DNA of 64,000 nt, taken from the NCBI GenBank assembly GCA_016928575.1, contig JAFGKK010000002.1, forward strand, positions 65,519 through 129,518, in the 5' to 3' direction. The translations under genes and the position numbers were made by a program. Origin of the DNA: Anaerolineales bacterium (GTDB lineage: Bacteria > Chloroflexota > Anaerolineae > Anaerolineales > RBG-16-64-43). The notes below the pieces were generated by a model that was not told the DNA's origin, did not search any database, and worked only from the letters and a program-made list of their open reading frames with translations. Positions 1 through 64,000 of this stretch are shown here, piece after piece (positions within the stretch are counted from its first letter, which is position 1; the number at the start of each line of letters is the position of its first letter).

Positions 1-268
1 CATCCGGGTCCAGGTGGAAGTGGCGGGAATGGAGAAAGCGGATTTTTCCGTGACGATGGAGGGGATGGGACTGCGGATCTCCGGCTGCCGGAAGGCTTCC
101 GCGGAACGCAGGATCTACCACCAGATGGAGATCCATACCGGGGAATTCCTGACCGAGGTGGAACTGCCGGTGAGGGTCGAGCCGGATTTCATCCAGGCGG
201 ATTACCACGACGGATTCTTGATCGTCGAATTGCGTAAAACCCGAACCCCGCCGGACAACGCCGCCTGA
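1..268 (+). CDS. Hsp20/alpha-crystallin family small heat-shock protein, C-terminal part (gene starts upstream of window)
   Basis: The frame is open from nt 2. Translation ..[45 protein letters not shown] follows the alpha-crystallin-domain pattern. Stop TGA at 266-268. Confidence 0.75.
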
Positions 269-299
269 CGGGACCGGACCGAAAGAAAGAACATTGCCC

Positions 300-2927
300 A
301 TGCCGGCCTCCCGGTGGACGAACTCCACGGAAGAATTGATCGAAGGAATCGCCGAAGCCCCGCTTCCGGCGGACATCGCACTGCCGTCGATCACCACCCA
401 GATCCAGGAACCGGCCGAAGCCGAGGCGGTTCCCAAACCGGAAGGGGGAGAAGCGGAATTCCACATTCCCGATTCGCTGCCCATCCTGCCCCTGCGCGGC
501 GTCGTGGTCTACCCGCAGACGGTCGTGCCGCTGACGGTCGGTCAGCCGCGGTCGATCCGCCTGGTGGACGACGCCACCGTGGGCGAGAAGATCATCGGCC
601 TGGTCACCTCCAAGGATCCGGAGCTCGCCTCCCCCGGCCCGAACGATTTGTTCCCGATCGGGACGGCGGCGATCGTCCACCGCCTGTTCCGCGCTCCGGA
701 CGGCACCATCCGAATCGTGGTCCAGGGGCTGTCCCGCATTCGGGTCCTCGAGTACGTCGCGGAGGAGCCGTACCTGAAGGCCCGCGTGGAGCTGGCGCCG
801 GAAACGGTGGACACCGGGCTGGAGGTGGAAGCCCTTTCGCGCAACGTCCGGGACCAGTTCGCCAAGATCGCCGAGCTGATTCCCTCCGTGCCGCGCGAGC
901 TGGTGACCACCATCGTCAGCCTCGAGGATCCGCTTCAGGTGGCCTACACCATTTCCAACTACCAGCGGATGGACCTGGATCAGGGGCAGAAGATCCTCGA
1001 GATGGATTCGGCCGCCGCGAAGCTGAAACTGCTCGTCGGCCTCCTGACCAAAGAGCTGGACGTGCTCCAGCTCGGGGCGAAGATCCAGGAGGAAGCCCGC
1101 TCCGAGATCGAGAAGGTCCAGCGCCAATATTTCCTGCGCGAGCAGATGAAGGCGATCCAGAAGGAATTGGGGGAAACCGACGAGCAGGCCGCCGAGGTCG
1201 CGGAACTGCGCGCCAAGGCCGAGGCCGCCGGCTTGCCCGAGGAAGCGGCCGAACAGGCCAAGCGCGAGCTCGAGCGGCTGGCGAAACTGCCGACGGCCAT
1301 GGCCGAGTACGGCGTCATCCGCACTTACCTGGATTGGCTGATCGCACTGCCGTGGAACAAAGTGACGGAAGACGACCTCGACGTAGCCCACGCGCGGCGG
1401 GTGCTCGACGAGGACCATTACGCGCTGGACGACGTAAAGAAGCGGATCCTGGAATACTTGGCGGTGCGCAAGCTGAGGCTGGAACGGAAGGGGGAGATGC
1501 CTTCGGGGTTGCGACCGGGGGACGCCATCCGCCGCGAGCGCGAAGGGGCGATCATGTGCTTCATCGGCCCGCCGGGGGTGGGCAAAACCTCGCTTGGCCG
1601 TTCGATCGCGCGCGCCATGGAGCGCAAGTTCGTCCGCATCTCGCTCGGCGGAGTACACGACGAGGCCGAGATCCGCGGCCACCGGCGGACCTACATCGGC
1701 TCGATGCCGGGGCGGATCCTCCAGGCCCTGCGGCGGGTGGAGAGCCGCAATCCGGTGTTCATGCTCGACGAGGTCGACAAGCTCAGCTCGGATTTCCGCG
1801 GGGATCCGGCGGCGGCGCTGCTCGAGGTGCTGGATCCGGAGCAGAACCGCGAGTTCCGCGACAATTACCTGGAGGTGGCCTTCGACCTCTCGCAGGTGCT
1901 GTTCATCACCACCGCCAACCAGATCGAAACCATCCCCGGGCCGCTGTTGGACCGGATGGAAGTGATCGCGATCCTTTCCTACACCGAGCGCGAGAAAATC
2001 GAAATCGCCAAGCACTACCTCATCCCGCGCCAGCTGCGCGAGAACAGCGTCCGCGAAGGGGAGGTGGAATTCGGGGAGGACGGCCTGCGGACCCTGATCC
2101 GCCACTACACCCACGAAGCGGGGGTGCGCAGCCTCGAGCGCGAGATCGGCTCCATCTGCCGCAAGGTGGCCACCGCCGTGGCCGAGGGCAAGGCGATGCG
2201 CGAAAAGATCACCGCCGAAAAGGTGGCGGAGTACCTCGGCCCGAGCCGGTTCTTCAACGCCGAGGAGGTCCAGGAACGGACCTCGATTCCCGGGGTGGCG
2301 ACGGCTCTGGCCTGGACCCCCGTCGGCGGGGACCTGCTCTTCATCGAGGCGACTCAGATGCCGGGCAAGCGCGGATTCCAGCTGACCGGCTCGCTGGGGC
2401 AGGTGATGCAGGAATCCGCCCACGCCGCGCTTTCCTACGTGCGCTCCAAGTCGAAATCCCTGAACCTGCCGGCCGATTTCTTCGACACCCACGACATCCA
2501 CCTGCACATCCCCGGCGGCGCCCAGCCCAAAGACGGGCCGTCGGCCGGGATCACCATCGCCACCGCGCTGGTGTCGCTGATGGCGGGCCGGCCCGTGCGT
2601 TCGGATATCGGCATGACCGGCGAGATCACCCTGCGCGGGAAGGTGCTGCCGATCGGCGGGGTGAAGGAGAAGGTGCTGGCCGCCCACCGCGCCCGGCTGA
2701 AGACGGTCATCCTTCCGCGCCGGAACGAAAAGGACCTTAAGGGCATCCCGGACGACGTCCGCAAGGAGATGATGTTCGTCTTCGTAGATACGGTCGACGA
2801 AGTCCTCCGCCAGGCCCTCTCGCCCGAATCCGGAAACGGAAGGCGGGCCGGTTCCGCGGCCAAAAGGCGGATTCCGGGGAAGGGGCGGAAAAACGGCGCC
2901 CGGCGGGCGAGCGGCGGGAAGCGCTGA
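300..2927 (+). CDS. lon: ATP-dependent Lon protease (LonA type)
   Basis: Lon N-terminal domain [35 protein letters not shown]+ Walker [16 protein letters not shown] and Walker [10 protein letters not shown]. Protease serine context [19 protein letters not shown] at 300 is preferred over TTG at 294. Basic Arg/Lys/Gly-rich C-terminal tail. Confidence 0.95.
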
Positions 2928-2987
2928 AGGCTTCCCCTTCCGACCGGGAGCAGGCGGACAGCATTCGGGCGGATTTGGAGGAACGGA

Positions 2988-3413
2988 ATGCCGAAAATAT
3001 TGTTGTTGGAAGACGACCGCGATATGACCATGCTCCTGCAAACCCTGCTGGAGATCGAGGGATACGCGGTGCGGTCGTACGACGCCAAACGCCCCGCCGC
3101 GGCGCAGGTCGAAGAAGAAAACCCCGACCTCGTCCTGCTGGACGTGCATCTCGGCGGCAAGGACGGGGTGGAAATTCTGCGCGAGATCCGGCAAAATCCG
3201 AACCTGAACGATGTACGGGTGGTGATGACCTCCGGGATCAACCTGACCGAGGAGTGCCTGCAGGCCGGCGCCAACGCCTTCATCGTCAAGCCGTACATGC
3301 CGGAAAATCTTCTACGCCTGCTCGCGGCGGTGCTTGCCGCGCCGGCCGACCGGATTCACCGGGAGGAGAGCCCGAAACCGCCCTCCTCCGCATCCTTTCA
3401 GAGATTCCTCTAG
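2988..3413 (+). CDS. Stand-alone response-regulator receiver domain protein (CheY-like)
   Basis: 141 aa with receiver motifs ILLLEDD, DLVLLDVHLGGKDG, VVMTSG and KPY. No output domain. GGAGGA lies 6 nt upstream of the ATG. Confidence 0.85.
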   Translation: MPKILLLEDDRDMTMLLQTLLEIEGYAVRSYDAKRPAAAQVEEENPDLVLLDVHLGGKDGVEILREIRQNPNLNDVRVVMTSGINLTEECLQAGANAFIVKPYMPENLLRLLAAVLAAPADRIHREESPKPPSSASFQRFL

Positions 3414-3419
3414 AGAGCC

Positions 3420-5150
3420 ATGAGCCGAAAAAACCGCCAGTGGTACACCGTTGACCTGCATTTGCACACCCCCGCCTCGTCGGATTACCAGGAGCCGGGG
3501 GTGGACATGCTCGACATCCTCCGCCGCGCCGAGGCGCGCGGCCTTTCGGCGATCGCCGTCACCGACCACAACACCGTCGCCGGCTACCGCCGGATGCGCG
3601 AGGAGATCGTCTTCCTGGAAACGCTCGAAAAGGGCGGGCGGCTGACGGCCGAGGAGCGGGCGCGGCTGGAGGAATTCCGCCGCTTGCTGGGGAAGCTGGT
3701 CGTCTTTCCGGGGTTCGAGTTCACCGCCACGTTCGGGTTCCACATCCTCGGCGTGTTCCCGCCGGAAAAGAACGTGCGCGAGATCGAGCACATCCTGCTC
3801 GACCTGAACATCCCCTCCGACCGGATCGACCTCGGATCCGTGACGGTGGGCGCCTCGGCCGACGTGCTGACCGCCTACCGCAAGATCGATGAAGCCGGCG
3901 GACTGGCGATCGCCGCCCACGCCAACAGCACCAACGGCGTGGCGATGCGCGGATTCGATTTCGGCGGCCAGACCAAAATCGCCTACACCCAGGATCCGCA
4001 CCTGCACGCCCTGGAGGTGACCGACATGGAACAGCGCGGCCGGCGCTCGACCGCCGCCTTCTTCAACGGCGCCAAGCCGGAATACCCGCGGCGGATGCAC
4101 TGCATCCAGGGATCCGACGCCCACCGCCTGAGGACGGACCCCGCCAACCGTAAAAACCTGGGGGTGGGGGACCGGACCACCGACGTGCTGCTGCCGGAGC
4201 TTTCTTTCTCCGCCCTGCGCGACCTGTTCCTGGGCAACGATTTTTCGCGCACCCGGGCCCACCGGGCTTCCAAAGAAGAGGAGACGGAGGCCTTCGATTT
4301 CATCCAGAACGCGCGCGAGGAAGGCCCGACCATCGTCCAGGACTTCCACGAGAGCATGGCGGAAAAAGGCGGCAAACTCTACGAGGTGATCGCCAACGTG
4401 TGCGCCTTCGCCAACACCAATGGCGGGACTCTGTTCGTTGGCGCGCGGGCGGATCCGAAGGCGCCTCCGGCGGGGGTCCCCGACGCGGCCAGAGCGACGG
4501 CGATGCTCGAGCGCGAGATCGGGCGCAGGATCACGCCGGCCCTGCCGGTGACGGTCGACGTCCAGGAATCGCGCGGAAAGCACATCATCCGGGTCATGGT
4601 TCCGCGCGGGGAGGATCCGCCCTACGCCGTGGAGGGCAGCAAGATCTACGTCCGCAACGAAGATGAAACCGGCCTGGCGGTGCGGGACGAGATCGTCACG
4701 CTGGTGGGGCGCAAAGCGCGGGCGCAGGCGCCGCCGCCGGCCGAGGCCCCCGCCGCGCCGACATCGGCCGAACCGGCCGCGGTTCCCGCAAGCGAGCAGG
4801 AAATCGCCGCCCCGCGGACCGGGGTGGAGGTGGTCTCGTTCGAGGAGCGCGACGGCGTGCGCTACTACACCGTGCGAGACCTGCGCAACGGCAGCATGGT
4901 GAAGAACGTCACCCTGGCCTCCTCGCGGCGGCTGTGGCATTACGCACTGGAAGAGCACGCCAAGCTCCCGGCCCCGGAAACCTTCGGCTGGCAGGGCGAC
5001 CTGGCACTGCTCAAGAAGCGCACGCGGCGGGGGGATGAGAGCTACGACCTGGTCCAGCGCACCCCGAAGGGCATCCGCTATTATTTCGGCGTCAGCGAGG
5101 ACGGGATCCACGGCGAGTGGAAGCGGCTGGTGGGCGCGGAAGAAGAGTAG
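3420..5150 (+). CDS. PHP-domain phosphoesterase fused to an AlbA_2/Schlafen-like putative DNA-binding module
   Basis: 576 aa. N-terminal PHP metal-site signature [26 protein letters not shown]. The central segment [23 protein letters not shown] resembles the AlbA_2 (divergent AAA/Schlafen-type) domain. The C-terminal ~110 aa are unassigned. Confidence 0.6.
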
Positions 5151-5164
5151 AAAAATCGGACGAT

Positions 5165-5199
5165 GGACCTTGGACCAAGGACCAAGGACCATGGACCAT
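5165..5199. repeat. Heptanucleotide tandem repeat (GGACCWW) x5
   Basis: ggacctt ggaccaa ggaccaa ggaccat ggaccat, read directly. It starts 15 nt after the PHP-gene stop. It creates CCWWGG palindromes every 7 nt. Confidence 0.9.
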
Positions 5200-5357
5200 A
5201 GACTATAGAAGATCAACTTATCCTTGCGTGATCGGTTGTTGTTTTCCCGCTCTTACAGACTGCGCGTTTTATGCCACGTCGTCCCCGCGTTATCCTGGCG
5301 GGAACATCCCCGCACCAGACCCATCCAAGTCCATTTAAGTAGTATGGCGGATCCGAA

Positions 5358-6011
5358 TTGACCGACGGTTCTCCGGGATCGGGCGTGGACCGGATCGAGT
5401 ACCGCCAAAACGGTTCGGAGGAATGGATTTTATTCACCGATGACATCCTGCTCAACTCCTCTGGATATCATGCGCTGCAATTTCGGCCCATCGACAAAGC
5501 CGGCAACATAAATGAAAGCGATCTGCTTGAAATTTGGGTGGATCTTGAATCGCCGATTAGCTCGGCCGCCGTTACGGGGGAACAGGTATCCGAAAGCCAA
5601 TACGCTCCCGGTGCGCTGGTGGAGGTGACTGTCGAGAACCCGCCGCTCACCGATGGCAATCCGGGCTCTGGATTGAAATACATCGAGTTCAGCTTGGATG
5701 CGGAAAACAACTGGCAGGCATATACCGATCCCATCATGCTTGACCAATCCGGCCCGCATACCGTCTTCTTCCGCGCAATGGATTTGGCCGACAATGTCGG
5801 AGCGACACAACAGATCGAGGTCGAAATCGTTGCGGACGTCGAACCGCCGACGATGGAGGTATTCGCCGATCCTATGGAACTCAGGCCGCCGAACAGCAAG
5901 CCTGTTCCGGTGCGGATCTTCGGCACGGCCTTTGATACGGGAAGCGGCATCCAAAGCATCCATATCGAGGTGATTGACGAATACGGCGAATGCCAAACGG
6001 TCGTTCAATAA
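5358..6011 (+). CDS. Ig-like/OmpL47-type repeat protein, probable orphan fragment of a larger surface protein
   Basis: Two ~95-aa internal repeats (GSPGSGVDRIEYRQNGSEEW..HALQFRPIDKAGN and GNPGSGLKYIEFSLDAENNW..HTVFFRAMDLADN). It has only a TTG start, no signal peptide and no RBS. It is visibly AT-richer than the flanks. Confidence 0.45.
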   Translation: MTDGSPGSGVDRIEYRQNGSEEWILFTDDILLNSSGYHALQFRPIDKAGNINESDLLEIWVDLESPISSAAVTGEQVSESQYAPGALVEVTVENPPLTDGNPGSGLKYIEFSLDAENNWQAYTDPIMLDQSGPHTVFFRAMDLADNVGATQQIEVEIVADVEPPTMEVFADPMELRPPNSKPVPVRIFGTAFDTGSGIQSIHIEVIDEYGECQTVVQ

Positions 6012-6015
6012 TTTT

Positions 6016-6051
6016 ACCGGGGCGGTTTCAAGGACCGTCCCGGTCTTTTTT
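6016..6051 (+). terminator. Rho-independent terminator candidate
   Basis: 10-bp stem accggggcgg/ccgtcccggt (one G-U pair), 9-nt loop, then cTTTTTT. It begins 5 nt after the stop at 6011. Confidence 0.6.
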
Positions 6052-6195
6052 CATCAACGGGGAGGGGGCAATCAACATTCGAAACCCCAGAGTGTTTAGG
6101 AAGGGTGGGGGCTGGGCTGATGCTTGAAGATATCCGCCGATGGATTTCTGGATGCCCGCCAAATGCATGCGGGCATGACGATCATTTTTTCTTGC

Positions 6196-7818
6196 TTATG
6201 CCAGGTATGGAAAGAGGGAGCGCCAGTCCTTTCCGGAATTCGGATCCAACGCGATAAATCCGGAGAGAAGTTGGCCGCTTGTTGCGCCGTCCCTTGGAAG
6301 GAAAATCGATTGCGGGCTGACCTGCCAGCCGGTCAGGGGCGTGGGGGAAAGGTCCGGCGGAAGCCAGGCCGGTTGGAGCGCATACACCTGCTCCAATCCG
6401 GCGAGGAAATTCCACTCTCCGGCCCCGTCCAGGATGACCACGTCGAACCGTTGCGAGAGGACGGCTGCGGTGATCTCGTCCAGAAGGATTTTCTTGCCGC
6501 GGTTGGGCGCATCGCCGCGCAGGACGTCCCACAGCGCGGCTTGATGGGCGAGCGCCGGCTTGCCGGCCAGGACGGCGTACCCGGTATGGTAGGGAACGTA
6601 CACCTCGCCGGGGAATTCGGCCAGGTACTCGACGAACGCCGCTCCGCTTTGGAGGTTTTGCTGCGTGGGAAGCTGATCCGCCGGGGAATAGCGGAGGTGG
6701 TAGAGCTGATACAGGGCGGCGGCGGTCAGCAGAATGCTGGCGGCGTCGCGCAGGAACTCCGGCCGCTTCCACAACGCGGCCGCGATTCGGTCCCAGCCGA
6801 TTCCGAGCAAGATGCCGATCACGGCCACCGAGGGCAGGAGGACGTTGTCGAACCCGCCGGCTTTGATCCGCGCCAGGAAGGAGCTCAACAGCGCGCCGGC
6901 CAGCAGCGCCAGCCATTGCCAGAATTCCTTCCGGCGCTCGCGGAGGATGAGGACCAGCCCGGCCGCGCCGATGCTGAGCGAAACGAAGTAGTGCCGCAGG
7001 ATGTTGGTCGTCCAAAAGCCGAGGGCCACCTCGCCGCCGAGCCAATCCGCCTGCGCCCCGAGGATTTCGACGGTGTAAAAGGAATACCAACCGTCGCTGG
7101 CGGCATGGAGGATGCCGGTGACCACGACCAGCGGCGCCAGAAAGCCCGCCAGCATCCAAGCGGATCGGCGGCGGTATTGCGCCATGTGGACGAGGAAAAA
7201 CGGCAGGACGGCGACTGTCATTGATTGCTTGGCGAGCACCATCAAGGCCGCGATGCCGCCCGCCGCAACCCACCGGAACCGGTTTGCGGATTGTGGAAGC
7301 GCCCAGCAGAACAGCACCAACAGCGCGATGGACAGCGAATCCACCCTGCCCACGTCAAGCCAGGCGCCGGTGATGCGGTAAGAGGCGGCCAAGAGCCCGG
7401 CGGCCAGCGCGGCGGCGACGAGGTTGCGGTTGCGCCGGAAGACGAGCGCAAACGTTCCGGCCATCGCGGCCAGCGAGGAGAGGACGGATACCAGGCGCAG
7501 GGAAAAAAGGCTGTCCCCGAAAATGCGGGCCGCGGATGCGGAAAGGTAGAAGTAGAGCGGGGTGTAGATGAAGGGGGTGAATTCGATCGACGGCGGGCCG
7601 TAGACGGTCTGCTCGGCGAGGATCCGGCTCACCTGTCCGGCGAACCCGCCTTCGATCCATTCCAATTCGTACGGATAGCCCATCCGCGCCGCGGCGAGGC
7701 ACAGGTAGACGGCCAAATATCCGCAGACCGCCGCCAGCGCCAGCGCGGTCAGGCCGAGGAGCAGGACGCGGATGGCGGCCCTGGCGCGAAACAGAACATC
7801 CAGTATGGTTTGGATCAT
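6196..7818 (-). CDS. Polytopic GT-C-fold glycosyltransferase (family 39/ArnT/PMT-like)
   Basis: About 12 hydrophobic segments, an early loop motif YPYELEWIEGG, and a soluble C-terminal domain. The start is moved to ATG 7818 (MIQTILDV..) because the upstream 53 codons are Arg/Gly-rich and non-protein-like. Confidence 0.65.
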   Translation of the reverse strand: MIQTILDVLFRARAAIRVLLLGLTALALAAVCGYLAVYLCLAAARMGYPYELEWIEGGFAGQVSRILAEQTVYGPPSIEFTPFIYTPLYFYLSASAARIFGDSLFSLRLVSVLSSLAAMAGTFALVFRRNRNLVAAALAAGLLAASYRITGAWLDVGRVDSLSIALLVLFCWALPQSANRFRWVAAGGIAALMVLAKQSMTVAVLPFFLVHMAQYRRRSAWMLAGFLAPLVVVTGILHAASDGWYSFYTVEILGAQADWLGGEVALGFWTTNILRHYFVSLSIGAAGLVLILRERRKEFWQWLALLAGALLSSFLARIKAGGFDNVLLPSVAVIGILLGIGWDRIAAALWKRPEFLRDAASILLTAAALYQLYHLRYSPADQLPTQQNLQSGAAFVEYLAEFPGEVYVPYHTGYAVLAGKPALAHQAALWDVLRGDAPNRGKKILLDEITAAVLSQRFDVVILDGAGEWNFLAGLEQVYALQPAWLPPDLSPTPLTGWQVSPQSIFLPRDGATSGQLLSGFIALDPNSGKDWRSLFPYLA

Positions 7819-7932
7819 GGGTTGCTTTTTTCTGCCGCGAGAAATTATAACATCCGGGGATCCGTGGAGTGCACGGAATAGAAAAACGATTGTACGGATG
7901 CAACCGCTTTTCCTGGCCCCGCATCCCTTCCT

Positions 7933-7971
7933 CCCGTCACTGTCCCGCGCTCCACGCGGGACAGTGACGGG
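7933..7971. repeat. Perfect 17-bp inverted repeat (hairpin, 5-nt loop)
   Basis: cccgtcactgtcccgcg ctcca cgcgggacagtgacggg, located between the DUF4349-like gene and the glycosyltransferase gene. No U-tract on either strand. Confidence 0.85.
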
Positions 7972-8114
7972 ATTCATTCTCCCAGCCTCACCTCAGTGGA
8001 CGGAGGATTGCGATACTCCGAGTCTGTCGGCTGGGAGTGATGGGCTGGGAGAAGGTGCCCGGACCCGTCCCGGAGCGGAGCGACGGGAGGGCGGAGGCGG
8101 GGAGATATCCGCGG

Positions 8115-9080
8115 TTAGGATTGGATGACCTTCCGCTTGCGGGTGGCGATCTTGTACGCCATCCAGACGATCAGCGCCGGAACCGCGAAGGGCAGCCATA
8201 CCGCCAGGTAGATGAACGCGTCCACCAGGAACTGGCCGGCCTTCACCGCCATGCCGCTTGCGCGCTGGAAGGTCGCGCCGGGATCCCAGACGTAGGGAAC
8301 GGGCTCGGGCGTCGGGGTCGGGGTCGGGGCGGCGGGGAGGGAGGGATCGAATTGCACGGTGATCGTCGAATAGGCCGCCCGTCCGGCGAGGTAGCGCATC
8401 CGGCCCTGCACCTGTTCGATCTGTTCTTCGATCGCGGCCAGTTCGTTGTTGATCCGCAGCGATTCCTCAACCGTCTGGGCTTGATCCAGGAAGCCGCGGA
8501 TGCGGTCGCGGGTGGCCTCGAGATTGTGCAGGCGGGATTCGAGGTCGACGTATTCCTCGCTCACGTCCTGGCCGCCGGCGGTCTCATCGAGAACCCGAAC
8601 GCCGAGCGAGCGGATCCGCCGCAGGGCCGTCTCGAACATGTCGACCGGCACGCCGATGGTGTAGGTGGCGTATTTGAAATTCTCCCCGCCGGCGGGCTGA
8701 TACCAGATCCGGTTGCTGATGATGTAACCGCGGGTGTCGGAGACGATCTGGGTGAAGCGGTCGATGGCTTGGTCGGTGTCCGCCACTTCCAGGCGGACTT
8801 GGGCCTGCTTGATGATCAGCGGAGACCCTCCGGCCCCGCCCGCCGGAGCGCCGCTCAAATCCGCCGCGGGGGCCGCGCTCGCCGGCAGGCGGGGGAGTCC
8901 GGCCTCGTCGGCGGCTTTTTCCCCGACCTCGCCCGGTTGGACGGCCGCATCGCCGGAATCGGAGAAGGCCTGCAAACCCGGGGAGAGAGCGTTCCGCGCG
9001 GATTTATCGGCGGCGCAACCGGCAAGCAGCGCGGGGAGAAGAAGGATGAAAACGGCGGGAAGAACACGGTGCGCGGACAT
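8115..9080 (-). CDS. DUF4349-like lipoprotein
   Basis: Lipobox LLAGC at the N-terminus. The central region ..YTIGVPVDMFETALRRIRSLG..DVSEEYVDLESRLHNLEATRDRIRGFL..ELAAIEEQIEQVQGRMRYL matches my memory of the DUF4349 coiled-coil core. C-terminal TM helices are present. Confidence 0.65.
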   Translation of the reverse strand: MSAHRVLPAVFILLLPALLAGCAADKSARNALSPGLQAFSDSGDAAVQPGEVGEKAADEAGLPRLPASAAPAADLSGAPAGGAGGSPLIIKQAQVRLEVADTDQAIDRFTQIVSDTRGYIISNRIWYQPAGGENFKYATYTIGVPVDMFETALRRIRSLGVRVLDETAGGQDVSEEYVDLESRLHNLEATRDRIRGFLDQAQTVEESLRINNELAAIEEQIEQVQGRMRYLAGRAAYSTITVQFDPSLPAAPTPTPTPEPVPYVWDPGATFQRASGMAVKAGQFLVDAFIYLAVWLPFAVPALIVWMAYKIATRKRKVIQS

Positions 9081-9156
9081 GGTTGCCTCCTGGATGCAGA
9101 TGTGGATATCCAGGAAGACGCCGTGCGCCGCGGCGAAGTTCCCGCCGCGGGAGGGG

Positions 9157-10512
9157 TCAGGCGGCCGAGCCGCCTGGAGCGGGGGGCGCGCCCAGGGACT
9201 GCGCGCGTTCGCGCATCACCTGCCGCAGATCCCGGATGTCCTTGGGGATCACGCAGACCGTCCCCACCAGAAGGACCGTGCACAGCGCCCAAGCCGAAGT
9301 GCAAATGAGCAAGATGGACGTGTGCATGGAGTAGGCGGAGGCGATGATCCCGGCCAGCGCCGGGGCGGTCGCCGCGCCGGCGTTTTCGATCAAATATTGG
9401 ACCGCGAGGGCAGTGCTGCGAACCTCCGGCACGGTCACATCGTAGACGGTCGAAACGACGTTGGGGGAGGAGAAGGGGATCACCAGGGCGGTCAGGCACA
9501 GCAAAACGAAGAAAAGCAGCTTGTCTTCGGCCGGGACCAGCATTGTCAGCCAGAGGAACACCGTGCCGGTCAGCACGCCGATCAGGCAGATGATCACCCG
9601 GCCGCGGGGCGTGCGCTTGAACAGCGAATCGCCGAGCAATCCGCCGAGGAAATACCCGCCGGCGAGGATCAGGACCGCCGGCGCCATGGTGATCAGGCGT
9701 TCGGTTTCGGTGTAGTTGCGCTCGGTCTCAAGGTAGTAGAGGAACCAGGTGGTGATCACGTTCCAGGGGAAGACGCCCACGAAGCCCTGGGCAAAGAGCA
9801 GCAGCAAACCGCGCTTGCGGAACAGGCCGAGGGCGAGCTTTTTTTCGAAATGAAACACGCCGACGTTTTCCAGCCCTTCCATCTCCGGCTCGCTTTTCCC
9901 GCGGGGCGCCTCGCGCACCCCGAAGAAGATCACGAAGGCGAGGAGGATGCCCAAGGCGCCGGTGGCGAAGAACAGGTTGCGCCAGCCGACGAGCCCGCCC
10001 AGGACGAGGGCCAGGATCATCCCCAGCAGGTATCCGAGCGGTTGGGCCAGCTGCAGGATGCCGTAGATCTTCGAACGCATGGTGGGAACGAAGTAATCGG
10101 CGATCAGGCTGTAGAGGCCGGGGTAGGAGGAGTTGTCGATGCCGGAGGCGGCCCGCGCGGCCATGAACGATGGGTAGGTCGGGGCAATTCCGCTCAACCA
10201 GGTGGTCGATCCCCAGACGAAGGAGGCGATCCCGAGCAGTTTGGCGCGGCTGAAGCGGTCGTAGAGGAATCCCCACAGCGGGTAGAGCACCGCCGCGACC
10301 AGGAGCGATCCGCTCATCACGAAGCCGATCTCCTTCTCGGTGATCCCGAAGGTGTCCATGATGGGCGAGAGCAGGGAGTTGATCATCAGCATGTCGGTTT
10401 GGTGGAGGAGCATGAAGAGGAACATCACCAGGACGATGAACCAGCGGGGATTGAGGTTTCTTTTCACGGCGTCACCTTTTCCGATGGGATTGGGATGGGC
10501 GTTGGCGGGCAC
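9157..10512 (-). CDS. MFS transporter
   Basis: 451 aa with about 12 TM segments. MFS signature-like loop LWGFLYDRFSRAKLLG between TM2 and TM3. Confidence 0.8.
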   Translation of the reverse strand: MPANAHPNPIGKGDAVKRNLNPRWFIVLVMFLFMLLHQTDMLMINSLLSPIMDTFGITEKEIGFVMSGSLLVAAVLYPLWGFLYDRFSRAKLLGIASFVWGSTTWLSGIAPTYPSFMAARAASGIDNSSYPGLYSLIADYFVPTMRSKIYGILQLAQPLGYLLGMILALVLGGLVGWRNLFFATGALGILLAFVIFFGVREAPRGKSEPEMEGLENVGVFHFEKKLALGLFRKRGLLLLFAQGFVGVFPWNVITTWFLYYLETERNYTETERLITMAPAVLILAGGYFLGGLLGDSLFKRTPRGRVIICLIGVLTGTVFLWLTMLVPAEDKLLFFVLLCLTALVIPFSSPNVVSTVYDVTVPEVRSTALAVQYLIENAGAATAPALAGIIASAYSMHTSILLICTSAWALCTVLLVGTVCVIPKDIRDLRQVMRERAQSLGAPPAPGGSAA

Positions 10513-10881
10513 GGTATGAGTATAGCAGGGTGTGGATTAGGCGCGGCAAGTTTTCCGCGGGCTCCGCCCCGGCCCGCGCCTTGCGAGGGTTGGATAGACC
10601 GCGGCGAGGTTGGGGAAGCGAAGCGTCCCCGGCCCGGTGGGTTTGCCGGAACGGGCTTCGCTTCTCCGGTCGCCCCCGCTCCGCGAGGAGATCCAGGCGA
10701 TGAAATTGTATGCGGCTTTTTTCGGCACTCAGACTGGGTCAAGAAATCCACCGGGGGCATTTTTCTTTCGCCTAGCCGGCCTTAAGGCCGAGTCGGTCTT
10801 AAGCCCGACTCGGGCTGTACGATCCCGAAATGGAAGAAAACCCTTTGAAAATGGATATTTTGGATGGGTTTTGGCCTATCC

Positions 10882-10910
10882 TTGACCAATTCCAGGCGGA
10901 TGGATATAAT
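10882..10910 (+). promoter_or_regulatory. Near-consensus sigma-70-type promoter upstream of rpoC
   Basis: TTGACC (10882-10887), a 17-nt spacer, then TATAAT (10905-10910). It lies ~125 nt upstream of the rpoC start. Confidence 0.55.
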
Positions 10911-11037
10911 TTCCCCACCAAGATAAACCTCCAACCATGAGCGCGTGGGCGGTGCCCCATGCGCTTGTTTTGCCTGCGTTAACCCGGCAGGGGGTGTTCC
11001 GGGTCCAAGCCTCGGATTTCTACCCGGAGAGTGAATA

Positions 11038-15252
<4,215 letters not shown>

Positions 15253-15402
15253 CGGAGACCGGAAGCGGCTCCGGCTTCCGATTCTAAAAACGAATCGAGG
15301 TGATGACGACGGGGCAACACGGCATGGCGCTCTTGTTCACCACGCTTGTGGTGCGGGAATGGATTCTCGAAAAACAAAAAAGGGATTCAACCAACGAGGT
15401 GA

Positions 15403-15717
15403 ATGATGAAAACGAAAACCCCTGCCAAGCCCCGCCGGAACCGCGCGCCTTTCCGCGCCGGACCCCAGCGCAACAACCGAACCGGGTATAACGGCGTCAG
15501 CGTAACCTACACCAAGGGCAACAAAGGCCGGACGGTCATGCCGGTGGTGAGCGTCTATTACAAGCTGAAGGGGAAAGTGCACAACAAGCGGTTCTACATC
15601 CATCTGTTCCCCTCGAAGAAGGCGGCGATCGCCGCCGCGGTGAAATTCCGGAAAAAGATGGAAAGGGAAATGCTCCGGGAACGGAAGGCCAAATCGGCCC
15701 GGAAAGTAAAGCGCTGA
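15403..15717 (+). CDS. Small basic protein with AP2/ERF-like DNA-binding domain (putative)
   Basis: 104 aa. TGYNGVSVTY..VVSVYYKLKGKVHNKRFYIHLFPSKKAAIAAAVKFRKKME follows the AP2 pattern: YxGV, three strands, then a helix with an AA..A motif. Followed by a good terminator. Confidence 0.4.
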   Translation: MMKTKTPAKPRRNRAPFRAGPQRNNRTGYNGVSVTYTKGNKGRTVMPVVSVYYKLKGKVHNKRFYIHLFPSKKAAIAAAVKFRKKMEREMLRERKAKSARKVKR

Positions 15718-15736
15718 TCGGGCGCGGTATGAGACA

Positions 15737-15764
15737 AAGCGGCTCCCAGAGCCGCTTTTGGTTT
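15737..15764 (+). terminator. Rho-independent terminator
   Basis: 9-bp perfect stem aagcggctc/gagccgctt, 3-nt loop, then ttggttt. Confidence 0.65.
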
Positions 15765-15773
15765 CCCTTGGGG

Positions 15774-15799
15774 ACCCTAAGGGTTCCCAAGGGTTGGCG
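15774..15799. repeat. Direct repeat R1 (CCCWWGGG-box array)
   Basis: accctaagggttcccaagggttggcg. It matches R2 at 25 of 26 positions. A third box aaccctaagggt follows at 15801-15811. Confidence 0.9.
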
Positions 15800-16110
15800 A
15801 AACCCTAAGGGTCGTGAAAATTCCGCCCGATTTTCAGGAATTCAATGTAAACAGCGAGGATTGGGCGGGTGGGTCCCGCGGGAGCGTGAGTATGGCCTTC
15901 CATTGCATCCCGATGCTTGCGAAAACAATAAAACCGGGAATTTTACTTTTCGGTGATATTATTAGGTAATCTTTTTTCACTTCCTAACCGGATCGATTTT
16001 GCATTTTCCGTCGGACACTAGTAAATTGCCACGAAACCGGACCGAACAGTGGTGAAAATTCTTCCCCCACGCTTCCAGACTTCCGATTAAGCCATTATTT
16101 GGAGATACAT

Positions 16111-17244
16111 ATGACAATGAATAAACGCAATGGAAACAACATATGGGTAAAGGGCGGCCTAATCCTTGTTGTTGTGCTGATGAGTTTGGGTGCCTGCCTG
16201 GGAATCCGATCCGTCGTGGCGTGTCGGGAATTGGGATACTTTGACCTTTCCTGGTCGCCTGGAGAGCGGATCGCTTATACGCGGGCTGACTACTTCAGCC
16301 CAATCCCCCTTTGGCCCTTCCCGCCCGATGATGTTTATATCATCGATGAAAATGGTAGTGAAGAAAAGGCAAACGGCGATTTTGTGGATACTGTCAATCT
16401 GGGATGGTTGCCGGACGGGCGCCGCTTGGCATTTGCCGGCGGTCGATCATCCGGATGCTTTATCGCTGTTTTTGACGACGATGAAAATTCCCCGACGTGT
16501 GTTAACGATAGCACCCCCATGGCGGCACCCGCTTGGTCGCCGGATGGGACTCGCCTGGCCTTTTGGTCAACCGAACTCGTCCTGCAAATCATGACCAGTG
16601 ACGGCGCCAACACAAAAGAATATCCCTACATTACCGGCACAATCTACAATGATCTCAGTTGGTCGCCGGATGGGATGTTCATCGCCTATGTGACCAATAT
16701 ATTTGGTAATTTAGAAATATACAAAGTACAATCGGATGGAAATTCGCCAAAACGGCTGACCGACGAGTTTTCCGACGATTGGTCCCCATCATGGTCACCG
16801 GATGGGACGCGAATAGCTTTCCTGTCCCGGCGCGGCGGATACATGGGGGGACCTACACCGGAAAGCAAATGCGGCATTTCCTCAGGGTGCGGTTATCCCA
16901 AAACATACACGATGAAATCCGATGGGACGGATGTAAAGCTTCTCATCGATGCTCCGGCCACCGATTGGCGTGCGAAGTGGTCGCCGGATGGCTCGAGGAT
17001 AGTCTTGGTATCCGAACGCGACGGCAATCCGGAAATTTACATCGTTAACCCGGATGGCAGCGGTCTTGTGCGGCTGACGGACAATCGATACGAGGATTCC
17101 TCGCCCGTGTGGTCGCCGGACGGGACGCGAATCGCGTTTACTTCGAAGAGGAACGGTTTCCTTAACATCTATGTCATTAACGCGGATGGGACCGGGGAAA
17201 TCCAATTAACGCGAAATCCGTCGAATGCCCCTTGCCTACCCTGA
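16111..17244 (+). CDS. TolB-like beta-propeller protein (PD40/WD40-like repeats) with N-terminal membrane anchor
   Basis: Repeated WSPDG(T/M)R(L/I)AF motifs (at least 6). N-terminal hydrophobic helix GGLILVVVLMSLGACLG. ATG at 16111 with GGAGA 5 nt upstream. AT-richer than the flanks. Confidence 0.75.
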   Translation: MTMNKRNGNNIWVKGGLILVVVLMSLGACLGIRSVVACRELGYFDLSWSPGERIAYTRADYFSPIPLWPFPPDDVYIIDENGSEEKANGDFVDTVNLGWLPDGRRLAFAGGRSSGCFIAVFDDDENSPTCVNDSTPMAAPAWSPDGTRLAFWSTELVLQIMTSDGANTKEYPYITGTIYNDLSWSPDGMFIAYVTNIFGNLEIYKVQSDGNSPKRLTDEFSDDWSPSWSPDGTRIAFLSRRGGYMGGPTPESKCGISSGCGYPKTYTMKSDGTDVKLLIDAPATDWRAKWSPDGSRIVLVSERDGNPEIYIVNPDGSGLVRLTDNRYEDSSPVWSPDGTRIAFTSKRNGFLNIYVINADGTGEIQLTRNPSNAPCLP

Positions 17245-17342
17245 CCTTTCCTGGTGCCACAACCGGGGCCTCGTCGCTTCATTCTTCCGAAAACGCGTTT
17301 CACGACCGCACAATCTTGATTCATCCGTGCGGCGGCGGGAGT

Positions 17343-18320
17343 TTAGACAACCCTTAGGGTTCCCAAGGGTTCCCAAGGGTTGGCGGTCAGGCGCAGGAAG
17401 CCGCGCCGCAGAAGGGCCGTCCGCCGATCCACCGGATGCCCGTACTCGGAAGCCAGGAACCCGGCGGCCAGGACGAACCCATGCCGCGCATCCGCCGGGC
17501 TTTGCCGCAAGGCCCGCCGCCAGGAGGTTTCCCAATCGTCGAAGAACTTATCCAGCGAACTCCCGGGTCCGGCGCGGTGGATCAGGTCTTTCGGCAGGAC
17601 CGCCTGCCAGCCGCGCGGAGAAAAGGGGTGCTGCAAACGGACATAGAAGATCAGGCTGTCGTGCGTGGTCGCGGTCCGGGCGCGGCGATACAGATGAAAG
17701 ACCATCATCCGCCCCAACGGATCGCTGGTTCCTTCCAGCAAAAACCCCCCGTCGCATAAATATCCCGTCAGCGTTTCCAATGAGGAGGAATATTCCGCCT
17801 CCGGATACTGGCGGAGGACGTTCATCGCCCGGATCACCGCCGCGCGTTCCCCTTCGCGGAGCGGCAGATTAAATCCCCCCAGCCGGAATTCGATCCCCGG
17901 CCCGGACGCCTCCCGTGCGGCGGCCACCCGCGCCGGATCGATTTCCACGCCGAGGAACCGAAGATTCGGATTCAAGCGCCGCAGACGGGCTGCGGATTCG
18001 AGTGTCGTCTGCGGCGTTTCCCCGTAGCCCACATCAACATACAAGGCGGAAAGGGAGCGGATGAATTCGGCGTGGCACAGCGACAGATACGCATCAGTCG
18101 GCCGCAGGCGGTTGGCGGAGGTTTTGCCGCGGGTGGGAAGGCCGAGCGGTTTCTTCGAACGGAAAGGATTCCGTTTGAGCCCGTCCTTCCAGCCGCCTTT
18201 GGATCCGGAGGAATGCGGGGATATGGATTGCAGGGGGGAGGATGGATGGGGATTTACCTTCCGGCTGGACATCGATGATTCGGAAACCATTCCAATCTTT
18301 CCCGCCTTCCCTTCTCCCAT
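17343..18320 (-). CDS. Class I SAM-dependent methyltransferase-like protein
   Basis: Motif I-like YVDVGYGETP and motif II-like RFLGVEIDP. The start codon is uncertain (several in-frame Met). The C-terminus ..LTANPWEPLGTLRVV is encoded by repeat R2. Confidence 0.5.
   Translation of the reverse strand: MGEGKAGKIGMVSESSMSSRKVNPHPSSPLQSISPHSSGSKGGWKDGLKRNPFRSKKPLGLPTRGKTSANRLRPTDAYLSLCHAEFIRSLSALYVDVGYGETPQTTLESAARLRRLNPNLRFLGVEIDPARVAAAREASGPGIEFRLGGFNLPLREGERAAVIRAMNVLRQYPEAEYSSSLETLTGYLCDGGFLLEGTSDPLGRMMVFHLYRRARTATTHDSLIFYVRLQHPFSPRGWQAVLPKDLIHRAGPGSSLDKFFDDWETSWRRALRQSPADARHGFVLAAGFLASEYGHPVDRRTALLRRGFLRLTANPWEPLGTLRVV
17350..17385. repeat. Direct repeat R2 (CCCWWGGG-box array, one extra 10-nt unit)
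   Basis: acccttagggttcccaagggttcccaagggttggcg. It overlaps the last 13 codons of the minus-strand methyltransferase-like gene. Confidence 0.9.
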
Positions 18321-18351
18321 GGGAAGGGACGGTGGGGCGGGAGGCGAGGGG

Positions 18352-19287
18352 TCAGCTCAGCAGCCCGACTTCCCGCAACCGGACCTCGAGGATCCGGCTG
18401 TCGGAAAAATCCGTCAACCGGAGATTTTCCGGATCCCATCCGGCGGCCGCCTCGTGGGGAATCAGGCCGACCAACTCGGACTTCTCGATCTCCGCGCCGA
18501 GGGACGCGGCTTCGGCGCGGACGGCTTCGAAGGCTTGCCGGACGGATGTCCGGCGGTAATCGGTCAGGTTCATGGAAACTTGGGCCAACCCGCCGACCGG
18601 CAAGCCGAGCGCCTTGAGCGCCGGAAGGCCGCCGGAGGAGGCGCGGATTTTTTCGGCGACGGCGCGGGCGATCTCCACATCGCCGGTTTTCAGATACACG
18701 TTGAAGGCTATCAGCGGGCCGCGCGCGCCGACGGCGGCCGCGCCGGCCGGTCCGAGCCGGGCGGGGCCGAAATCCGGCCGCCGGGCGGGATCGGAACCGA
18801 TCGCGGCGGCGAGTCCTTCATACCCTCCCCGGCGGATCGCCGAGAGGTTTTTGCGCTCGGGCCGGGCGGCGGCTTCGCCGTAAAGGTAGACGGGGATTTC
18901 CAGTTCGTCGCCGATCCGGCGGCCGAGCGCGCGGGCGAGCTCGGCGCAATCTTCCATGGAGGCGCCCTGCAAGGGGATGAACGGGACGACGTCGGCGGCG
19001 CCGATCCGCGGATGAACGCCCGTGTGCCGGCGGAGGTCGATCCTTTCCGCGGCGCGCCGGACGGCCGCAAAAGCGGCTTCCAGCATTGCCGCGGGATCCC
19101 CGGCCAGGGTGACGACGGTCCGGTTGTGGTCGCGGTCGCCGGAGGAATCGAGCAGGCAGGCGCCGGGGACGGCGCGTGCGGCGGAGAGGATCGCGCCGAT
19201 CGTTGCCCCGTCGCAGCCTTCGGAAAAGTTCGGAACGCATTCGACCAACGGTCCCGCCAACGGATCCTCCCGGGAAGGAAAAAGCAC
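18352..19287 (-). CDS. Glutamate formimidoyltransferase
   Basis: N-terminal hallmark LVECVPNFSEG followed by ..DRDHNRTVVTLAG. 311 aa, which is typical for the transferase-only form. Confidence 0.85.
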   Translation of the reverse strand: MLFPSREDPLAGPLVECVPNFSEGCDGATIGAILSAARAVPGACLLDSSGDRDHNRTVVTLAGDPAAMLEAAFAAVRRAAERIDLRRHTGVHPRIGAADVVPFIPLQGASMEDCAELARALGRRIGDELEIPVYLYGEAAARPERKNLSAIRRGGYEGLAAAIGSDPARRPDFGPARLGPAGAAAVGARGPLIAFNVYLKTGDVEIARAVAEKIRASSGGLPALKALGLPVGGLAQVSMNLTDYRRTSVRQAFEAVRAEAASLGAEIEKSELVGLIPHEAAAGWDPENLRLTDFSDSRILEVRLREVGLLS

Positions 19288-19308
19288 CGCGGACGGCGGT
19301 GCCTCAGG

Positions 19309-19395
19309 CGGAGAGGGTGGGATTTGAACCCACGGAGCCTTTCAGCTCACGCGCTCTCCAAGCGCGCGCATTAGACCGGACTATGCAACCTCTCC
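19309..19395 (-). tRNA. tRNA-Ser (anticodon GGA)
   Basis: I folded the cloverleaf manually. Acceptor GGAGAGG/CCTCTCC. D stem GCAT/ATGC. Anticodon stem CGCGC/GCGCG with loop TTGGAGA. Long variable arm TGAGCTGAAAGGCTCC. T arm GTGGG-TTCAAAT-CCCAC. Discriminator G. CCA is not fully encoded. Confidence 0.9.
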
Positions 19396-19453
19396 AGGTG
19401 TTGCGCGCCGGGGTCTCCGTCGGCGCGCGGGGATTATACCACCCCCTCACCTG

Positions 19454-19520
19454 CCCTCCCCAAAATGGGAAAGGCGGAAAACCCGTATCCCGTGGTTCCT
19501 TTTTCCCATTTTGGGGAGGG
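19454..19520. repeat. 19-bp perfect inverted repeat abutting the PGI/PMI stop codon
   Basis: ccctccccaaaatgggaaa (19454-19472) and tttcccattttggggaggg (19502-19520), separated by a 29-nt spacer. No U-tract. Confidence 0.85.
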
Positions 19521-20585
19521 TTAGGGCGGGGTCAACAGCATCTTCTTCAGGTCCTCGATCACCGCCACGGGACTCGGATCGGTGTTGTAGAGGAAAGCCA
19601 GATAGAGGGCGGCGTAATCGCCGAAGTGCAGGCAGGTGTACATTTGCGAGAGCGGCCCGCCGCCGGAACCCTCGATCACCTCGGTCTGCCATCCCTGGCG
19701 GGCGAACAGGCCGCGGGTGATTTCGATCCGCCGGACGTTGCGCGGGTGGTTGCAGGTCGACCGCAGGAACACCGCGAACGACCGCTCGATCACTTCCCCC
19801 GGCTGGACCGTGCCCGCGACGGTGTTGTGATCGAGCTCGGGCAGTTCTTCGAACTGACTCCAGGCTTTGGCCACCTCGGAAACCTGCCCTTTCCAACGGC
19901 GGGCGACCGGCGCCAGATAGTCCGCGCCGAAAACGATCACCGACTTGCCGGGCCATTTGGCGGCCAGCTGCTTTGCGGGATTTTCTGCGCTGGGCATCCC
20001 CGCGGCGATGCTTTTCTGCTGGTTCCGCATCGCCGCCGCGGCGGCGGCAACATCCGCCGCCGGATCCGGGATCAGCCCGAGCCGGACGGCCGCCGCGCAG
20101 GGCAGTGCGAAGGTGTATCCGACCGCGCTGCGCGGTTGGCCGCGGTAGGAGAATTTCCACAGCGGAACTCCGTCCTTTTCCGCCTCCGCCGCCAGCTTGC
20201 CGCCGGTAGTCATAGCCAGCAACGCGCATTTGTTCTCCCGCGCGGATTGATAGGCTGAGAGGGTCTCCTCGGTGTTTCCGGAATAGGAGGAAGCGATCAC
20301 CAGCGTCTCCGGGCCCTTGGCCCAGGCCGGAAGGGAATAATCGCGCCAGACCGTGACCGACGCTCCGGAAAGCGGCGCAACGTAGGCGGAGAGCAGAGAG
20401 CCGCCGATGGCCGAGCCGCCCATGCCGGTGATCAGAACCCGCCGGACCTTCTTGTAAGAATCCGGGAGCGGGAAGGATTGCCCGGCCTGCCAGGCTTCCT
20501 CGAGCTGGTCCGGCAGGCGGTCGATCGCGCCGAGCATGTCTTGCGCGTCGATTTTCTTCATGGTCTGCAAGTCGTCTAGGATCAT
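19521..20585 (-). CDS. Bifunctional phosphoglucose/phosphomannose isomerase (SIS-domain family)
   Basis: SIS motifs ITGMGGSAIGG and VIASSYSGNTEET. The start is moved to ATG 20585 (MILDDLQTMKKID..) with GAGAGGA upstream. Confidence 0.8.
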   Translation of the reverse strand: MILDDLQTMKKIDAQDMLGAIDRLPDQLEEAWQAGQSFPLPDSYKKVRRVLITGMGGSAIGGSLLSAYVAPLSGASVTVWRDYSLPAWAKGPETLVIASSYSGNTEETLSAYQSARENKCALLAMTTGGKLAAEAEKDGVPLWKFSYRGQPRSAVGYTFALPCAAAVRLGLIPDPAADVAAAAAAMRNQQKSIAAGMPSAENPAKQLAAKWPGKSVIVFGADYLAPVARRWKGQVSEVAKAWSQFEELPELDHNTVAGTVQPGEVIERSFAVFLRSTCNHPRNVRRIEITRGLFARQGWQTEVIEGSGGGPLSQMYTCLHFGDYAALYLAFLYNTDPSPVAVIEDLKKMLLTPP

Positions 20586-20907
20586 GAGTCCTCTCAATTT
20601 TTTCCCCCTACTATTCTTTCGCCGTTTGAAAAGAGTCAAGAGTATACACCGGATTGTCTGACTCGCGTCCGCCCCGTGAAATATCCGGTTAGTGGAAAAG
20701 GGGGATCGGGATGATCATGAAGCGGTGTGTTCCAAGAGGGATCCGGTTGCAAAACCCCTGGATCCCGGCTTGGAACCCCGCTTCCCACGCTTCGCGAGGG
20801 CGGGCGCGGGGGAGCCACGCCGGGATGACGATCCAACGACTGCCGGGTATCGATCACAACGCCCTCTCTACCTTTGTAGACCGATCTTGGAGAAAAAGAA
20901 CCCTCTG

Positions 20908-21142
20908 CGGCATCCTCCCCCGATTGCAAGGCAAACGGGGGAGATAAAGGCGTCCGACATCCTACCCCGGTTACGCGGCAGGCGAGGGAGACGAAGGCGT
21001 ACGACATCCACCCCCGGTTGCGCATCAAACGGAAAGGACGAAGGCGTCCGACATCCTCCCCCGTTTGCGCAGCAAACGGGGGAGACAAAGGCGTCCGGCA
21101 TCCTCCCCCGGTTGCGCAGCAAACGGGGGAGGACAAAGGAGG
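20908..21142. repeat. Five tandem copies of a 47-bp hairpin-containing repeat
   Basis: Units start at 20908, 20955, 21002, 21049 and 21096. The best unit is cgacatcctcccccgtttgcgcagcaaacgggggagacaaaggcgtc, which contains a 13-bp stem ctcccccgtttgc/gcaaacgggggag with a 3-nt loop. The middle copies are degenerate. Confidence 0.9.
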
Positions 21143-21151
21143 GGGAGCGGA

Positions 21152-21964
21152 TTAGGAGTGAATCAACCTATACACATCCCGCTTGTTCCAGCCGCTTTGG
21201 TTGGCGATCTCTTCCGCCAGTTCTCCGGCCGGCCGGCCGCGCTTTGCTGCGCGCTGCAACGCCGTGCGGACGTCCGCTTCCGTCCATTTTTGCGCCTCCT
21301 CCGCGCCGCCGATCACCAGCGTGATCTCTCCGAGGAGCGGATGGGCGCGGAAGTGCGCCAGCACATCCGGCGCCGTGCCGCGCACGAATTCCTCGTGCAC
21401 CTTGGTCAACTCGCGGGCGACGGCCAGGCGGCGCGAGCCGAGGGCGGCGAGGATATCCTCCAGCGATTCCACCAACCGGTGCGGCGCCTCGAGGGCGACC
21501 AGAGTCCGGCGCTCCCCGGCGAACCCGGCAAGCAGAGCCCGGCGTTGGGCGGATTTCCGGGGCAGGTAGCCCAAGTAGATGAAGGAGTCGGTCGGCAGGC
21601 CCGAGGCGGTCAGCGCGGCGACCGGGGCGCACGGCCCGGGAATGGGAGTTACTTTATACCCGGCATCCAGGGCGGCGAGCACCAGCTCGTAGCCCGGATC
21701 GTTCAGCCCGGGCGTCCCGGCGTCGCTGACCAGCGCCACGTCGCCTTCCGCCAGCCGGGCGAGGATCTCCTCCATCCGCGCCAGTTTGTTGTGCTCGTGG
21801 TAGGAGATCCTCGGCGTGCGGATGCCGTAATGGGCGAGCAGTTTCGCCGTTTGGCGCGTATCCTCGGCGGCGATGCAGCCCGCCTCGCGCAGGACGCGCA
21901 ACGCGCGGGCGGAGACGTCCTCCAGATTGCCGATCGGCGTGGCAACCAGAAACAGCGTTCCCAT
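21152..21964 (-). CDS. rsmI: 16S rRNA (cytidine1402-2'-O)-methyltransferase
   Basis: N-terminus MGTLFLVATPIGNLEDVSARALRVLREAGCIAAEDTRQTAKLL is the tetrapyrrole-methylase-fold RsmI signature. 270 aa. Confidence 0.9.
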   Translation of the reverse strand: MGTLFLVATPIGNLEDVSARALRVLREAGCIAAEDTRQTAKLLAHYGIRTPRISYHEHNKLARMEEILARLAEGDVALVSDAGTPGLNDPGYELVLAALDAGYKVTPIPGPCAPVAALTASGLPTDSFIYLGYLPRKSAQRRALLAGFAGERRTLVALEAPHRLVESLEDILAALGSRRLAVARELTKVHEEFVRGTAPDVLAHFRAHPLLGEITLVIGGAEEAQKWTEADVRTALQRAAKRGRPAGELAEEIANQSGWNKRDVYRLIHS

Positions 21965-22096
21965 GGCGGCGGGATTTTAACATAGATCGCTTGTCCGGGG
22001 CGATGGTAAAGAAAGGGGAACGGAAAAGGGGATGATTGTTGTCTCTCCACCAGATACCGCCCTGCAGAAAATTTTCCGGCCGCCCCCCGTTCACTC

Positions 22097-22705
22097 TTAC
22101 GGTTTATGGCTTGCTTTTCTGGCGATCCAAGATAGGAAGAGCAAGATCAGAACCATGACCAAGGCGCAGGCGAAGAGGAAGGGAATCCATAGCCATCCTT
22201 CGACGTGTAAAAACGGGGCTAGGATAGTAAAGATAACCATCGATAAAATACCACTGATCACCAAGAAGAAAAGCCGAGCCGACGCTCTCAACAAGCTGCC
22301 GGGTTTCTGGTACGAATATTCTCCATCGGAACGATCGGCGGCGGATGGGGAGGACTCCTGCTCGATAAATAATCTCCCTTTTCGGGTAATGCCGCACACC
22401 ATCGAGTATGTCAAACCGTCCTTGGCATCCAGGTTGACGGGCAAAGAGGACTGGTTCACAAGTCCGCGCAATGAGATCTGATGAGGTCCGCTTTGCAGGG
22501 GGAATGTTTTTGTAAGGTCAGAGACGATATCGCCTGCTTTTTGGTTATCAATAAAGATTGAAAATATACCGAACAGATCGACAAGCGGGTTTATCCCAAA
22601 GCCTCCGATAAACTCACTGTGGATGCAATACACTTTCAAAAGTGCCGGCATGGCGGTTATCCTTGGAGAAATCATTGGATATATTCTGATACGGAATAAT
22701 ATCAT
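22097..22705 (-). CDS. Hypothetical membrane protein
   Basis: AT-rich ORF with a soluble N-terminal part and two C-terminal hydrophobic helices (LFFLVISGILSMVIFTILAPFL and WLWIPFLFACALVMVLILLFL). I recognise no domain. The start is uncertain. Confidence 0.4.
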   Translation of the reverse strand: MILFRIRIYPMISPRITAMPALLKVYCIHSEFIGGFGINPLVDLFGIFSIFIDNQKAGDIVSDLTKTFPLQSGPHQISLRGLVNQSSLPVNLDAKDGLTYSMVCGITRKGRLFIEQESSPSAADRSDGEYSYQKPGSLLRASARLFFLVISGILSMVIFTILAPFLHVEGWLWIPFLFACALVMVLILLFLSWIARKASHKP

Positions 22706-22782
22706 CCCTTGTCATTTTAATTTATATTGGAAGGAGTGACGGCGTCGGTGACGTGTTTTGCTTTGTACCAGATGCATGAAAA

Positions 22783-22887
22783 AATCCTCCACCCGCGCCA
22801 GTTGGTTATGCTCGTGGTACGAGATCGTCGGCGTGCGGATGACGCAATGCGCGAGCAACTTCCCCGTTTAGTGCATATCTTCAGTTG
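22783..22887 (-). pseudogene. rsmI-derived gene fragment (codons ~32-67 equivalent)
   Basis: Ungapped manual alignment to rsmI 21768-21850 (offset 1017 nt) gives 72 of 83 identical positions. It translates as STEDMH*TGKLLAHCVIRTPTISYHEHNQLARVEDFF, against RsmI AAEDTRQTAKLLAHYGIRTPRISYHEHNKLARMEEIL. Confidence 0.8.
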
Positions 22888-23389
22888 AAAATTGTCCGGG
22901 CTTCCATGAGTCTTTTAGTTTCCGAAAAAACACAAACAGCAATGAAAAAACCGCCGTAAGAACGACTACCGCTCCGACACTCCAGCGCAATAATCCATAC
23001 AGGGCATTAATGCTTATTTCAAATGTCCATAATTCATCAAAGTAACGAACCTGTACTTTAAACAAAAGAAGGCGAAAGGCGTATATGATACTTGCAATAA
23101 ATAATATAATTAATAGAAAAATAACGAAGGGAAATAAATGATGTTTGGGGTGGAATGTCTTTGAATATAAGAACAGAATCCATCCCGCGCATACAGAGCA
23201 AAATGATAAGCACAAAGCATAGGACATCTCAAAAAGTGGAACTTCCCATTGATGCAGTGAAACCAGCGATTGCCCCAGGACGATCTCGGACACCTTCACA
23301 AGCCAGGGGCCGGTAAGCAGACCGACGATTAACAAGATAGTCGTGATAAAAAGTAGGGTATTAAAAAATGGAAAACACTTTCGGTTCAT
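22868..23389 (-). CDS. Hypothetical polytopic membrane protein (candidate immunity protein)
   Basis: 173 aa with 4-5 hydrophobic helices, very AT-rich. Its last ~6 codons and its stop codon lie inside the rsmI-derived fragment. Confidence 0.5.
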   Translation of the reverse strand: MNRKCFPFFNTLLFITTILLIVGLLTGPWLVKVSEIVLGQSLVSLHQWEVPLFEMSYALCLSFCSVCAGWILFLYSKTFHPKHHLFPFVIFLLIILFIASIIYAFRLLLFKVQVRYFDELWTFEISINALYGLLRWSVGAVVVLTAVFSLLFVFFRKLKDSWKPGQFSTEDMH

Positions 23390-23526
23390 TATTCACCGTT
23401 CATTCCTTCCAATGATTTCTGCATGAGAATATATAGATTGGTTTGAATAAACAGGAAAGAAAGGATCCTCAGTTAAGGAAACATTTGGCATGGAAATATT
23501 CCATCCCGGCGCAAACAAATATATAT

Positions 23527-24201
23527 TTATGGGGCGACATATCTCGTCTCGACCCATGGAGTTCCCTCCGCGGTTTCCCTAGTATCCAACACGGTAATGA
23601 ACCCGCACATATCCTCCACATATTCTTCTTTTTGGGCCCAGGCCACTTGTCTGGCTTCAAATTTTCCCCAATCGAGTTCTCCTTTTGGTAATCCTAAATC
23701 AGCTTCAATGCTTATTGGCCCGGCGGAGAATATCTGATTAAAATCGTAGTCAATATGTAGATTCGCCCCTCCTTTGCTTGGGCCATCGGTCCAAGGACCA
23801 TAATATAAATAAGGCTCTCCGACTCTCCTCCAATAATATTTTGTTGGGCTGGATAAATCTGCAGAGTCAGCTTTACAGGCTTCACTACATGTCGTGCTAC
23901 AATCCTCAAAGATATTTACTGTTTGCCCATCAACATCTTCAAAGGCTTTTAAAATTCTAATTAATAGATCCGAATCGTCCTTAAAGCCCGAAGATAAATT
24001 ATTACATTGCTTGTAAATTTCCTCGGCATCGTTTCGGGCGGCTTTTTGTAACTTCCCATCGAATTCCGGCATGGCGCTCGCAACCATTATCAACGAGTTT
24101 TTGGTTTTTTCACCGGAACCGCCGATGGTTTTTGAATGGTTTTCATAGCCGCCGGCATATGATCTGAGGAGTTCAGTGTTGACTTTTATCCAGTCGGTCA
24201 T
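23527..24201 (-). CDS. WXG100/LXG-like N-terminal domain protein with unknown C-terminal domain (putative secreted toxin)
   Basis: The start is moved to ATG 24201 with AGGAGGGGG upstream. N-terminus MTDWIKVNTELLRSYAGGYENH..AMPEFDGKLQKAARNDAEEIY..ILKAFEDVDGQ has the helix-turn-helix layout and an (E)FxGK turn like LXG/WXG100 proteins. The C-terminal ~110 aa are unrecognised. Confidence 0.4.
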   Translation of the reverse strand: MTDWIKVNTELLRSYAGGYENHSKTIGGSGEKTKNSLIMVASAMPEFDGKLQKAARNDAEEIYKQCNNLSSGFKDDSDLLIRILKAFEDVDGQTVNIFEDCSTTCSEACKADSADLSSPTKYYWRRVGEPYLYYGPWTDGPSKGGANLHIDYDFNQIFSAGPISIEADLGLPKGELDWGKFEARQVAWAQKEEYVEDMCGFITVLDTRETAEGTPWVETRYVAP

Positions 24202-24297
24202 TTTCCCCCTCCTTGAAGGAGGGGATAAGTAAAATATTGACAGTAATATTATCATGATTTATAATAATCGGCAATATTATCTTCGGAGGGGGAAGCC

Positions 24298-24595
24298 ATG
24301 ACCAATAACAAGGCGCCCGTCTACCGGCAAGTCACCTTTCATCCCCATGAGGCGGATCGGATCGCGGAAGATATTACCCGGTTAATTCAAACGTTAACCA
24401 CCGAACATAGCCAATTGGATACCGCCAGTATTAACGTCTGCTATGACTGGCTTGGGCATCAGAAGGATGTCTTTTTCGAGGAAACCCGGCCAAAAGTGAA
24501 AAAAAATGGCCACTTTTATTGAATATCTGCGACAGCGTGAGACATTTTACAGGAATGTTTTAGTTACAAAATGGGAAGAAGTAACACAGCCGTAA
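24298..24595 (+). pseudogene. WXG100 (ESAT-6-like) family protein, reading frame broken at an A8 tract
   Basis: The 74-aa ORF has a central W-x-G (CYDWLGHQKDVFFEE). It stops 5 codons after the A8 run at 24499-24506. Removing one A extends it as ..KVKKMATFIEYLRQRETFYRNVLVTKWEEVTQP* to about 98 aa, the canonical WXG100 size. Confidence 0.5.
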
Positions 24596-24982
24596 ACCAA
24601 TATTATTGAATCCTCCCGCTGAATACCGCGCAGCTTGCTGCGCGGTAGTTCCTTTTTTGAAAAAGCCATTCCGCCTCGATGTGTTTTCCAATGAGGCCGG
24701 AGTAGGGGCTTCCCAGACTATCTCCCTAAGGATCTTGACTCTGGGGGATAAACGCGGAAGTCGAATTCTCATGGCGCGATGGAGGATTTCCGGATCCCGT
24801 GGTGCGCGCACAGGTGACCGGGGAAAACCCGCCGACTCGGCGGCAGACATTCCCTTTCAGAGGAATGGGCAAAACCGATAAGCGGGGAAGGGCCGCAGCG
24901 TTTGCTGGATGCGGCCGGTGCAGATTGTCTCAAAAGTGTAATAACTCCGCGAAAGGCAATCCATTCCAGTATAATTTTCCAC

Positions 24983-25687
24983 ATGGCGGATATTTTGCTG
25001 GTGGAAGATGCGATCGAGTTGGCCGATAGGGTGGCGCGGGAGCTATCGGCGGAGGGCTACCGGGTTCTCCGCGCGGCCGACGGTGTGGCGGCATTGCAGC
25101 TATTCGGTGCCTCGAAGCCGGACCTGGTCATCTTGGATTGGATGCTGCCCGGCCTCGACGGATTGGAAGTGCTGCGGCGGATCCGGCAGGATCCGGATTG
25201 CGCCGTGCCGGTGCTGATGCTGACGGCGCGCAGCGAGGAGACCGACCGCGTGGTCGGGTTGGAGCTCGGCGCCGACGACTACCTCACCAAGCCTTTCGGA
25301 ATGCGCGAGCTGATTGCACGGGTGCGAGCGCTGTTGCGGCGCGTCCAACGGATCCAGTCCCTGATCCACGCCGACCGGATCGACGACGAGACCGAAATCC
25401 AATACGGCCCCTTCCATCTGATTCCGGCCGGGTTCCATGCGGACTGCGGCGGCGAAACCCTCGCCCTGACCCGCACGGAATTCAAATTGCTGCACCTCAT
25501 GCTGCGCAATCCCGGACGGGTGTTCAGCCGCGAGTATCTGATCGATTCGGTGTGGGGCGAACAACATGTGCCGGGCGACCGCTCCGTGGATAATACCGTT
25601 TCCCGCCTGCGGAAGAAAATCGGCGGCCCGGCCGATGCGATCGAATCGGTTTGGGGCGTCGGATACCGGTTGAGACCGCTGGAATGA
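24983..25687 (+). CDS. OmpR/PhoB-family response regulator
   Basis: Receiver motifs ILLVEDA, DLVILDWMLPGLDG and LMLTAR. Winged-helix output LTRTEFKLLHLML..VDNTVSRLRKKI..GVGYRL. The start is moved to ATG 24983. Confidence 0.9.
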   Translation: MADILLVEDAIELADRVARELSAEGYRVLRAADGVAALQLFGASKPDLVILDWMLPGLDGLEVLRRIRQDPDCAVPVLMLTARSEETDRVVGLELGADDYLTKPFGMRELIARVRALLRRVQRIQSLIHADRIDDETEIQYGPFHLIPAGFHADCGGETLALTRTEFKLLHLMLRNPGRVFSREYLIDSVWGEQHVPGDRSVDNTVSRLRKKIGGPADAIESVWGVGYRLRPLE

Positions 25688-27264
25688 ACCGCCTCTTCCC
25701 CGTCCGGTTTTTTGGAGCGGCGCGCTCCTGGCAGGCTATGCTGGAGGTTGTCGCCTGCAGCTTGGCGTATATTCTCATCGTGGTTCTCCTGACGCCTTAT
25801 CTTTCCGGCGAGACCCTGGCGGTGGCCCTGCTCTTATTAAACCCATTGTGTGCGATATGGTGCGCCTTGCGGATCCGGTTTATCGGGGGGAGAAGAATGA
25901 TTAAGGCTCTGCGTGAAATTGCGCTTCCTGTCCTCGTCCAGTTGGCCGTTATCCTGGGCGTCGTTTTACCGGTATCTTTCGCGGGAGGCGCCGCCCTGGA
26001 CATTTGGCGACGCATTCAAGAAGGCGCCCCGATCACGTCCTTCTATTTTTCACTGCTTTTTGTCGGACCGAGTTATTTCATTCTCCGGCTGGGCGTGTGG
26101 TTTCTCCGTTTGTGGAGCCGATATCAACGCCGGTATATGGTTCTTTCGCTGACCAACGCCATTCTCAGTACGGCCCTGATCGGGGGGGCGATTTTTATGT
26201 TCTTCATCGCAATCCTTGGGGTTTTTACCAACTCTTCCAGCGCGAATCTGGGAAACGAATCGGGGTTGGGAATTTGGATATTCGCCAATTTGCAGCTGCT
26301 CGTATCGTTGTTCATGGGTTCCTTTGTTTCGGTTTTCTGCCTGATCGCCGGATTGCTCCCGTTCGCGGCGGTGTTTTCCTTCTGGGTCGCGCGCCGTACG
26401 ACCAAGCGGCTGACCGAGTTAGCCGGCGCCGCGGATTTAATGCGGCAGGGGCGTCTCGACGCGCGCGTGACGGTTTCGGGCGAAGATGAGGTGGCCCGCT
26501 TGCAGGCCGGTTTCAATTCGATGGCATCGGATTTGGAACGGACACTCAGGGATTTGAAAACCGAACGCGACCGCGTGAGTGGCTTGCTGAAATCGCGCAA
26601 GGAACTGATCGTCGATATCTCCCACGACCTGCGCACTCCGGTGGCGACCCTGCGCGCAATGCTGGAATCGGAACAGAAATCCGGATCGCCGTCCGCCGCC
26701 TCGGCGCAGACTCTGGCGACCATGGACCGTGAAATCATACGTCTTCAGGGCCTGATCGATGAATTGTTTGCGGTCTCCCAGGCGGAAGTTGACAGGTTGA
26801 CGATCGATCCGCAACCGATACAGATCGGCGAAGTGGTCCGGCAGCGCGTGGAAGCGGCTGCCCCCCTCGCTTGGCAGACCGGCCGCGTATCGGTCGGCGC
26901 GGATATCCTCCCGGATCTTCCCCCGGCCGTAGCGGACCGCGCACGGCTCGAGCAGGTTCTTTCCAACCTGTTGCAGAATGCCATCCGGCACACGCCGCCC
27001 GGCGGACTGGTGGTCGCCGGTGTGTCCCCGGAACCCGATTTCCTGCGCATTGAAGTCAAGGATACGGGCGGGGGGATAGAACCGGAAGAGCTTCCGCACA
27101 TTTGGGACCGGTATTACCGGGGCAGGCACGAGGCCGAAGATAACGGCGCCGGAATCGGTCTGGCACTCGTTAAAGAATACACAGAAGCGATGGGCGGTAC
27201 CGTCGCGGTTAAAAGCGAACCGGGCAGGGGCAGCGTCTTCACGCTGTTCCTGCCGCGAGCGTAA
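25684..27264 (+). CDS. Sensor histidine kinase (multi-TM, HAMP, HisKA, HATPase_c)
   Basis: ATGA overlap with the regulator stop. H-box ISHDLRTPVATL. N-box LLQNAIRHTP. G-boxes KDTGGGI and GAGIGLALV. About 6 N-terminal TM helices. Confidence 0.9.
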   Translation: MNRLFPVRFFGAARSWQAMLEVVACSLAYILIVVLLTPYLSGETLAVALLLLNPLCAIWCALRIRFIGGRRMIKALREIALPVLVQLAVILGVVLPVSFAGGAALDIWRRIQEGAPITSFYFSLLFVGPSYFILRLGVWFLRLWSRYQRRYMVLSLTNAILSTALIGGAIFMFFIAILGVFTNSSSANLGNESGLGIWIFANLQLLVSLFMGSFVSVFCLIAGLLPFAAVFSFWVARRTTKRLTELAGAADLMRQGRLDARVTVSGEDEVARLQAGFNSMASDLERTLRDLKTERDRVSGLLKSRKELIVDISHDLRTPVATLRAMLESEQKSGSPSAASAQTLATMDREIIRLQGLIDELFAVSQAEVDRLTIDPQPIQIGEVVRQRVEAAAPLAWQTGRVSVGADILPDLPPAVADRARLEQVLSNLLQNAIRHTPPGGLVVAGVSPEPDFLRIEVKDTGGGIEPEELPHIWDRYYRGRHEAEDNGAGIGLALVKEYTEAMGGTVAVKSEPGRGSVFTLFLPRA

Positions 27265-27397
27265 TTCCCCGTCCGGGCGGCTCCCCTTCTTCATCGATTT
27301 CGTGCGTTTGCTCGCGGCATTCCCGCCGAGGGATGTTTGCGCGTTTCCGGGCGTAAAAGCCTGCGGATCCGCACGGACGGCTCTTTCCGCAGGAACC

Positions 27398-27419
27398 TCT
27401 GCGACAATTCTGCGAAACA
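27398..27419 (+). promoter_or_regulatory. Direct repeat TCTGCGAMA x2 at 11-nt spacing (candidate OmpR-family binding site)
   Basis: tctgcgacaat tctgcgaaaca, ~105 nt upstream of the first small membrane-protein gene and downstream of the TCS. Purely a pattern-based call. Confidence 0.25.
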
Positions 27420-27525
27420 AAAAGGAAGAAATCCATACATTCGGCTGCTAGAGTGGTGTTCAGGATGGGGGAAGGCAGGCGCTGTTTGCCTGATCAGGAA
27501 ATGAAGTGCCGGATAGGAGGCGATC

Positions 27526-27891
27526 ATGAATGATGGCTGGTTGGTGGCGTACATTATCTTCTTTATGCCGATCGGCTCGGCGATGTTTCTATACGCCGGG
27601 TTGTTGCAGCTGCTTCGGCATCGGGAGAAGATGCTGTACGTATCGAAGGATCTCATCCCCGCGGACGCCGCTTCCGTGACCAAGGGATCGGATCCGTTGC
27701 GGTGGGCGGTGGTGCTGTTGTTTGCCGGGCTGGGAATCGCGCTGGGAATCTGGCCGGCGGGAATGACCAATCCGCTGTATCCGCTTGGATTGACGCCGTG
27801 GATGCTGCTGGGCGCGCTGCCGGTTTGCATCGCACTTGGTCTGCTGACGGTTCATGCGATGAACCGTCGGGACCGGCGGGGCGGGGGATAG
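27526..27891 (+). CDS. Small membrane protein, paralogue 1
   Basis: 121 aa with AGGAGG upstream. One N-terminal TM, a polar linker and two C-terminal TM helices. The C-terminal block NPLYPLGLTPWMLLGALPVCIALGLLTVHAMNRR is shared with paralogue 2. Confidence 0.55.
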   Translation: MNDGWLVAYIIFFMPIGSAMFLYAGLLQLLRHREKMLYVSKDLIPADAASVTKGSDPLRWAVVLLFAGLGIALGIWPAGMTNPLYPLGLTPWMLLGALPVCIALGLLTVHAMNRRDRRGGG

Positions 27892-27975
27892 GCGCACACG
27901 GGAGCCGCGGACGATACGCGGCGGATGTCAATCACCGGATTGCTGTGCAATCCATCAAAATACCAGGAGGTGAAA

Positions 27976-28344
27976 ATGTTTGGCGAACAATTTGCGGCGG
28001 TGGGATTCTGTCTCTCGCCCTTCGTGGTGCTGGGTTTCATCGTGGCGGTGATCTTCCGCATTCTCCGACACAAGGAGATCATCCAGTCCGTGAACAAGGG
28101 CATTGCCTTGGCGGAGGAAAAATCCGGTGATCACGACTCGCCCGCGTTGAGCTGGGGGATCGTGATCGCGTCTGTGGGGCTGGCGCTAATACTGGGTTTA
28201 TTGCCCTTGGGCATGATTAATTGGGAGTACCCGCTGGGGCTGGGCCCCTGGATGCTCTTGGGGTATATCCCGTTCCTGCTCGGGTTGGGGCTGGTGATCG
28301 TGCATGCGGTCAGCCGTCCGCGCAAATCCACGATGAAGGATTGA
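27976..28344 (+). CDS. Small membrane protein, paralogue 2
   Basis: The start is moved to ATG 27976 with AGGAGG 5 nt upstream. It has the same architecture as paralogue 1. Shared block: WEYPLGLGPWMLLGYIPFLLGLGLVIVHAVSRPRK. Confidence 0.55.
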   Translation: MFGEQFAAVGFCLSPFVVLGFIVAVIFRILRHKEIIQSVNKGIALAEEKSGDHDSPALSWGIVIASVGLALILGLLPLGMINWEYPLGLGPWMLLGYIPFLLGLGLVIVHAVSRPRKSTMKD

Positions 28345-28487
28345 AGCCGCAAGGAAGCAACCATAAACCGCAACAGGAAGATGGACCGTTGGTTTACGGT
28401 CCATCTTCCTGTTTTTTACTAACCGTTGTATTTGCTCAGCCTGATGCAAGTATTGAAAAAATCGCCCCCCAAAAAACGCCCAATTAT

Positions 28488-29503
28488 TCATCCCCTCATC
28501 CCATCCTCCCATTCCTGTCCGGAGCACCTTTCCCGATCGGGGCGAGGGAAGGCGGCGTGAGGATGGACGAGGGGGAGGCTGAGCAGATACAATTGATCCA
28601 GACATTCACTCTTCAAACCGCCCATTGACCGCTTGGAACATGCATTTGCTTTTGGGGCGCGAAAAGGCGTCTTCCGCACCAGGATTCCGGTATGAAAAGC
28701 AATACCGGTGAACCGGTTTCCGGACTTGCTGTCACGATAGCGAAGAAGATATTTCGGCTTTTCTCCCCAGGCAGTGGCCTCCCGCAATTGCTGCGTTGTC
28801 CATTCGTCGATGGGGGAATCGATGACGGCGACATGGATAATTCGGCGCCTTATAAGTTTCATAATGACAAAGATGTAGAGGGGCCGAAACAACCAGTCGT
28901 ATACGGTCGTGAAATCGCGCGCCCAAATATCACCGGCATGATTCCGGATGAAAGTGCCCCAATTGTGGTTCGAATATGGGATCTTCCGCATTCTATGGAT
29001 GTATTTCTGAATGGTTCGTTTACTCAATGTGATGCCCAATTTGAGGAGCCCACCCCGGATCCGCTCGGCGCCCCAAAGACGATTTTCCCAAACCATTTGT
29101 CGAAGAACGCCGATGGTTTCTGGAGATATTCTCGGTTTCTTCCGCCAATTCCTGGATATATGCCGCCGGAAAAGACGAAAGAGATTGCGATGCCGGCGGA
29201 GGAGCGTATCCGGTTGAATAATGTAAAGAGCCTGGTCCCAGGACTTGGTGCAGCGAGCCAGAAGAACAAGGCGATCCGGTCCTTATGGGTCAGCCGCGGC
29301 CGTTTCACTAATCGGTGGAGAACGATTACTTGGTGACGCAGTGTGGCATTTTCCACCAGCAAGTCGGCTTTGCTTCGGGATACATCCGCAAGGGCACCCA
29401 AGGCGAGTGAGACGGTTGTGGTTTCATCCAACCCTTGATTTGATGGTGAATCCATTGCAAAATTGAAACCCGGAACGGGCAGGGCGCAAGGTTCATTTCG
29501 CAC
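28488..29503 (-). mobile_element. Decayed IS transposase (HTH + rve/integrase-core type), multiply frameshifted
   Basis: Two overlapping frames carry pieces of one protein. The N-terminal part reads ..LLVENATLRHQVIVLHRLVKRPRLTHKDR. The C-terminal part reads ENRLWGAERIRGGLLKLGITLSKRTIQKYI..DFTTVYDWLFRPLYIFVIMKLIRRRIIHVAV... The intervening region matches in neither frame. I found no terminal inverted repeats. Confidence 0.7.
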
Positions 29504-29702
29504 CCAGGTGGGGGGGGATGGAGATCAAAACGAATAATCATACAGGAAGGGGGAAATCCCCCATTTTCGGGTGATACTGGGCAGGATGAGTGAAGTGGCC
29601 GGCACAATTGAAAAAAGCGACTTGAATTGACAGCGTGTTGCAACGCCGGCAATTCATTCGACACGATGGACCGACGGTTGTTTATGGGCGGCTTTTTCCT
29701 TC

Positions 29703-31901
29703 CTACATCAGAAGCCTGATTAATTCCAGGGCGCCGGAGGCGGCGAAGTTGATCGAGAAGTCTTTGCCCAATTCGGCGAGGATTTTCCAATATTTATTCT
29801 TGAACTTCGGCAGGACTCCTTTGATCTCCTTTAAATTTTCCAAACCACCTGCAGAAAGCCATTCATCCGCTTTTTGTTGATCTTCTTCATCGCCCGGCTC
29901 GGCAATAACCTCCTGCTGGATCCATCGCGCCAACGATGCAGAGAAAAGGACATACCGCCCATCGCGTTCCTCCACCATGCCGCGCTTGCCGAGCGCATCC
30001 AGGTCGTGGAGCGCTCGCGGCCGGAATCCGGAAATCACTTCCCGAGTGGGAATCGTCTTCTGGGAGGGCTTTTGCAATCCCAGGATTAATACCGTCAGAA
30101 GGGTGATTTTTTCACTTTCCGAACAATGTGACCACAGGTAGGAATAATGCGAATCGGCCTGTTGGTCGAAGTTCCGGGAGACAAATTGAATCAACCCTTC
30201 CCCGGAGAGGCCTTGTGTTTTTCCTTCCACCAGGAAATAGCCGGCCATCTGAATGAGAAATGGATAACCGCCTGCAAGATTCCATAGGAAATCGCGTTCG
30301 GCGGCTGCAAGCGCACAATCACTCTGCTTCGAATAGCCGTCGAAAAGCAATTCCACATCGGAACGCGGGAAGGGATACAGGACGACGTTGGAGAAGATGT
30401 TGAAAAACGGGGAGCCTTTGATCTCGTTGGAGTGGCACAGATCGACCAGCTCCCGCCGCGTGGCCGGGATCAGCGCCAAGCCGTGATGGATGGCCAGCGC
30501 CCGCAACCCGCCGAAGAAATCGGCGGTGAAGTTGCTGTTTTGGGTGACGTACTCAAATTCGTCCATCAGCAGAACGGTGGTCAGGTTGCGGTTTTGAGCC
30601 GATTCGAAGAGGTCTTCCAGGTCGAATAAGTCGAACGCGGCTTGTTTGCTGAGTGCCTGCAGGGCCGGCTTCATGCTTTCATCCGCGACGGTTCGCGAGA
30701 TTTTTTCCAGGATGCGCTGCCAGAAGCGCTGGGGGGTAATATCGGTCAGACCCTGGAAATCCACGTAGACAACGCAAAATTTGTCCGGGGTTAACCCAAG
30801 GCCGGCGGCCACTTGGGGATTGGAAAGGTGAGTCAGCAGCGAGGTCTTCCCGATCCGGCGCTCGCCGACGATGGAGGTGCTTTCGTGGGCGCTGGAAAGC
30901 AGACGGTTGACAATCTGGCGGAGTTCCGCCTTCCGCCCGTAAAAGCGCTCCGGTTCGCGGATGGGATTCCCGAACGTAAAGGGGTTTGGCTTCATTCGTT
31001 CTCCAGGATGGACAATGTTTTTTTTCGTTGAGACGCCGGCGGCCATGGAGGCCGTGTGGACGGCGGCCGCTTTTAATGCCTCTCCGAGATCGGAGGCTTT
31101 GTCAAAACGGGATGCGGGATCCTTGGCCAGGGCCCGCTGCAGGATTTCCCCGACGGCGGGGGAAAGGTCCGGCCGGATCGCCGCCAGGGAGGGGACCGGC
31201 TCATGGAGATGCATCATCAAGACCTGCGCCGGCGAATCGGCAGCGAACGGCGGCTGGCCGCATAAAGCCTCAAAGAGAACGATTCCCAGGGAATAGATAT
31301 CGGACCGGGGGCCGATCGCGGCGCCGCCCTCGATCTGCTCCGGACTCATGTAAGTGGGAGTCCCGATGAGCTGGGAGCCAGTGAGCGGGTTCCCGGCTTG
31401 GGAGATCCGGGCGATACCGAAATCGGATAAGTACACCTCGTGGAACTCGTCGAAGAGGATGTTGCCCGGCTTGACGTCGCGGTGGATGATATCGCGGGAA
31501 TGAGCGGCGTCGAGCGCAAGGCCGACCCGTCCGATGATGCGGGTTGCTTCCGGAAGTGAAAACGGGGCACCGATGCGGCTCAGGAGGGAGCCGCCGGCGA
31601 GGTAGCGCATCACCAGGTAGGGTTGCCCCTGTTCCTCGCCGAAATCGTAAACCGGGACGATAGCGGAGTGTTCGAGGGAGGAGAGTATCTTGGTTTCGCG
31701 CAGAAAGCGCTGCTTGAAAACCGGATCCATCAGGAGGATGGGAGGAAGGATCTTTATGGCGACGTCACGGTCGAACTTGGGCTCGCGGGCATGGTAGACG
31801 ATCGCCATGCCGCCGCGTCCGATGACGCCGTGGATCGGATAGCGGCCGATGGATTTGCTTTTGCCCGGAGGGACAATCGGGGTTTCGGAAGAGTTATCCA
31901 T
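29703..31901 (-). CDS. Hanks-type Ser/Thr protein kinase fused to a STAND/ATPase_2-like P-loop NTPase
   Basis: Kinase motifs GRGGMAIV, VAIK, HRDVKPGN, DFG and TPTYMSPE. These are followed by NPFTFGNPIREPERFYGRKAEL, Walker A GERRIGKTS, Walker B VLLMDEFE, a winged-helix-like region and a helical C-terminal tail. Confidence 0.85.
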   Translation of the reverse strand: MDNSSETPIVPPGKSKSIGRYPIHGVIGRGGMAIVYHAREPKFDRDVAIKILPPILLMDPVFKQRFLRETKILSSLEHSAIVPVYDFGEEQGQPYLVMRYLAGGSLLSRIGAPFSLPEATRIIGRVGLALDAAHSRDIIHRDVKPGNILFDEFHEVYLSDFGIARISQAGNPLTGSQLIGTPTYMSPEQIEGGAAIGPRSDIYSLGIVLFEALCGQPPFAADSPAQVLMMHLHEPVPSLAAIRPDLSPAVGEILQRALAKDPASRFDKASDLGEALKAAAVHTASMAAGVSTKKNIVHPGERMKPNPFTFGNPIREPERFYGRKAELRQIVNRLLSSAHESTSIVGERRIGKTSLLTHLSNPQVAAGLGLTPDKFCVVYVDFQGLTDITPQRFWQRILEKISRTVADESMKPALQALSKQAAFDLFDLEDLFESAQNRNLTTVLLMDEFEYVTQNSNFTADFFGGLRALAIHHGLALIPATRRELVDLCHSNEIKGSPFFNIFSNVVLYPFPRSDVELLFDGYSKQSDCALAAAERDFLWNLAGGYPFLIQMAGYFLVEGKTQGLSGEGLIQFVSRNFDQQADSHYSYLWSHCSESEKITLLTVLILGLQKPSQKTIPTREVISGFRPRALHDLDALGKRGMVEERDGRYVLFSASLARWIQQEVIAEPGDEEDQQKADEWLSAGGLENLKEIKGVLPKFKNKYWKILAELGKDFSINFAASGALELIRLLM

Positions 31902-34134
31902 TGGCCCCCAGCAGAAAAACGCCGTTCGGCGTGGCCGCGTAGACGTTGGATTGCGAGTCGATCACGATGGAATAGACAACCGTTGCGCCGAGCAGGCCGT
32001 CGTTAATGGAACCCCAATGAATCCCGCCGTCGAAAGAAACGTACGCTCCTCCGTCCGTGCCGGCATAGATGATTTCAGAATGGAATGGATCCACAGCGAC
32101 CGAGTTGACGAAAAGGCCGCCCAATCCGTCGTTGCTGGGATTCCAGGATCGACAGCCGTCTGCGCTGATAAGAATCCCATCCCCCTTTGTGGCCAGGTAT
32201 AGTCTTTGGGGATCGTCGGAAACGATATCCACAGAGGTAGGAACCGCTTCGGGCTCCAGACCGCAAAGTTGCCAGGAGGCCCCGTTGTCTGTCGAAACGT
32301 AGGCCGGAGAACCGTATCCGGTGATGTCGACGGAATAGATTATTTCCGATGGGGCGGGCGGGAAGTAGAAACGGCCATACGGGATGTCTTCGCCCGTATT
32401 GTGCGCCCAGTTCTGACCCGCGTCCATGGAAATGAATAGGCTCCGATTGGGATCCATGGAGATATCCGATACGAAGAGCGTATCCTCGCGGGAACTGACA
32501 TTCAATAGGACGCCCCTATTCGCGGTATCCACAGGGGCGGGAAGGAAATCCCATGTTGTTCCTTGGTTTTTTGAAATCCGGATTGTCTGTTCATGGGCAA
32601 GGTACAAATCGCCGTTCTTTCCGATGGAAAGCCAATATCGCGGCCATTCCACCTCGTATGAGCCTCCAAAAAAGGGGCTGGCTTGTTGCCACGGAATCCC
32701 CCAATCGGGGGAATGGAAAATATAGCCGTAGGCGTCTTCCGCATAGAGGCTTTCATGGGCCGGATCCGTTTTCAGCTTTATCCGCAGGTTCCCCAAACCA
32801 TTCCCGATCTCCGTCCAGCTGATGCCGGAATCGGAGGAAGACAATAATCCGCCCTCGCCCCCGCCCAGCATGCGTGTCCCATCGACCGAAAATGCAACGG
32901 GTGCACAACACCGCTCCGGCAATGGGTTCCATGACAAGCCTGCATTGGTGGAGGAATACCCGCCGTTCACGCCATGGCAATACATTGTGGATGGATTGGC
33001 CGGGTTGACATATAAAGCGCTGCAGGCGATCTGCGCCAATTCGCTCCAATTCTGCCCGCCATCATCCGAGGCATACAGCCTGTTTTCAGATCCCACAGAG
33101 GATGCATAGAGGATTTCCCGGCCGCTTGGGTCCGAGCCGATGGCCATCGCATAAATGCCGGTTTCTTCCAGGCCGAGACGCGTCCAATTCCCGCCGCCAT
33201 CGGTAGAGTGAAAAACACCTGCCGGGCAATCCGAATCTTCCCGTATTTGAGTGGCGTACAGTTTTCCGTTTACCTGCGGATGCACGAGGAAGGCCCCAAT
33301 GGCCGATGGGCAAGGGGAAAGGCTCGTCTCGTTCCAGGTCGTGCCGCCGTCGTTTGAGTCCATCCAGCCATAATCCGGCGCTGCCAGGAAGATATGTTGG
33401 TTGTCGAACGGATCAATCAACACGGATGTATCACCCGCGTAAGAATTTTCCATCCGCGTGTCGATGGCCTGCCATGCGCCGCCGCCATTCACGGTTTTGA
33501 AGATCAGGTTGGACGGTGTGCCGGCATAAAGCGTTTGCGGATTCTTCGGATCGATTGCCAGCCCGGAAATGCCGGCGAAGCTCAAGCCGTTTTGAATCGG
33601 CATCAGAGTAATGCCGCCGTCGAGGGATTTGTAGATCCCGGCGTTGCGTGTGCCGATGTAGACTACATCCGGATCGTTGGGATCGATAACGATGCTGGTA
33701 ATCTCATCCCGCGAAAATTCCTGGCCGGTGGAAAGCCGTTTCCACCTTAAGGGGATGAGCGTGGATGTGAAAGCAGGGAGAAGTTCGGGCGTGCTGGTGG
33801 AATAGGGTGTTGCGGTAAATGGCGGATTTGTTGACGGCGCCGTCGTTTCAGCAGGAGAAGCGATGCTTGGGGAGAAGGCTTTCAGGCGGGGAGCCGACCA
33901 TACGGCCAATCCGACCAGGGCAACGGCTCCCAACGCCGCCCATGATTTGGGATTGTTGTACCAGCGCTGGCGCTTGAGCCGCACCATCCGGGCCAGCAGC
34001 CGGGAAGTGTCTTTGTAGTTCTCGTCGATGGCCAGGAGTTGCCTGAGCAGATCGCTGGCGCGGTCGTAATCCTTTGCCGATAGGGCGGCCTTGGCTTGGG
34101 TGTACAGGCTTTCCAGTTCTTGGTCGTCAGCCAT
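31894..34134 (-). CDS. Single-pass membrane protein: short TPR-like cytoplasmic head, TM, extracytoplasmic Asp-box (BNR) propeller region
   Basis: The start is moved to ATG 34134 (MADDQELESLY..), which overlaps the upstream stop by 1 nt. TM helix WAALGAVALVGLAVW. I count 13 Asp-box-like motifs (e.g. SNDGGTTW, STDGGGNW, SDDGGQNW). Confidence 0.8.
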   Translation of the reverse strand: MADDQELESLYTQAKAALSAKDYDRASDLLRQLLAIDENYKDTSRLLARMVRLKRQRWYNNPKSWAALGAVALVGLAVWSAPRLKAFSPSIASPAETTAPSTNPPFTATPYSTSTPELLPAFTSTLIPLRWKRLSTGQEFSRDEITSIVIDPNDPDVVYIGTRNAGIYKSLDGGITLMPIQNGLSFAGISGLAIDPKNPQTLYAGTPSNLIFKTVNGGGAWQAIDTRMENSYAGDTSVLIDPFDNQHIFLAAPDYGWMDSNDGGTTWNETSLSPCPSAIGAFLVHPQVNGKLYATQIREDSDCPAGVFHSTDGGGNWTRLGLEETGIYAMAIGSDPSGREILYASSVGSENRLYASDDGGQNWSELAQIACSALYVNPANPSTMYCHGVNGGYSSTNAGLSWNPLPERCCAPVAFSVDGTRMLGGGEGGLLSSSDSGISWTEIGNGLGNLRIKLKTDPAHESLYAEDAYGYIFHSPDWGIPWQQASPFFGGSYEVEWPRYWLSIGKNGDLYLAHEQTIRISKNQGTTWDFLPAPVDTANRGVLLNVSSREDTLFVSDISMDPNRSLFISMDAGQNWAHNTGEDIPYGRFYFPPAPSEIIYSVDITGYGSPAYVSTDNGASWQLCGLEPEAVPTSVDIVSDDPQRLYLATKGDGILISADGCRSWNPSNDGLGGLFVNSVAVDPFHSEIIYAGTDGGAYVSFDGGIHWGSINDGLLGATVVYSIVIDSQSNVYAATPNGVFLLGANG

Positions 34135-37100
34135 TATGTTCCTTCCAGTTTGAATATTCCATAAGGGGTGGACGCGTAGACGTTGGATTGCGTGTCGATC
34201 ACGATGGAGTAGACGACCGTCGCCCCCAGCAATCCATCGTTGATCGGATCCCAGTGTTGGCCTGCGTCGAAAGAGATATACACTCCGCCGTTCGTCCCCG
34301 CATACATGGTCTGAGGGTTGTTCGGATCGATGGCAATGGCATGGGCGAACAAGTTGCGGAGGCCGGTATTCATCCTTGTCCAGGAGAGGCAGCCGTCCGG
34401 GCTCGCCATCACGCCGCCGCCCCGCGTTGCCGCCCAAATCCGTTTACGATCTTGAGGATTGACGGCCATCATGGAGATTGTTTCCGTGAACGCGTCGAGA
34501 TCGCCGGGTGGATTGCAGTTTGACCATGTCTCCCCGGAATCGCTGGACCGATAAGGCGGATAATCTCCTTCATTTCCATAAACATATACGTCGGTATCGG
34601 AACCGAAAAAGAGTGAGATGGTTTCACCCTGCCGGAGCTCATCGGTTGGAAAACCGCCACTCTCCTTCCAGGTGTTTCCCTTATCCAAGGAGATTAAAAT
34701 GCGATTGAAATATGGCAGGTACACCTTCCCGTCGATGGAGGGGTGGGCGGCGACAATTCCTGGCGAAATCGGATCGGGGACACCCGGTAAAGATGCCCAA
34801 TTCTTCCCGCCGTCTTGAGAGCGTAGTAAACCGTTGAAGTCGGACCGGAATAACGTCTGGCCATCCGCGCTGAAGGCCAATCCATAACCCTTCTGGGTTA
34901 ATGGACTCCAATTCTTTCCTTTGTCCGGGGAATAAAAGAGAGGAACACCTGGCCATTCCGTTCGCTGTCCTTGCAGATAGAAGCTATTGGTATCGCCGGA
35001 ATTTTGATTTAGTAATAATTCGGTTCGAAATCCTCCCAAGCCGTCGCTTTTATCCGTCCAGGAACTCCCCCCATCCACTGATTCGTATACTACCTCTCCT
35101 CCCACAAGTATTGTGTCGGAAGCACCGGGTTTAATGGCGATCTGAATGATCGTTCCATTCGTCCAGGGGAGCTTTTGCCAGTGTTTTCCCGCATCAATGC
35201 TTTTGAAAAGATCGTTGGTTTCTTTACCACAAACGATCATTCGACCATCCTGAGGGGAAATGGCACAGGCCGTAAACACACCGGTGAGCGGGTGGGTCCA
35301 AGTTGAGCCGCCGTCGGAGGAAACATGAACCCCGTCGCGGGCATAGGCAATAATGGTGTTGCCATCCCGGCTGATCTGGAGATTTTCTCCCCAGCCCAGA
35401 TCTTCGATTTTCGGAGAGGCCAATGACCAAGTGTCTCCGCCGTCCGTGGATCGGAAAACGCCGCCATCCGATGCTCCCAACCCGAAATTCGAGACGAACA
35501 AGGTCTGCGGATCAACCGGCGACTCGACAATCCAACCCGCGTTGGGAGGGCAATATTTCCCGCCGTCACAGAAGGTCGACGGGCGCCAGGAATCTCCTCC
35601 GTCGAAGGATTGATAAACGTTGCTGTTGAGATAATAGAGGTTGTTGGAATTCGTGGGGGAGATGGTGACTCCGCTGAACCAAGTGAAACCCCACCCGATA
35701 TTCGCGGAATTCACGGATTTCCAGTTCGCACCCCCATCCGTGGTTTTATAGATCCCGCCGGGCAACACGCTGGCATAAAGGATCTGCGGATTATTCGGGT
35801 CGATGGCCAGGGTTGAGATCGCGGCGCTTTCCAGGCCGGCGTGCGCGGGAAACCACGAAGCCCCTCCATCGATCGTTTTATACACACCGGCATCCGCCGT
35901 CCCGGCATAGATGATCCCCGGATCCTCCGGATCAAATTTTATCGCCGTGACTTTGCTGCGGGTTAAAAACTGTCCCGCATTCAGCCGGATCCATTGAAAC
36001 GGGATCGGCGTCGGTGGAAGAGTGGGCAAGGGCATTGCGGTTACGGTGCGGGTCGGCGATGCGCCCAACAGGTTGGAGAGGGACGTCGGTTGTGTAGAGA
36101 CGGCGGTCGGGCTTGTCGACGACGGCACCATCCTTTGCAAAGCCAACCCACCCAGCACCAGGATTGCCATTGCTCCCACGCCTCCCCAAAGCCACCGCGA
36201 CTGCCAGAATTTGCGTGTTTTCTGGCGCAGCTCAACCGCCTGGGCCAATATTTGCGAAGCGTCTTTGTAGTCCGGGTTATTAATGACGATGCTTTTCATC
36301 AGGCCGATGGCTTTGGCGTAATTCTTTTTCGCCATTGCCCGCTGGGCTTCGGAATACGTCTGCGCCAGGGATTGGGCGCTTTCCACTTTACCCATCTCCC
36401 CGCGAATCATTTCCGCGTCATCGGGCGCAAGCAATAAAAGCTCGTTCCATGCGGTCAAGGCGTCGCTGAATTTTTCGGCCTTCGATAAACTTTGCGCTTT
36501 TGATTGCAGGGAATTTCGCTGCGCTTCGCGCTGCTGGATCTGATTTGCGGCCAGCCTTTTTTGGACGCTCTCGTCATCCGGCATTAAGGCCAGATATTCC
36601 TTCAGGGATGCGATGGCCGCTTCCCAGTTTTTTTCCGCCTCCATTTGTTTCGACCGCGCCCGGAGGATTTCCAAGCGGGCGGTTTGCAATAATTGACGGA
36701 CTTCCGCCAACCGCTTTTGAAGCGCGGCGTCCTCGGGAGCCAATCGAAGCGCTTCTTCCAACGTGGCCGCCGCGGAATCCAGGTTTTTCGCAGATATCTC
36801 CTTCTCGGATTTTGCGACGAGACTTGCCAAAACCTTTGCTTTTTTCTCCGACTGGACGGACTGAACCCGTTCGATGAGGATCGGATCTTCGGGGGTGTAT
36901 TTCAACGCTTCGGCAAATGCGGACAAGGCTTGCTCATCCCGCCCTTCCTTGAGCGCTTTTTCGGCTTGTTGGCGCTGGATTTCGGCCAAGCGTTGGCGCG
37001 CCTCGGTATGCTCCGCGTTGATGGACAATACGCGTTGAAAGGATTGGGTTCCTTCGCGGATCCGGCCCCGGTCCGCGGCGGCGTTGCCGATCGCCAGATG

Positions 37101-38474
37101 CGCTTCACACAACCCGGACCGGGCCGCAACGTCTTCGTCGTCAATCGCCAATGCCTTCTCAAACTCGACCACCGCCTTCTCATAGGATTTCTGCTCCATA
37201 TACACCAGGGCGATGTTGACCAGGGCCTGGGCATTTTCCGGGGCGACCGCGAGCGCTTCCTGGAAACTTTCAATGGCCTTTTCGTAAACGCCGCTGTCTT
37301 TGAACTCCATCCCAATCTCGATATAGCGGTTGGCGATGGGATTTATCTCGGTCAGTTCCTCGCGCACTTGCTCCAGGGGGCGGTTTTTGCACAACCACAG
37401 TTTGAGCAGGTGGATGACAAAGTGATTGTCCGGAGTGAGCACATCTTTCTCGCGCAAGTGGAGCAAGGCGGATGTCAAATTGGAGTCGCTGAAACGGACG
37501 CGCTGCTTGCGCAGAAAGTCGGCAAGGCCGCGGCTGTCCGCCGGACCGAGCTGTGCGAGGGCCGCCAGGGACCATTTTTCCAGATCCGCGGCCTCGTCCC
37601 AGAGGAATTTTAAATTGACCGTTCCGCGTTCCACCACATCGTCCAGAACGGCTTCGACATCCGATTTGCCGATTTCCCGTTGGCCCGTCCGCTGGCAGCG
37701 CGCGAATAATTCATGACAGATCAGCTGGGTGAAGTATGGATGACCGGAAGCGATCTGATAAATGGAATGGGCGGACGGACGCTGGTAATTAATCAGGCCT
37801 TCCACCGGCAGTGTGATCAGGTTGCGCGATTCATCCTCGGAAAGAAAGCTGATCTTTTTGTACAGGGCCGTTTTAAAAAAATCGGTATACGCGGCCTGCA
37901 TGTTTTCCAGTTTCCGTCCCGAGGAACCGATGGAGAATATGAAATTAAGCCCCTGTTGTTCCAGCAGCCGGCGCAGATAATCGATCAGCGGGCGGGCCAG
38001 CGCTTCCCGGACCTCCGATTCTTCCAAATTGTCAAATTCGTCAAATGTCAGCAGCAGCGAATGGTCGCCAAGAATGGGCTTTAAGCCGGGGATAAATTGA
38101 TGTTCGAAATATTCCAAATCGGCAGTAAAGAGGCCTTTTTCCGGCAACGGAACGTCCAAGTTATGGGCTTGCTTGAGCCCCCGGACAATTTCACGCGCGA
38201 GCCACCATAAAAAACGGTCCAGGGTCGTGTGCGTACGGCCTTGAAAGTCGAAGAAAACCGGGATAAAACGCTCCGGCAGGCGGTTTCCCAGTTGCTTGAG
38301 GACGGATGTCTTCCCCACCCGCCTTTGACCGTGGAGAACCAAGATGTGGTCGGCATACCGTCCGGAAAGGTTATTCCGGATCCAATCAAAGACATCCTCC
38401 CGGCCGAAGAACATCCTGGCTTCGGTAACGGGTGCGCCGGCAATATATGGGTTTACAATTTCGTCCATATTCAC
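34134..38474 (-). CDS. Transmembrane STAND/ATPase_2-like NTPase with TPR array and extracytoplasmic Asp-box (BNR) propeller region
   Basis: 1446 aa. N-terminal NPYIAGAPVTEARMFFGRE, Walker A GQRRVGKTS and Walker B LLLTFDEFD. About 350 aa of TPR-like repeats. TM helix WLWGGVGAMAILVLGGLAL (nt ~36133-36195). 13 Asp-box-like motifs (TIDGGASW, TTDGGANW, STDGGDTW..). Start is GTG 38474 or ATG 38468. Confidence 0.85.
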   Translation of the reverse strand: MNMDEIVNPYIAGAPVTEARMFFGREDVFDWIRNNLSGRYADHILVLHGQRRVGKTSVLKQLGNRLPERFIPVFFDFQGRTHTTLDRFLWWLAREIVRGLKQAHNLDVPLPEKGLFTADLEYFEHQFIPGLKPILGDHSLLLTFDEFDNLEESEVREALARPLIDYLRRLLEQQGLNFIFSIGSSGRKLENMQAAYTDFFKTALYKKISFLSEDESRNLITLPVEGLINYQRPSAHSIYQIASGHPYFTQLICHELFARCQRTGQREIGKSDVEAVLDDVVERGTVNLKFLWDEAADLEKWSLAALAQLGPADSRGLADFLRKQRVRFSDSNLTSALLHLREKDVLTPDNHFVIHLLKLWLCKNRPLEQVREELTEINPIANRYIEIGMEFKDSGVYEKAIESFQEALAVAPENAQALVNIALVYMEQKSYEKAVVEFEKALAIDDEDVAARSGLCEAHLAIGNAAADRGRIREGTQSFQRVLSINAEHTEARQRLAEIQRQQAEKALKEGRDEQALSAFAEALKYTPEDPILIERVQSVQSEKKAKVLASLVAKSEKEISAKNLDSAAATLEEALRLAPEDAALQKRLAEVRQLLQTARLEILRARSKQMEAEKNWEAAIASLKEYLALMPDDESVQKRLAANQIQQREAQRNSLQSKAQSLSKAEKFSDALTAWNELLLLAPDDAEMIRGEMGKVESAQSLAQTYSEAQRAMAKKNYAKAIGLMKSIVINNPDYKDASQILAQAVELRQKTRKFWQSRWLWGGVGAMAILVLGGLALQRMVPSSTSPTAVSTQPTSLSNLLGASPTRTVTAMPLPTLPPTPIPFQWIRLNAGQFLTRSKVTAIKFDPEDPGIIYAGTADAGVYKTIDGGASWFPAHAGLESAAISTLAIDPNNPQILYASVLPGGIYKTTDGGANWKSVNSANIGWGFTWFSGVTISPTNSNNLYYLNSNVYQSFDGGDSWRPSTFCDGGKYCPPNAGWIVESPVDPQTLFVSNFGLGASDGGVFRSTDGGDTWSLASPKIEDLGWGENLQISRDGNTIIAYARDGVHVSSDGGSTWTHPLTGVFTACAISPQDGRMIVCGKETNDLFKSIDAGKHWQKLPWTNGTIIQIAIKPGASDTILVGGEVVYESVDGGSSWTDKSDGLGGFRTELLLNQNSGDTNSFYLQGQRTEWPGVPLFYSPDKGKNWSPLTQKGYGLAFSADGQTLFRSDFNGLLRSQDGGKNWASLPGVPDPISPGIVAAHPSIDGKVYLPYFNRILISLDKGNTWKESGGFPTDELRQGETISLFFGSDTDVYVYGNEGDYPPYRSSDSGETWSNCNPPGDLDAFTETISMMAVNPQDRKRIWAATRGGGVMASPDGCLSWTRMNTGLRNLFAHAIAIDPNNPQTMYAGTNGGVYISFDAGQHWDPINDGLLGATVVYSIVIDTQSNVYASTPYGIFKLEGT

Positions 38475-39456
38475 TCACTTTTATCCTTTGCACGGGTCGC
38501 GATTGGTTCGGACTCTTTATCTATTCATAGCAACTGTTAAGCCATACGTTGCCGCCGGGATCTGTCCCCGGCCAGTGAAAGCCTTCGCGCAACCAAGCGT
38601 CAAAGAAAACCCGCTTCTGGGCGCCGATGTTGCCTCTACTGGCGATACCCAATCGAATCAATTCTCTTGATCCTGTGTCTCTCCTATCAACCATCCCGCG
38701 GTGTGTAAGGAAGTATACCTCTATAGGCGACTGGAGAAAAACGCGAAATGCAGGTCGCCGTACAATCCATCCCCTCCGGAATATCACTCCCCCCAACCAA
38801 ACCCATCCCAGATGCTTTACTTATCCGTTGGAATAATTGGTCGGTAAGGGGTTTGGAACCCGGGAATAGCTGTGGCAGGGTCCCCCAAAAAATGCAACCG
38901 ACCTCATTTCTCCGGATCCGCGAATGGCTGGACGGTCAGGACGGTTTGGAATGCGTTGATCCTTGCCTGGATGGGGGCGTTCTTGAATTGAAATAGCCAC
39001 AAAATTAACAGGCCAATCGTTTCGGATGCGGAATGGAAGGATGATCCGGACATTCCCTATTACAGACCTTCATGAACCGTTCGCAAACTGCGGTTAGCTT
39101 ATCCTTCATTCTGTAAATTCAGTCCGATGGGGAGCGATCTTCTTTATCCTGCCGTCAATCGCCCATGGATCGCATTGAACTCCATCCGCTTTCCGCTCCT
39201 CAATTCCCGTCCGCAGGCAACGAGCGGCCCGGTTCCATCCATCCCATTCCGCCCCCCCGTGATGGCTGCCGGCTGCAGGGTGAATCCGCCATCCCGCCCC
39301 CCCGCTTCCCATGCCACGGGATGCGGGGGAGGATGGCAGGGGCAGGGCGGGATGGCGCCCGGCGCCGCGCTGGGGCGATGCTTCCGCGGCCCGCCCCACG
39401 GCCCGGGCCGATTTCACAATCATCGCCCGGCGGCCGCTCGATGGAAAAATCTAAAT

Positions 39457-40359
39457 CTAAAAATCCCATGCCGGCTCGGTTTCAAGCCGCACGGCGCGGT
39501 TTCCCCGCCTCTCCTTGGCGGCGGAATCGACGATCCCCGTCTCCGCCCCGGCGGGGGTGACGCCGTTCTCCGCGAGGTAGAATTCCACCAGGTTGTCGGC
39601 GGCGAGTTCTTCCATCCCGCCCGAAAGCCACAGCAGGCTGTTGCAAGCGACTTGGTTTCCTTGAATGACCAGGCGGGTGATTTGGTTGCGTTCCGAGACC
39701 ACTCCGCGGCCGCTGCACCCTCCGCCGTAGACGAAAAACGCCACCCCTTTGGTGATGTCCTTCGAGGCGATGGTGTTCGCTTCGATCCGCACCCCGTCCA
39801 CCCGGTTGTCGCCGGCGCCCTCGCCGCCGAACAGGCTGATCCCTTCGAATTGGAAATCCGGCAATTGGTTCGAGAGGATGCGGATGTTCGCCGGCCGCCC
39901 GGTTTCACCCGAAAGCGGCGGATCACCCGGCGCGGGGAGGTAATATTCCCCCGACGCGGCATACATCGTGATCGCGGCCATCTGCGTGCGGAGGATGTTG
40001 CCTTCCACCGGCACGTCCTCCACGGCGTTCTCGCGCAGTGCGGCGCCCGGATCCGGCAGGTAGGAGGAGGAGTCGATCGCCGCGGCGTGGATCGCCACGC
40101 CGTACTCGGCGTCGGCCGAGACTTCGTTGCCGGTGATCTCCACGCCGCGGATGAAGTTGCCGCTGTTGCCCATGTTCCCCGCCAGGAGGAGGATCCCGGT
40201 CGGGCGCGAGGCGTCGCTGCCCACGCCCTGCGGATCCAGGAAGTTGTCTTTTATGACGACGTTCTCCACCAGGCTGTCGTCGGAGAAGGCCGGCGGTCCC
40301 GGGTGGCCGAAGTAGGCGCTGTAAGATACCGCGCCGCGCCGGGGCGGGAGATAAATCAT
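39457..40359 (-). CDS. Right-handed parallel beta-helix repeat-like protein (possibly truncated)
   Basis: 300 aa with periodic ..N.I.GN.. turns (ITGNEVSA, VEGNILRT, IEANTIAS, IQGNQVAC). No signal peptide. Weak call. Confidence 0.35.
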   Translation of the reverse strand: MIYLPPRRGAVSYSAYFGHPGPPAFSDDSLVENVVIKDNFLDPQGVGSDASRPTGILLLAGNMGNSGNFIRGVEITGNEVSADAEYGVAIHAAAIDSSSYLPDPGAALRENAVEDVPVEGNILRTQMAAITMYAASGEYYLPAPGDPPLSGETGRPANIRILSNQLPDFQFEGISLFGGEGAGDNRVDGVRIEANTIASKDITKGVAFFVYGGGCSGRGVVSERNQITRLVIQGNQVACNSLLWLSGGMEELAADNLVEFYLAENGVTPAGAETGIVDSAAKERRGNRAVRLETEPAWDF

Positions 40360-40514
40360 GGATTTTTTTCGCGCAATTTTCCGGCCACCGAAGCGGAAAT
40401 GCGGTCCCGGCTACTCCGCTTCAGAACCAGAGTATTGGGATTGATCTATAATTGGGCATATTCCCTGCTTTTACAAGCGTGGCAAGCCCTAAGAAACGAC
40501 AACACCGGAGCGCT

Positions 40515-42497
40515 ATGGACCAACCACAACTGAACTGGATCGCCAACTTCATCTGGGGAATCGCCGACGACGTGCTCCGCGACCTCTACGTGCGCGGCAA
40601 GTACCGCGACGTGATCCTGCCGATGACGGTGCTGCGCCGCTTCGACGCGGTGCTCGAGCCTACCAAGCAGGCCGTGCTCGATATGAAGAAGAAGCTCGAT
40701 AAGGCGAAAATTACCAACCAGGATCCGGCGCTCCGCCAGGCGGCCGGGCAGGGTTTTTACAACACCTCCAAATTCACCCTGCGCGATTTAAAGGCCCGCG
40801 CCAGCCAGCAGCAGCTCCGGGCTGATTTCGAAGCCTACCTCGGAGGCTTCTCGCCCAACGTCCAGGAGATCCTCGAAAATTTCGAGTTCCGCAACCAAAT
40901 TCCAAGGCTCTCGAAGGCCGATGCGCTGGGCACGCTGATCGAGAAGTTCCTCTCGCCCGAAATCAACCTCAGCCCGAACCCGGTCCTGAATTCCGACGGC
41001 TCGGAAAAGACACCCGGCCTCGACAACCACGCCATTGGGACCGTATTTGAAGAGCTGGTGCGGCGCTTCAACGAGGAAAACAACGAGGAGGCCGGCGAGC
41101 ACTGGACCCCGCGGGACGCGGTGCGGCTGATGGCGAACCTGATTTTCCTGCCGATCGCCGACGAAATCGAATCCGGGACCTACCTGCTCTACGACGGCGC
41201 GCTCGGCACCGGCGGCATGCTGACCGTGGCGGAAGAGACGCTCAAGGAGCTGGCCGGGAAGCACGGCAAGCAGGTCGCCACGCACCTCTACGGACAGGAG
41301 ATCAACTCCGAGACCTACGCCATCTGCAAGGCGGACCTGCTGCTCAAGGGCGAGGGCGAGGCGGCCGACAACATCGTCGGCGGCCCCGAGTATTCCACGC
41401 TCTCCAACGACGCCTTCCCCTCGCGCGAATTCGACTTCATGCTCTCCAACCCGCCGTACGGAAAAAGCTGGAAAAGCGACCTGGAGCGGATGGGCGGCAA
41501 GGGCGGGATCAAGGACCCGCGCTTTGTCATCGAGCACGCGGGGGATCCGGAATACTCGCTGATAACCCGCTCGAGCGACGGCCAGATGCTGTTCCTGGCG
41601 AATATGCTTTCCAAGATGAAGCACGGCAACAAGCTCGGCAGCCGGATCGCCGAGGTGCACAACGGCTCATCGCTGTTCACCGGCGATGCCGGGCAGGGCG
41701 AGAGCAACATCCGCCGTTGGATCATCGAGAACGATTGGCTGGAGGCGATCGTCGCCCTGCCGCTTAATATGTTCTACAACACCGGCATCGCCACCTACAT
41801 CTGGGTGATTGGCAACCGCAAGCCCAAACACCGCGCCGGCAAGGTGCAGCTCATCGACGCCACGCAGTGGTACAAGCCGCTGCGTAAGAACCTGGGCAAG
41901 AAGAACTGCGAGCTCTCGCCTGAAGATATCGAGCGGATTTGCGACGCATTCCTGCGGTTCGAGGAAACTGAGCAATCGAAAATCTTCCCGAACGCCGCCT
42001 TCGGCTACTGGAAGGTGACGGTCGAACGCCCGCTCCGGTTGAAGGGCATCGACCCCGAAAAGGAATATTCGCCGAAGGAAATCAAGGCGCTCAAAGAAAG
42101 TTCCGAGCGCGCCGAGGATGCGCCGCCGGTCATCCGCAAGATTCATAGGAAGGGAACCGCCGCCGATCCGCTGCGCGGATTGTTCCCGGTGACCATCGGC
42201 GGAAAAGCGGCCGTCGTCGAATACGAGCCCGACCCGGACCTGCGCGACACCGAGCAGGTGCCGATGCTGGAAAAGGGCGGCGTCGAGCCCTTCATCCGCC
42301 GCGAAGTGCTTCCGCACGCCGCGGACGCCTGGATCCTCGCCGAGAGCGTCAAGACCGGATACGAGATCAGCTTCACGCGCTACTTCTACAAGCCGCAGCC
42401 GCTGCGCACGCTGGAGGAAATCCGCACCGACATCCTGGCGCTGGACAAGGAAACCAAGGGTCTCTTGGATGAGATCATCGGGGGCAATGGGGCATGA
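40515..42497 (+). CDS. hsdM: Type I restriction-modification system, DNA methyltransferase subunit M
   Basis: HsdM N-terminal domain NWIANFIWGIADDVLRDLYVRGKYRDVILPMTVLRRFD. AdoMet motif YDGALGTGGML. Catalytic NPPYG (MLSNPPYGKSW). The start is moved to ATG 40515. Confidence 0.92.
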   Translation: MDQPQLNWIANFIWGIADDVLRDLYVRGKYRDVILPMTVLRRFDAVLEPTKQAVLDMKKKLDKAKITNQDPALRQAAGQGFYNTSKFTLRDLKARASQQQLRADFEAYLGGFSPNVQEILENFEFRNQIPRLSKADALGTLIEKFLSPEINLSPNPVLNSDGSEKTPGLDNHAIGTVFEELVRRFNEENNEEAGEHWTPRDAVRLMANLIFLPIADEIESGTYLLYDGALGTGGMLTVAEETLKELAGKHGKQVATHLYGQEINSETYAICKADLLLKGEGEAADNIVGGPEYSTLSNDAFPSREFDFMLSNPPYGKSWKSDLERMGGKGGIKDPRFVIEHAGDPEYSLITRSSDGQMLFLANMLSKMKHGNKLGSRIAEVHNGSSLFTGDAGQGESNIRRWIIENDWLEAIVALPLNMFYNTGIATYIWVIGNRKPKHRAGKVQLIDATQWYKPLRKNLGKKNCELSPEDIERICDAFLRFEETEQSKIFPNAAFGYWKVTVERPLRLKGIDPEKEYSPKEIKALKESSERAEDAPPVIRKIHRKGTAADPLRGLFPVTIGGKAAVVEYEPDPDLRDTEQVPMLEKGGVEPFIRREVLPHAADAWILAESVKTGYEISFTRYFYKPQPLRTLEEIRTDILALDKETKGLLDEIIGGNGA

Positions 42498-43186
42498 AGG
42501 GCGATATACCGGAAAAACCTCGTCGTAAATCGCTCCGGCTGCCTAACTACGATTACGCGGCCGACGGCGCCTATTTTGTAACCATCTGCACGGCCGGCCG
42601 CCAATGCCTGTTTGGAGAGGCGGCAGGCGGCCGGGTCATCCTGAAAGACGGCGGTCGAGCAGCGCGGGCGTGTTGGATGGAAATTCCCGCCCATTACCCG
42701 GCGGTGCGATTGGATTCGTTCGTAGTGATGCCGAACCATATTCACGGGATCATCGTGATTGACAATTCGGCGGATATCGGGATGGCGCGGGACGCAGGGG
42801 CGAATGGTATTTCCGCAGGGGCGAACGGTATTTCCGCAGGGGCGAATAATTATTCGCCCCTACGGGGACCCGTGTTGCGGACCGCATCCCGTGGTGCGGA
42901 TGTCCGCGCGGCGGTGCGGTTCCGTTCCCCGTCCAGGACCGTGGGATCCATTGTGCGCGGGTTTAAAATCGGCGTGACGAAATGGTTCCGATCGAACACG
43001 GACGTCGCCAACGTCTGGCAACGCAACTATTACGAACACATCATCCGCGACGAGGCGTCGTTGCGGCGCATCCGCGAGTATATCGCCGCGAATCCTGCGC
43101 GGTGGGCGTACGATGCCGAAAACCAGGAACACGCGCGGGCCGACGGCATTCCGCTCCAGGTTCCGGGCGAGGGTAAACACGTATGA
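42494..43186 (+). CDS. IS200/IS605-like Y1 (HUH) transposase homologue, RAYT-like
   Basis: 230 aa. Motif PNYDYAADGAYFVTICT. HUH motif VVMPNHIHGIIVI. Catalytic-Tyr motif WQRNYYEHIIRDE..IREYIAANPARW. ATGA overlaps with hsdM (42494-42497) and hsdS (43183-43186). Confidence 0.8.
   Translation: MKGDIPEKPRRKSLRLPNYDYAADGAYFVTICTAGRQCLFGEAAGGRVILKDGGRAARACWMEIPAHYPAVRLDSFVVMPNHIHGIIVIDNSADIGMARDAGANGISAGANGISAGANNYSPLRGPVLRTASRGADVRAAVRFRSPSRTVGSIVRGFKIGVTKWFRSNTDVANVWQRNYYEHIIRDEASLRRIREYIAANPARWAYDAENQEHARADGIPLQVPGEGKHV
42794..42860. repeat. 2.5 copies of a 21-nt tandem repeat ending in a perfect 22-nt palindrome, inside the RAYT-like ORF
   Basis: gcaggggcgaatggtatttcc / gcaggggcgaacggtatttcc / gcaggggcgaataattattcgcccc. 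The palindrome ggggcgaataattattcgcccc lies at 42839-42860. The repeat encodes GANGISAGANGISAGANNYSP in frame. Confidence 0.9.
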
Positions 43187-44535
43187 TCGCCGAGCTAAAG
43201 GCTTATCCTAAAATGAAGGACTCCGGCGTGCCGTGGCTCGGGAAGATCCCGTACCATTGGAATATGAGGCGCGCGAAATGGTTATTTCGAAAAATGAATC
43301 GTATCGTTCGCGATTTTGATGAAGTGGTTACTTGTTTTCGCGATGGCTCAGTTACATTAAGGAAGAACAGAAGACTACGTGGATTTACCGAGTCCTTGAA
43401 GGAAATCGGATATCAAGGAATTCGGCAGGGTGACCTTGTAATACATGCAATGGATGCCTTTGCGGGTGCAATCGGGGTTGCTGATTCCGATGGAAAGGGC
43501 ACACCTGTTTATTCGGTATGTAAGCCTATGCAGGCGGCTAACTCGCACTACTTTGCATTTACAGTAAGAGAGATGGCTCGGAGCGCGTGGATTCAAGCCC
43601 TAGCAAAGGGAATACGGGAGAGATCAACGGATTTCCGTTTTGAGGAATTCTCTTCACAATTATTGCCTCTTCCGCCGAGCGGCGAACAAGCAGCCATCGT
43701 CCGCTTCCTCGACTACATGGACCGGCGGATACGGCGATACATTCGCGCCAAGCAGAAGCTGATCAAACTGCTGGAGGAGCAGAAGCAGGCCATCATCCAC
43801 CGCGCCGTCACCCGCGGGCTCGATCCAAACGTCCGCCTCAAGCCGTCCGGCGTGGCGTGGTTGGGGGAGGTGCCGGAGCACTGGGAAATTAGGCGATTAA
43901 AAAACCTATGCTCAATGAGGAGTGGTGAGGGCATTACTGCAATTTCAATCGAGCCGAAGGGTGATTATCCCGTATTCGGTGGTAACGGGATACGAGGTTA
44001 TACATCTCAATATACACATGATGGAAATTTTATTTTACTCGGGCGTCAAGGGGCATTATGTGGAAATGTTCATGTTGCACATGGCCGTTTTTGGGCTTCA
44101 GAGCATGCAGTAGTAACCACACTCCATGGAACCAACGATTTAAATTGGTTAGCTGCAGTATTACGAATAATGAATCTTAATCAATATTCAATAGCAGCGG
44201 CACAACCTGGGCTTGCCGTCGAAAGGATTCAGAACCTTACAATACCAATTCCTCCCAGACAAGAACAGGAGTTTATTGCTGAAAAAATCCAAGGATCAAC
44301 AACAAGTTTAGCGATTGCCATCGAAAAAATGCATCGCGAGATTTCAATTATCCGCGAATACCGCACCCGCCTTATCGCCGACGTGGTCACCGGCAAACTC
44401 GACGTGCGCGAGGCGGCGGCGCGCCTGCCGGATGAGATGGAGGAACCCGAGCCGATCGAAGAAGAATCGGAGAATGGCGCGGAAGAAGCGGAATCCGGTG
44501 AGATGGATGAGGCGCCGGAGGAGGCCGAATCATGA
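43183..44535 (+). CDS. hsdS: Type I restriction-modification system, specificity subunit S
   Basis: Two variable target-recognition regions alternate with two conserved helices: LPLPPSGEQAAIVRFLDYMDRRIRRYIRAKQKLIKLLEEQKQAIIHRAVTRG and IPIPPRQEQEFIAEKI..REISIIREYRTRLIADVVTGKLDVRE. Acidic C-terminal tail. Confidence 0.9.
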   Translation: MIAELKAYPKMKDSGVPWLGKIPYHWNMRRAKWLFRKMNRIVRDFDEVVTCFRDGSVTLRKNRRLRGFTESLKEIGYQGIRQGDLVIHAMDAFAGAIGVADSDGKGTPVYSVCKPMQAANSHYFAFTVREMARSAWIQALAKGIRERSTDFRFEEFSSQLLPLPPSGEQAAIVRFLDYMDRRIRRYIRAKQKLIKLLEEQKQAIIHRAVTRGLDPNVRLKPSGVAWLGEVPEHWEIRRLKNLCSMRSGEGITAISIEPKGDYPVFGGNGIRGYTSQYTHDGNFILLGRQGALCGNVHVAHGRFWASEHAVVTTLHGTNDLNWLAAVLRIMNLNQYSIAAAQPGLAVERIQNLTIPIPPRQEQEFIAEKIQGSTTSLAIAIEKMHREISIIREYRTRLIADVVTGKLDVREAAARLPDEMEEPEPIEEESENGAEEAESGEMDEAPEEAES

Positions 44536-45176
44536 CCGTTCCGGCGCAGCCCAAGATTTATCATATCGTTCATGTGGACCTGCTGGAATCCATCATTGCC
44601 GACGGACAAATCTGATGCGATCGGGAGAAACAAAGGCATCCGCTTACCGGAACTCCCATCGGGATGAGCGGGGTTAAGCGGCGGCGGCTTGAAGAGCTGC
44701 GTCTTTCCAGCCATCCCGACCTGTTCGTGGGGGATTGCGTGCCTTTCTACTTTTGACCGCGTTCGGTCATGCTGTACATGATCGCCCAGGGCAATCATCC
44801 GGAACTAACCTACCATGGCGGGCAGGATCCCATTATCCATCTCGAAGCCGACCTGCGTTCGGTAGTCGCCTGGGCCGATGCAAATGGCCGGCGTTGGGCT
44901 TTCACATTATCCAACGCGGGCGCCCGGTATTTTGAGGACCGGTGCGACCTTGACCGGCTTGGCGAAATAAATTGGGACGCGGTGGAAGCCACCGAATGGA
45001 GGTTATGCAAAGACGGAAAACAAGCCGAATTCCTTCTGGAACGCAGCTTTCCCTGGAGCTTGGTGGAACGGATCGGGGTACATTCGCAGGGAATCTACCA
45101 AAGGGTGGCGAATGCCCTTCCGAAAACGGGCCATCATCCGGGGGCGGAAATCCGCACGGAATGGTATTATCCATGA
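44532..45176 (+). pseudogene. darT: DarT (DUF4433) ssDNA ADP-ribosyltransferase toxin, single frame interrupted by two in-frame TGA codons
   Basis: One frame from ATG 44532 to TGA 45176 reads MTVPAQPKIYHIVHVDLLESIIADGQI*CDRE..FVGDCVPFYF*PRSVMLYMIAQG..WAFTLSNAGARYF..KQAEFLLERSFPW. The in-frame TGAs lie at 44613-44615 and 44754-44756. No frameshift. ATGA overlaps at both ends. Confidence 0.8.
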
Positions 45177-46252
45177 AGGAGACCGCGATGATCGAATATA
45201 AAAGCGGCGACATTTTGAACAGCAAGGCCGACGCGCTCGTCAACAGCGTCAATTGCGTCGGCGTGATGGGGCGCGGAATCGCGTTGCAGTTCAAAACCGC
45301 CTATCCGGACAACTTCAAAGCGTATGCCGCGGCCTGCAAACGGGAGGAAATTCAGCCCGGCCGCATGTTTGTCTTTGAAACCGGCCGGATAGACCCTCCG
45401 CGGTTCATTATCAATTTCCCCACCAAACGCCACTGGCGGGGTAAGAGCCGGATCGAAGATATCGAAGCCGGATTGACGGCGCTTGCGGGAGTCATTCGTT
45501 CCAAGGGTATTCATTCGATTGCGATCCCGCCCTTGGGGGCCGGTCTGGGCGGGCTGGATTGGGCCAGCGAGGTGCGGCCGCGCATCGAGCAAGCATTGAG
45601 TCCGCTGACCGATGTGACCGTTCTCATTTATAAGCCGGAAGGGGCGCCGGCGTCGGACGTCATGAAGCACCGCCGTGATGTGCCAAAAATGACTCCCGGC
45701 CGGGCCGCCTTGGTGGGATTGATGTCCCGCTATCTCGGCGGTCTGCTCGATCCTTTCATTACTCTTCTGGAATTGCATAAACTGATGTATTTTATGCAGG
45801 AGGCCGGAGAGCCTTTACAGCTTCGATATAAGCAAGGTCTCTTTGGCCCGTATGCGGAAAATTTACGCCACGTTTTGCATGAAATCGACGGGTACATGGT
45901 CGCCGGATACAACAACGGCGGCGACGCGCCCCATAAGCAATTAACTCTTGTGCCCGGGGCGGTGGCGGATGCCGAAACTATCCTGAATGAGCATGAGGAT
46001 ACACGCGTTCGTTTCGACCGGGTGGCTTCGCTGGTGGATGGTTTCGAATCGCCGTTTGGATTGGAATTGCTTTCCACCGTCCATTGGGTGATGAAGAACG
46101 AGCCGGTGCGTTCGCAGGAGGAGGTAGTCGATCGCACCTATTCGTGGAACGAGCGCAAGCGTCAGTTTACCCCCCGTCAAATAAAAATCGCAGCGGAGAC
46201 CCTCATGGAAAAGGAATGGGTGTCTCCCCTGCCTGGGCAAATCTCGCAGTGA
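45173..46252 (+). CDS. darG: DarG antitoxin (macrodomain DNA ADP-ribosyl glycohydrolase + C-terminal DarT-binding domain)
   Basis: Macrodomain IEYKSGDILNSKADALVNSVNCVGVMGRGIALQFK..INFPTKRHWRGKSR..IAIPPLGAGLGGLDW. ATGA overlap with darT at 45173-45176. Confidence 0.85.
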   Translation: MKETAMIEYKSGDILNSKADALVNSVNCVGVMGRGIALQFKTAYPDNFKAYAAACKREEIQPGRMFVFETGRIDPPRFIINFPTKRHWRGKSRIEDIEAGLTALAGVIRSKGIHSIAIPPLGAGLGGLDWASEVRPRIEQALSPLTDVTVLIYKPEGAPASDVMKHRRDVPKMTPGRAALVGLMSRYLGGLLDPFITLLELHKLMYFMQEAGEPLQLRYKQGLFGPYAENLRHVLHEIDGYMVAGYNNGGDAPHKQLTLVPGAVADAETILNEHEDTRVRFDRVASLVDGFESPFGLELLSTVHWVMKNEPVRSQEEVVDRTYSWNERKRQFTPRQIKIAAETLMEKEWVSPLPGQISQ

Positions 46253-49200
46253 GCGTCACCGACATCTCCGAACGCGGCCTCGAAAGTCTGATCTGCGCGG
46301 CGTTGACCGGCTCGCCGTGTCTGTCCGCCGAAGGCTCGGCGATGGCGGGCGAAACGGGAGACGCCCAAGCTGTCCATGAACGGCCGGCGGCCTACGGAGC
46401 CGGATGGATCTGCGGCGATCCGGAAGCCTACGACCGCGAATATTGCGTCGACCTCGCCCAATTATCGGCTTTCCTGAACGCGACCCAGCCGGAAACCGCC
46501 GACGCGCTCGAACTCGGCCGCGACGGCCCTGCGCGCCGCTCGTTCCTGGCGCGGTTGCAGGGCGAAATCAGCAAGCGCGGAACCATCGACGTCTTACGCA
46601 ACGGCATTAAGCACGGACCGCACCACATCGACCTGTTTTTCGGAACCCCCTCGCCGGGCAACGCCAAAGCTGCCGAGCGCTTTGCCGCGGACCGTTTCAG
46701 CGTCACCCGCCAGTTGCGCTACAGCCGGGATGAAACCCAGCATTCGCTCGACCTGTGCCTATTCATTAACGGTCTGCCCGTCGCCACCTTCGAACTGAAG
46801 AACAGCCTGACCAAGCAAACGGTCGAGGACGCCATCCAGCAGTACCAGCGCGACCGCGATCCGCGCGAGAGGCTCTTCGAGTTCGGGCGCTGCGTGGCGC
46901 ATTTCGCCGTGGACGACCATGAAGTGCGTTTCTGCACCCACCTCGCCGGCAAGAGCGCCTGGTTCCTGCCTTTCAACCGGGGCTGGAACGACGGCGCAGG
47001 CAATCCACCCAATCCGGACGGCTTGAAAACCGACTACCTCTGGAAGCGAATCCTCACCCGCGACGGCCTCACAGACATTCTCGAAAACTACGCGCAGATC
47101 ATCGAAACCAAGGACCCGAAGTCCGGTAAGAAAAAAGCGGTTCAAATCTGGCCGCGGTTCCATCAGCTCGACGTGGTGCGCAAACTGCTCGCCGACATCC
47201 GGGAAGCCGGCGCCGGCCGGCGCTACCTGGTCCATCACTCGGCGGGGAGCGGAAAATCCAACTCCATCGCCTGGCTGGCGCACCAGCTGATCGGCTTGAA
47301 AAAGAACGACGCCGCTGTCTTCGATTCGATCATCGTCGTCACCGACCGGATCCTCCTCGACCAGCAGATCCGCGACACGATCAAACAATTCGCCCAGGTC
47401 AGCGCCACGGTCGGCCATGCCGAGCGTTCGGGGGACCTGCGCAAGTTCATCGCCGAGGGAAAGAAGATCATCATCACCACGGTGCAGAAGTTCCCCTTTA
47501 TTCTCGATGAGATCGGCAGCGAGCATCGCGGGCGGAAATTCGCGATCATCATCGACGAGGCGCACTCCAGCCAGGGCGGCCGCACCTCGGCGGCGTTGTC
47601 GATGGCGCTCTCCGCGGCCGGAGCCGAGGACGAAGACGAAACGCTGGAAGACAAGATCAACCGGTTGATGGAATCCAAGAAGCTGCTGCCCAACGCCAGC
47701 TACTTCGCCTTCACGGCCACGCCCAAGAACAAGACGCTCGAGATTTTCGGCGAGCCCGAGCCGCAGCCGGACGGCAAGGTCAAGCACCGGCCGTTCCACA
47801 GCTATACGATGAAGCAAGCCATCCAGGAGGGTTTCATCCTGGATGTGCTTAAGTATTACACGCCGGTGGACAGCTACTACAAGCTGGTCAAGAAAATCGA
47901 GGGCGACCCCGAATTCGACACCAAACGGGCGAAGAAAAAACTGCGCCGCTACGTCGAAAGCCACGAACACGCCATCCGGCTCAAAGCCGAGATCATGGTC
48001 GACCACTTCCACGAGCAAGTTTTGGCGCTGAATAAAATCGGCGGCGAGGCGCGGGCGATGGTCGTGACGAGCGGCATCGAGCGCGCAATACAGTACTTCC
48101 ACGCCATCCGCGACTACCTGGCCGAGCGCAAGAGCCGTTACCGGGCGATTGTGGCGTTTTCGGGCGAGCACGAATACGGCGGGGTCAAGGTCACTGAGGC
48201 GTCTCTCAACGGTTTCCCTTCCAGCCAAATCGCCGACAAAATTCAGGAGGATCCGTATCGTTTTCTGATCTGCGCCGATAAATTCCAGACCGGATACGAC
48301 GAACCGCTTCTGCACACGATGTACGTGGATAAGGTGCTTTCCGGGATCAAGGCCGTGCAGACCCTTTCGCGCCTCAACCGGGCGCATCCGAAGAAGCACG
48401 ACGTGTTCGTGCTCGACTTCATGAACGACTCCGACACGATCCAGTTGGCGTTCTCCGACTACTACCGGACGACGATTCTGGCGGAGGAGACCGATCCCAA
48501 CAAACTGCACGACCTGAAGGCATCACTCGACGATTATCAGGTCTATGCACCCGTGCAGGTGGAAGAGCTCGTAGCGCTCTATCTGGGCGGCGCCGACCGC
48601 GACCGGCTCGACCCGATCCTCGACGCCAGCGTCGCGGAATACCGGGGGCGGCTGAACGAGGACGGGCAGGTCGATTTCAAGGGAAAGGCCAAAGCCTTCC
48701 TGCGGACATACGGATTCCTATCCTCGATCCTGCCGTATACCAATGCCGATTGGGAAAAGCTTTCAATCTTCTTAACATTCCTGGTTCCCAAATTACCGGC
48801 GCCGGTGGAAGAAGACCTCGCGCGTGGGATCCTCGAAGCGATCGACATGGACAGTTATCGAGTGGAAAAACAGGCGGCCATCCGGATCCAGCTTCCCGAC
48901 GCTGACGCGGAGATTGGCCCGGTCCCCGCGCTCGGCGGCGGCCACCTGCCCGAACCCGAACTCGACCGGCTTTCCAACATCATCAAAGCCTTCAATGACC
49001 AATTCGGGAACATCCCCTGGTCCGATGCCGACCGGGTACACAAGCTGATCACCGAGGACATCCCCAGCCGGGTCGCTGCGGACAAGGCGTACCAAAATGC
49101 GCGACTGAATTCCGACAGACAAAACGCCCGGATCGAGCACGACAAGGCGCTCGCCCGGGTGATGACGACGGTGCTGAGGGACGACACCGAGTTGTTCAAA

Positions 49201-49281
49201 CAGTTCATGGATAATGAGGGATTCCGGCGCTGGCTGACGGATACGGTGTTCGGGCTGACGTATGAATCCCCAAGACCATAG
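46249..49281 (+). CDS. hsdR: Type I restriction enzyme, endonuclease/translocase subunit R
   Basis: N-terminal PD-(D/E)xK region DLCLFINGLPVATFELKN. Helicase motif I HHSAGSGKSNSIAWLA and motif II IIIDEAHSSQ. Later motifs are present. GTG 46249 is proposed as the start because it forms a GTGA overlap with the darG stop. ATG 46216 is the alternative. Confidence 0.9.
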   Translation: MSVTDISERGLESLICAALTGSPCLSAEGSAMAGETGDAQAVHERPAAYGAGWICGDPEAYDREYCVDLAQLSAFLNATQPETADALELGRDGPARRSFLARLQGEISKRGTIDVLRNGIKHGPHHIDLFFGTPSPGNAKAAERFAADRFSVTRQLRYSRDETQHSLDLCLFINGLPVATFELKNSLTKQTVEDAIQQYQRDRDPRERLFEFGRCVAHFAVDDHEVRFCTHLAGKSAWFLPFNRGWNDGAGNPPNPDGLKTDYLWKRILTRDGLTDILENYAQIIETKDPKSGKKKAVQIWPRFHQLDVVRKLLADIREAGAGRRYLVHHSAGSGKSNSIAWLAHQLIGLKKNDAAVFDSIIVVTDRILLDQQIRDTIKQFAQVSATVGHAERSGDLRKFIAEGKKIIITTVQKFPFILDEIGSEHRGRKFAIIIDEAHSSQGGRTSAALSMALSAAGAEDEDETLEDKINRLMESKKLLPNASYFAFTATPKNKTLEIFGEPEPQPDGKVKHRPFHSYTMKQAIQEGFILDVLKYYTPVDSYYKLVKKIEGDPEFDTKRAKKKLRRYVESHEHAIRLKAEIMVDHFHEQVLALNKIGGEARAMVVTSGIERAIQYFHAIRDYLAERKSRYRAIVAFSGEHEYGGVKVTEASLNGFPSSQIADKIQEDPYRFLICADKFQTGYDEPLLHTMYVDKVLSGIKAVQTLSRLNRAHPKKHDVFVLDFMNDSDTIQLAFSDYYRTTILAEETDPNKLHDLKASLDDYQVYAPVQVEELVALYLGGADRDRLDPILDASVAEYRGRLNEDGQVDFKGKAKAFLRTYGFLSSILPYTNADWEKLSIFLTFLVPKLPAPVEEDLARGILEAIDMDSYRVEKQAAIRIQLPDADAEIGPVPALGGGHLPEPELDRLSNIIKAFNDQFGNIPWSDADRVHKLITEDIPSRVAADKAYQNARLNSDRQNARIEHDKALARVMTTVLRDDTELFKQFMDNEGFRRWLTDTVFGLTYESPRP

Positions 49282-49525
49282 ACGGAGTAACATGCCGGAA
49301 TTTTCAGACTGAGCGGCAGGCAAGGACCGAGATGCACAGAGCATCAAACAGCCGGAAGGGTTACTTCTGATGAAATATTACCCGCGTCTCGCTAACCCAT
49401 AAATGGATTAGGTTGACGCAACACCGGCTCGTTATCGGGGGGGGGGTGAACGATGAGGAATTGGATTTCATCGCCAAATATGATGCCCGATAACGAATGG
49501 GAGCCGAAATAGACGAGGGGAAGCA

Positions 49526-50380
49526 GTGTCCGAAAAAGAATATATTCTATTCTGCGACGAGTCCGATAAGCGCGGCAAATACTATTCCAATTTCTATGGC
49601 GGAGTCCTGGTAGGTGCATCATAATATCAACGCGTTTCAAGGCGCCTTGGAGAAGTTAAAACCGGTCAAAATCTGTTTGGCGAGATCAAATGGGAGAAAG
49701 TCACCGATCGGTATCTTGAAAAATACAAACGGCTTATCCATGCGTTCTTCGAAGAGATCTCCAGGGGGAATCTCCGTGTTCGGGTAATGTTCCACCAGAA
49801 TGCGAATCGGCCGCGGGCTTTGGCGCGCATGCAAGTGGAATTCGAATACTTTCTACTCTATTACCAGTTCATCAAACATGCCTTCGGGCTGGAATTCGCG
49901 CCGGGCCCAATCCGGATGCGCCTGTATTTTGATACCTTCCCCGACACCGAGGAAAAAACCGCGCAGTTCAAGGGCTATCTGCTGGGCCTGACAAAAACAA
50001 AAAGATGGCGCACCGTCGACATCCAGCGCGAGGATATCACGGAAGTGCGCACCCGCAACCATGTCCTCCTGCAATGCCTGGATATCGTATTTGGTTCCAT
50101 GTCATTCCGTTTAAACGATAAGCACAAGGAAAAACTGGCTGATTCGAGCCGGCGGAGAAAACGCACGATCGCAAAGGAACAACTTTACCGCTTTATCTTG
50201 GCGGAAATTGGGAAAATACATCCGAGGTTCAACATTGGCATTAGCACCAGCTTGCATGGAGATGCCAACCGACAGTGGAGTGATCCCTATCTGCATTGGA
50301 ATTTCGTTCCCGCGGATGGAGTGTTCGAATCTACGCTTACCAAACCGCGGAGAAAGGGGAAAAAAGAAAACCCCATCTGA
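49526..50380 (+). pseudogene. DUF3800-family protein interrupted by one in-frame TAA
   Basis: From GTG 49526 the frame reads SEKEYILFCDESDKRGKYYSNFYGGVLVGAS*YQRV..GEIKWEKV..RVRVMFHQN.. and continues into the 197-aa ORF. The N-terminal (Y/F)CDES motif is the DUF3800 hallmark. The TAA lies at 49622-49624. Confidence 0.6.
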
Positions 50381-50625
50381 CCTACATATGTATCTGGCGC
50401 ATAACGTCAGACTTCGGTCAGACAGGGTTTCATTTACGTAGTAAATATAGCATAATAAATAGGTTCTGTCCATAAACGCATTGTTTTTGGCTGGTGTAAA
50501 GGCAGATTCCTGAACTTGCGCATGATTGAACGAAGGGGGAAAACGGGCATAAATCCAAAAGCGATTATCAAGAATAGGCCTGATCGGACAGATAATTGAC
50601 GCATCAATAATCACTGGAGGGGACC

Positions 50626-52074
50626 ATGCACATCATCGCCAATCGCTGGAAAAACCTGACCGATGGGTATCGATCCGCGCAGGATTCATCTGCCACGCTC
50701 GACCGCAAATGGGCCGGGGAACTGAAGGAAGTAAACAAAGACCTAAATCCATACCTCGCACAAAGCATCTCGAAGCAGAAAGAATACCTCCGCCTCGCAA
50801 TCGGTTCGTTATTGGCAAGCCTGACCGTTATTCTGGCCGTGGTAACCCTGCCGCTCTCCATATACTTCTACATCCGGTACCGGTTGCTGAAGCGTGATAA
50901 TGACAGGCTGTCACACCCCCCGTCTCCCGACATCATGCCCCGATGGTGGAGGGCCGTCGAGTCCGGATTTGCGGCGATCGAAAAAGACGGCGATATCGGG
51001 GAGGTGGAACTGATCCGCAGCCTCGCCTTCCGTTTGCCCGATACCCATATGGCCATCCGGGGCTTGCTGGTGGATATGAGCCTCGACGTCGATGTGTTGA
51101 TCCTGGGCGATTCCGGCGCCTGGAACCTCGAGAGCAAGTATTGGAGCGGGGCGCTTTCCTTCAAGAACGGCCGCTGGTCGAGGATCAAATCCTACTACGC
51201 CCGGGGAGGCATACCGGTGAACGAACGCCAGGACATGGAGAAGGGATTCGACGCCCAGTGGCAGCGTGAAACCAAGGAACTTGGCCGGACCCTGGAAAGA
51301 CGGGCGGCGAAGGCCGGCGCGGAGCTGGCCGGTCACATCAAGGGGGGCCTGGTATTCACCCATCCCGACGTGAGATTGGCGATCGATCCGGATTGTCCGG
51401 TGAAGTGCGGGAAGACGGATTATTGGATAAAGAGGATTCTTGAAAGCCCGGCCGTCATCCGGCTGGATACCCGGTCGCAACTGGAAACGCTGGACGCGCT
51501 GATCGATTATTCGGACAAATGCCAGGCGCAGAACAGACTATCCGCTGTGGACCCGGTGAAAAAAATCGCCGCAAAGACCGACTCGGAGATCACCGGTTAT
51601 CTAAAATTCGCCAAGCAATGGCTGGCCAAGGCGAAGGATACGGCGCACAGCGAAGCCAAGGCGCCGGCGGGTCCTGCCAAGGCCGCACCTGTTGCGTCGC
51701 CCGCAAAAACACCACCGGTAGTAAAACCGGTTTCTCCAAAAAGGAACCATCGGTGGCTGTTGGGATTGGCCGCCGCGGCCATCATCGCGGGAGCGGCGCT
51801 CTGCGGCTTGCTGGTCATCCCGGCGGCCGGGATTAACGCGCCCGAAGCCTGCGCCTACGAAACGACCATGATCTACGACCAGCCGATATCCAAGGCGCAC
51901 ACCAGCGGAGAGCTTGAGAAAAAGGAATGCGTCCGGATCGACGCGAAAACAACAAGCGGGTGGGGGAGGATCACCGGATTGACCGTATACCGCGGAAAAT
52001 GGGTTTACCTGGGCGTGTTCACCTACGATCCAAAAGAGATATCCAAGCTGCCGATTGTAAAACCCAAGCAGTGA
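50626..52074 (+). CDS. Membrane-associated NERD (nuclease-related) domain protein with C-terminal SH3-like segment
   Basis: NERD core GDIGEVELIRSLAFRLPDTHMAIRGLLV..LDVDVLILGDSGAWNLESKYWSG. Hydrophobic helices lie at about aa 60-85 and 395-420. Pro/Ala/Lys-rich linker. Confidence 0.65.
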   Translation: MHIIANRWKNLTDGYRSAQDSSATLDRKWAGELKEVNKDLNPYLAQSISKQKEYLRLAIGSLLASLTVILAVVTLPLSIYFYIRYRLLKRDNDRLSHPPSPDIMPRWWRAVESGFAAIEKDGDIGEVELIRSLAFRLPDTHMAIRGLLVDMSLDVDVLILGDSGAWNLESKYWSGALSFKNGRWSRIKSYYARGGIPVNERQDMEKGFDAQWQRETKELGRTLERRAAKAGAELAGHIKGGLVFTHPDVRLAIDPDCPVKCGKTDYWIKRILESPAVIRLDTRSQLETLDALIDYSDKCQAQNRLSAVDPVKKIAAKTDSEITGYLKFAKQWLAKAKDTAHSEAKAPAGPAKAAPVASPAKTPPVVKPVSPKRNHRWLLGLAAAAIIAGAALCGLLVIPAAGINAPEACAYETTMIYDQPISKAHTSGELEKKECVRIDAKTTSGWGRITGLTVYRGKWVYLGVFTYDPKEISKLPIVKPKQ

Positions 52075-53175
52075 TTGGAGTTCCCGTTGAAACCCATGCA
52101 AACGATCCTGTCCCTGACCCATGGTTGGAATCTACCGCGAGACGAAAAAGACGCGGAAAGGCTCATCTCCGCCTATTATGAACTATCCACGGCCGAAGGT
52201 AAGAAACTGGCGCAAAAGGTTCTCCATTCCAAAGATGAAAAAACCTGTGAAATAATACTCCTCAACCTTTCCCTGTTGGTTCCCGGTTCTCTGGAAGGCC
52301 ATTATCCTGAAATCATCGAACGCAGGTTTTTCGATTGGTATGAGTATTTCCGGTATGCGGAACCTGATGTCCGGGAGATGATCATAAAAAGGATCCGGTC
52401 CGAAAAAGAACCGAAGATGAAACGGGGGTTGATTTATGCCTTGGCTTGGATCGGGGATATTCCTGCGCAAAAGGAACTGGCCGCCATGGCCGATCAGAAT
52501 GTGGATTGGGGGAGTCCGGAGGCGGAAAAACTCGCGCCCACGATTTCGCACCTCATTCCCATGGCCGGTTGGGAATTGACGGGAAAGGGCGAGCGCAGGG
52601 ATCTCTATCTGCCGACGGCGTACGACTTGGACTTGATCGATCGTGAACCGACCGAGATTACTCGGGGATCCTGTCCGTGGTGCGGAACGGAGTTGAAACC
52701 GACATTCGAATTTGATCTTTCGGACGAAAGAACCAGGGAAATCGGACTTGACGGCGGGAAGATAATTCTCGGCATGTGCACGCGCTGCGTGCAGTACGCA
52801 GCGATCTTCACCGAATTGGATGCACAAGGCGGCTTCCGGTGGAGCCCGCACAATGAGAAACCCTCCAACCTTCCGGAGGCCTTTCCCGATCCGGATGAAA
52901 TCGGAGCGTTCTGGTCGATGAACCGGATCCGGATCGGCAAACAAAGACGTTCCCCGTACGAGAGAGTGGCCTGGTTACCGACCGGAATGGAGCGATTCGG
53001 AGGCTTTCCGGGTTGGGTGCAATGGCCGGAATACCCGGTTTGCCCATCCTGCAAGCGCAGGATGGTTTGCTTAGCGCATGTGGATTATGCTTCGACCGGG
53101 CAAGCCTCCGGTGTGGCGTATGGCTTTCTCTGCAAGGAATGCCTGATGGGGGCGGTGAATATGCAGTGCGATTAG
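52075..53175 (+). CDS. Hypothetical protein with HEAT-like N-terminus and Cys-rich (zinc-ribbon, DUF1963-like) C-terminus
   Basis: CPWCG..CTRC and CPSCKRRM..FLCKECL cysteine pairs. The terminal GGFPGWVQWPEYPVCPSCKRRMVCLAHVD..GVAYGFLCKEC resembles the DUF1963/YwqG end. It starts at TTG 52075 or ATG 52096, directly after the NERD stop. Confidence 0.45.
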   Translation: MEFPLKPMQTILSLTHGWNLPRDEKDAERLISAYYELSTAEGKKLAQKVLHSKDEKTCEIILLNLSLLVPGSLEGHYPEIIERRFFDWYEYFRYAEPDVREMIIKRIRSEKEPKMKRGLIYALAWIGDIPAQKELAAMADQNVDWGSPEAEKLAPTISHLIPMAGWELTGKGERRDLYLPTAYDLDLIDREPTEITRGSCPWCGTELKPTFEFDLSDERTREIGLDGGKIILGMCTRCVQYAAIFTELDAQGGFRWSPHNEKPSNLPEAFPDPDEIGAFWSMNRIRIGKQRRSPYERVAWLPTGMERFGGFPGWVQWPEYPVCPSCKRRMVCLAHVDYASTGQASGVAYGFLCKECLMGAVNMQCD

Positions 53176-53325
53176 CAGGCGGGAATTAGATTGCGTGATA
53201 GTAATACTGATAGAAATGGGCTTTACCTACAGACGAAAAACATCGTTTCAGGAAAATAATTATATAATGATATTCTGTGAGGACTATCAGCCTGAAAAAC
53301 CAGTAGAGAATAAGGGATAAATTAA

Positions 53326-54015
53326 ATGGATTCATTCAATATGTATCTTGCACTCATGAAAGAGCGCCCCGAGCTTTTTAAGAATACCGGAGAGAAGAAT
53401 GAGATTAAAATCATCCACAATCCGGAACGAATTCTTGCTGAGCAAGAGAAAATTAAGGCCGAGTTGCGTTCTAAAGGATTACCCGAGTATTGGATAGAAA
53501 TTGGTGTTTTATCTGAGGATGAATGGTTCTGGACAGTACGCGATATGGTTGAGTTTCCGAATGGTTTCGTTTGGGGGTATATCCGCCAAATAAACCGAAA
53601 AGTACAAGATGGGGGATTCGGAGTCATATTGTTATGTGCAAGAGAAGGGCAATTATTAATGATTAAAAAATTCCGGCATGAAGAACGGGGTTGGAGTTGG
53701 GAATTTCCTCGTGGCTTTGGCGATCCTAAACTAACGGCAAATGAAAACGCTCAGAAGGAATTACTAGAGGAAACAGGGCTTGTAGAAAAAAAGTTGGAAA
53801 TGCTTGCGGAAATAAAGGAAGGCAAAGGTGGATTGTCTGTATTCCTTGCAAGGATAGAATCCGATCAGAAGATTGTCAAGGATGACGTAGAAGGTATTGG
53901 TGAATATATATGGGTGTCAGAAAAGGATATTGAAAAATTAATCCTGGAAGGAAAGATAAAAGATTGGTTTTCATTGTGGGCTTTTATTTTAGCAAGAAGT
54001 AGAAAGATATTCTAG
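53326..54015 (+). CDS. NUDIX hydrolase (ADP-ribose pyrophosphatase-like)
   Basis: Nudix-box-like GFGDPKLTANENAQKELLEETGL. The KELLEETG core is present. L and K replace the first Glu and the Arg of the canonical GX5EX7REUXEEXGU. Very AT-rich. Confidence 0.75.
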   Translation: MDSFNMYLALMKERPELFKNTGEKNEIKIIHNPERILAEQEKIKAELRSKGLPEYWIEIGVLSEDEWFWTVRDMVEFPNGFVWGYIRQINRKVQDGGFGVILLCAREGQLLMIKKFRHEERGWSWEFPRGFGDPKLTANENAQKELLEETGLVEKKLEMLAEIKEGKGGLSVFLARIESDQKIVKDDVEGIGEYIWVSEKDIEKLILEGKIKDWFSLWAFILARSRKIF

Positions 54016-54029
54016 AAGGGATCAATGCT

Positions 54030-55361
54030 ATGCCGGGAAAAAAGAATGCTGATAATACATTTGTTGAAGCGCTTGACACCGTATTTCAGATTAGAAATCC
54101 TGACAGGGATGCTCGGCGGGTAAGTCGTTTATTGACCGGCAGTATCCTCTATTCAAGAGGATTGGCTTTTTCAGATACTATGCTGATCGATAACCTTGGA
54201 TTACGTCGACTATTTAGGAAGAACTCAGCCTTTAGGGAGTTAATATCACAAATCGGTGTTGCGGGAATTCGCAATGGTTCAGACAACCTGCTAAGCGTTG
54301 TTGAAAAGCAGATAAAGTCGGGGATGATATTTTCCTCCTTCCCAGAACAGTTGCGAAATAAAGTAAAAAATAACAAGTTAGATGAAGTAACAATTACCCC
54401 GGACGAAGTATTTTCTAAAGAGCCTGAATATTACCGATATATTGAAGCCCTAGATAATGCCCTAAATAGGACAAATAATAAATTTACAGCTTCTTGGGAA
54501 GTATATGAAACAGTGCTTAAGCGATTAATTGATAAAGAGAAATTACAACTAGCTGATAAGGGTGCTATTTATATATTGGACGGATTAATAGATAGAACAC
54601 GGATCTATGCGGCTAGTAAAGGTAGAAAACGTATAGATCGATCGGATTATTACAAAGTAGTCAGGCAAGGAATTGGATTGGAATATCCAGGCCCCGATAA
54701 TTCTCAACAAATAGTAATAGAATTCTTTGTGGATCGGGCATACCGCGAGAACTTCTGGATGAATAACAACGTATCCATTGTTTCCTTTACATCGAAAAAG
54801 GGGGCCGAATTATTTAAATCGGCGTTCCCTGAGCGCGAAAAGATGCTTAGGTATATGGATTTAAATAATAGTAAAATAATAAAATTACCTTCTATAGAGA
54901 TCGATACAAAGGCGATAATCTCACTAGATCAATTGGATTTTGATTTTCATATAGGCCTTCGAGAAGAAAATATTTCTCTAGATTATCTAGATACTATATA
55001 TAAAGCAGAAGATGACGGGGAAGCAAAAACTGTATTGCGTGAATATTGGTTATATATTGATAGCAAGATAGCCGAATATTACAAAAAGAAGAAAAAACCA
55101 CAATTACTTAAGAATGGAAAAATGGCGATAGAAATTGTTGCCATTACAGCAGAAGGGCTCAATCTCTATTCTGCATTACGTGCATATCAACAACTGTCGC
55201 CAAACTTAACTATATTACTTAGCGCCGCTGGAGCTGTATTAATAGTGGAATTAGTCAAAACACTATATGGCAAGATCGAAGAAACAGAAAGGGATAAACA
55301 AACAAAAACAGAACAAGACTTAAAAAAATATTTCAGGGATGTAATTATCGAGGATGAATAA
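54030..55361 (+). CDS. Hypothetical 443-aa protein with C-terminal hydrophobic segment
   Basis: Long uninterrupted AT-rich ORF starting 14 nt after the NUDIX gene. I recognise no domain. A hydrophobic stretch LTILLSAAGAVLIVELV lies near the C-terminus, followed by a charged tail. Confidence 0.6.
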   Translation: MPGKKNADNTFVEALDTVFQIRNPDRDARRVSRLLTGSILYSRGLAFSDTMLIDNLGLRRLFRKNSAFRELISQIGVAGIRNGSDNLLSVVEKQIKSGMIFSSFPEQLRNKVKNNKLDEVTITPDEVFSKEPEYYRYIEALDNALNRTNNKFTASWEVYETVLKRLIDKEKLQLADKGAIYILDGLIDRTRIYAASKGRKRIDRSDYYKVVRQGIGLEYPGPDNSQQIVIEFFVDRAYRENFWMNNNVSIVSFTSKKGAELFKSAFPEREKMLRYMDLNNSKIIKLPSIEIDTKAIISLDQLDFDFHIGLREENISLDYLDTIYKAEDDGEAKTVLREYWLYIDSKIAEYYKKKKKPQLLKNGKMAIEIVAITAEGLNLYSALRAYQQLSPNLTILLSAAGAVLIVELVKTLYGKIEETERDKQTKTEQDLKKYFRDVIIEDE

Positions 55362-55437
55362 ATGTGACAATAAAAAAATAATTATTTCTCATCAGCCCCC
55401 CCCGTCACTGCCCTTTCCTCACCCCCGACCCCAACAA

Positions 55438-55481
55438 CCCCTTTCCCCTCTCCTGACATATGTCAGGAGAGGGGAAAGGGG
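55438..55481. terminator. Perfect 21-bp inverted repeat between convergent genes (bidirectional terminator candidate)
   Basis: cccctttcccctctcctgaca ta tgtcaggagaggggaaagggg. An outer imperfect extension pairs cctcaccc with ggggtgagg. No clear U-tract. Confidence 0.5.
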
Positions 55482-55557
55482 ACAGGGGATAGGGGTGAGG
55501 ATGGAAAAGAGCAGGATTTCATTTCAATATTACTGAGGCTGAGCAGATGCAAATAAT

Positions 55558-55818
55558 CTACGAATAATGATTAATTATATCGCGGGGCGTATAATATTCC
55601 TTCTTAATACGCTTAACCAACTCATGGAGCATCTCCGAAAACTTCTCGTTGGGGACGTTTTCAAGGACGGTTGCGGAACTCTCCTGCACATCACCCTTCG
55701 AAAACAGCCCCGCAATCAGCTTCCCAACCTCCTCCGGCGACAGCATGGCATAGGCATCATCCGTCGTCCGGATGTCGGCGCGGATCATGTTCTCCGGCAA
55801 CGCCTTATCGTCCGCCAT
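55558..55818 (-). CDS. Hypothetical small protein
   Basis: 86-aa ORF with protein-like composition (MADDKALPENMIRADIRTTDDAYAMLSPEEVGKLIAGLF..). No recognisable domain. Confidence 0.35.
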   Translation of the reverse strand: MADDKALPENMIRADIRTTDDAYAMLSPEEVGKLIAGLFSKGDVQESSATVLENVPNEKFSEMLHELVKRIKKEYYTPRDIINHYS

Positions 55819-56247
55819 CGTCCCGGCCCGCAGGAGGCCGAAGACGGCGCGGCCGTGGCGGACCTTACGCGTGAACCGGGGCGCCGGAGCGACGCGGCGA
55901 TCGCGGGAGCAGGGCGGCTTCCGGCGCCGGATCGGATTCGCGACCGCCGCGCCATGGTAAAATGAAGGCGGAATTCATCGCCGCAATAATATCCGTATCC
56001 GTCCAGCCCATACGTTTCCGCAACCTGCCGCCGTCAAAGAAGACGGCCTTCTTTCCCCTCCTCCGGGCTTCCGCCTTTTTTCTTTGTTCCGCAAGCCGGC
56101 GGCGGGGGAAAAGCTTCCGAACGGCGGGCCCGGGCGCTTTTCCGGGAAGAAAGGTCCAGTTGAGCCGAGGGAAGCGGCGGGATGCCTGGCGGAGGCGGCT
56201 GGACCGGAATCCTGACCCGGCGCGACGGATGAAAGGAGAAAAGGACC

Positions 56248-56664
56248 ATGAGCGGGAAACCGATCTGCATCACCGAAAAGGACTTGGGGCGGTTGAAAAA
56301 ATTAATCCTGGATTCCGACACCACCGAATACCGCAAGAGCCCGTACCTGGAGCGGCTCAAAGAGGAGCTCGAGCGGGCGGCTGTCGTCCCGGCCGGGGAG
56401 ATACCCAACAGCGTGGTGACCATGAACTCGACGGTCTGCCTGGAAGACCTGGATACCGGGGAGGAGGAAACCTACACCTTGGTCTTCCCGGACCAGGCCG
56501 ATCTCAAGCTGGGGAAGGTATCGATCCTGGCTCCGATCGGCACCGCCATGCTGGGATACGAGACGGGGGATGTGTTCGAGTGGGAGGTCCCTTCAGGCAA
56601 GCGCAAACTGCGCGTGAAAAAGGTCCTCTATCAGCCGGAAGCCGCGGGGGATTTCCATTTGTAG
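56248..56664 (+). CDS. rnk: Nucleoside diphosphate kinase regulator (GreA/GreB C-terminal-domain family)
   Basis: 138 aa. ICITEKDLGRLKKLI.. followed by VTMNSTVCLEDLDTGEEETYTLVFPDQADLKLGKVSILAPIGTAMLGYETGDVFEW is the typical Rnk layout. Confidence 0.8.
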   Translation: MSGKPICITEKDLGRLKKLILDSDTTEYRKSPYLERLKEELERAAVVPAGEIPNSVVTMNSTVCLEDLDTGEEETYTLVFPDQADLKLGKVSILAPIGTAMLGYETGDVFEWEVPSGKRKLRVKKVLYQPEAAGDFHL

Positions 56665-56970
56665 TACCCGTCGCCGTGGCTGTTAACCGAAGGCTCTCTG
56701 GAAGGATCATGCATTCCGAAGGACCGCCGGCGGTTTTCGGCCTGAGTACCCCCCGGCGCGATCAAGACGCTTCCTTCCCGAGTCGGAGGGCGCGTTTTCG
56801 CCTTGTTTCCCCGGAGGCGGAATCCTCCGTTAATTCCTCGGCGGGATCGGAAGGGCTTGCGCGATATCCGCCGGTCTGTGTGTAGCGACGGCGCTGACGG
56901 ACTCGGGCGCGGCGGACCTCGGACGGATGGATTTCTTTGCCCCGCGGCGTACATACTCCCGCCCCCGTTG

Positions 56971-57075
56971 TTTATAATATCCTCCGCGCGGTTCAAGATC
57001 ATCCTTCACGCCGTTTGGCTGTCCGAAACCGCCCGTTGCGGCGCGCGCCCGGCGCTGTGGGCGGAGTGCGGCCGG
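56971..57075 (+). pseudogene. Start-less copy of the 5' end of the downstream SNF2 helicase gene (direct repeat copy 1)
   Basis: Manual alignment to 59790-59896: 70 of 79 ungapped identities (56997-57075 vs 59818-59896, offset 2821), plus 18 of 20 just upstream. It encodes (K)IILHAVWLSETARCGARPALWAECGR, against MIILHAVWLPETARCGARLALWAETGR. The ATG is replaced by AAG. Confidence 0.85.
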
Positions 57076-57105
57076 AAAGCGGAACGGGTTTTCATCGGAG
57101 GCCGG

Positions 57106-57139
57106 CCCCCGATACGAACGCTCGGGGGCTTGTTTTTTT
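57106..57139 (+). terminator. Rho-independent terminator candidate
   Basis: 7-bp stem cccccga/tcggggg, 9-nt loop, then cttgttttttt. It follows the SNF2 5' remnant. Confidence 0.55.
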
Positions 57140-57166
57140 AATTCCGCTTGCTCCGGCCCGGCCCGG

Positions 57167-57904
57167 CTACAGGATCCACCTGCGGTAGATGTTGCGCAGG
57201 CTGGCCAGGAACAATCCAACGCCGAACAGCGCGATCAGCCCGAAGGAAAGCGGATACGCCAGCGCGTTCTCGCCGCGGATCGCGCCGTGCAGGATGTCCA
57301 CGCCGTAGGTCAGCGGCAGCAGGTAGGAAAGCGGCTGCAGATAGACGGGCAGCGAGGCGACCGGCAGGAACAGCCCGCACAGGAAGATCATCGGGAAGCG
57401 GAAGAAGTTCGAGAAGGTCTGGGCCTCGAACACTTCGCTGACCGAGACGGCGATGAACAGGCCCAGGAAGGTGGAGGCCAGCGCGATCAGGATCACCGCC
57501 GCCAGCGCCAGCGGCCAATCCACGCCGGTAAGGTCGGTCAGCAGGGCGGCCAGCAGGGCCGGGATGAAGGCGTTGAGGATCCCGAAGAAAACCGCGCCGC
57601 CGGTTTTGGCCAGCATGAGCAGCCAGAGCGGAATGGGCGCGAGCAGCAGGCGTTCGAAGGATCGGTGCTTCTTTTCGAAGGTGACGGTGACGGACAGCAT
57701 CGAGGTGGTGCCGAACAGGATCGAGACCGCCATCATCCCGGGCAGGATCGAGCGGATGTTCTCTGGCCCCGTGCCGGAACGGAGGAAGAACATCCCCGCC
57801 CAGGCGAGCGGGAAGATCAACCCCCAGCTGATGTTGGGCGGCTTGAGGTAATAGGCGCGCATATCTTTCCAGAGGATGTTCCAGAACGCGATCCAGCGCT
57901 TCAT
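57167..57904 (-). CDS. ABC-2 type transporter permease
   Basis: 245 aa from ATG 57904 (MKRWIAFWNILWKDMRAYY..), six TM segments. ATGA overlap with the upstream ATPase stop. Confidence 0.8.
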   Translation of the reverse strand: MKRWIAFWNILWKDMRAYYLKPPNISWGLIFPLAWAGMFFLRSGTGPENIRSILPGMMAVSILFGTTSMLSVTVTFEKKHRSFERLLLAPIPLWLLMLAKTGGAVFFGILNAFIPALLAALLTDLTGVDWPLALAAVILIALASTFLGLFIAVSVSEVFEAQTFSNFFRFPMIFLCGLFLPVASLPVYLQPLSYLLPLTYGVDILHGAIRGENALAYPLSFGLIALFGVGLFLASLRNIYRRWIL

Positions 57905-58917
57905 TCTCCGCCTCCTCCGCCCTTTTCCTTTTCCTTCCGCATCGACTCCGCCTGCAGGCCCGTCACGCGCACGAACACCTCTTCCAGCGAAGGGTGCAGG
58001 CGGCGGGCCTCGGTCACATCCAGCCCGCGCTCCGCCAGGTAGTCCACCAGCGGGGCCAGCGGAATGGCGGCCGCGGCTTCGATGCGCACTCCGCCGTCGC
58101 CGTCGGCCGTGACGCCGTATTCCGGAAACGCCTCCGCCAGCCGCGCGCAGAGCGCACCGTCCGCTCCCGGGACGGTCAGAACCAGCAGGTGCTTGTTCTG
58201 CAGAGGCTGGAGCAGGCGCGGCACGCTGTCCTCGAGGACGATCCGGCCGCCGACGAGGAAGGCGATCCGGTCGCACAGCCGTTCCGCTTCTTCGATATAG
58301 TGGGTGGTCAGGAAAACGGTCGTCCCGTCCCTGCGCAGGTCCCGGATCCGCCCGCGGATCCGGCGGGCGCTGGCGACGTCGATCCCGGTGGTGGGCTCGT
58401 CGAGGAAGAGTATGGACGGGCGGTGGATCAGCCCGGCGGCGATCGTCAGTTTGCGCCGCATCCCCCGCGAGTAGCCGGCGACCTTGCGCCCGGCCGCCCC
58501 GGCCAGGTCGAAGGCCTCAAGCAGTCCGCGCGCACCCGTCCGGCGCTCTTCTTTGCGCATCCCGTAGAGGGCGGCGCAGAAGCACAGGTTCTCGAAGCCG
58601 CTGAGCTCCGGGTAGAGGTTGCTCTCGTCGGGGACGACGCCGATCAGGTGCTGGGCCGCCTTCGGGTCGCGGCTGCAATCCAATCCGGCGATGCGGACCG
58701 TGCCCGAATCCGGGCGGGCCAGGCCGGTGAGGATGTTGATCGTCGTGGTCTTGCCGGCCCCGTTCGGCCCCAGCAAACCGAAGATCTCCCCGCGGTTGAC
58801 CTGGAAGGAGATGCCGTCGACCGCGGTGATTTGTGCGAACCGCTTGACCAGCCCCGAAACGGAGATAATCGGTTCGTTTGCGGCCGGCGGAGGCGCGGCG
58901 TTCCTGCCGGCGGTCAT
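57901..58917 (-). CDS. ABC transporter ATP-binding protein
   Basis: Walker A GPNGAGKTTT, Q-loop, signature YSRGMRRKL, Walker B ILFLDEPTTGID and H-loop TTHY. The start is moved to ATG 58917. Confidence 0.88.
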   Translation of the reverse strand: MTAGRNAAPPPAANEPIISVSGLVKRFAQITAVDGISFQVNRGEIFGLLGPNGAGKTTTINILTGLARPDSGTVRIAGLDCSRDPKAAQHLIGVVPDESNLYPELSGFENLCFCAALYGMRKEERRTGARGLLEAFDLAGAAGRKVAGYSRGMRRKLTIAAGLIHRPSILFLDEPTTGIDVASARRIRGRIRDLRRDGTTVFLTTHYIEEAERLCDRIAFLVGGRIVLEDSVPRLLQPLQNKHLLVLTVPGADGALCARLAEAFPEYGVTADGDGGVRIEAAAAIPLAPLVDYLAERGLDVTEARRLHPSLEEVFVRVTGLQAESMRKEKEKGGGGGE

Positions 58918-59116
58918 GTTTCCGTCTCCGCCGGCCGCGAGTCCGCGGCGGCCTCTTCCTTCCCGGCCCGTCCGCAGGGGCGGGGCGATGTTCCCGCAAA
59001 GCGGCGGCCGGCACGCGGCGCGCCGCCGCTCCGGTGACTGCGGCCGACGCATTTTCCTTCGGGCATGATGGATCCTCCTCAATACGCATGGATGGGATGG
59101 GCCGGCATCCGGCGGA

Positions 59117-59461
59117 TCACTTCTTTCCGCGGCGGTCCGGGCAGCCGCCCTTCCACGCCGCCGGCGACTTGGGCAGTCCCACCCGCTTCAGCCGCGCCGC
59201 GGCGCGGATCAGGCCGAGCAGCCTCGGGTCGGCCAGCCGGTAGTGGACGAAGCGGTTCTGCCGCCGGGCGCAGACGACCCCGGCCCGGCGCAAGGCCATC
59301 AATTGCTGGGAGATGTGGGATTGGGATCCGCCCAGCAGGGTTTGCAGCCGGTGGACGCAGATCTCCCGGTTGCCGATCGCCAGAAGGATCGCCAGCCGCG
59401 AGGGGTGGGAGATGGTTTTCAGGACCGAAGCAACCTGCCTCATGCCGCCGGAGGGCTTCAT
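59117..59461 (-). CDS. ArsR/SmtB-family transcriptional regulator
   Basis: ISHPSRLAILLAIGNREICVHRLQTLLGGSQSHISQQLMALRRAGVVCARRQNRFVHYRL is the ArsR winged-HTH core. Start is ATG 59461 or 59443. Confidence 0.8.
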   Translation of the reverse strand: MKPSGGMRQVASVLKTISHPSRLAILLAIGNREICVHRLQTLLGGSQSHISQQLMALRRAGVVCARRQNRFVHYRLADPRLLGLIRAAARLKRVGLPKSPAAWKGGCPDRRGKK

Positions 59462-59789
59462 GTCAGACACCGCGGAAACGCATCGGAATATATTTGGTTT
59501 TTCAAATGTATTATACCGCGGCACGGGAAAAACTAATCCGTGAAACCACCCGGCGTTCCCCATTCCCGCTTGCGCGGGGGCAAGGGCGCCGCGGCCGGCG
59601 CCTCGGTTCCGCCGAGCCGCCGGAACAAAAAAATGGTAGAATGCTGTCGTGCGTTGCGCGGCCAGCCCCCCTCTGGTCGCCGGCGCACATTTCTTATCGG
59701 CATCCGGCGGCGCCGTGAGAAAACCTTCACCGCGCCGGTCTTCCGCCGGCTGCCTCCCTTTTTTCCGGCGGGGATTTCCCGCTCTCTTT

Positions 59790-59896
59790 TTTATGATATC
59801 CTTCGCGCGATCCCAATGATCATCCTTCACGCCGTTTGGCTGCCCGAAACCGCCCGCTGCGGCGCTCGACTCGCGCTGTGGGCGGAAACCGGCCGG
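59790..59896 (+). repeat. Direct repeat copy 2 (promoter-proximal region and first 27 codons of the SNF2 helicase gene)
   Basis: See copy 1. This copy contains the functional ATG at 59816. Confidence 0.85.
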
Positions 59897-62890
59897 GGCG
59901 CGGGCGCGCCCCGCCGTGTCCGCGGAAAGGCGCATCCGTTCGCCGCGCCGGCCCGCGCCATCGAGGAGCTTCTTCCGGGCGCGTCCGCCGGGCCGAATGC
60001 CCGGGCGGGCAAGATCACGCTCCTGCTTCCTTCCTGCGGCCGCGTCCCTCAGCCCTCGCGGTCGCTCTTATGGGATGCCCCCGCATCCAAAAAAATCATT
60101 TTGCGCGAATGGGAAGTGCCGGCGCTGCTCTTCGAACCGGCCGCGGCGCCGATCGTCCTCACCGGCCTGGCCGCGCGGGAGGACGGAGGGCGGCGGACCG
60201 AGCCCGGCGCCGACGCGCGCTTCTGGCGCGCCGCCGCCCGCTTCGCGCTCGAACTGCTCGCCGGCCAGCGCTTCCGGCCCGTCCTATTAAAAGAAGACGG
60301 TCGGTGGTCCGCCCGCTGGCGGCCGATACTCGATTCGCCCGATGAGCAAGCCCGTCTGGAATCCCTCGCCGCGGCGATGCCCTCCGCCGCCCGTTGCGCG
60401 ATCCGCTCCGGGAAGGAGCCGCTTCCCGCGCGCGGACGGCGGGCGTTGCTCGCGGATTTCCTGGATGCGTCCGTCGATGCCTTCGTCCGCGTTACCGCAC
60501 ATCCGCCGCGTTTGAGTGCGGGCGTGCGCGCAACCCCCGCCGGGCGCTGGCTGGCCGCGCTTGCCGCGCCCGATTCCAATGCCGACCTGCCCGATGAATT
60601 CGTCGAAGACTACCGCGCCTGGGATAGGTTGGAGGAGCGGCGCGAGGGGGATTTCCGACTGTGCTTCCGGCTCGATCCGCCCGGGGCGAAAGAATCGGAC
60701 GGAATGACCGTTCCCGATCCCCGCGCCCGCGATTGGAAATTGCGCTACTTCCTCCAGGCCGGCGACGACGTCAGCCTGCTCGTGCCCGCGTCCGAGGTGT
60801 GGCGGGCGCGCGGGTCCGCCCTAAGGTTCCTCAACCGCCGCTTCGATGCGCCGCAGGAGCGGATGCTCGCCGGCTTGGGAAGCGCCGCCCGCGTCTTCCC
60901 GCCGATTGAATCCAGCCTGCGCGCGGCGCGGCCCGAAGCCTGCCGGCTCGACGCGCAATCCGCGTATTCCTTCATCCGCGAAACCGCTCTGCTCCTGCAA
61001 TCCTCCGGGTTCGGCGTGCTCCTGCCCGGCATCGGCGCGAAAGCCGGCCTGCGCCTCCGACTGCGGCCGGCCCGAAACGCGAAAGCGCCGGCGGGCGGAA
61101 CGGGCGGGCTCTCGATGGCGAATGTGATCGCCTTCGATTGGGAGCTGGCCCTCGGCGGGCAGGTCCTCTCGCGCGAAGAGTTCGAGCGGCTGGCCGAATT
61201 GAAAATCCCCCTGGTGCGGATCCGCGGTCAATGGGCCGAGGTGCGGCCGGACCTGCTGGAAAAGGCATCCGCATTTTTATCAGCCCGGGAGGAGGGCGGA
61301 GGGCTCTCGCTGGCCGACGCGCTGCGGACCGCCCTCGCGCCCGAGACGGCCGGGCTGGCGGTGGAAAGCGTGCAGGCCGAGGGCTGGCTGGCGGAATTGC
61401 TCGGCAGGCTCGGCGGCGGGGAGAAGATGGAGCCGCTGGCGGCGCCGGCCGGGTTCGCGGGGACTCTGCGGCCGTATCAATCCGCCGGGCTCTCGTGGCT
61501 GGCGTTCCTCGGCCGGTTCGGGCTCGGCGCCTGCCTGGCGGACGACATGGGCCTGGGGAAGACTCCCCAGGCGATCGCCTACCTGTTGCACCGGCGTTCC
61601 GGCGGCGGCCGCCGCCCGCCCGCGCTCGTCGTCTGCCCGACCTCGGTGGTGGGCAACTGGGAGCATGAGCTGGCCCGGTTCGCCCCCGGGCTGAAGGTTC
61701 TCGTCCACCATGGGACCGGACGCGGGCGCGAATCCTTCGCCCGCGAGGCGGCCGGCCGCGACGTTGTCGTCACCTCTTATGCGCTGTTGCACCGCGATTC
61801 CGCCCGAATGCGGGAAGTGGAATGGGGCGAAGTGATCCTCGACGAGGCGCAGAACATCAAGAACCCCGGCACCCGCCAGGCCGCGGCCGCGCGGGCTCTG
61901 CGCGCCGGGCACCGCCTGGCGCTCACCGGCACGCCGCTCGAAAACCGGCTCGCCGAATTGTGGAGCATCTTCCAGTTCCTCAACCCGGGCTGGCTTGGGT
62001 CGCAGGAATCCTTCCAGCGCAGTTTTGCCCGGCCGATCGAACGGATGGGGGATTCCGAATCCGCCCGGCGCCTGAGGCTGTTATCCTCTCCGTTCATCCT
62101 CCGCCGGGTCAAAACCGACCGCAGCATTATCTCCGACCTCCCGCCCAAGAACGAAATGAAGGTGTTCTGCAGCCTGACCCGCGAGCAGGCGACTCTCTAC
62201 CGGGCGGTGGTGGCGGATTCGCTCCGCGCGATCGAGGGCGCCGAGGGGATCGGCCGGAGGGGGGCGATCCTGGCCGCGCTGACCGCGATGAAGCAGGTGT
62301 GCAACCATCCGGCCCACTTCCTGGGCGACGGCAGCGCGCTCCCGGGCCGCTCCGGCAAGCTCGAGCGGTTAGTGGAGATGCTCGAGGAGGTTCTGGCGGT
62401 GGGGGAGCGGGCGCTGATCTTCACCCAGTTCGCCGAGATGGGCGGCCTGCTGCGGGCGCACCTGCAGGAAACGCTCGGCGCGGAAACGCTGTTCTTGTGC
62501 GGGGCGGTGCGGGCTGCGGAGCGGACGAAGATGATCGCGCGCTTCCAAGAGGATCCGCGCGGCCCGCCGCTGTTCGTCCTCTCGCTCAAGGCCGGCGGGA
62601 CGGGAGTCAACCTGACCCGCGCCAACCACGTGTTCCACTTCGACCGCTGGTGGAACCCGGCGGTGGAGAACCAGGCCACCGACCGGGCCTTCCGCATCGG
62701 CCAGAGCCGCGCGGTGCAGGTCCACAAGCTGATGTGCGCCGGCACGGTGGAGGAGCGGATCGACGAAATGATCGAGCGCAAACGGAAATTGGCGGATGAG
62801 ATCGTCGGCGCGGGCGAGGGTTGGATCACGGAGATGACGGCGGAACAACTGCGCGAGCTGTTCGTCCTGCGCGGCGGCGCGGCGGATTAA
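59816..62890 (+). CDS. SNF2/RAD54-family helicase (HelZ-like)
   Basis: Start at ATG 59816 (MIILHAVWL..). Helicase motif I LADDMGLGKT, motif II ILDEAQNIKN, motif III LTGTPLENRL, and motifs V/VI LKAGGTGVNLT..DRWWNPAVENQATDRAFRIGQ. Confidence 0.9.
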   Translation: MIILHAVWLPETARCGARLALWAETGRGAGAPRRVRGKAHPFAAPARAIEELLPGASAGPNARAGKITLLLPSCGRVPQPSRSLLWDAPASKKIILREWEVPALLFEPAAAPIVLTGLAAREDGGRRTEPGADARFWRAAARFALELLAGQRFRPVLLKEDGRWSARWRPILDSPDEQARLESLAAAMPSAARCAIRSGKEPLPARGRRALLADFLDASVDAFVRVTAHPPRLSAGVRATPAGRWLAALAAPDSNADLPDEFVEDYRAWDRLEERREGDFRLCFRLDPPGAKESDGMTVPDPRARDWKLRYFLQAGDDVSLLVPASEVWRARGSALRFLNRRFDAPQERMLAGLGSAARVFPPIESSLRAARPEACRLDAQSAYSFIRETALLLQSSGFGVLLPGIGAKAGLRLRLRPARNAKAPAGGTGGLSMANVIAFDWELALGGQVLSREEFERLAELKIPLVRIRGQWAEVRPDLLEKASAFLSAREEGGGLSLADALRTALAPETAGLAVESVQAEGWLAELLGRLGGGEKMEPLAAPAGFAGTLRPYQSAGLSWLAFLGRFGLGACLADDMGLGKTPQAIAYLLHRRSGGGRRPPALVVCPTSVVGNWEHELARFAPGLKVLVHHGTGRGRESFAREAAGRDVVVTSYALLHRDSARMREVEWGEVILDEAQNIKNPGTRQAAAARALRAGHRLALTGTPLENRLAELWSIFQFLNPGWLGSQESFQRSFARPIERMGDSESARRLRLLSSPFILRRVKTDRSIISDLPPKNEMKVFCSLTREQATLYRAVVADSLRAIEGAEGIGRRGAILAALTAMKQVCNHPAHFLGDGSALPGRSGKLERLVEMLEEVLAVGERALIFTQFAEMGGLLRAHLQETLGAETLFLCGAVRAAERTKMIARFQEDPRGPPLFVLSLKAGGTGVNLTRANHVFHFDRWWNPAVENQATDRAFRIGQSRAVQVHKLMCAGTVEERIDEMIERKRKLADEIVGAGEGWITEMTAEQLRELFVLRGGAAD

Positions 62891-62903
62891 CGGGAGGCGG
62901 CGG

Positions 62904-63806
62904 ATGGGCTATTGGAACTGGTACCCCAAACCGAAACGCCGGCGCCCGGCGGACGGCATCCGCGCCAAGACGGCGCGCGGGGAATTCGGCGCCACCTGGT
63001 GGGCGGGGCGGTGGATCGCGGCGCTCAAGCGGCTGATGGATCCGGCGCGGCTTTCGCGCGGGCGGAGCTACGCGCGCAGCGGCCAGGTGCTCAACATCGA
63101 CATCCGCCCCGGGCGCGTGGACGCCCGCGTGCAAGGGAGCCGCATGACCCCCTATACGGTGTCGATCCGGATCAAGCCGCTTTCCCCGCACGCTTGGAAC
63201 GGCGTCGTCAAGGCTATGGCTTCGCAGGCCGCGTTCGCCGCCAAATTGCTTTCCGGCGAGATGCCGCAGGATATCGAAAAGGCGTTCCGCAAGGCGGGGG
63301 CGAGCCTGTTCCCGGCCGCGCGCGGCGACTTGGATACCGAATGCTCGTGCCCGGATTGGGCCAACCCCTGCAAGCACATCGCCGCGGTTTACTTCCTGCT
63401 CGGCGAGCGCTTCGACGAGGATCCGTTCCTGCTCTTCCGCCTGCGCGGCCGCACGCGGGAGCAGATCCTGGCGGCCTTGCGCGCCGCCCGCGCGGCGGGC
63501 GGCTCTACCCGGCGCGCGGGCAAGCCCTCCGCGCGCAAGCCGCGCGCCGCGGCCGAAAAGCCCGAACCGCTCACGGCGGAAGCGTTTTGGGAGGCGGCGG
63601 CCGAACCGGACGGCCTGCATTTCCACGCCCAGGCCCCGGAGGTGGATGCCGCGCCGGTCAAACGGCTCGGCGAGCCGCCTTTCCGAATCGGGCCGGGCGG
63701 CCTGGCGGCCTGGATGGAGAGGGTTTACCGTTCCGTCACCGAAGAAGCGCTGAGGGCTGCGGGCGGCGGGGAGGAGCGTTCCGGCGGGCGCGCGGCCGGG
63801 GGCTGA
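62904..63806 (+). CDS. SWIM zinc-finger protein (SNF2-helicase partner)
   Basis: SWIM motif CSCPDWANPCKHIAAVYF. It begins 14 nt after the helicase stop. Confidence 0.8.
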   Translation: MGYWNWYPKPKRRRPADGIRAKTARGEFGATWWAGRWIAALKRLMDPARLSRGRSYARSGQVLNIDIRPGRVDARVQGSRMTPYTVSIRIKPLSPHAWNGVVKAMASQAAFAAKLLSGEMPQDIEKAFRKAGASLFPAARGDLDTECSCPDWANPCKHIAAVYFLLGERFDEDPFLLFRLRGRTREQILAALRAARAAGGSTRRAGKPSARKPRAAAEKPEPLTAEAFWEAAAEPDGLHFHAQAPEVDAAPVKRLGEPPFRIGPGGLAAWMERVYRSVTEEALRAAGGGEERSGGRAAGG

Positions 63807-64000
63807 TCCGGCGGGCGGGGGCCGGGGCGCTCTGCGGTTGATCCTACCTCGCAGGCGCCACGAACGCCGTCACCGCATCGGTCCGGGTCGTGCCCGTTCC
63901 GGCGGCCGTGGGGCTGCCGGCATTCGCATAAGGATTATGGTGATTAGATAATCCATTTATATTACCTTTTCATTTCCCTCAAAATGAACGATATAACATT

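Follow-up and report, generated by a model that had tools for sequence, protein, structure and literature searches.

The window, i.e., the complete 64-kb stretch of DNA that was analyzed, contains a cassette of two co-directional genes, which encode a NUDIX hydrolase and a second protein, hereafter X, and are separated by 14 nt, as stated in the initial annotation (Table 1). The GC content calculated in 400-nt segments between positions 53200 and 55400 is 0.34-0.41, compared with 0.55-0.62 in the upstream and 0.60-0.72 in the downstream flank, in agreement with the earlier description of an AT-rich pair between GC-rich flanks. The low-GC block extends from approximately 53180 to approximately 55560. 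Its upstream edge is formed by an AT-rich leader that presumably contains the promoter; a promoter scan of the leader gave results no better than expected from shuffled sequences, with no convincing site. Direct repeats indicative of an insertion were not detected on either side of the cassette.

Table 1. Positions of the cassette elements and of the neighboring restriction-modification (R-M) operon in the window.
Feature	Position	Strand	Basis
Type I R-M operon (context, outside the cassette)	40452..49281	+	HsdM 40452-42497, HsdS 43183-44535, HsdR 46084-49281
AT-rich leader, upstream edge of the low-GC block	53176..53325	+	GC falls from 0.57 to 0.38
NUDIX hydrolase, 229 aa, type A	53326..54015	+	Pfam PF00293 and family profile
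Nudix box region, residues 130-152, GFGDPKLTANENAQKELLEETGL	53713..53781	+	Family alignment
Protein X, 443 aa, subfamily c3 of an undescribed NUDIX-associated superfamily	54030..55361	+	Profile comparison
Hydrophobic segment of X, residues 393-411	55206..55262	+	Kyte-Doolittle 19-aa mean 1.89
GC-rich hairpin of 86 nt, its core being a perfect 44-bp palindrome (55438-55481)	55416..55501	.	Repeat search and folding

The low-GC block carries a hairpin at its downstream edge, between the X gene and a convergent minus-strand ORF of 86 aa. The perfect inverted repeat reported to close the cassette is indeed present, but its arms are 22 nt long, not 21, and lie 77 nt past the end assigned to the cassette; they are joined with no spacer and flanked by imperfect outer arms (55416-55432 and 55485-55501). 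The hairpin has a predicted folding energy of -80.6 kcal/mol as RNA (z = -8.2 versus shuffled sequences). It has no copies elsewhere in the window or in 86 related loci, and its comparison with Rfam yielded only sub-threshold matches to generic hairpins. A canonical intrinsic terminator was considered and rejected, as the hairpin was not called as such and has no U-tract; even so, it probably serves as a bidirectional transcription stop.

The cassette is located 4 kb downstream of HsdR, and the interval contains a 197-aa ORF, a NERD gene, and a 366-aa Cys-rich ORF. All three type I R-M subunits (HsdM, HsdS, and HsdR) and the NERD gene were identified in agreement with the initial annotation. 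Its DarTG assignment holds for DarG (PADLOC, 4.7e-136) but not for an intact DarT, which is represented only by a 135-aa C-terminal DarT-like ORF; both DarG and this truncated ORF are inserted in the type I R-M operon. The DUF3800 label was not reproduced, the 197-aa ORF (49787-50380) having no Pfam match at E <= 1e-3. The window also carries a PD-T4-6-like kinase-STAND.

The 229-aa protein is a member of the NUDIX superfamily (Pfam PF00293 at residues 97-204, E 1.6e-12, 48 bits versus a cut-off of 21.1). It comprises a family-specific N-terminal extension (residues 1 to ~65) and an ADP-sugar-pyrophosphatase-like NUDIX domain (residues ~72-224). According to the family alignment, all invariants of the extension (Y7, P15, F18, N20 ... 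R72-D73-x-V-E-F-P) are present in the window protein. With respect to the consensus GX5EX7REUXEEXGU, the Nudix box retains the invariant G130 and E145-x-x-E148-E149-x-G-L, whereas the canonical Arg is replaced by Lys (T, N, M, or R in relatives) and the glutamate position of Gx5E is occupied by Leu. The KELLEETG catalytic core noted previously is present, and its residues E145, E148, and E149 do not vary among 20 family members and are retained in both the A and B paralogues. As every copy has this metal-binding ExxEE core intact, enzymatic activity is probable despite the non-canonical box.

Comparison of the family profile with the PDB revealed NudF (5c7q) as the best match (E 4.5e-12), followed by NudE (1vhg, 7e-10) and then by ADPRases and NUDT5. 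None of the NCBIfam equivalog cut-offs was reached by the window NUDIX (e.g., 28.4 bits versus 169 for the NudE model NF008736). The signature of ADPRases is a conserved proline located 15-16 residues after the Nudix box; it is absent here, the 'HP' of NudF being aligned by the family profile with the 'KE' of KEGKGG. The family shares with the ADPR/ADP-sugar pyrophosphatases (NudF, NudE, Thermus Ndx4/ADPRase, and NUDT5) the N-terminal beta-strands, the Nudix fold (residues 72-224), and the ExxEE core, and differs from them in the conserved extension of ~65 residues, the variable box Arg, the Leu at Gx5E, and the lack of the post-box proline. Its genes also differ in being accessory and island-borne, often as two paralogues flanking X. 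The window NUDIX has 184 homologues; the best 120 of these show 52-67% identity and, where the source names the organism, belong mostly to Anaerolineae/Chloroflexota. It groups with the type-A copies (378 bits versus ~200 for type B).

Protein X matches the profile of subfamily c3 at 4.5e-142. Only 12 relatives were found among 1.84 billion representative proteins by an exhaustive HMMER search, on which this set rests; a word-indexed search was swamped by low-complexity words and returned essentially X alone. The partner of the NUDIX protein had been described as lacking any recognizable motif, and X has no match in Pfam, PADLOC, or NCBIfam. At the superfamily level, 41 members compared with Pfam at E <= 0.05 gave scattered chance matches only, and no match was obtained in PADLOC, in NCBIfam, or, by profile sequence search, in the PDB. 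An AF2 model based on an alignment of 14 sequences (pLDDT 75.4, pTM 0.76; with the single sequence, an unusable pLDDT of 33) consists of a globular body of alpha/beta plus helical structure (residues ~10-370) followed by a hydrophobic C-terminal tail. The structure search suggested at the outset, when run with this model, found no fold relative in the PDB or BFVD. Subfamily c3 is nonetheless related to two NUDIX-adjacent subfamilies, c4 (hhalign probability 96.7%, E 3.4e-10) and c0 (95.3%, E 2.1e-8). This relationship is visible only at the profile level, a direct BLASTP comparison of the window X with the partners of 490 and 513 aa being negative. The conserved residues of X are R204, D235, Y238, N239, and N241.

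The C-terminal hydrophobic stretch recognized earlier in X is a single segment, which is possibly a membrane anchor or one half of a hairpin; the AF2 confidence is low at these residues. Many members of c3 and c0 have one or two hydrophobic segments at this position. The feature is common, not universal: it is absent from the TIR-fused proteins of L042, L045, and L047, and eight X proteins (L016, L017, L031, L035, L036, L038, L048, and L059) have neither a TIR domain nor a hydrophobic segment. The initial idea of X as a membrane effector agrees with the frequency of the hydrophobic hairpin but not with its absence from these members. It is one of two live readings, and the distribution fits a sensor role of X at least as well.

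The pair of NUDIX and X is a widespread, undescribed, horizontally moving module and not a chance juxtaposition. A NUDIX gene of this family adjoins X in 9 of the 10 X-family loci with room for a neighbor, and an X-superfamily gene is adjacent in 46 of the 81 NUDIX-family loci, which argues against the possibility, raised initially, that the pair is conserved nowhere. In eight loci (L005, L007, L008, L009, L081, L087, L091, and L094), X-family relatives with 25-33% identity are encoded beside NUDIX proteins with 39-46% identity, and the two genes of such pairs are often joined by a 4-bp start/stop overlap. Two gene layouts prevail, namely NUDIX-A-X-NUDIX-B (~21 loci), common in Anaerolineae, and X-NUDIX (~23 loci), common elsewhere. 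A complete A-X-B cassette is encoded at positions 5953-8777 of L014 (Levilinea saccharolytica), and a TIR-X-NUDIX cassette at positions 3875-6654 of L042. The module is defined by an N-terminally extended NUDIX and an adjacent co-directional X-superfamily gene, both of which the window pair possesses. The window copy consists of NUDIX-A and X only: no second, type-B NUDIX, as encoded after X in the majority of Anaerolineae copies, was found downstream of X or elsewhere in the window, and no remnant of it was detected in 55300-57000. This copy is apparently recombinant and a reduced version of the module: its type-A NUDIX is of Anaerolineae lineage, its X belongs to the rare subfamily c3, and the type-B NUDIX is missing.

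Approximately 90 stretches with the NUDIX module were collected from 185,579 species genomes, the carriers belonging to Chloroflexota, Bacillota, Actinomycetota, Pseudomonadota, Planctomycetota, Cloacimonadota, Acidobacteriota, Caldithrix, and one archaeon, and a metagenome scan with a tightened X alignment added three further loci. The patchy distribution over at least eight phyla and an archaeon, together with a cassette GC content lower than that of the flanks in 32 of 37 loci, makes the proposed horizontal acquisition look correct. Within the same locus pairs, the NUDIX proteins are 48-67% identical and the X proteins 33-44% identical. Several candidate partners were rejected as unrelated to X, namely the 536-aa (L013) and 529-aa (L018) proteins, as well as the ORFs downstream of NUDIX in the Streptomyces loci. 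Full-text literature searches found no description of the module.

The relatives of the cassette are accompanied by known conflict systems. HsdR is encoded directly upstream of NUDIX-A and HsdM downstream in six loci (L001, L018, L020, L024, L031, and L052); in L001, L020, and L031 the cassette separates hsdR from hsdM within one operon, and extra intervening genes are present in L018 and L024. Of the 193 Pfam families detected in 123 flanking proteins, only those of type I R-M recur, with five matches to the type I REase (three or four to other REase_I models) and four to the type I MTase, and there are two matches to TIR_2. Recurrent known defense neighbors, which operationally define a defense island, are present, the counts referring to the 123 flanking proteins. 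An N-terminal TIR domain is attached to X in some Clostridia and in one Anaerolineales MAG. TIR_2 is fused to X in L042 and L047, and a TIR domain is combined with an X-like protein in L002. The TIR_2 matches in X proteins have E values of 4e-24, 1.9e-13, and 1.1e-13. The X part of the L042 protein matches X with a probability of 99.9% (hhalign), whereas the link of the L002 protein to X is weak (BLASTP E 0.002; hhalign 29.5%).

In Streptomyces, Kitasatospora, and Embleya, the NUDIX family, including its N-terminal extension (query residues 3-229), follows genes for CATRA and a CHAT caspase; L085 is such a locus from Streptomyces. Such neighbors were seen in actinobacterial relatives only, and the plasmid matches represent this CATRA-CHAT form on giant linear plasmids of Streptomyces. 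The NUDIX family has no matches in 50,697 phage genomes and a single distant match, not accompanied by X, in IMG/VR (2.9 million contigs). The defense association anticipated in the initial annotation is supported by the nesting in R-M operons, the TIR fusions of X, and the linkage of the NUDIX family to CATRA-CHAT. Because it is found repeatedly inside R-M operons and sometimes in a TIR-fused form, the module appears from its genomic context to be a good candidate for an anti-phage system.

In EcoprrI, a type Ic R-M operon harbors PrrC, a gene for abortive infection. The order HsdR-NUDIX-A-X-(NUDIX-B)-HsdM in L001, L020, and L031 likewise places an accessory module between hsd genes, although there is no homology to PrrC and the window cassette lies downstream of hsdR and not within the operon. 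Because of this PrrC-like nesting, the analogy suggests that the module may be a back-up layer coupled to restriction. TIR NADase defense (Thoeris and TIR-effector fusions) is resembled by those X proteins that carry an N-terminal TIR_2 beside a NUDIX of the ADPR clade, a combination in which a NAD+-cleaving domain would stand next to an enzyme predicted to be able to cleave its ADP-ribose-type products. The fusion partner of TIR is the novel body of X and not SAVED, STING, or SLOG. No PADLOC match to Thoeris was obtained for the window proteins or their relatives, ThsA (SIR2/SLOG or Macro) is missing, and X in the window lacks a TIR domain.

CATRA-CHAT systems are caspase-dependent ternary conflict systems (Burroughs and Aravind, 2020, as cited in PMC8195603). 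In the Streptomyces, Kitasatospora, and Embleya loci, the NUDIX family takes the third place, that of the effector, behind CATRA-N/C and CHAT. The window differs from these systems, as it has no CATRA or CHAT; the neighbors are NERD, the 366-aa protein, and the 86-aa ORF, and the NUDIX is paired with X. In type III CRISPR systems with CAAD/Cad1, CAAD makes ITP and the associated Nudix hydrolyzes it (PMC13276650). That defense operon is similar in having a Nudix that processes a nucleotide made or targeted by the partner enzyme; its partner, however, is a CARF-adenosine deaminase under cOA signaling, and CRISPR, CARF, and deaminase are all lacking here. The single-gene NUDIX candidate PDC-S07 of PADLOC is matched weakly (E 1.6e-4, 19 bits; 3.8e-5 for NUDIX-B of L014), a score at the generic NUDIX level, and its 135-position model includes neither the N-terminal extension nor X. 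The only toxin-antitoxin-like feature visible is the tight coupling of the genes.

The reading that we favor, as plausible but somewhat short of probable, is that the cassette represents one copy of a conserved mobile anti-phage module, in which X acts as the sensor and the NUDIX as a shared catalytic output on nucleotides of the NAD+/ADP-ribose type. The constant part would be the NUDIX pyrophosphatase of the ADP-sugar/ADP-ribose clade with its family-specific extension, and the usual partner would be X, a fast-evolving protein of ~450-550 aa from the undescribed superfamily. X may sense infection and regulate the enzyme. The hydrophobic hairpin at its C-terminus would often tether it to, or insert it into, the membrane, and the X proteins of some lineages would have an N-terminal TIR NADase of their own. 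The NUDIX is proposed as the output because it is common to two unrelated upstream machineries (X and CATRA-CHAT) and because it is far better conserved than X in the same locus pairs. Once released or activated on infection, it would hydrolyze an NDP-X metabolite of the NAD+/ADP-ribose family, so that this metabolite would be depleted or the ADP-ribose left by NADases destroyed, and the infected cell would be arrested or the phage starved. Both the killing component and the substrate are assigned here by inference. A more specific version, doubtful as a whole, regards NUDIX-X(-NUDIX) as an unrecognized anti-phage system with the NUDIX as the constant effector and X as the sensor, serving as a second layer in type I R-M operons. 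By destroying ADP-ribose that is recycled via phage NARP1-type pathways, it would render NAD+ depletion irreversible, or else it would remove NDP-sugar donors with which phages hypermodify their DNA against restriction. Its effector would have been captured independently by caspase-based CATRA systems.

The roles of the two proteins may also be reversed, which we consider rather unlikely. X would then be the killing effector, acting through a membrane-active hairpin or, if fused, through the TIR NADase, and the NUDIX would be a brake that continuously hydrolyzes the activating nucleotide of X or a toxic or signaling compound produced by TIR/X. X would be unleashed by infection or by a phage inhibitor of the NUDIX, and the paired NUDIX genes of Anaerolineae would ensure that X is always accompanied by its brake. 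Such a brake has a parallel in plants, where NUDT7 restrains TIR signaling, and X bears alternative terminal modules of the effector type, either TIR_2 (L002, L042, and L047) or the hydrophobic hairpin, the latter not being found in the TIR fusions. However, the eight X proteins listed above carry neither module, and the conserved residues of X suggest neither an enzyme nor a pore. X almost never occurs without NUDIX (9/10 loci have both), while NUDIX does occur without X, and the junctions of the two genes are tight, with frequent 4-bp overlaps. A Nudix downstream of the defense enzyme CAAD provides a bacterial precedent (PMC13276650), but apart from the TIR fusions the cassette encodes no signal-generating enzyme that the NUDIX could counter, and the NUDIX family holds the effector slot of CATRA-CHAT systems (PMC8195603).

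Two further explanations assign the module other functions. The NUDIX of Gmm/WcaH adjoins genes of GDP-sugar dehydratases/epimerases in polysaccharide clusters, and an accessory nucleotide-sugar or NAD-housekeeping module, with X membrane-associated in envelope metabolism and the proximity of R-M reflecting shared variable islands, would fit the ADP-sugar clade of the NUDIX and the frequent membrane-like segments in X. NAD-dependent epimerases/dehydratases (GDP_Man_Dehyd, RmlD_sub_bind) are indeed encoded in or beside the cassette in L001, L004, L013, L018, L020, and L093. Nevertheless, these are a minority of loci, and no glycosyltransferase or polysaccharide-export genes recur among the 193 Pfam families of the 123 flanking proteins; with the insertion between hsdR and hsdM of one operon, the TIR fusions, and the CATRA-CHAT linkage also standing against it, this non-immune role is improbable. 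Least credible, and hardly to be expected, is an anti- or counter-defense module of a mobile element, the alternative offered in the initial annotation, in which the NUDIX would destroy immune signals (cADPR isomers and ADPR derivatives) of host TIR/Thoeris-like systems. Phage Nudix, Macro, and NADAR proteins have been proposed to degrade ADPr-derived immune signals (PMC9503650), and the cassette is of foreign base composition. This alternative is disfavored by the near absence of the NUDIX family from the phage and IMG/VR collections, by the location of the cassette in chromosomal R-M operons, where it is tied to TIR/CHAT effectors and not to phage or conjugation genes, and by the plasmid matches, all of the CATRA-CHAT form.

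If the module were protective against phages, it would constitute a new system with NUDIX as the core enzyme class; to our knowledge, the NUDIX proteins encountered to date in bacterial immunity have mainly been accessory components or phage counter-measures. It would also provide the first handle on the X superfamily, which has neither a family assignment nor a detectable fold relative, and it bears on whether hosts counter phage NAD+ salvage by eliminating ADP-ribose. The hsdR-hsdM nesting, the interchangeable partners (X, TIR-X, and CATRA-CHAT), and the paired NUDIX paralogues lead to testable predictions on the wiring of effector and sensor. Experiments are feasible because a cultured carrier of the module exists, namely Levilinea saccharolytica KIBI-1 (L014).

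The NUDIX protein and its partner, hereafter X, constitute a conserved, mobile, and island-borne module with X as the obligate partner. Their conserved co-occurrence, which the initial annotation had asked to be checked, was borne out: the same NUDIX family directly adjoins X in the related loci L005, L007, L008, L009, L087, L091, and L094, as well as in the decayed archaeal locus L081. Among the X relatives having contig room for a neighbor gene, a single locus (L092) has no adjacent NUDIX; the NUDIX gene is usually downstream of X, often with a 4-bp overlap. A scan of 185,579 species, each represented by one genome, yielded 90 confirmed NUDIX stretches in 74 loci, and an X-superfamily gene is adjacent in 46 of the 81 NUDIX loci from species genomes and metagenomes. 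Many related loci are MAG or metagenome contigs, and their genes were called by the longest-ORF rule. The NUDIX-adjacent proteins sort into three sequence clusters: c0 (38 members, including the partners, of 490 and 513 aa, that accompany the closest relatives of the window NUDIX), c3 (the family of the window X), and c4 (including that of the cultured Levilinea saccharolytica KIBI-1). In profile-profile comparison, c3 matches c4 at 96.7% (E 3.4e-10) and c0 at 95.3% (E 2.1e-8).

The layout with paralogous NUDIX genes on both sides of X (NUDIX-A, X, NUDIX-B), both cores being intact, was observed in approximately 21 loci of the Anaerolineae type, and X followed by NUDIX in approximately 23 loci from many phyla. 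NUDIX-A and X without NUDIX-B are found in the window and in L001, L004, L036, and L080; the pair is followed by an approximately 200-aa ORF and an epimerase in L001 and L004 and by the contig end in L036. No second NUDIX, not even a trace, is present in the window, whose copy of the module may be incomplete or inactive. Since the window NUDIX is closer to type-A copies partnered by c0 or c4 X (54–66% identity) than to those accompanying c3-type X (39–46%), the cassette looks, judging by these identities, like a recombinant between lineages. In c3 loci, X diverges faster than NUDIX (33–44% versus 48–67% identity). The NUDIX copy number per locus is variable, e.g., L013 contains two tandem type-B genes (9853–11242), and a reverse-strand gene lies between two NUDIX genes in L043 and L058. 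The large middle genes of L013 (536 aa) and L018 (529 aa) are unrelated to X. A HIT-family hydrolase gene, absent from the window, directly precedes NUDIX-A in the two loci with the NUDIX most similar to that of the window (L002, 5444–5917; L004, 974–1447). An NAD-dependent epimerase/dehydratase, often accompanied by an ORF of approximately 170–300 aa without assigned identity, is located in or beside the cassettes of L001 (8306–9905), L004 (3881–5551), L013, L018, L020, and L093 (2267–4178), and the module may have a variant linked to sugar nucleotides.

In the window, both ORFs and their 14-nt spacing were reproduced, as was the AT-richness reported for the cassette, with windowed GC of 0.34–0.41 over positions 53200–55400 versus 0.55–0.72 outside (0.55–0.62 upstream, 0.60–0.72 downstream). 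The perfect 21-bp inverted repeat said to close the cassette is present, but its arms are 22 nt long and lie outside the interval 53326–55361; having no spacer, they form a perfect palindrome within a larger hairpin, which as RNA reaches −80.6 kcal/mol (z = −8.2). The hairpin is situated exactly at the downstream GC boundary and separates the convergent X gene and a minus-strand 86-aa ORF. It has no U-tract, no second copy within the window, no counterpart in 86 related loci, and no Rfam family match above threshold. It is read as a strong, probably bidirectional stop between these two genes, but it may equally be the boundary of the insertion. Its candidate origins are a terminator, an insertion scar, or a recombination site. 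The first GC-rich gene past the cassette probably belongs to the ordinary host backbone; it encodes a GreA/GreB-C and Rnk-N protein (nucleoside diphosphate kinase regulator type).

Coordinates of the cassette and of neighboring features in the window
Feature	Position	Strand	Size	Remark
Ser/Thr kinase-nSTAND2 NTPase fusion and two giant BNR/Sortilin-repeat proteins	29703–38474	−		PADLOC PD-T4-6, 5e-88 (fusion)
ORF between hsdM and hsdS	42494–43186	+	230 aa	4-bp overlap with both genes
ORF just upstream of DarG	44769–45176	+	135 aa	...KQAEFLLERSFPWSLVERIGV...
DarG	within 44769–46252	+		PADLOC 4.7e-136
Cys-rich ORF	52075–53175	+	366 aa	start coincides with NERD stop
NUDIX ORF	53326–54015	+	229 aa
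X ORF	54030–55361	+	443 aa
Hairpin	55416–55501		86 nt	palindrome core, imperfect outer arms; GC-rich
Palindrome	55438–55481		44 bp	22-nt arms
GreA/GreB-C and Rnk-N gene	56248–56664	+

The window NUDIX matches the Pfam NUDIX family (E 1.6e-12). Since the nearest solved relatives of the family profile, aligned over residues 72–224, are NudF (5c7q, 4.5e-12), NudE, bacterial ADPRases, and human NUDT5, the protein is placed by sequence in the ADP-ribose/ADP-sugar clade. All NCBIfam equivalog scores fall far short of their cut-offs, so the protein is orthologous to no named enzyme. Approximately the first 65 residues are an extension that is specific to the family and strongly conserved within it. 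The metal-binding core E145/E148/E149 is invariant in the family, including both A and B paralogues. The canonical Nudix-box Arg is replaced by Lys in the window protein and is variable in the family, Leu occupies the Gx5E glutamate position, and the proline found after the box in ADPRases is missing from the family. The protein is probably an active enzyme with a substrate that is not predictable. At least 184 proteins belong to the family; the best 120 listed share 52–67% identity, and those with a named source belong to Anaerolineae/Chloroflexota MAGs. Within its well-known superfamily, this NUDIX represents a new and distinct subfamily.

X, deposited as 'hypothetical protein JW929_00530' on a 131,962-bp contig of an Anaerolineales MAG, matches no family in Pfam, PADLOC, or NCBIfam. 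In a word-indexed search against 5.8 billion proteins, the matches listed comprised X itself alone, and 12 relatives with 25–32% identity were revealed when 1.84 billion representatives were searched exhaustively with HMMER. Their alignment contains the conserved motifs SFxESLDTVxQ, LSALFSxxIILSDTQFVDNxGIRxLF, FSSFP, RSxFY, and VKRFFVDxxYNxNFW, and one or two hydrophobic segments near the C-terminus (residues 393–411 in the window X). On present evidence, X has no relatives of known structure or function.

The horizontal acquisition proposed for the cassette agrees with both its composition and its distribution. In 32 of 37 loci, the cassette has a lower GC content than its flanks (median difference −0.09), the window (−0.23) being the extreme of the loci compared, and the 185,579-species scan revealed a sparse spread over Chloroflexota, Bacillota, Actinomycetota, Pseudomonadota, Planctomycetota, Cloacimonadota, Acidobacteriota, Caldithrix, and a Methanoperedenaceae archaeon. 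In the latter (L081, Candidatus Methanoperedenaceae archaeon GB37, 4744–6294), a c3-type X gene broken across three frames is followed by a truncated NUDIX; this decaying copy in an archaeon implies cross-domain transfer. No match to the NUDIX family occurred among 50,697 phage genomes, and IMG/VR yielded a single distant one, without X; the cassette is not a phage gene set.

The only clearly recurrent flank families are type I restriction endonucleases and methyltransferases (123 flanking proteins, 40-odd loci); the other flanking proteins scatter over 193 Pfam families. HsdR is immediately upstream of NUDIX-A in L001, L018, L020, L024, L031, and L052, and HsdM follows the cassette in L001, L020, L031, and L038; thus, the cassette is inserted inside a restriction-modification (R-M) operon. 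The order in the window is HsdM, a 230-aa ORF, HsdS, a DarT fragment, DarG, HsdR, a 197-aa ORF, NERD, a 366-aa ORF, and the cassette. For the DarTG system assigned to this island, DarG was confirmed, with its true start probably near 45188, but the ORF just upstream resembles the C-terminal part of DarT only; a truncation or a frameshift may have affected the toxin gene, with the antitoxin intact. The 230-aa ORF, a second insertion in the R-M operon, has a weak IS200-type Y1 transposase match (E 5e-4) and no PADLOC match. The Cys-rich ORF contains several CxxC pairs, has no match in Pfam, PADLOC, or NCBIfam, and was not found beside the cassette in other loci. A NERD and Zn-ribbon gene is also located near a c3-type X–NUDIX pair in L091 (2535–3260, minus strand), which may be a coincidence. 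Upstream of the R-M operon, the kinase-nSTAND2 fusion lies beside two giant BNR/Sortilin-repeat proteins, one having an N-terminal ATPase and TPR repeats, and this region may represent a further conflict system.

In L042 and L047 (Ruminococcus and Clostridia MAGs), X has a TIR_2 domain at its N-terminus, the X part of L042 matching c0 at 99.9%, and L045 has a weak L6-TIR match. In L002 (Anaerolineales), whose NUDIX is 67% identical to that of the window, the locus has a TIR protein with a post-TIR region weakly similar to the N-terminus of the window X. In Streptomyces, Kitasatospora, and Embleya, a CATRA-N/C protein and a CHAT caspase are followed by the same NUDIX family, extension included, with copies also on giant linear plasmids. 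CATRA systems are described as ternary conflict systems that depend on a caspase and have a variable effector (PMC8195603), and Nudix was noted among the domains at the effector position of the related vWA-MoxR systems (PMC7159879).

We consider it quite likely that the module functions in defense, taking together the two immune readings of its components. Tentatively, X would sense or regulate and NUDIX would supply a shared catalytic output, because NUDIX is common to two unrelated upstream machineries (X or CATRA-CHAT) and evolves slowly, with X evolving like a specificity component. In the TIR-X fusions, TIR and NUDIX would act in series, TIR converting NAD+ to ADPR and nicotinamide and NUDIX cleaving ADPR to AMP and ribose-5-phosphate. 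Such cleavage would deprive phages of ADPR, which they recycle into NAD+ by NARP1 (10.1101/2024.02.11.579819, PMC13464706). The main rival, with the roles reversed, has X killing via its hydrophobic hairpin or TIR and NUDIX as a brake removing an activating or toxic nucleotide. The effector-like modularity of X and its near-constant association with NUDIX are consistent with this somewhat unlikely reading, and distribution data alone cannot separate X as sensor from X as killer.

A metabolic role, to which the epimerases of several cassettes would point, is improbable given the R-M nesting, TIR fusions, and caspase linkage, and an anti-defense role is highly improbable given the absence of the family from the 50,697 phage genomes. 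The module was found neither in PADLOC v2, Pfam, and NCBIfam nor in any account in the open-access literature. PrrC is nested within type I R-M. The module resembles PrrC in this nesting and NAD+/ADPR-centered conflict systems in its logic, whereas in membership tests it fell outside Thoeris and, in the window, outside CATRA, and its NUDIX fell outside the named ADPRases; therefore, it is classed among nucleotide-centered, island-borne two- or three-gene conflict modules.
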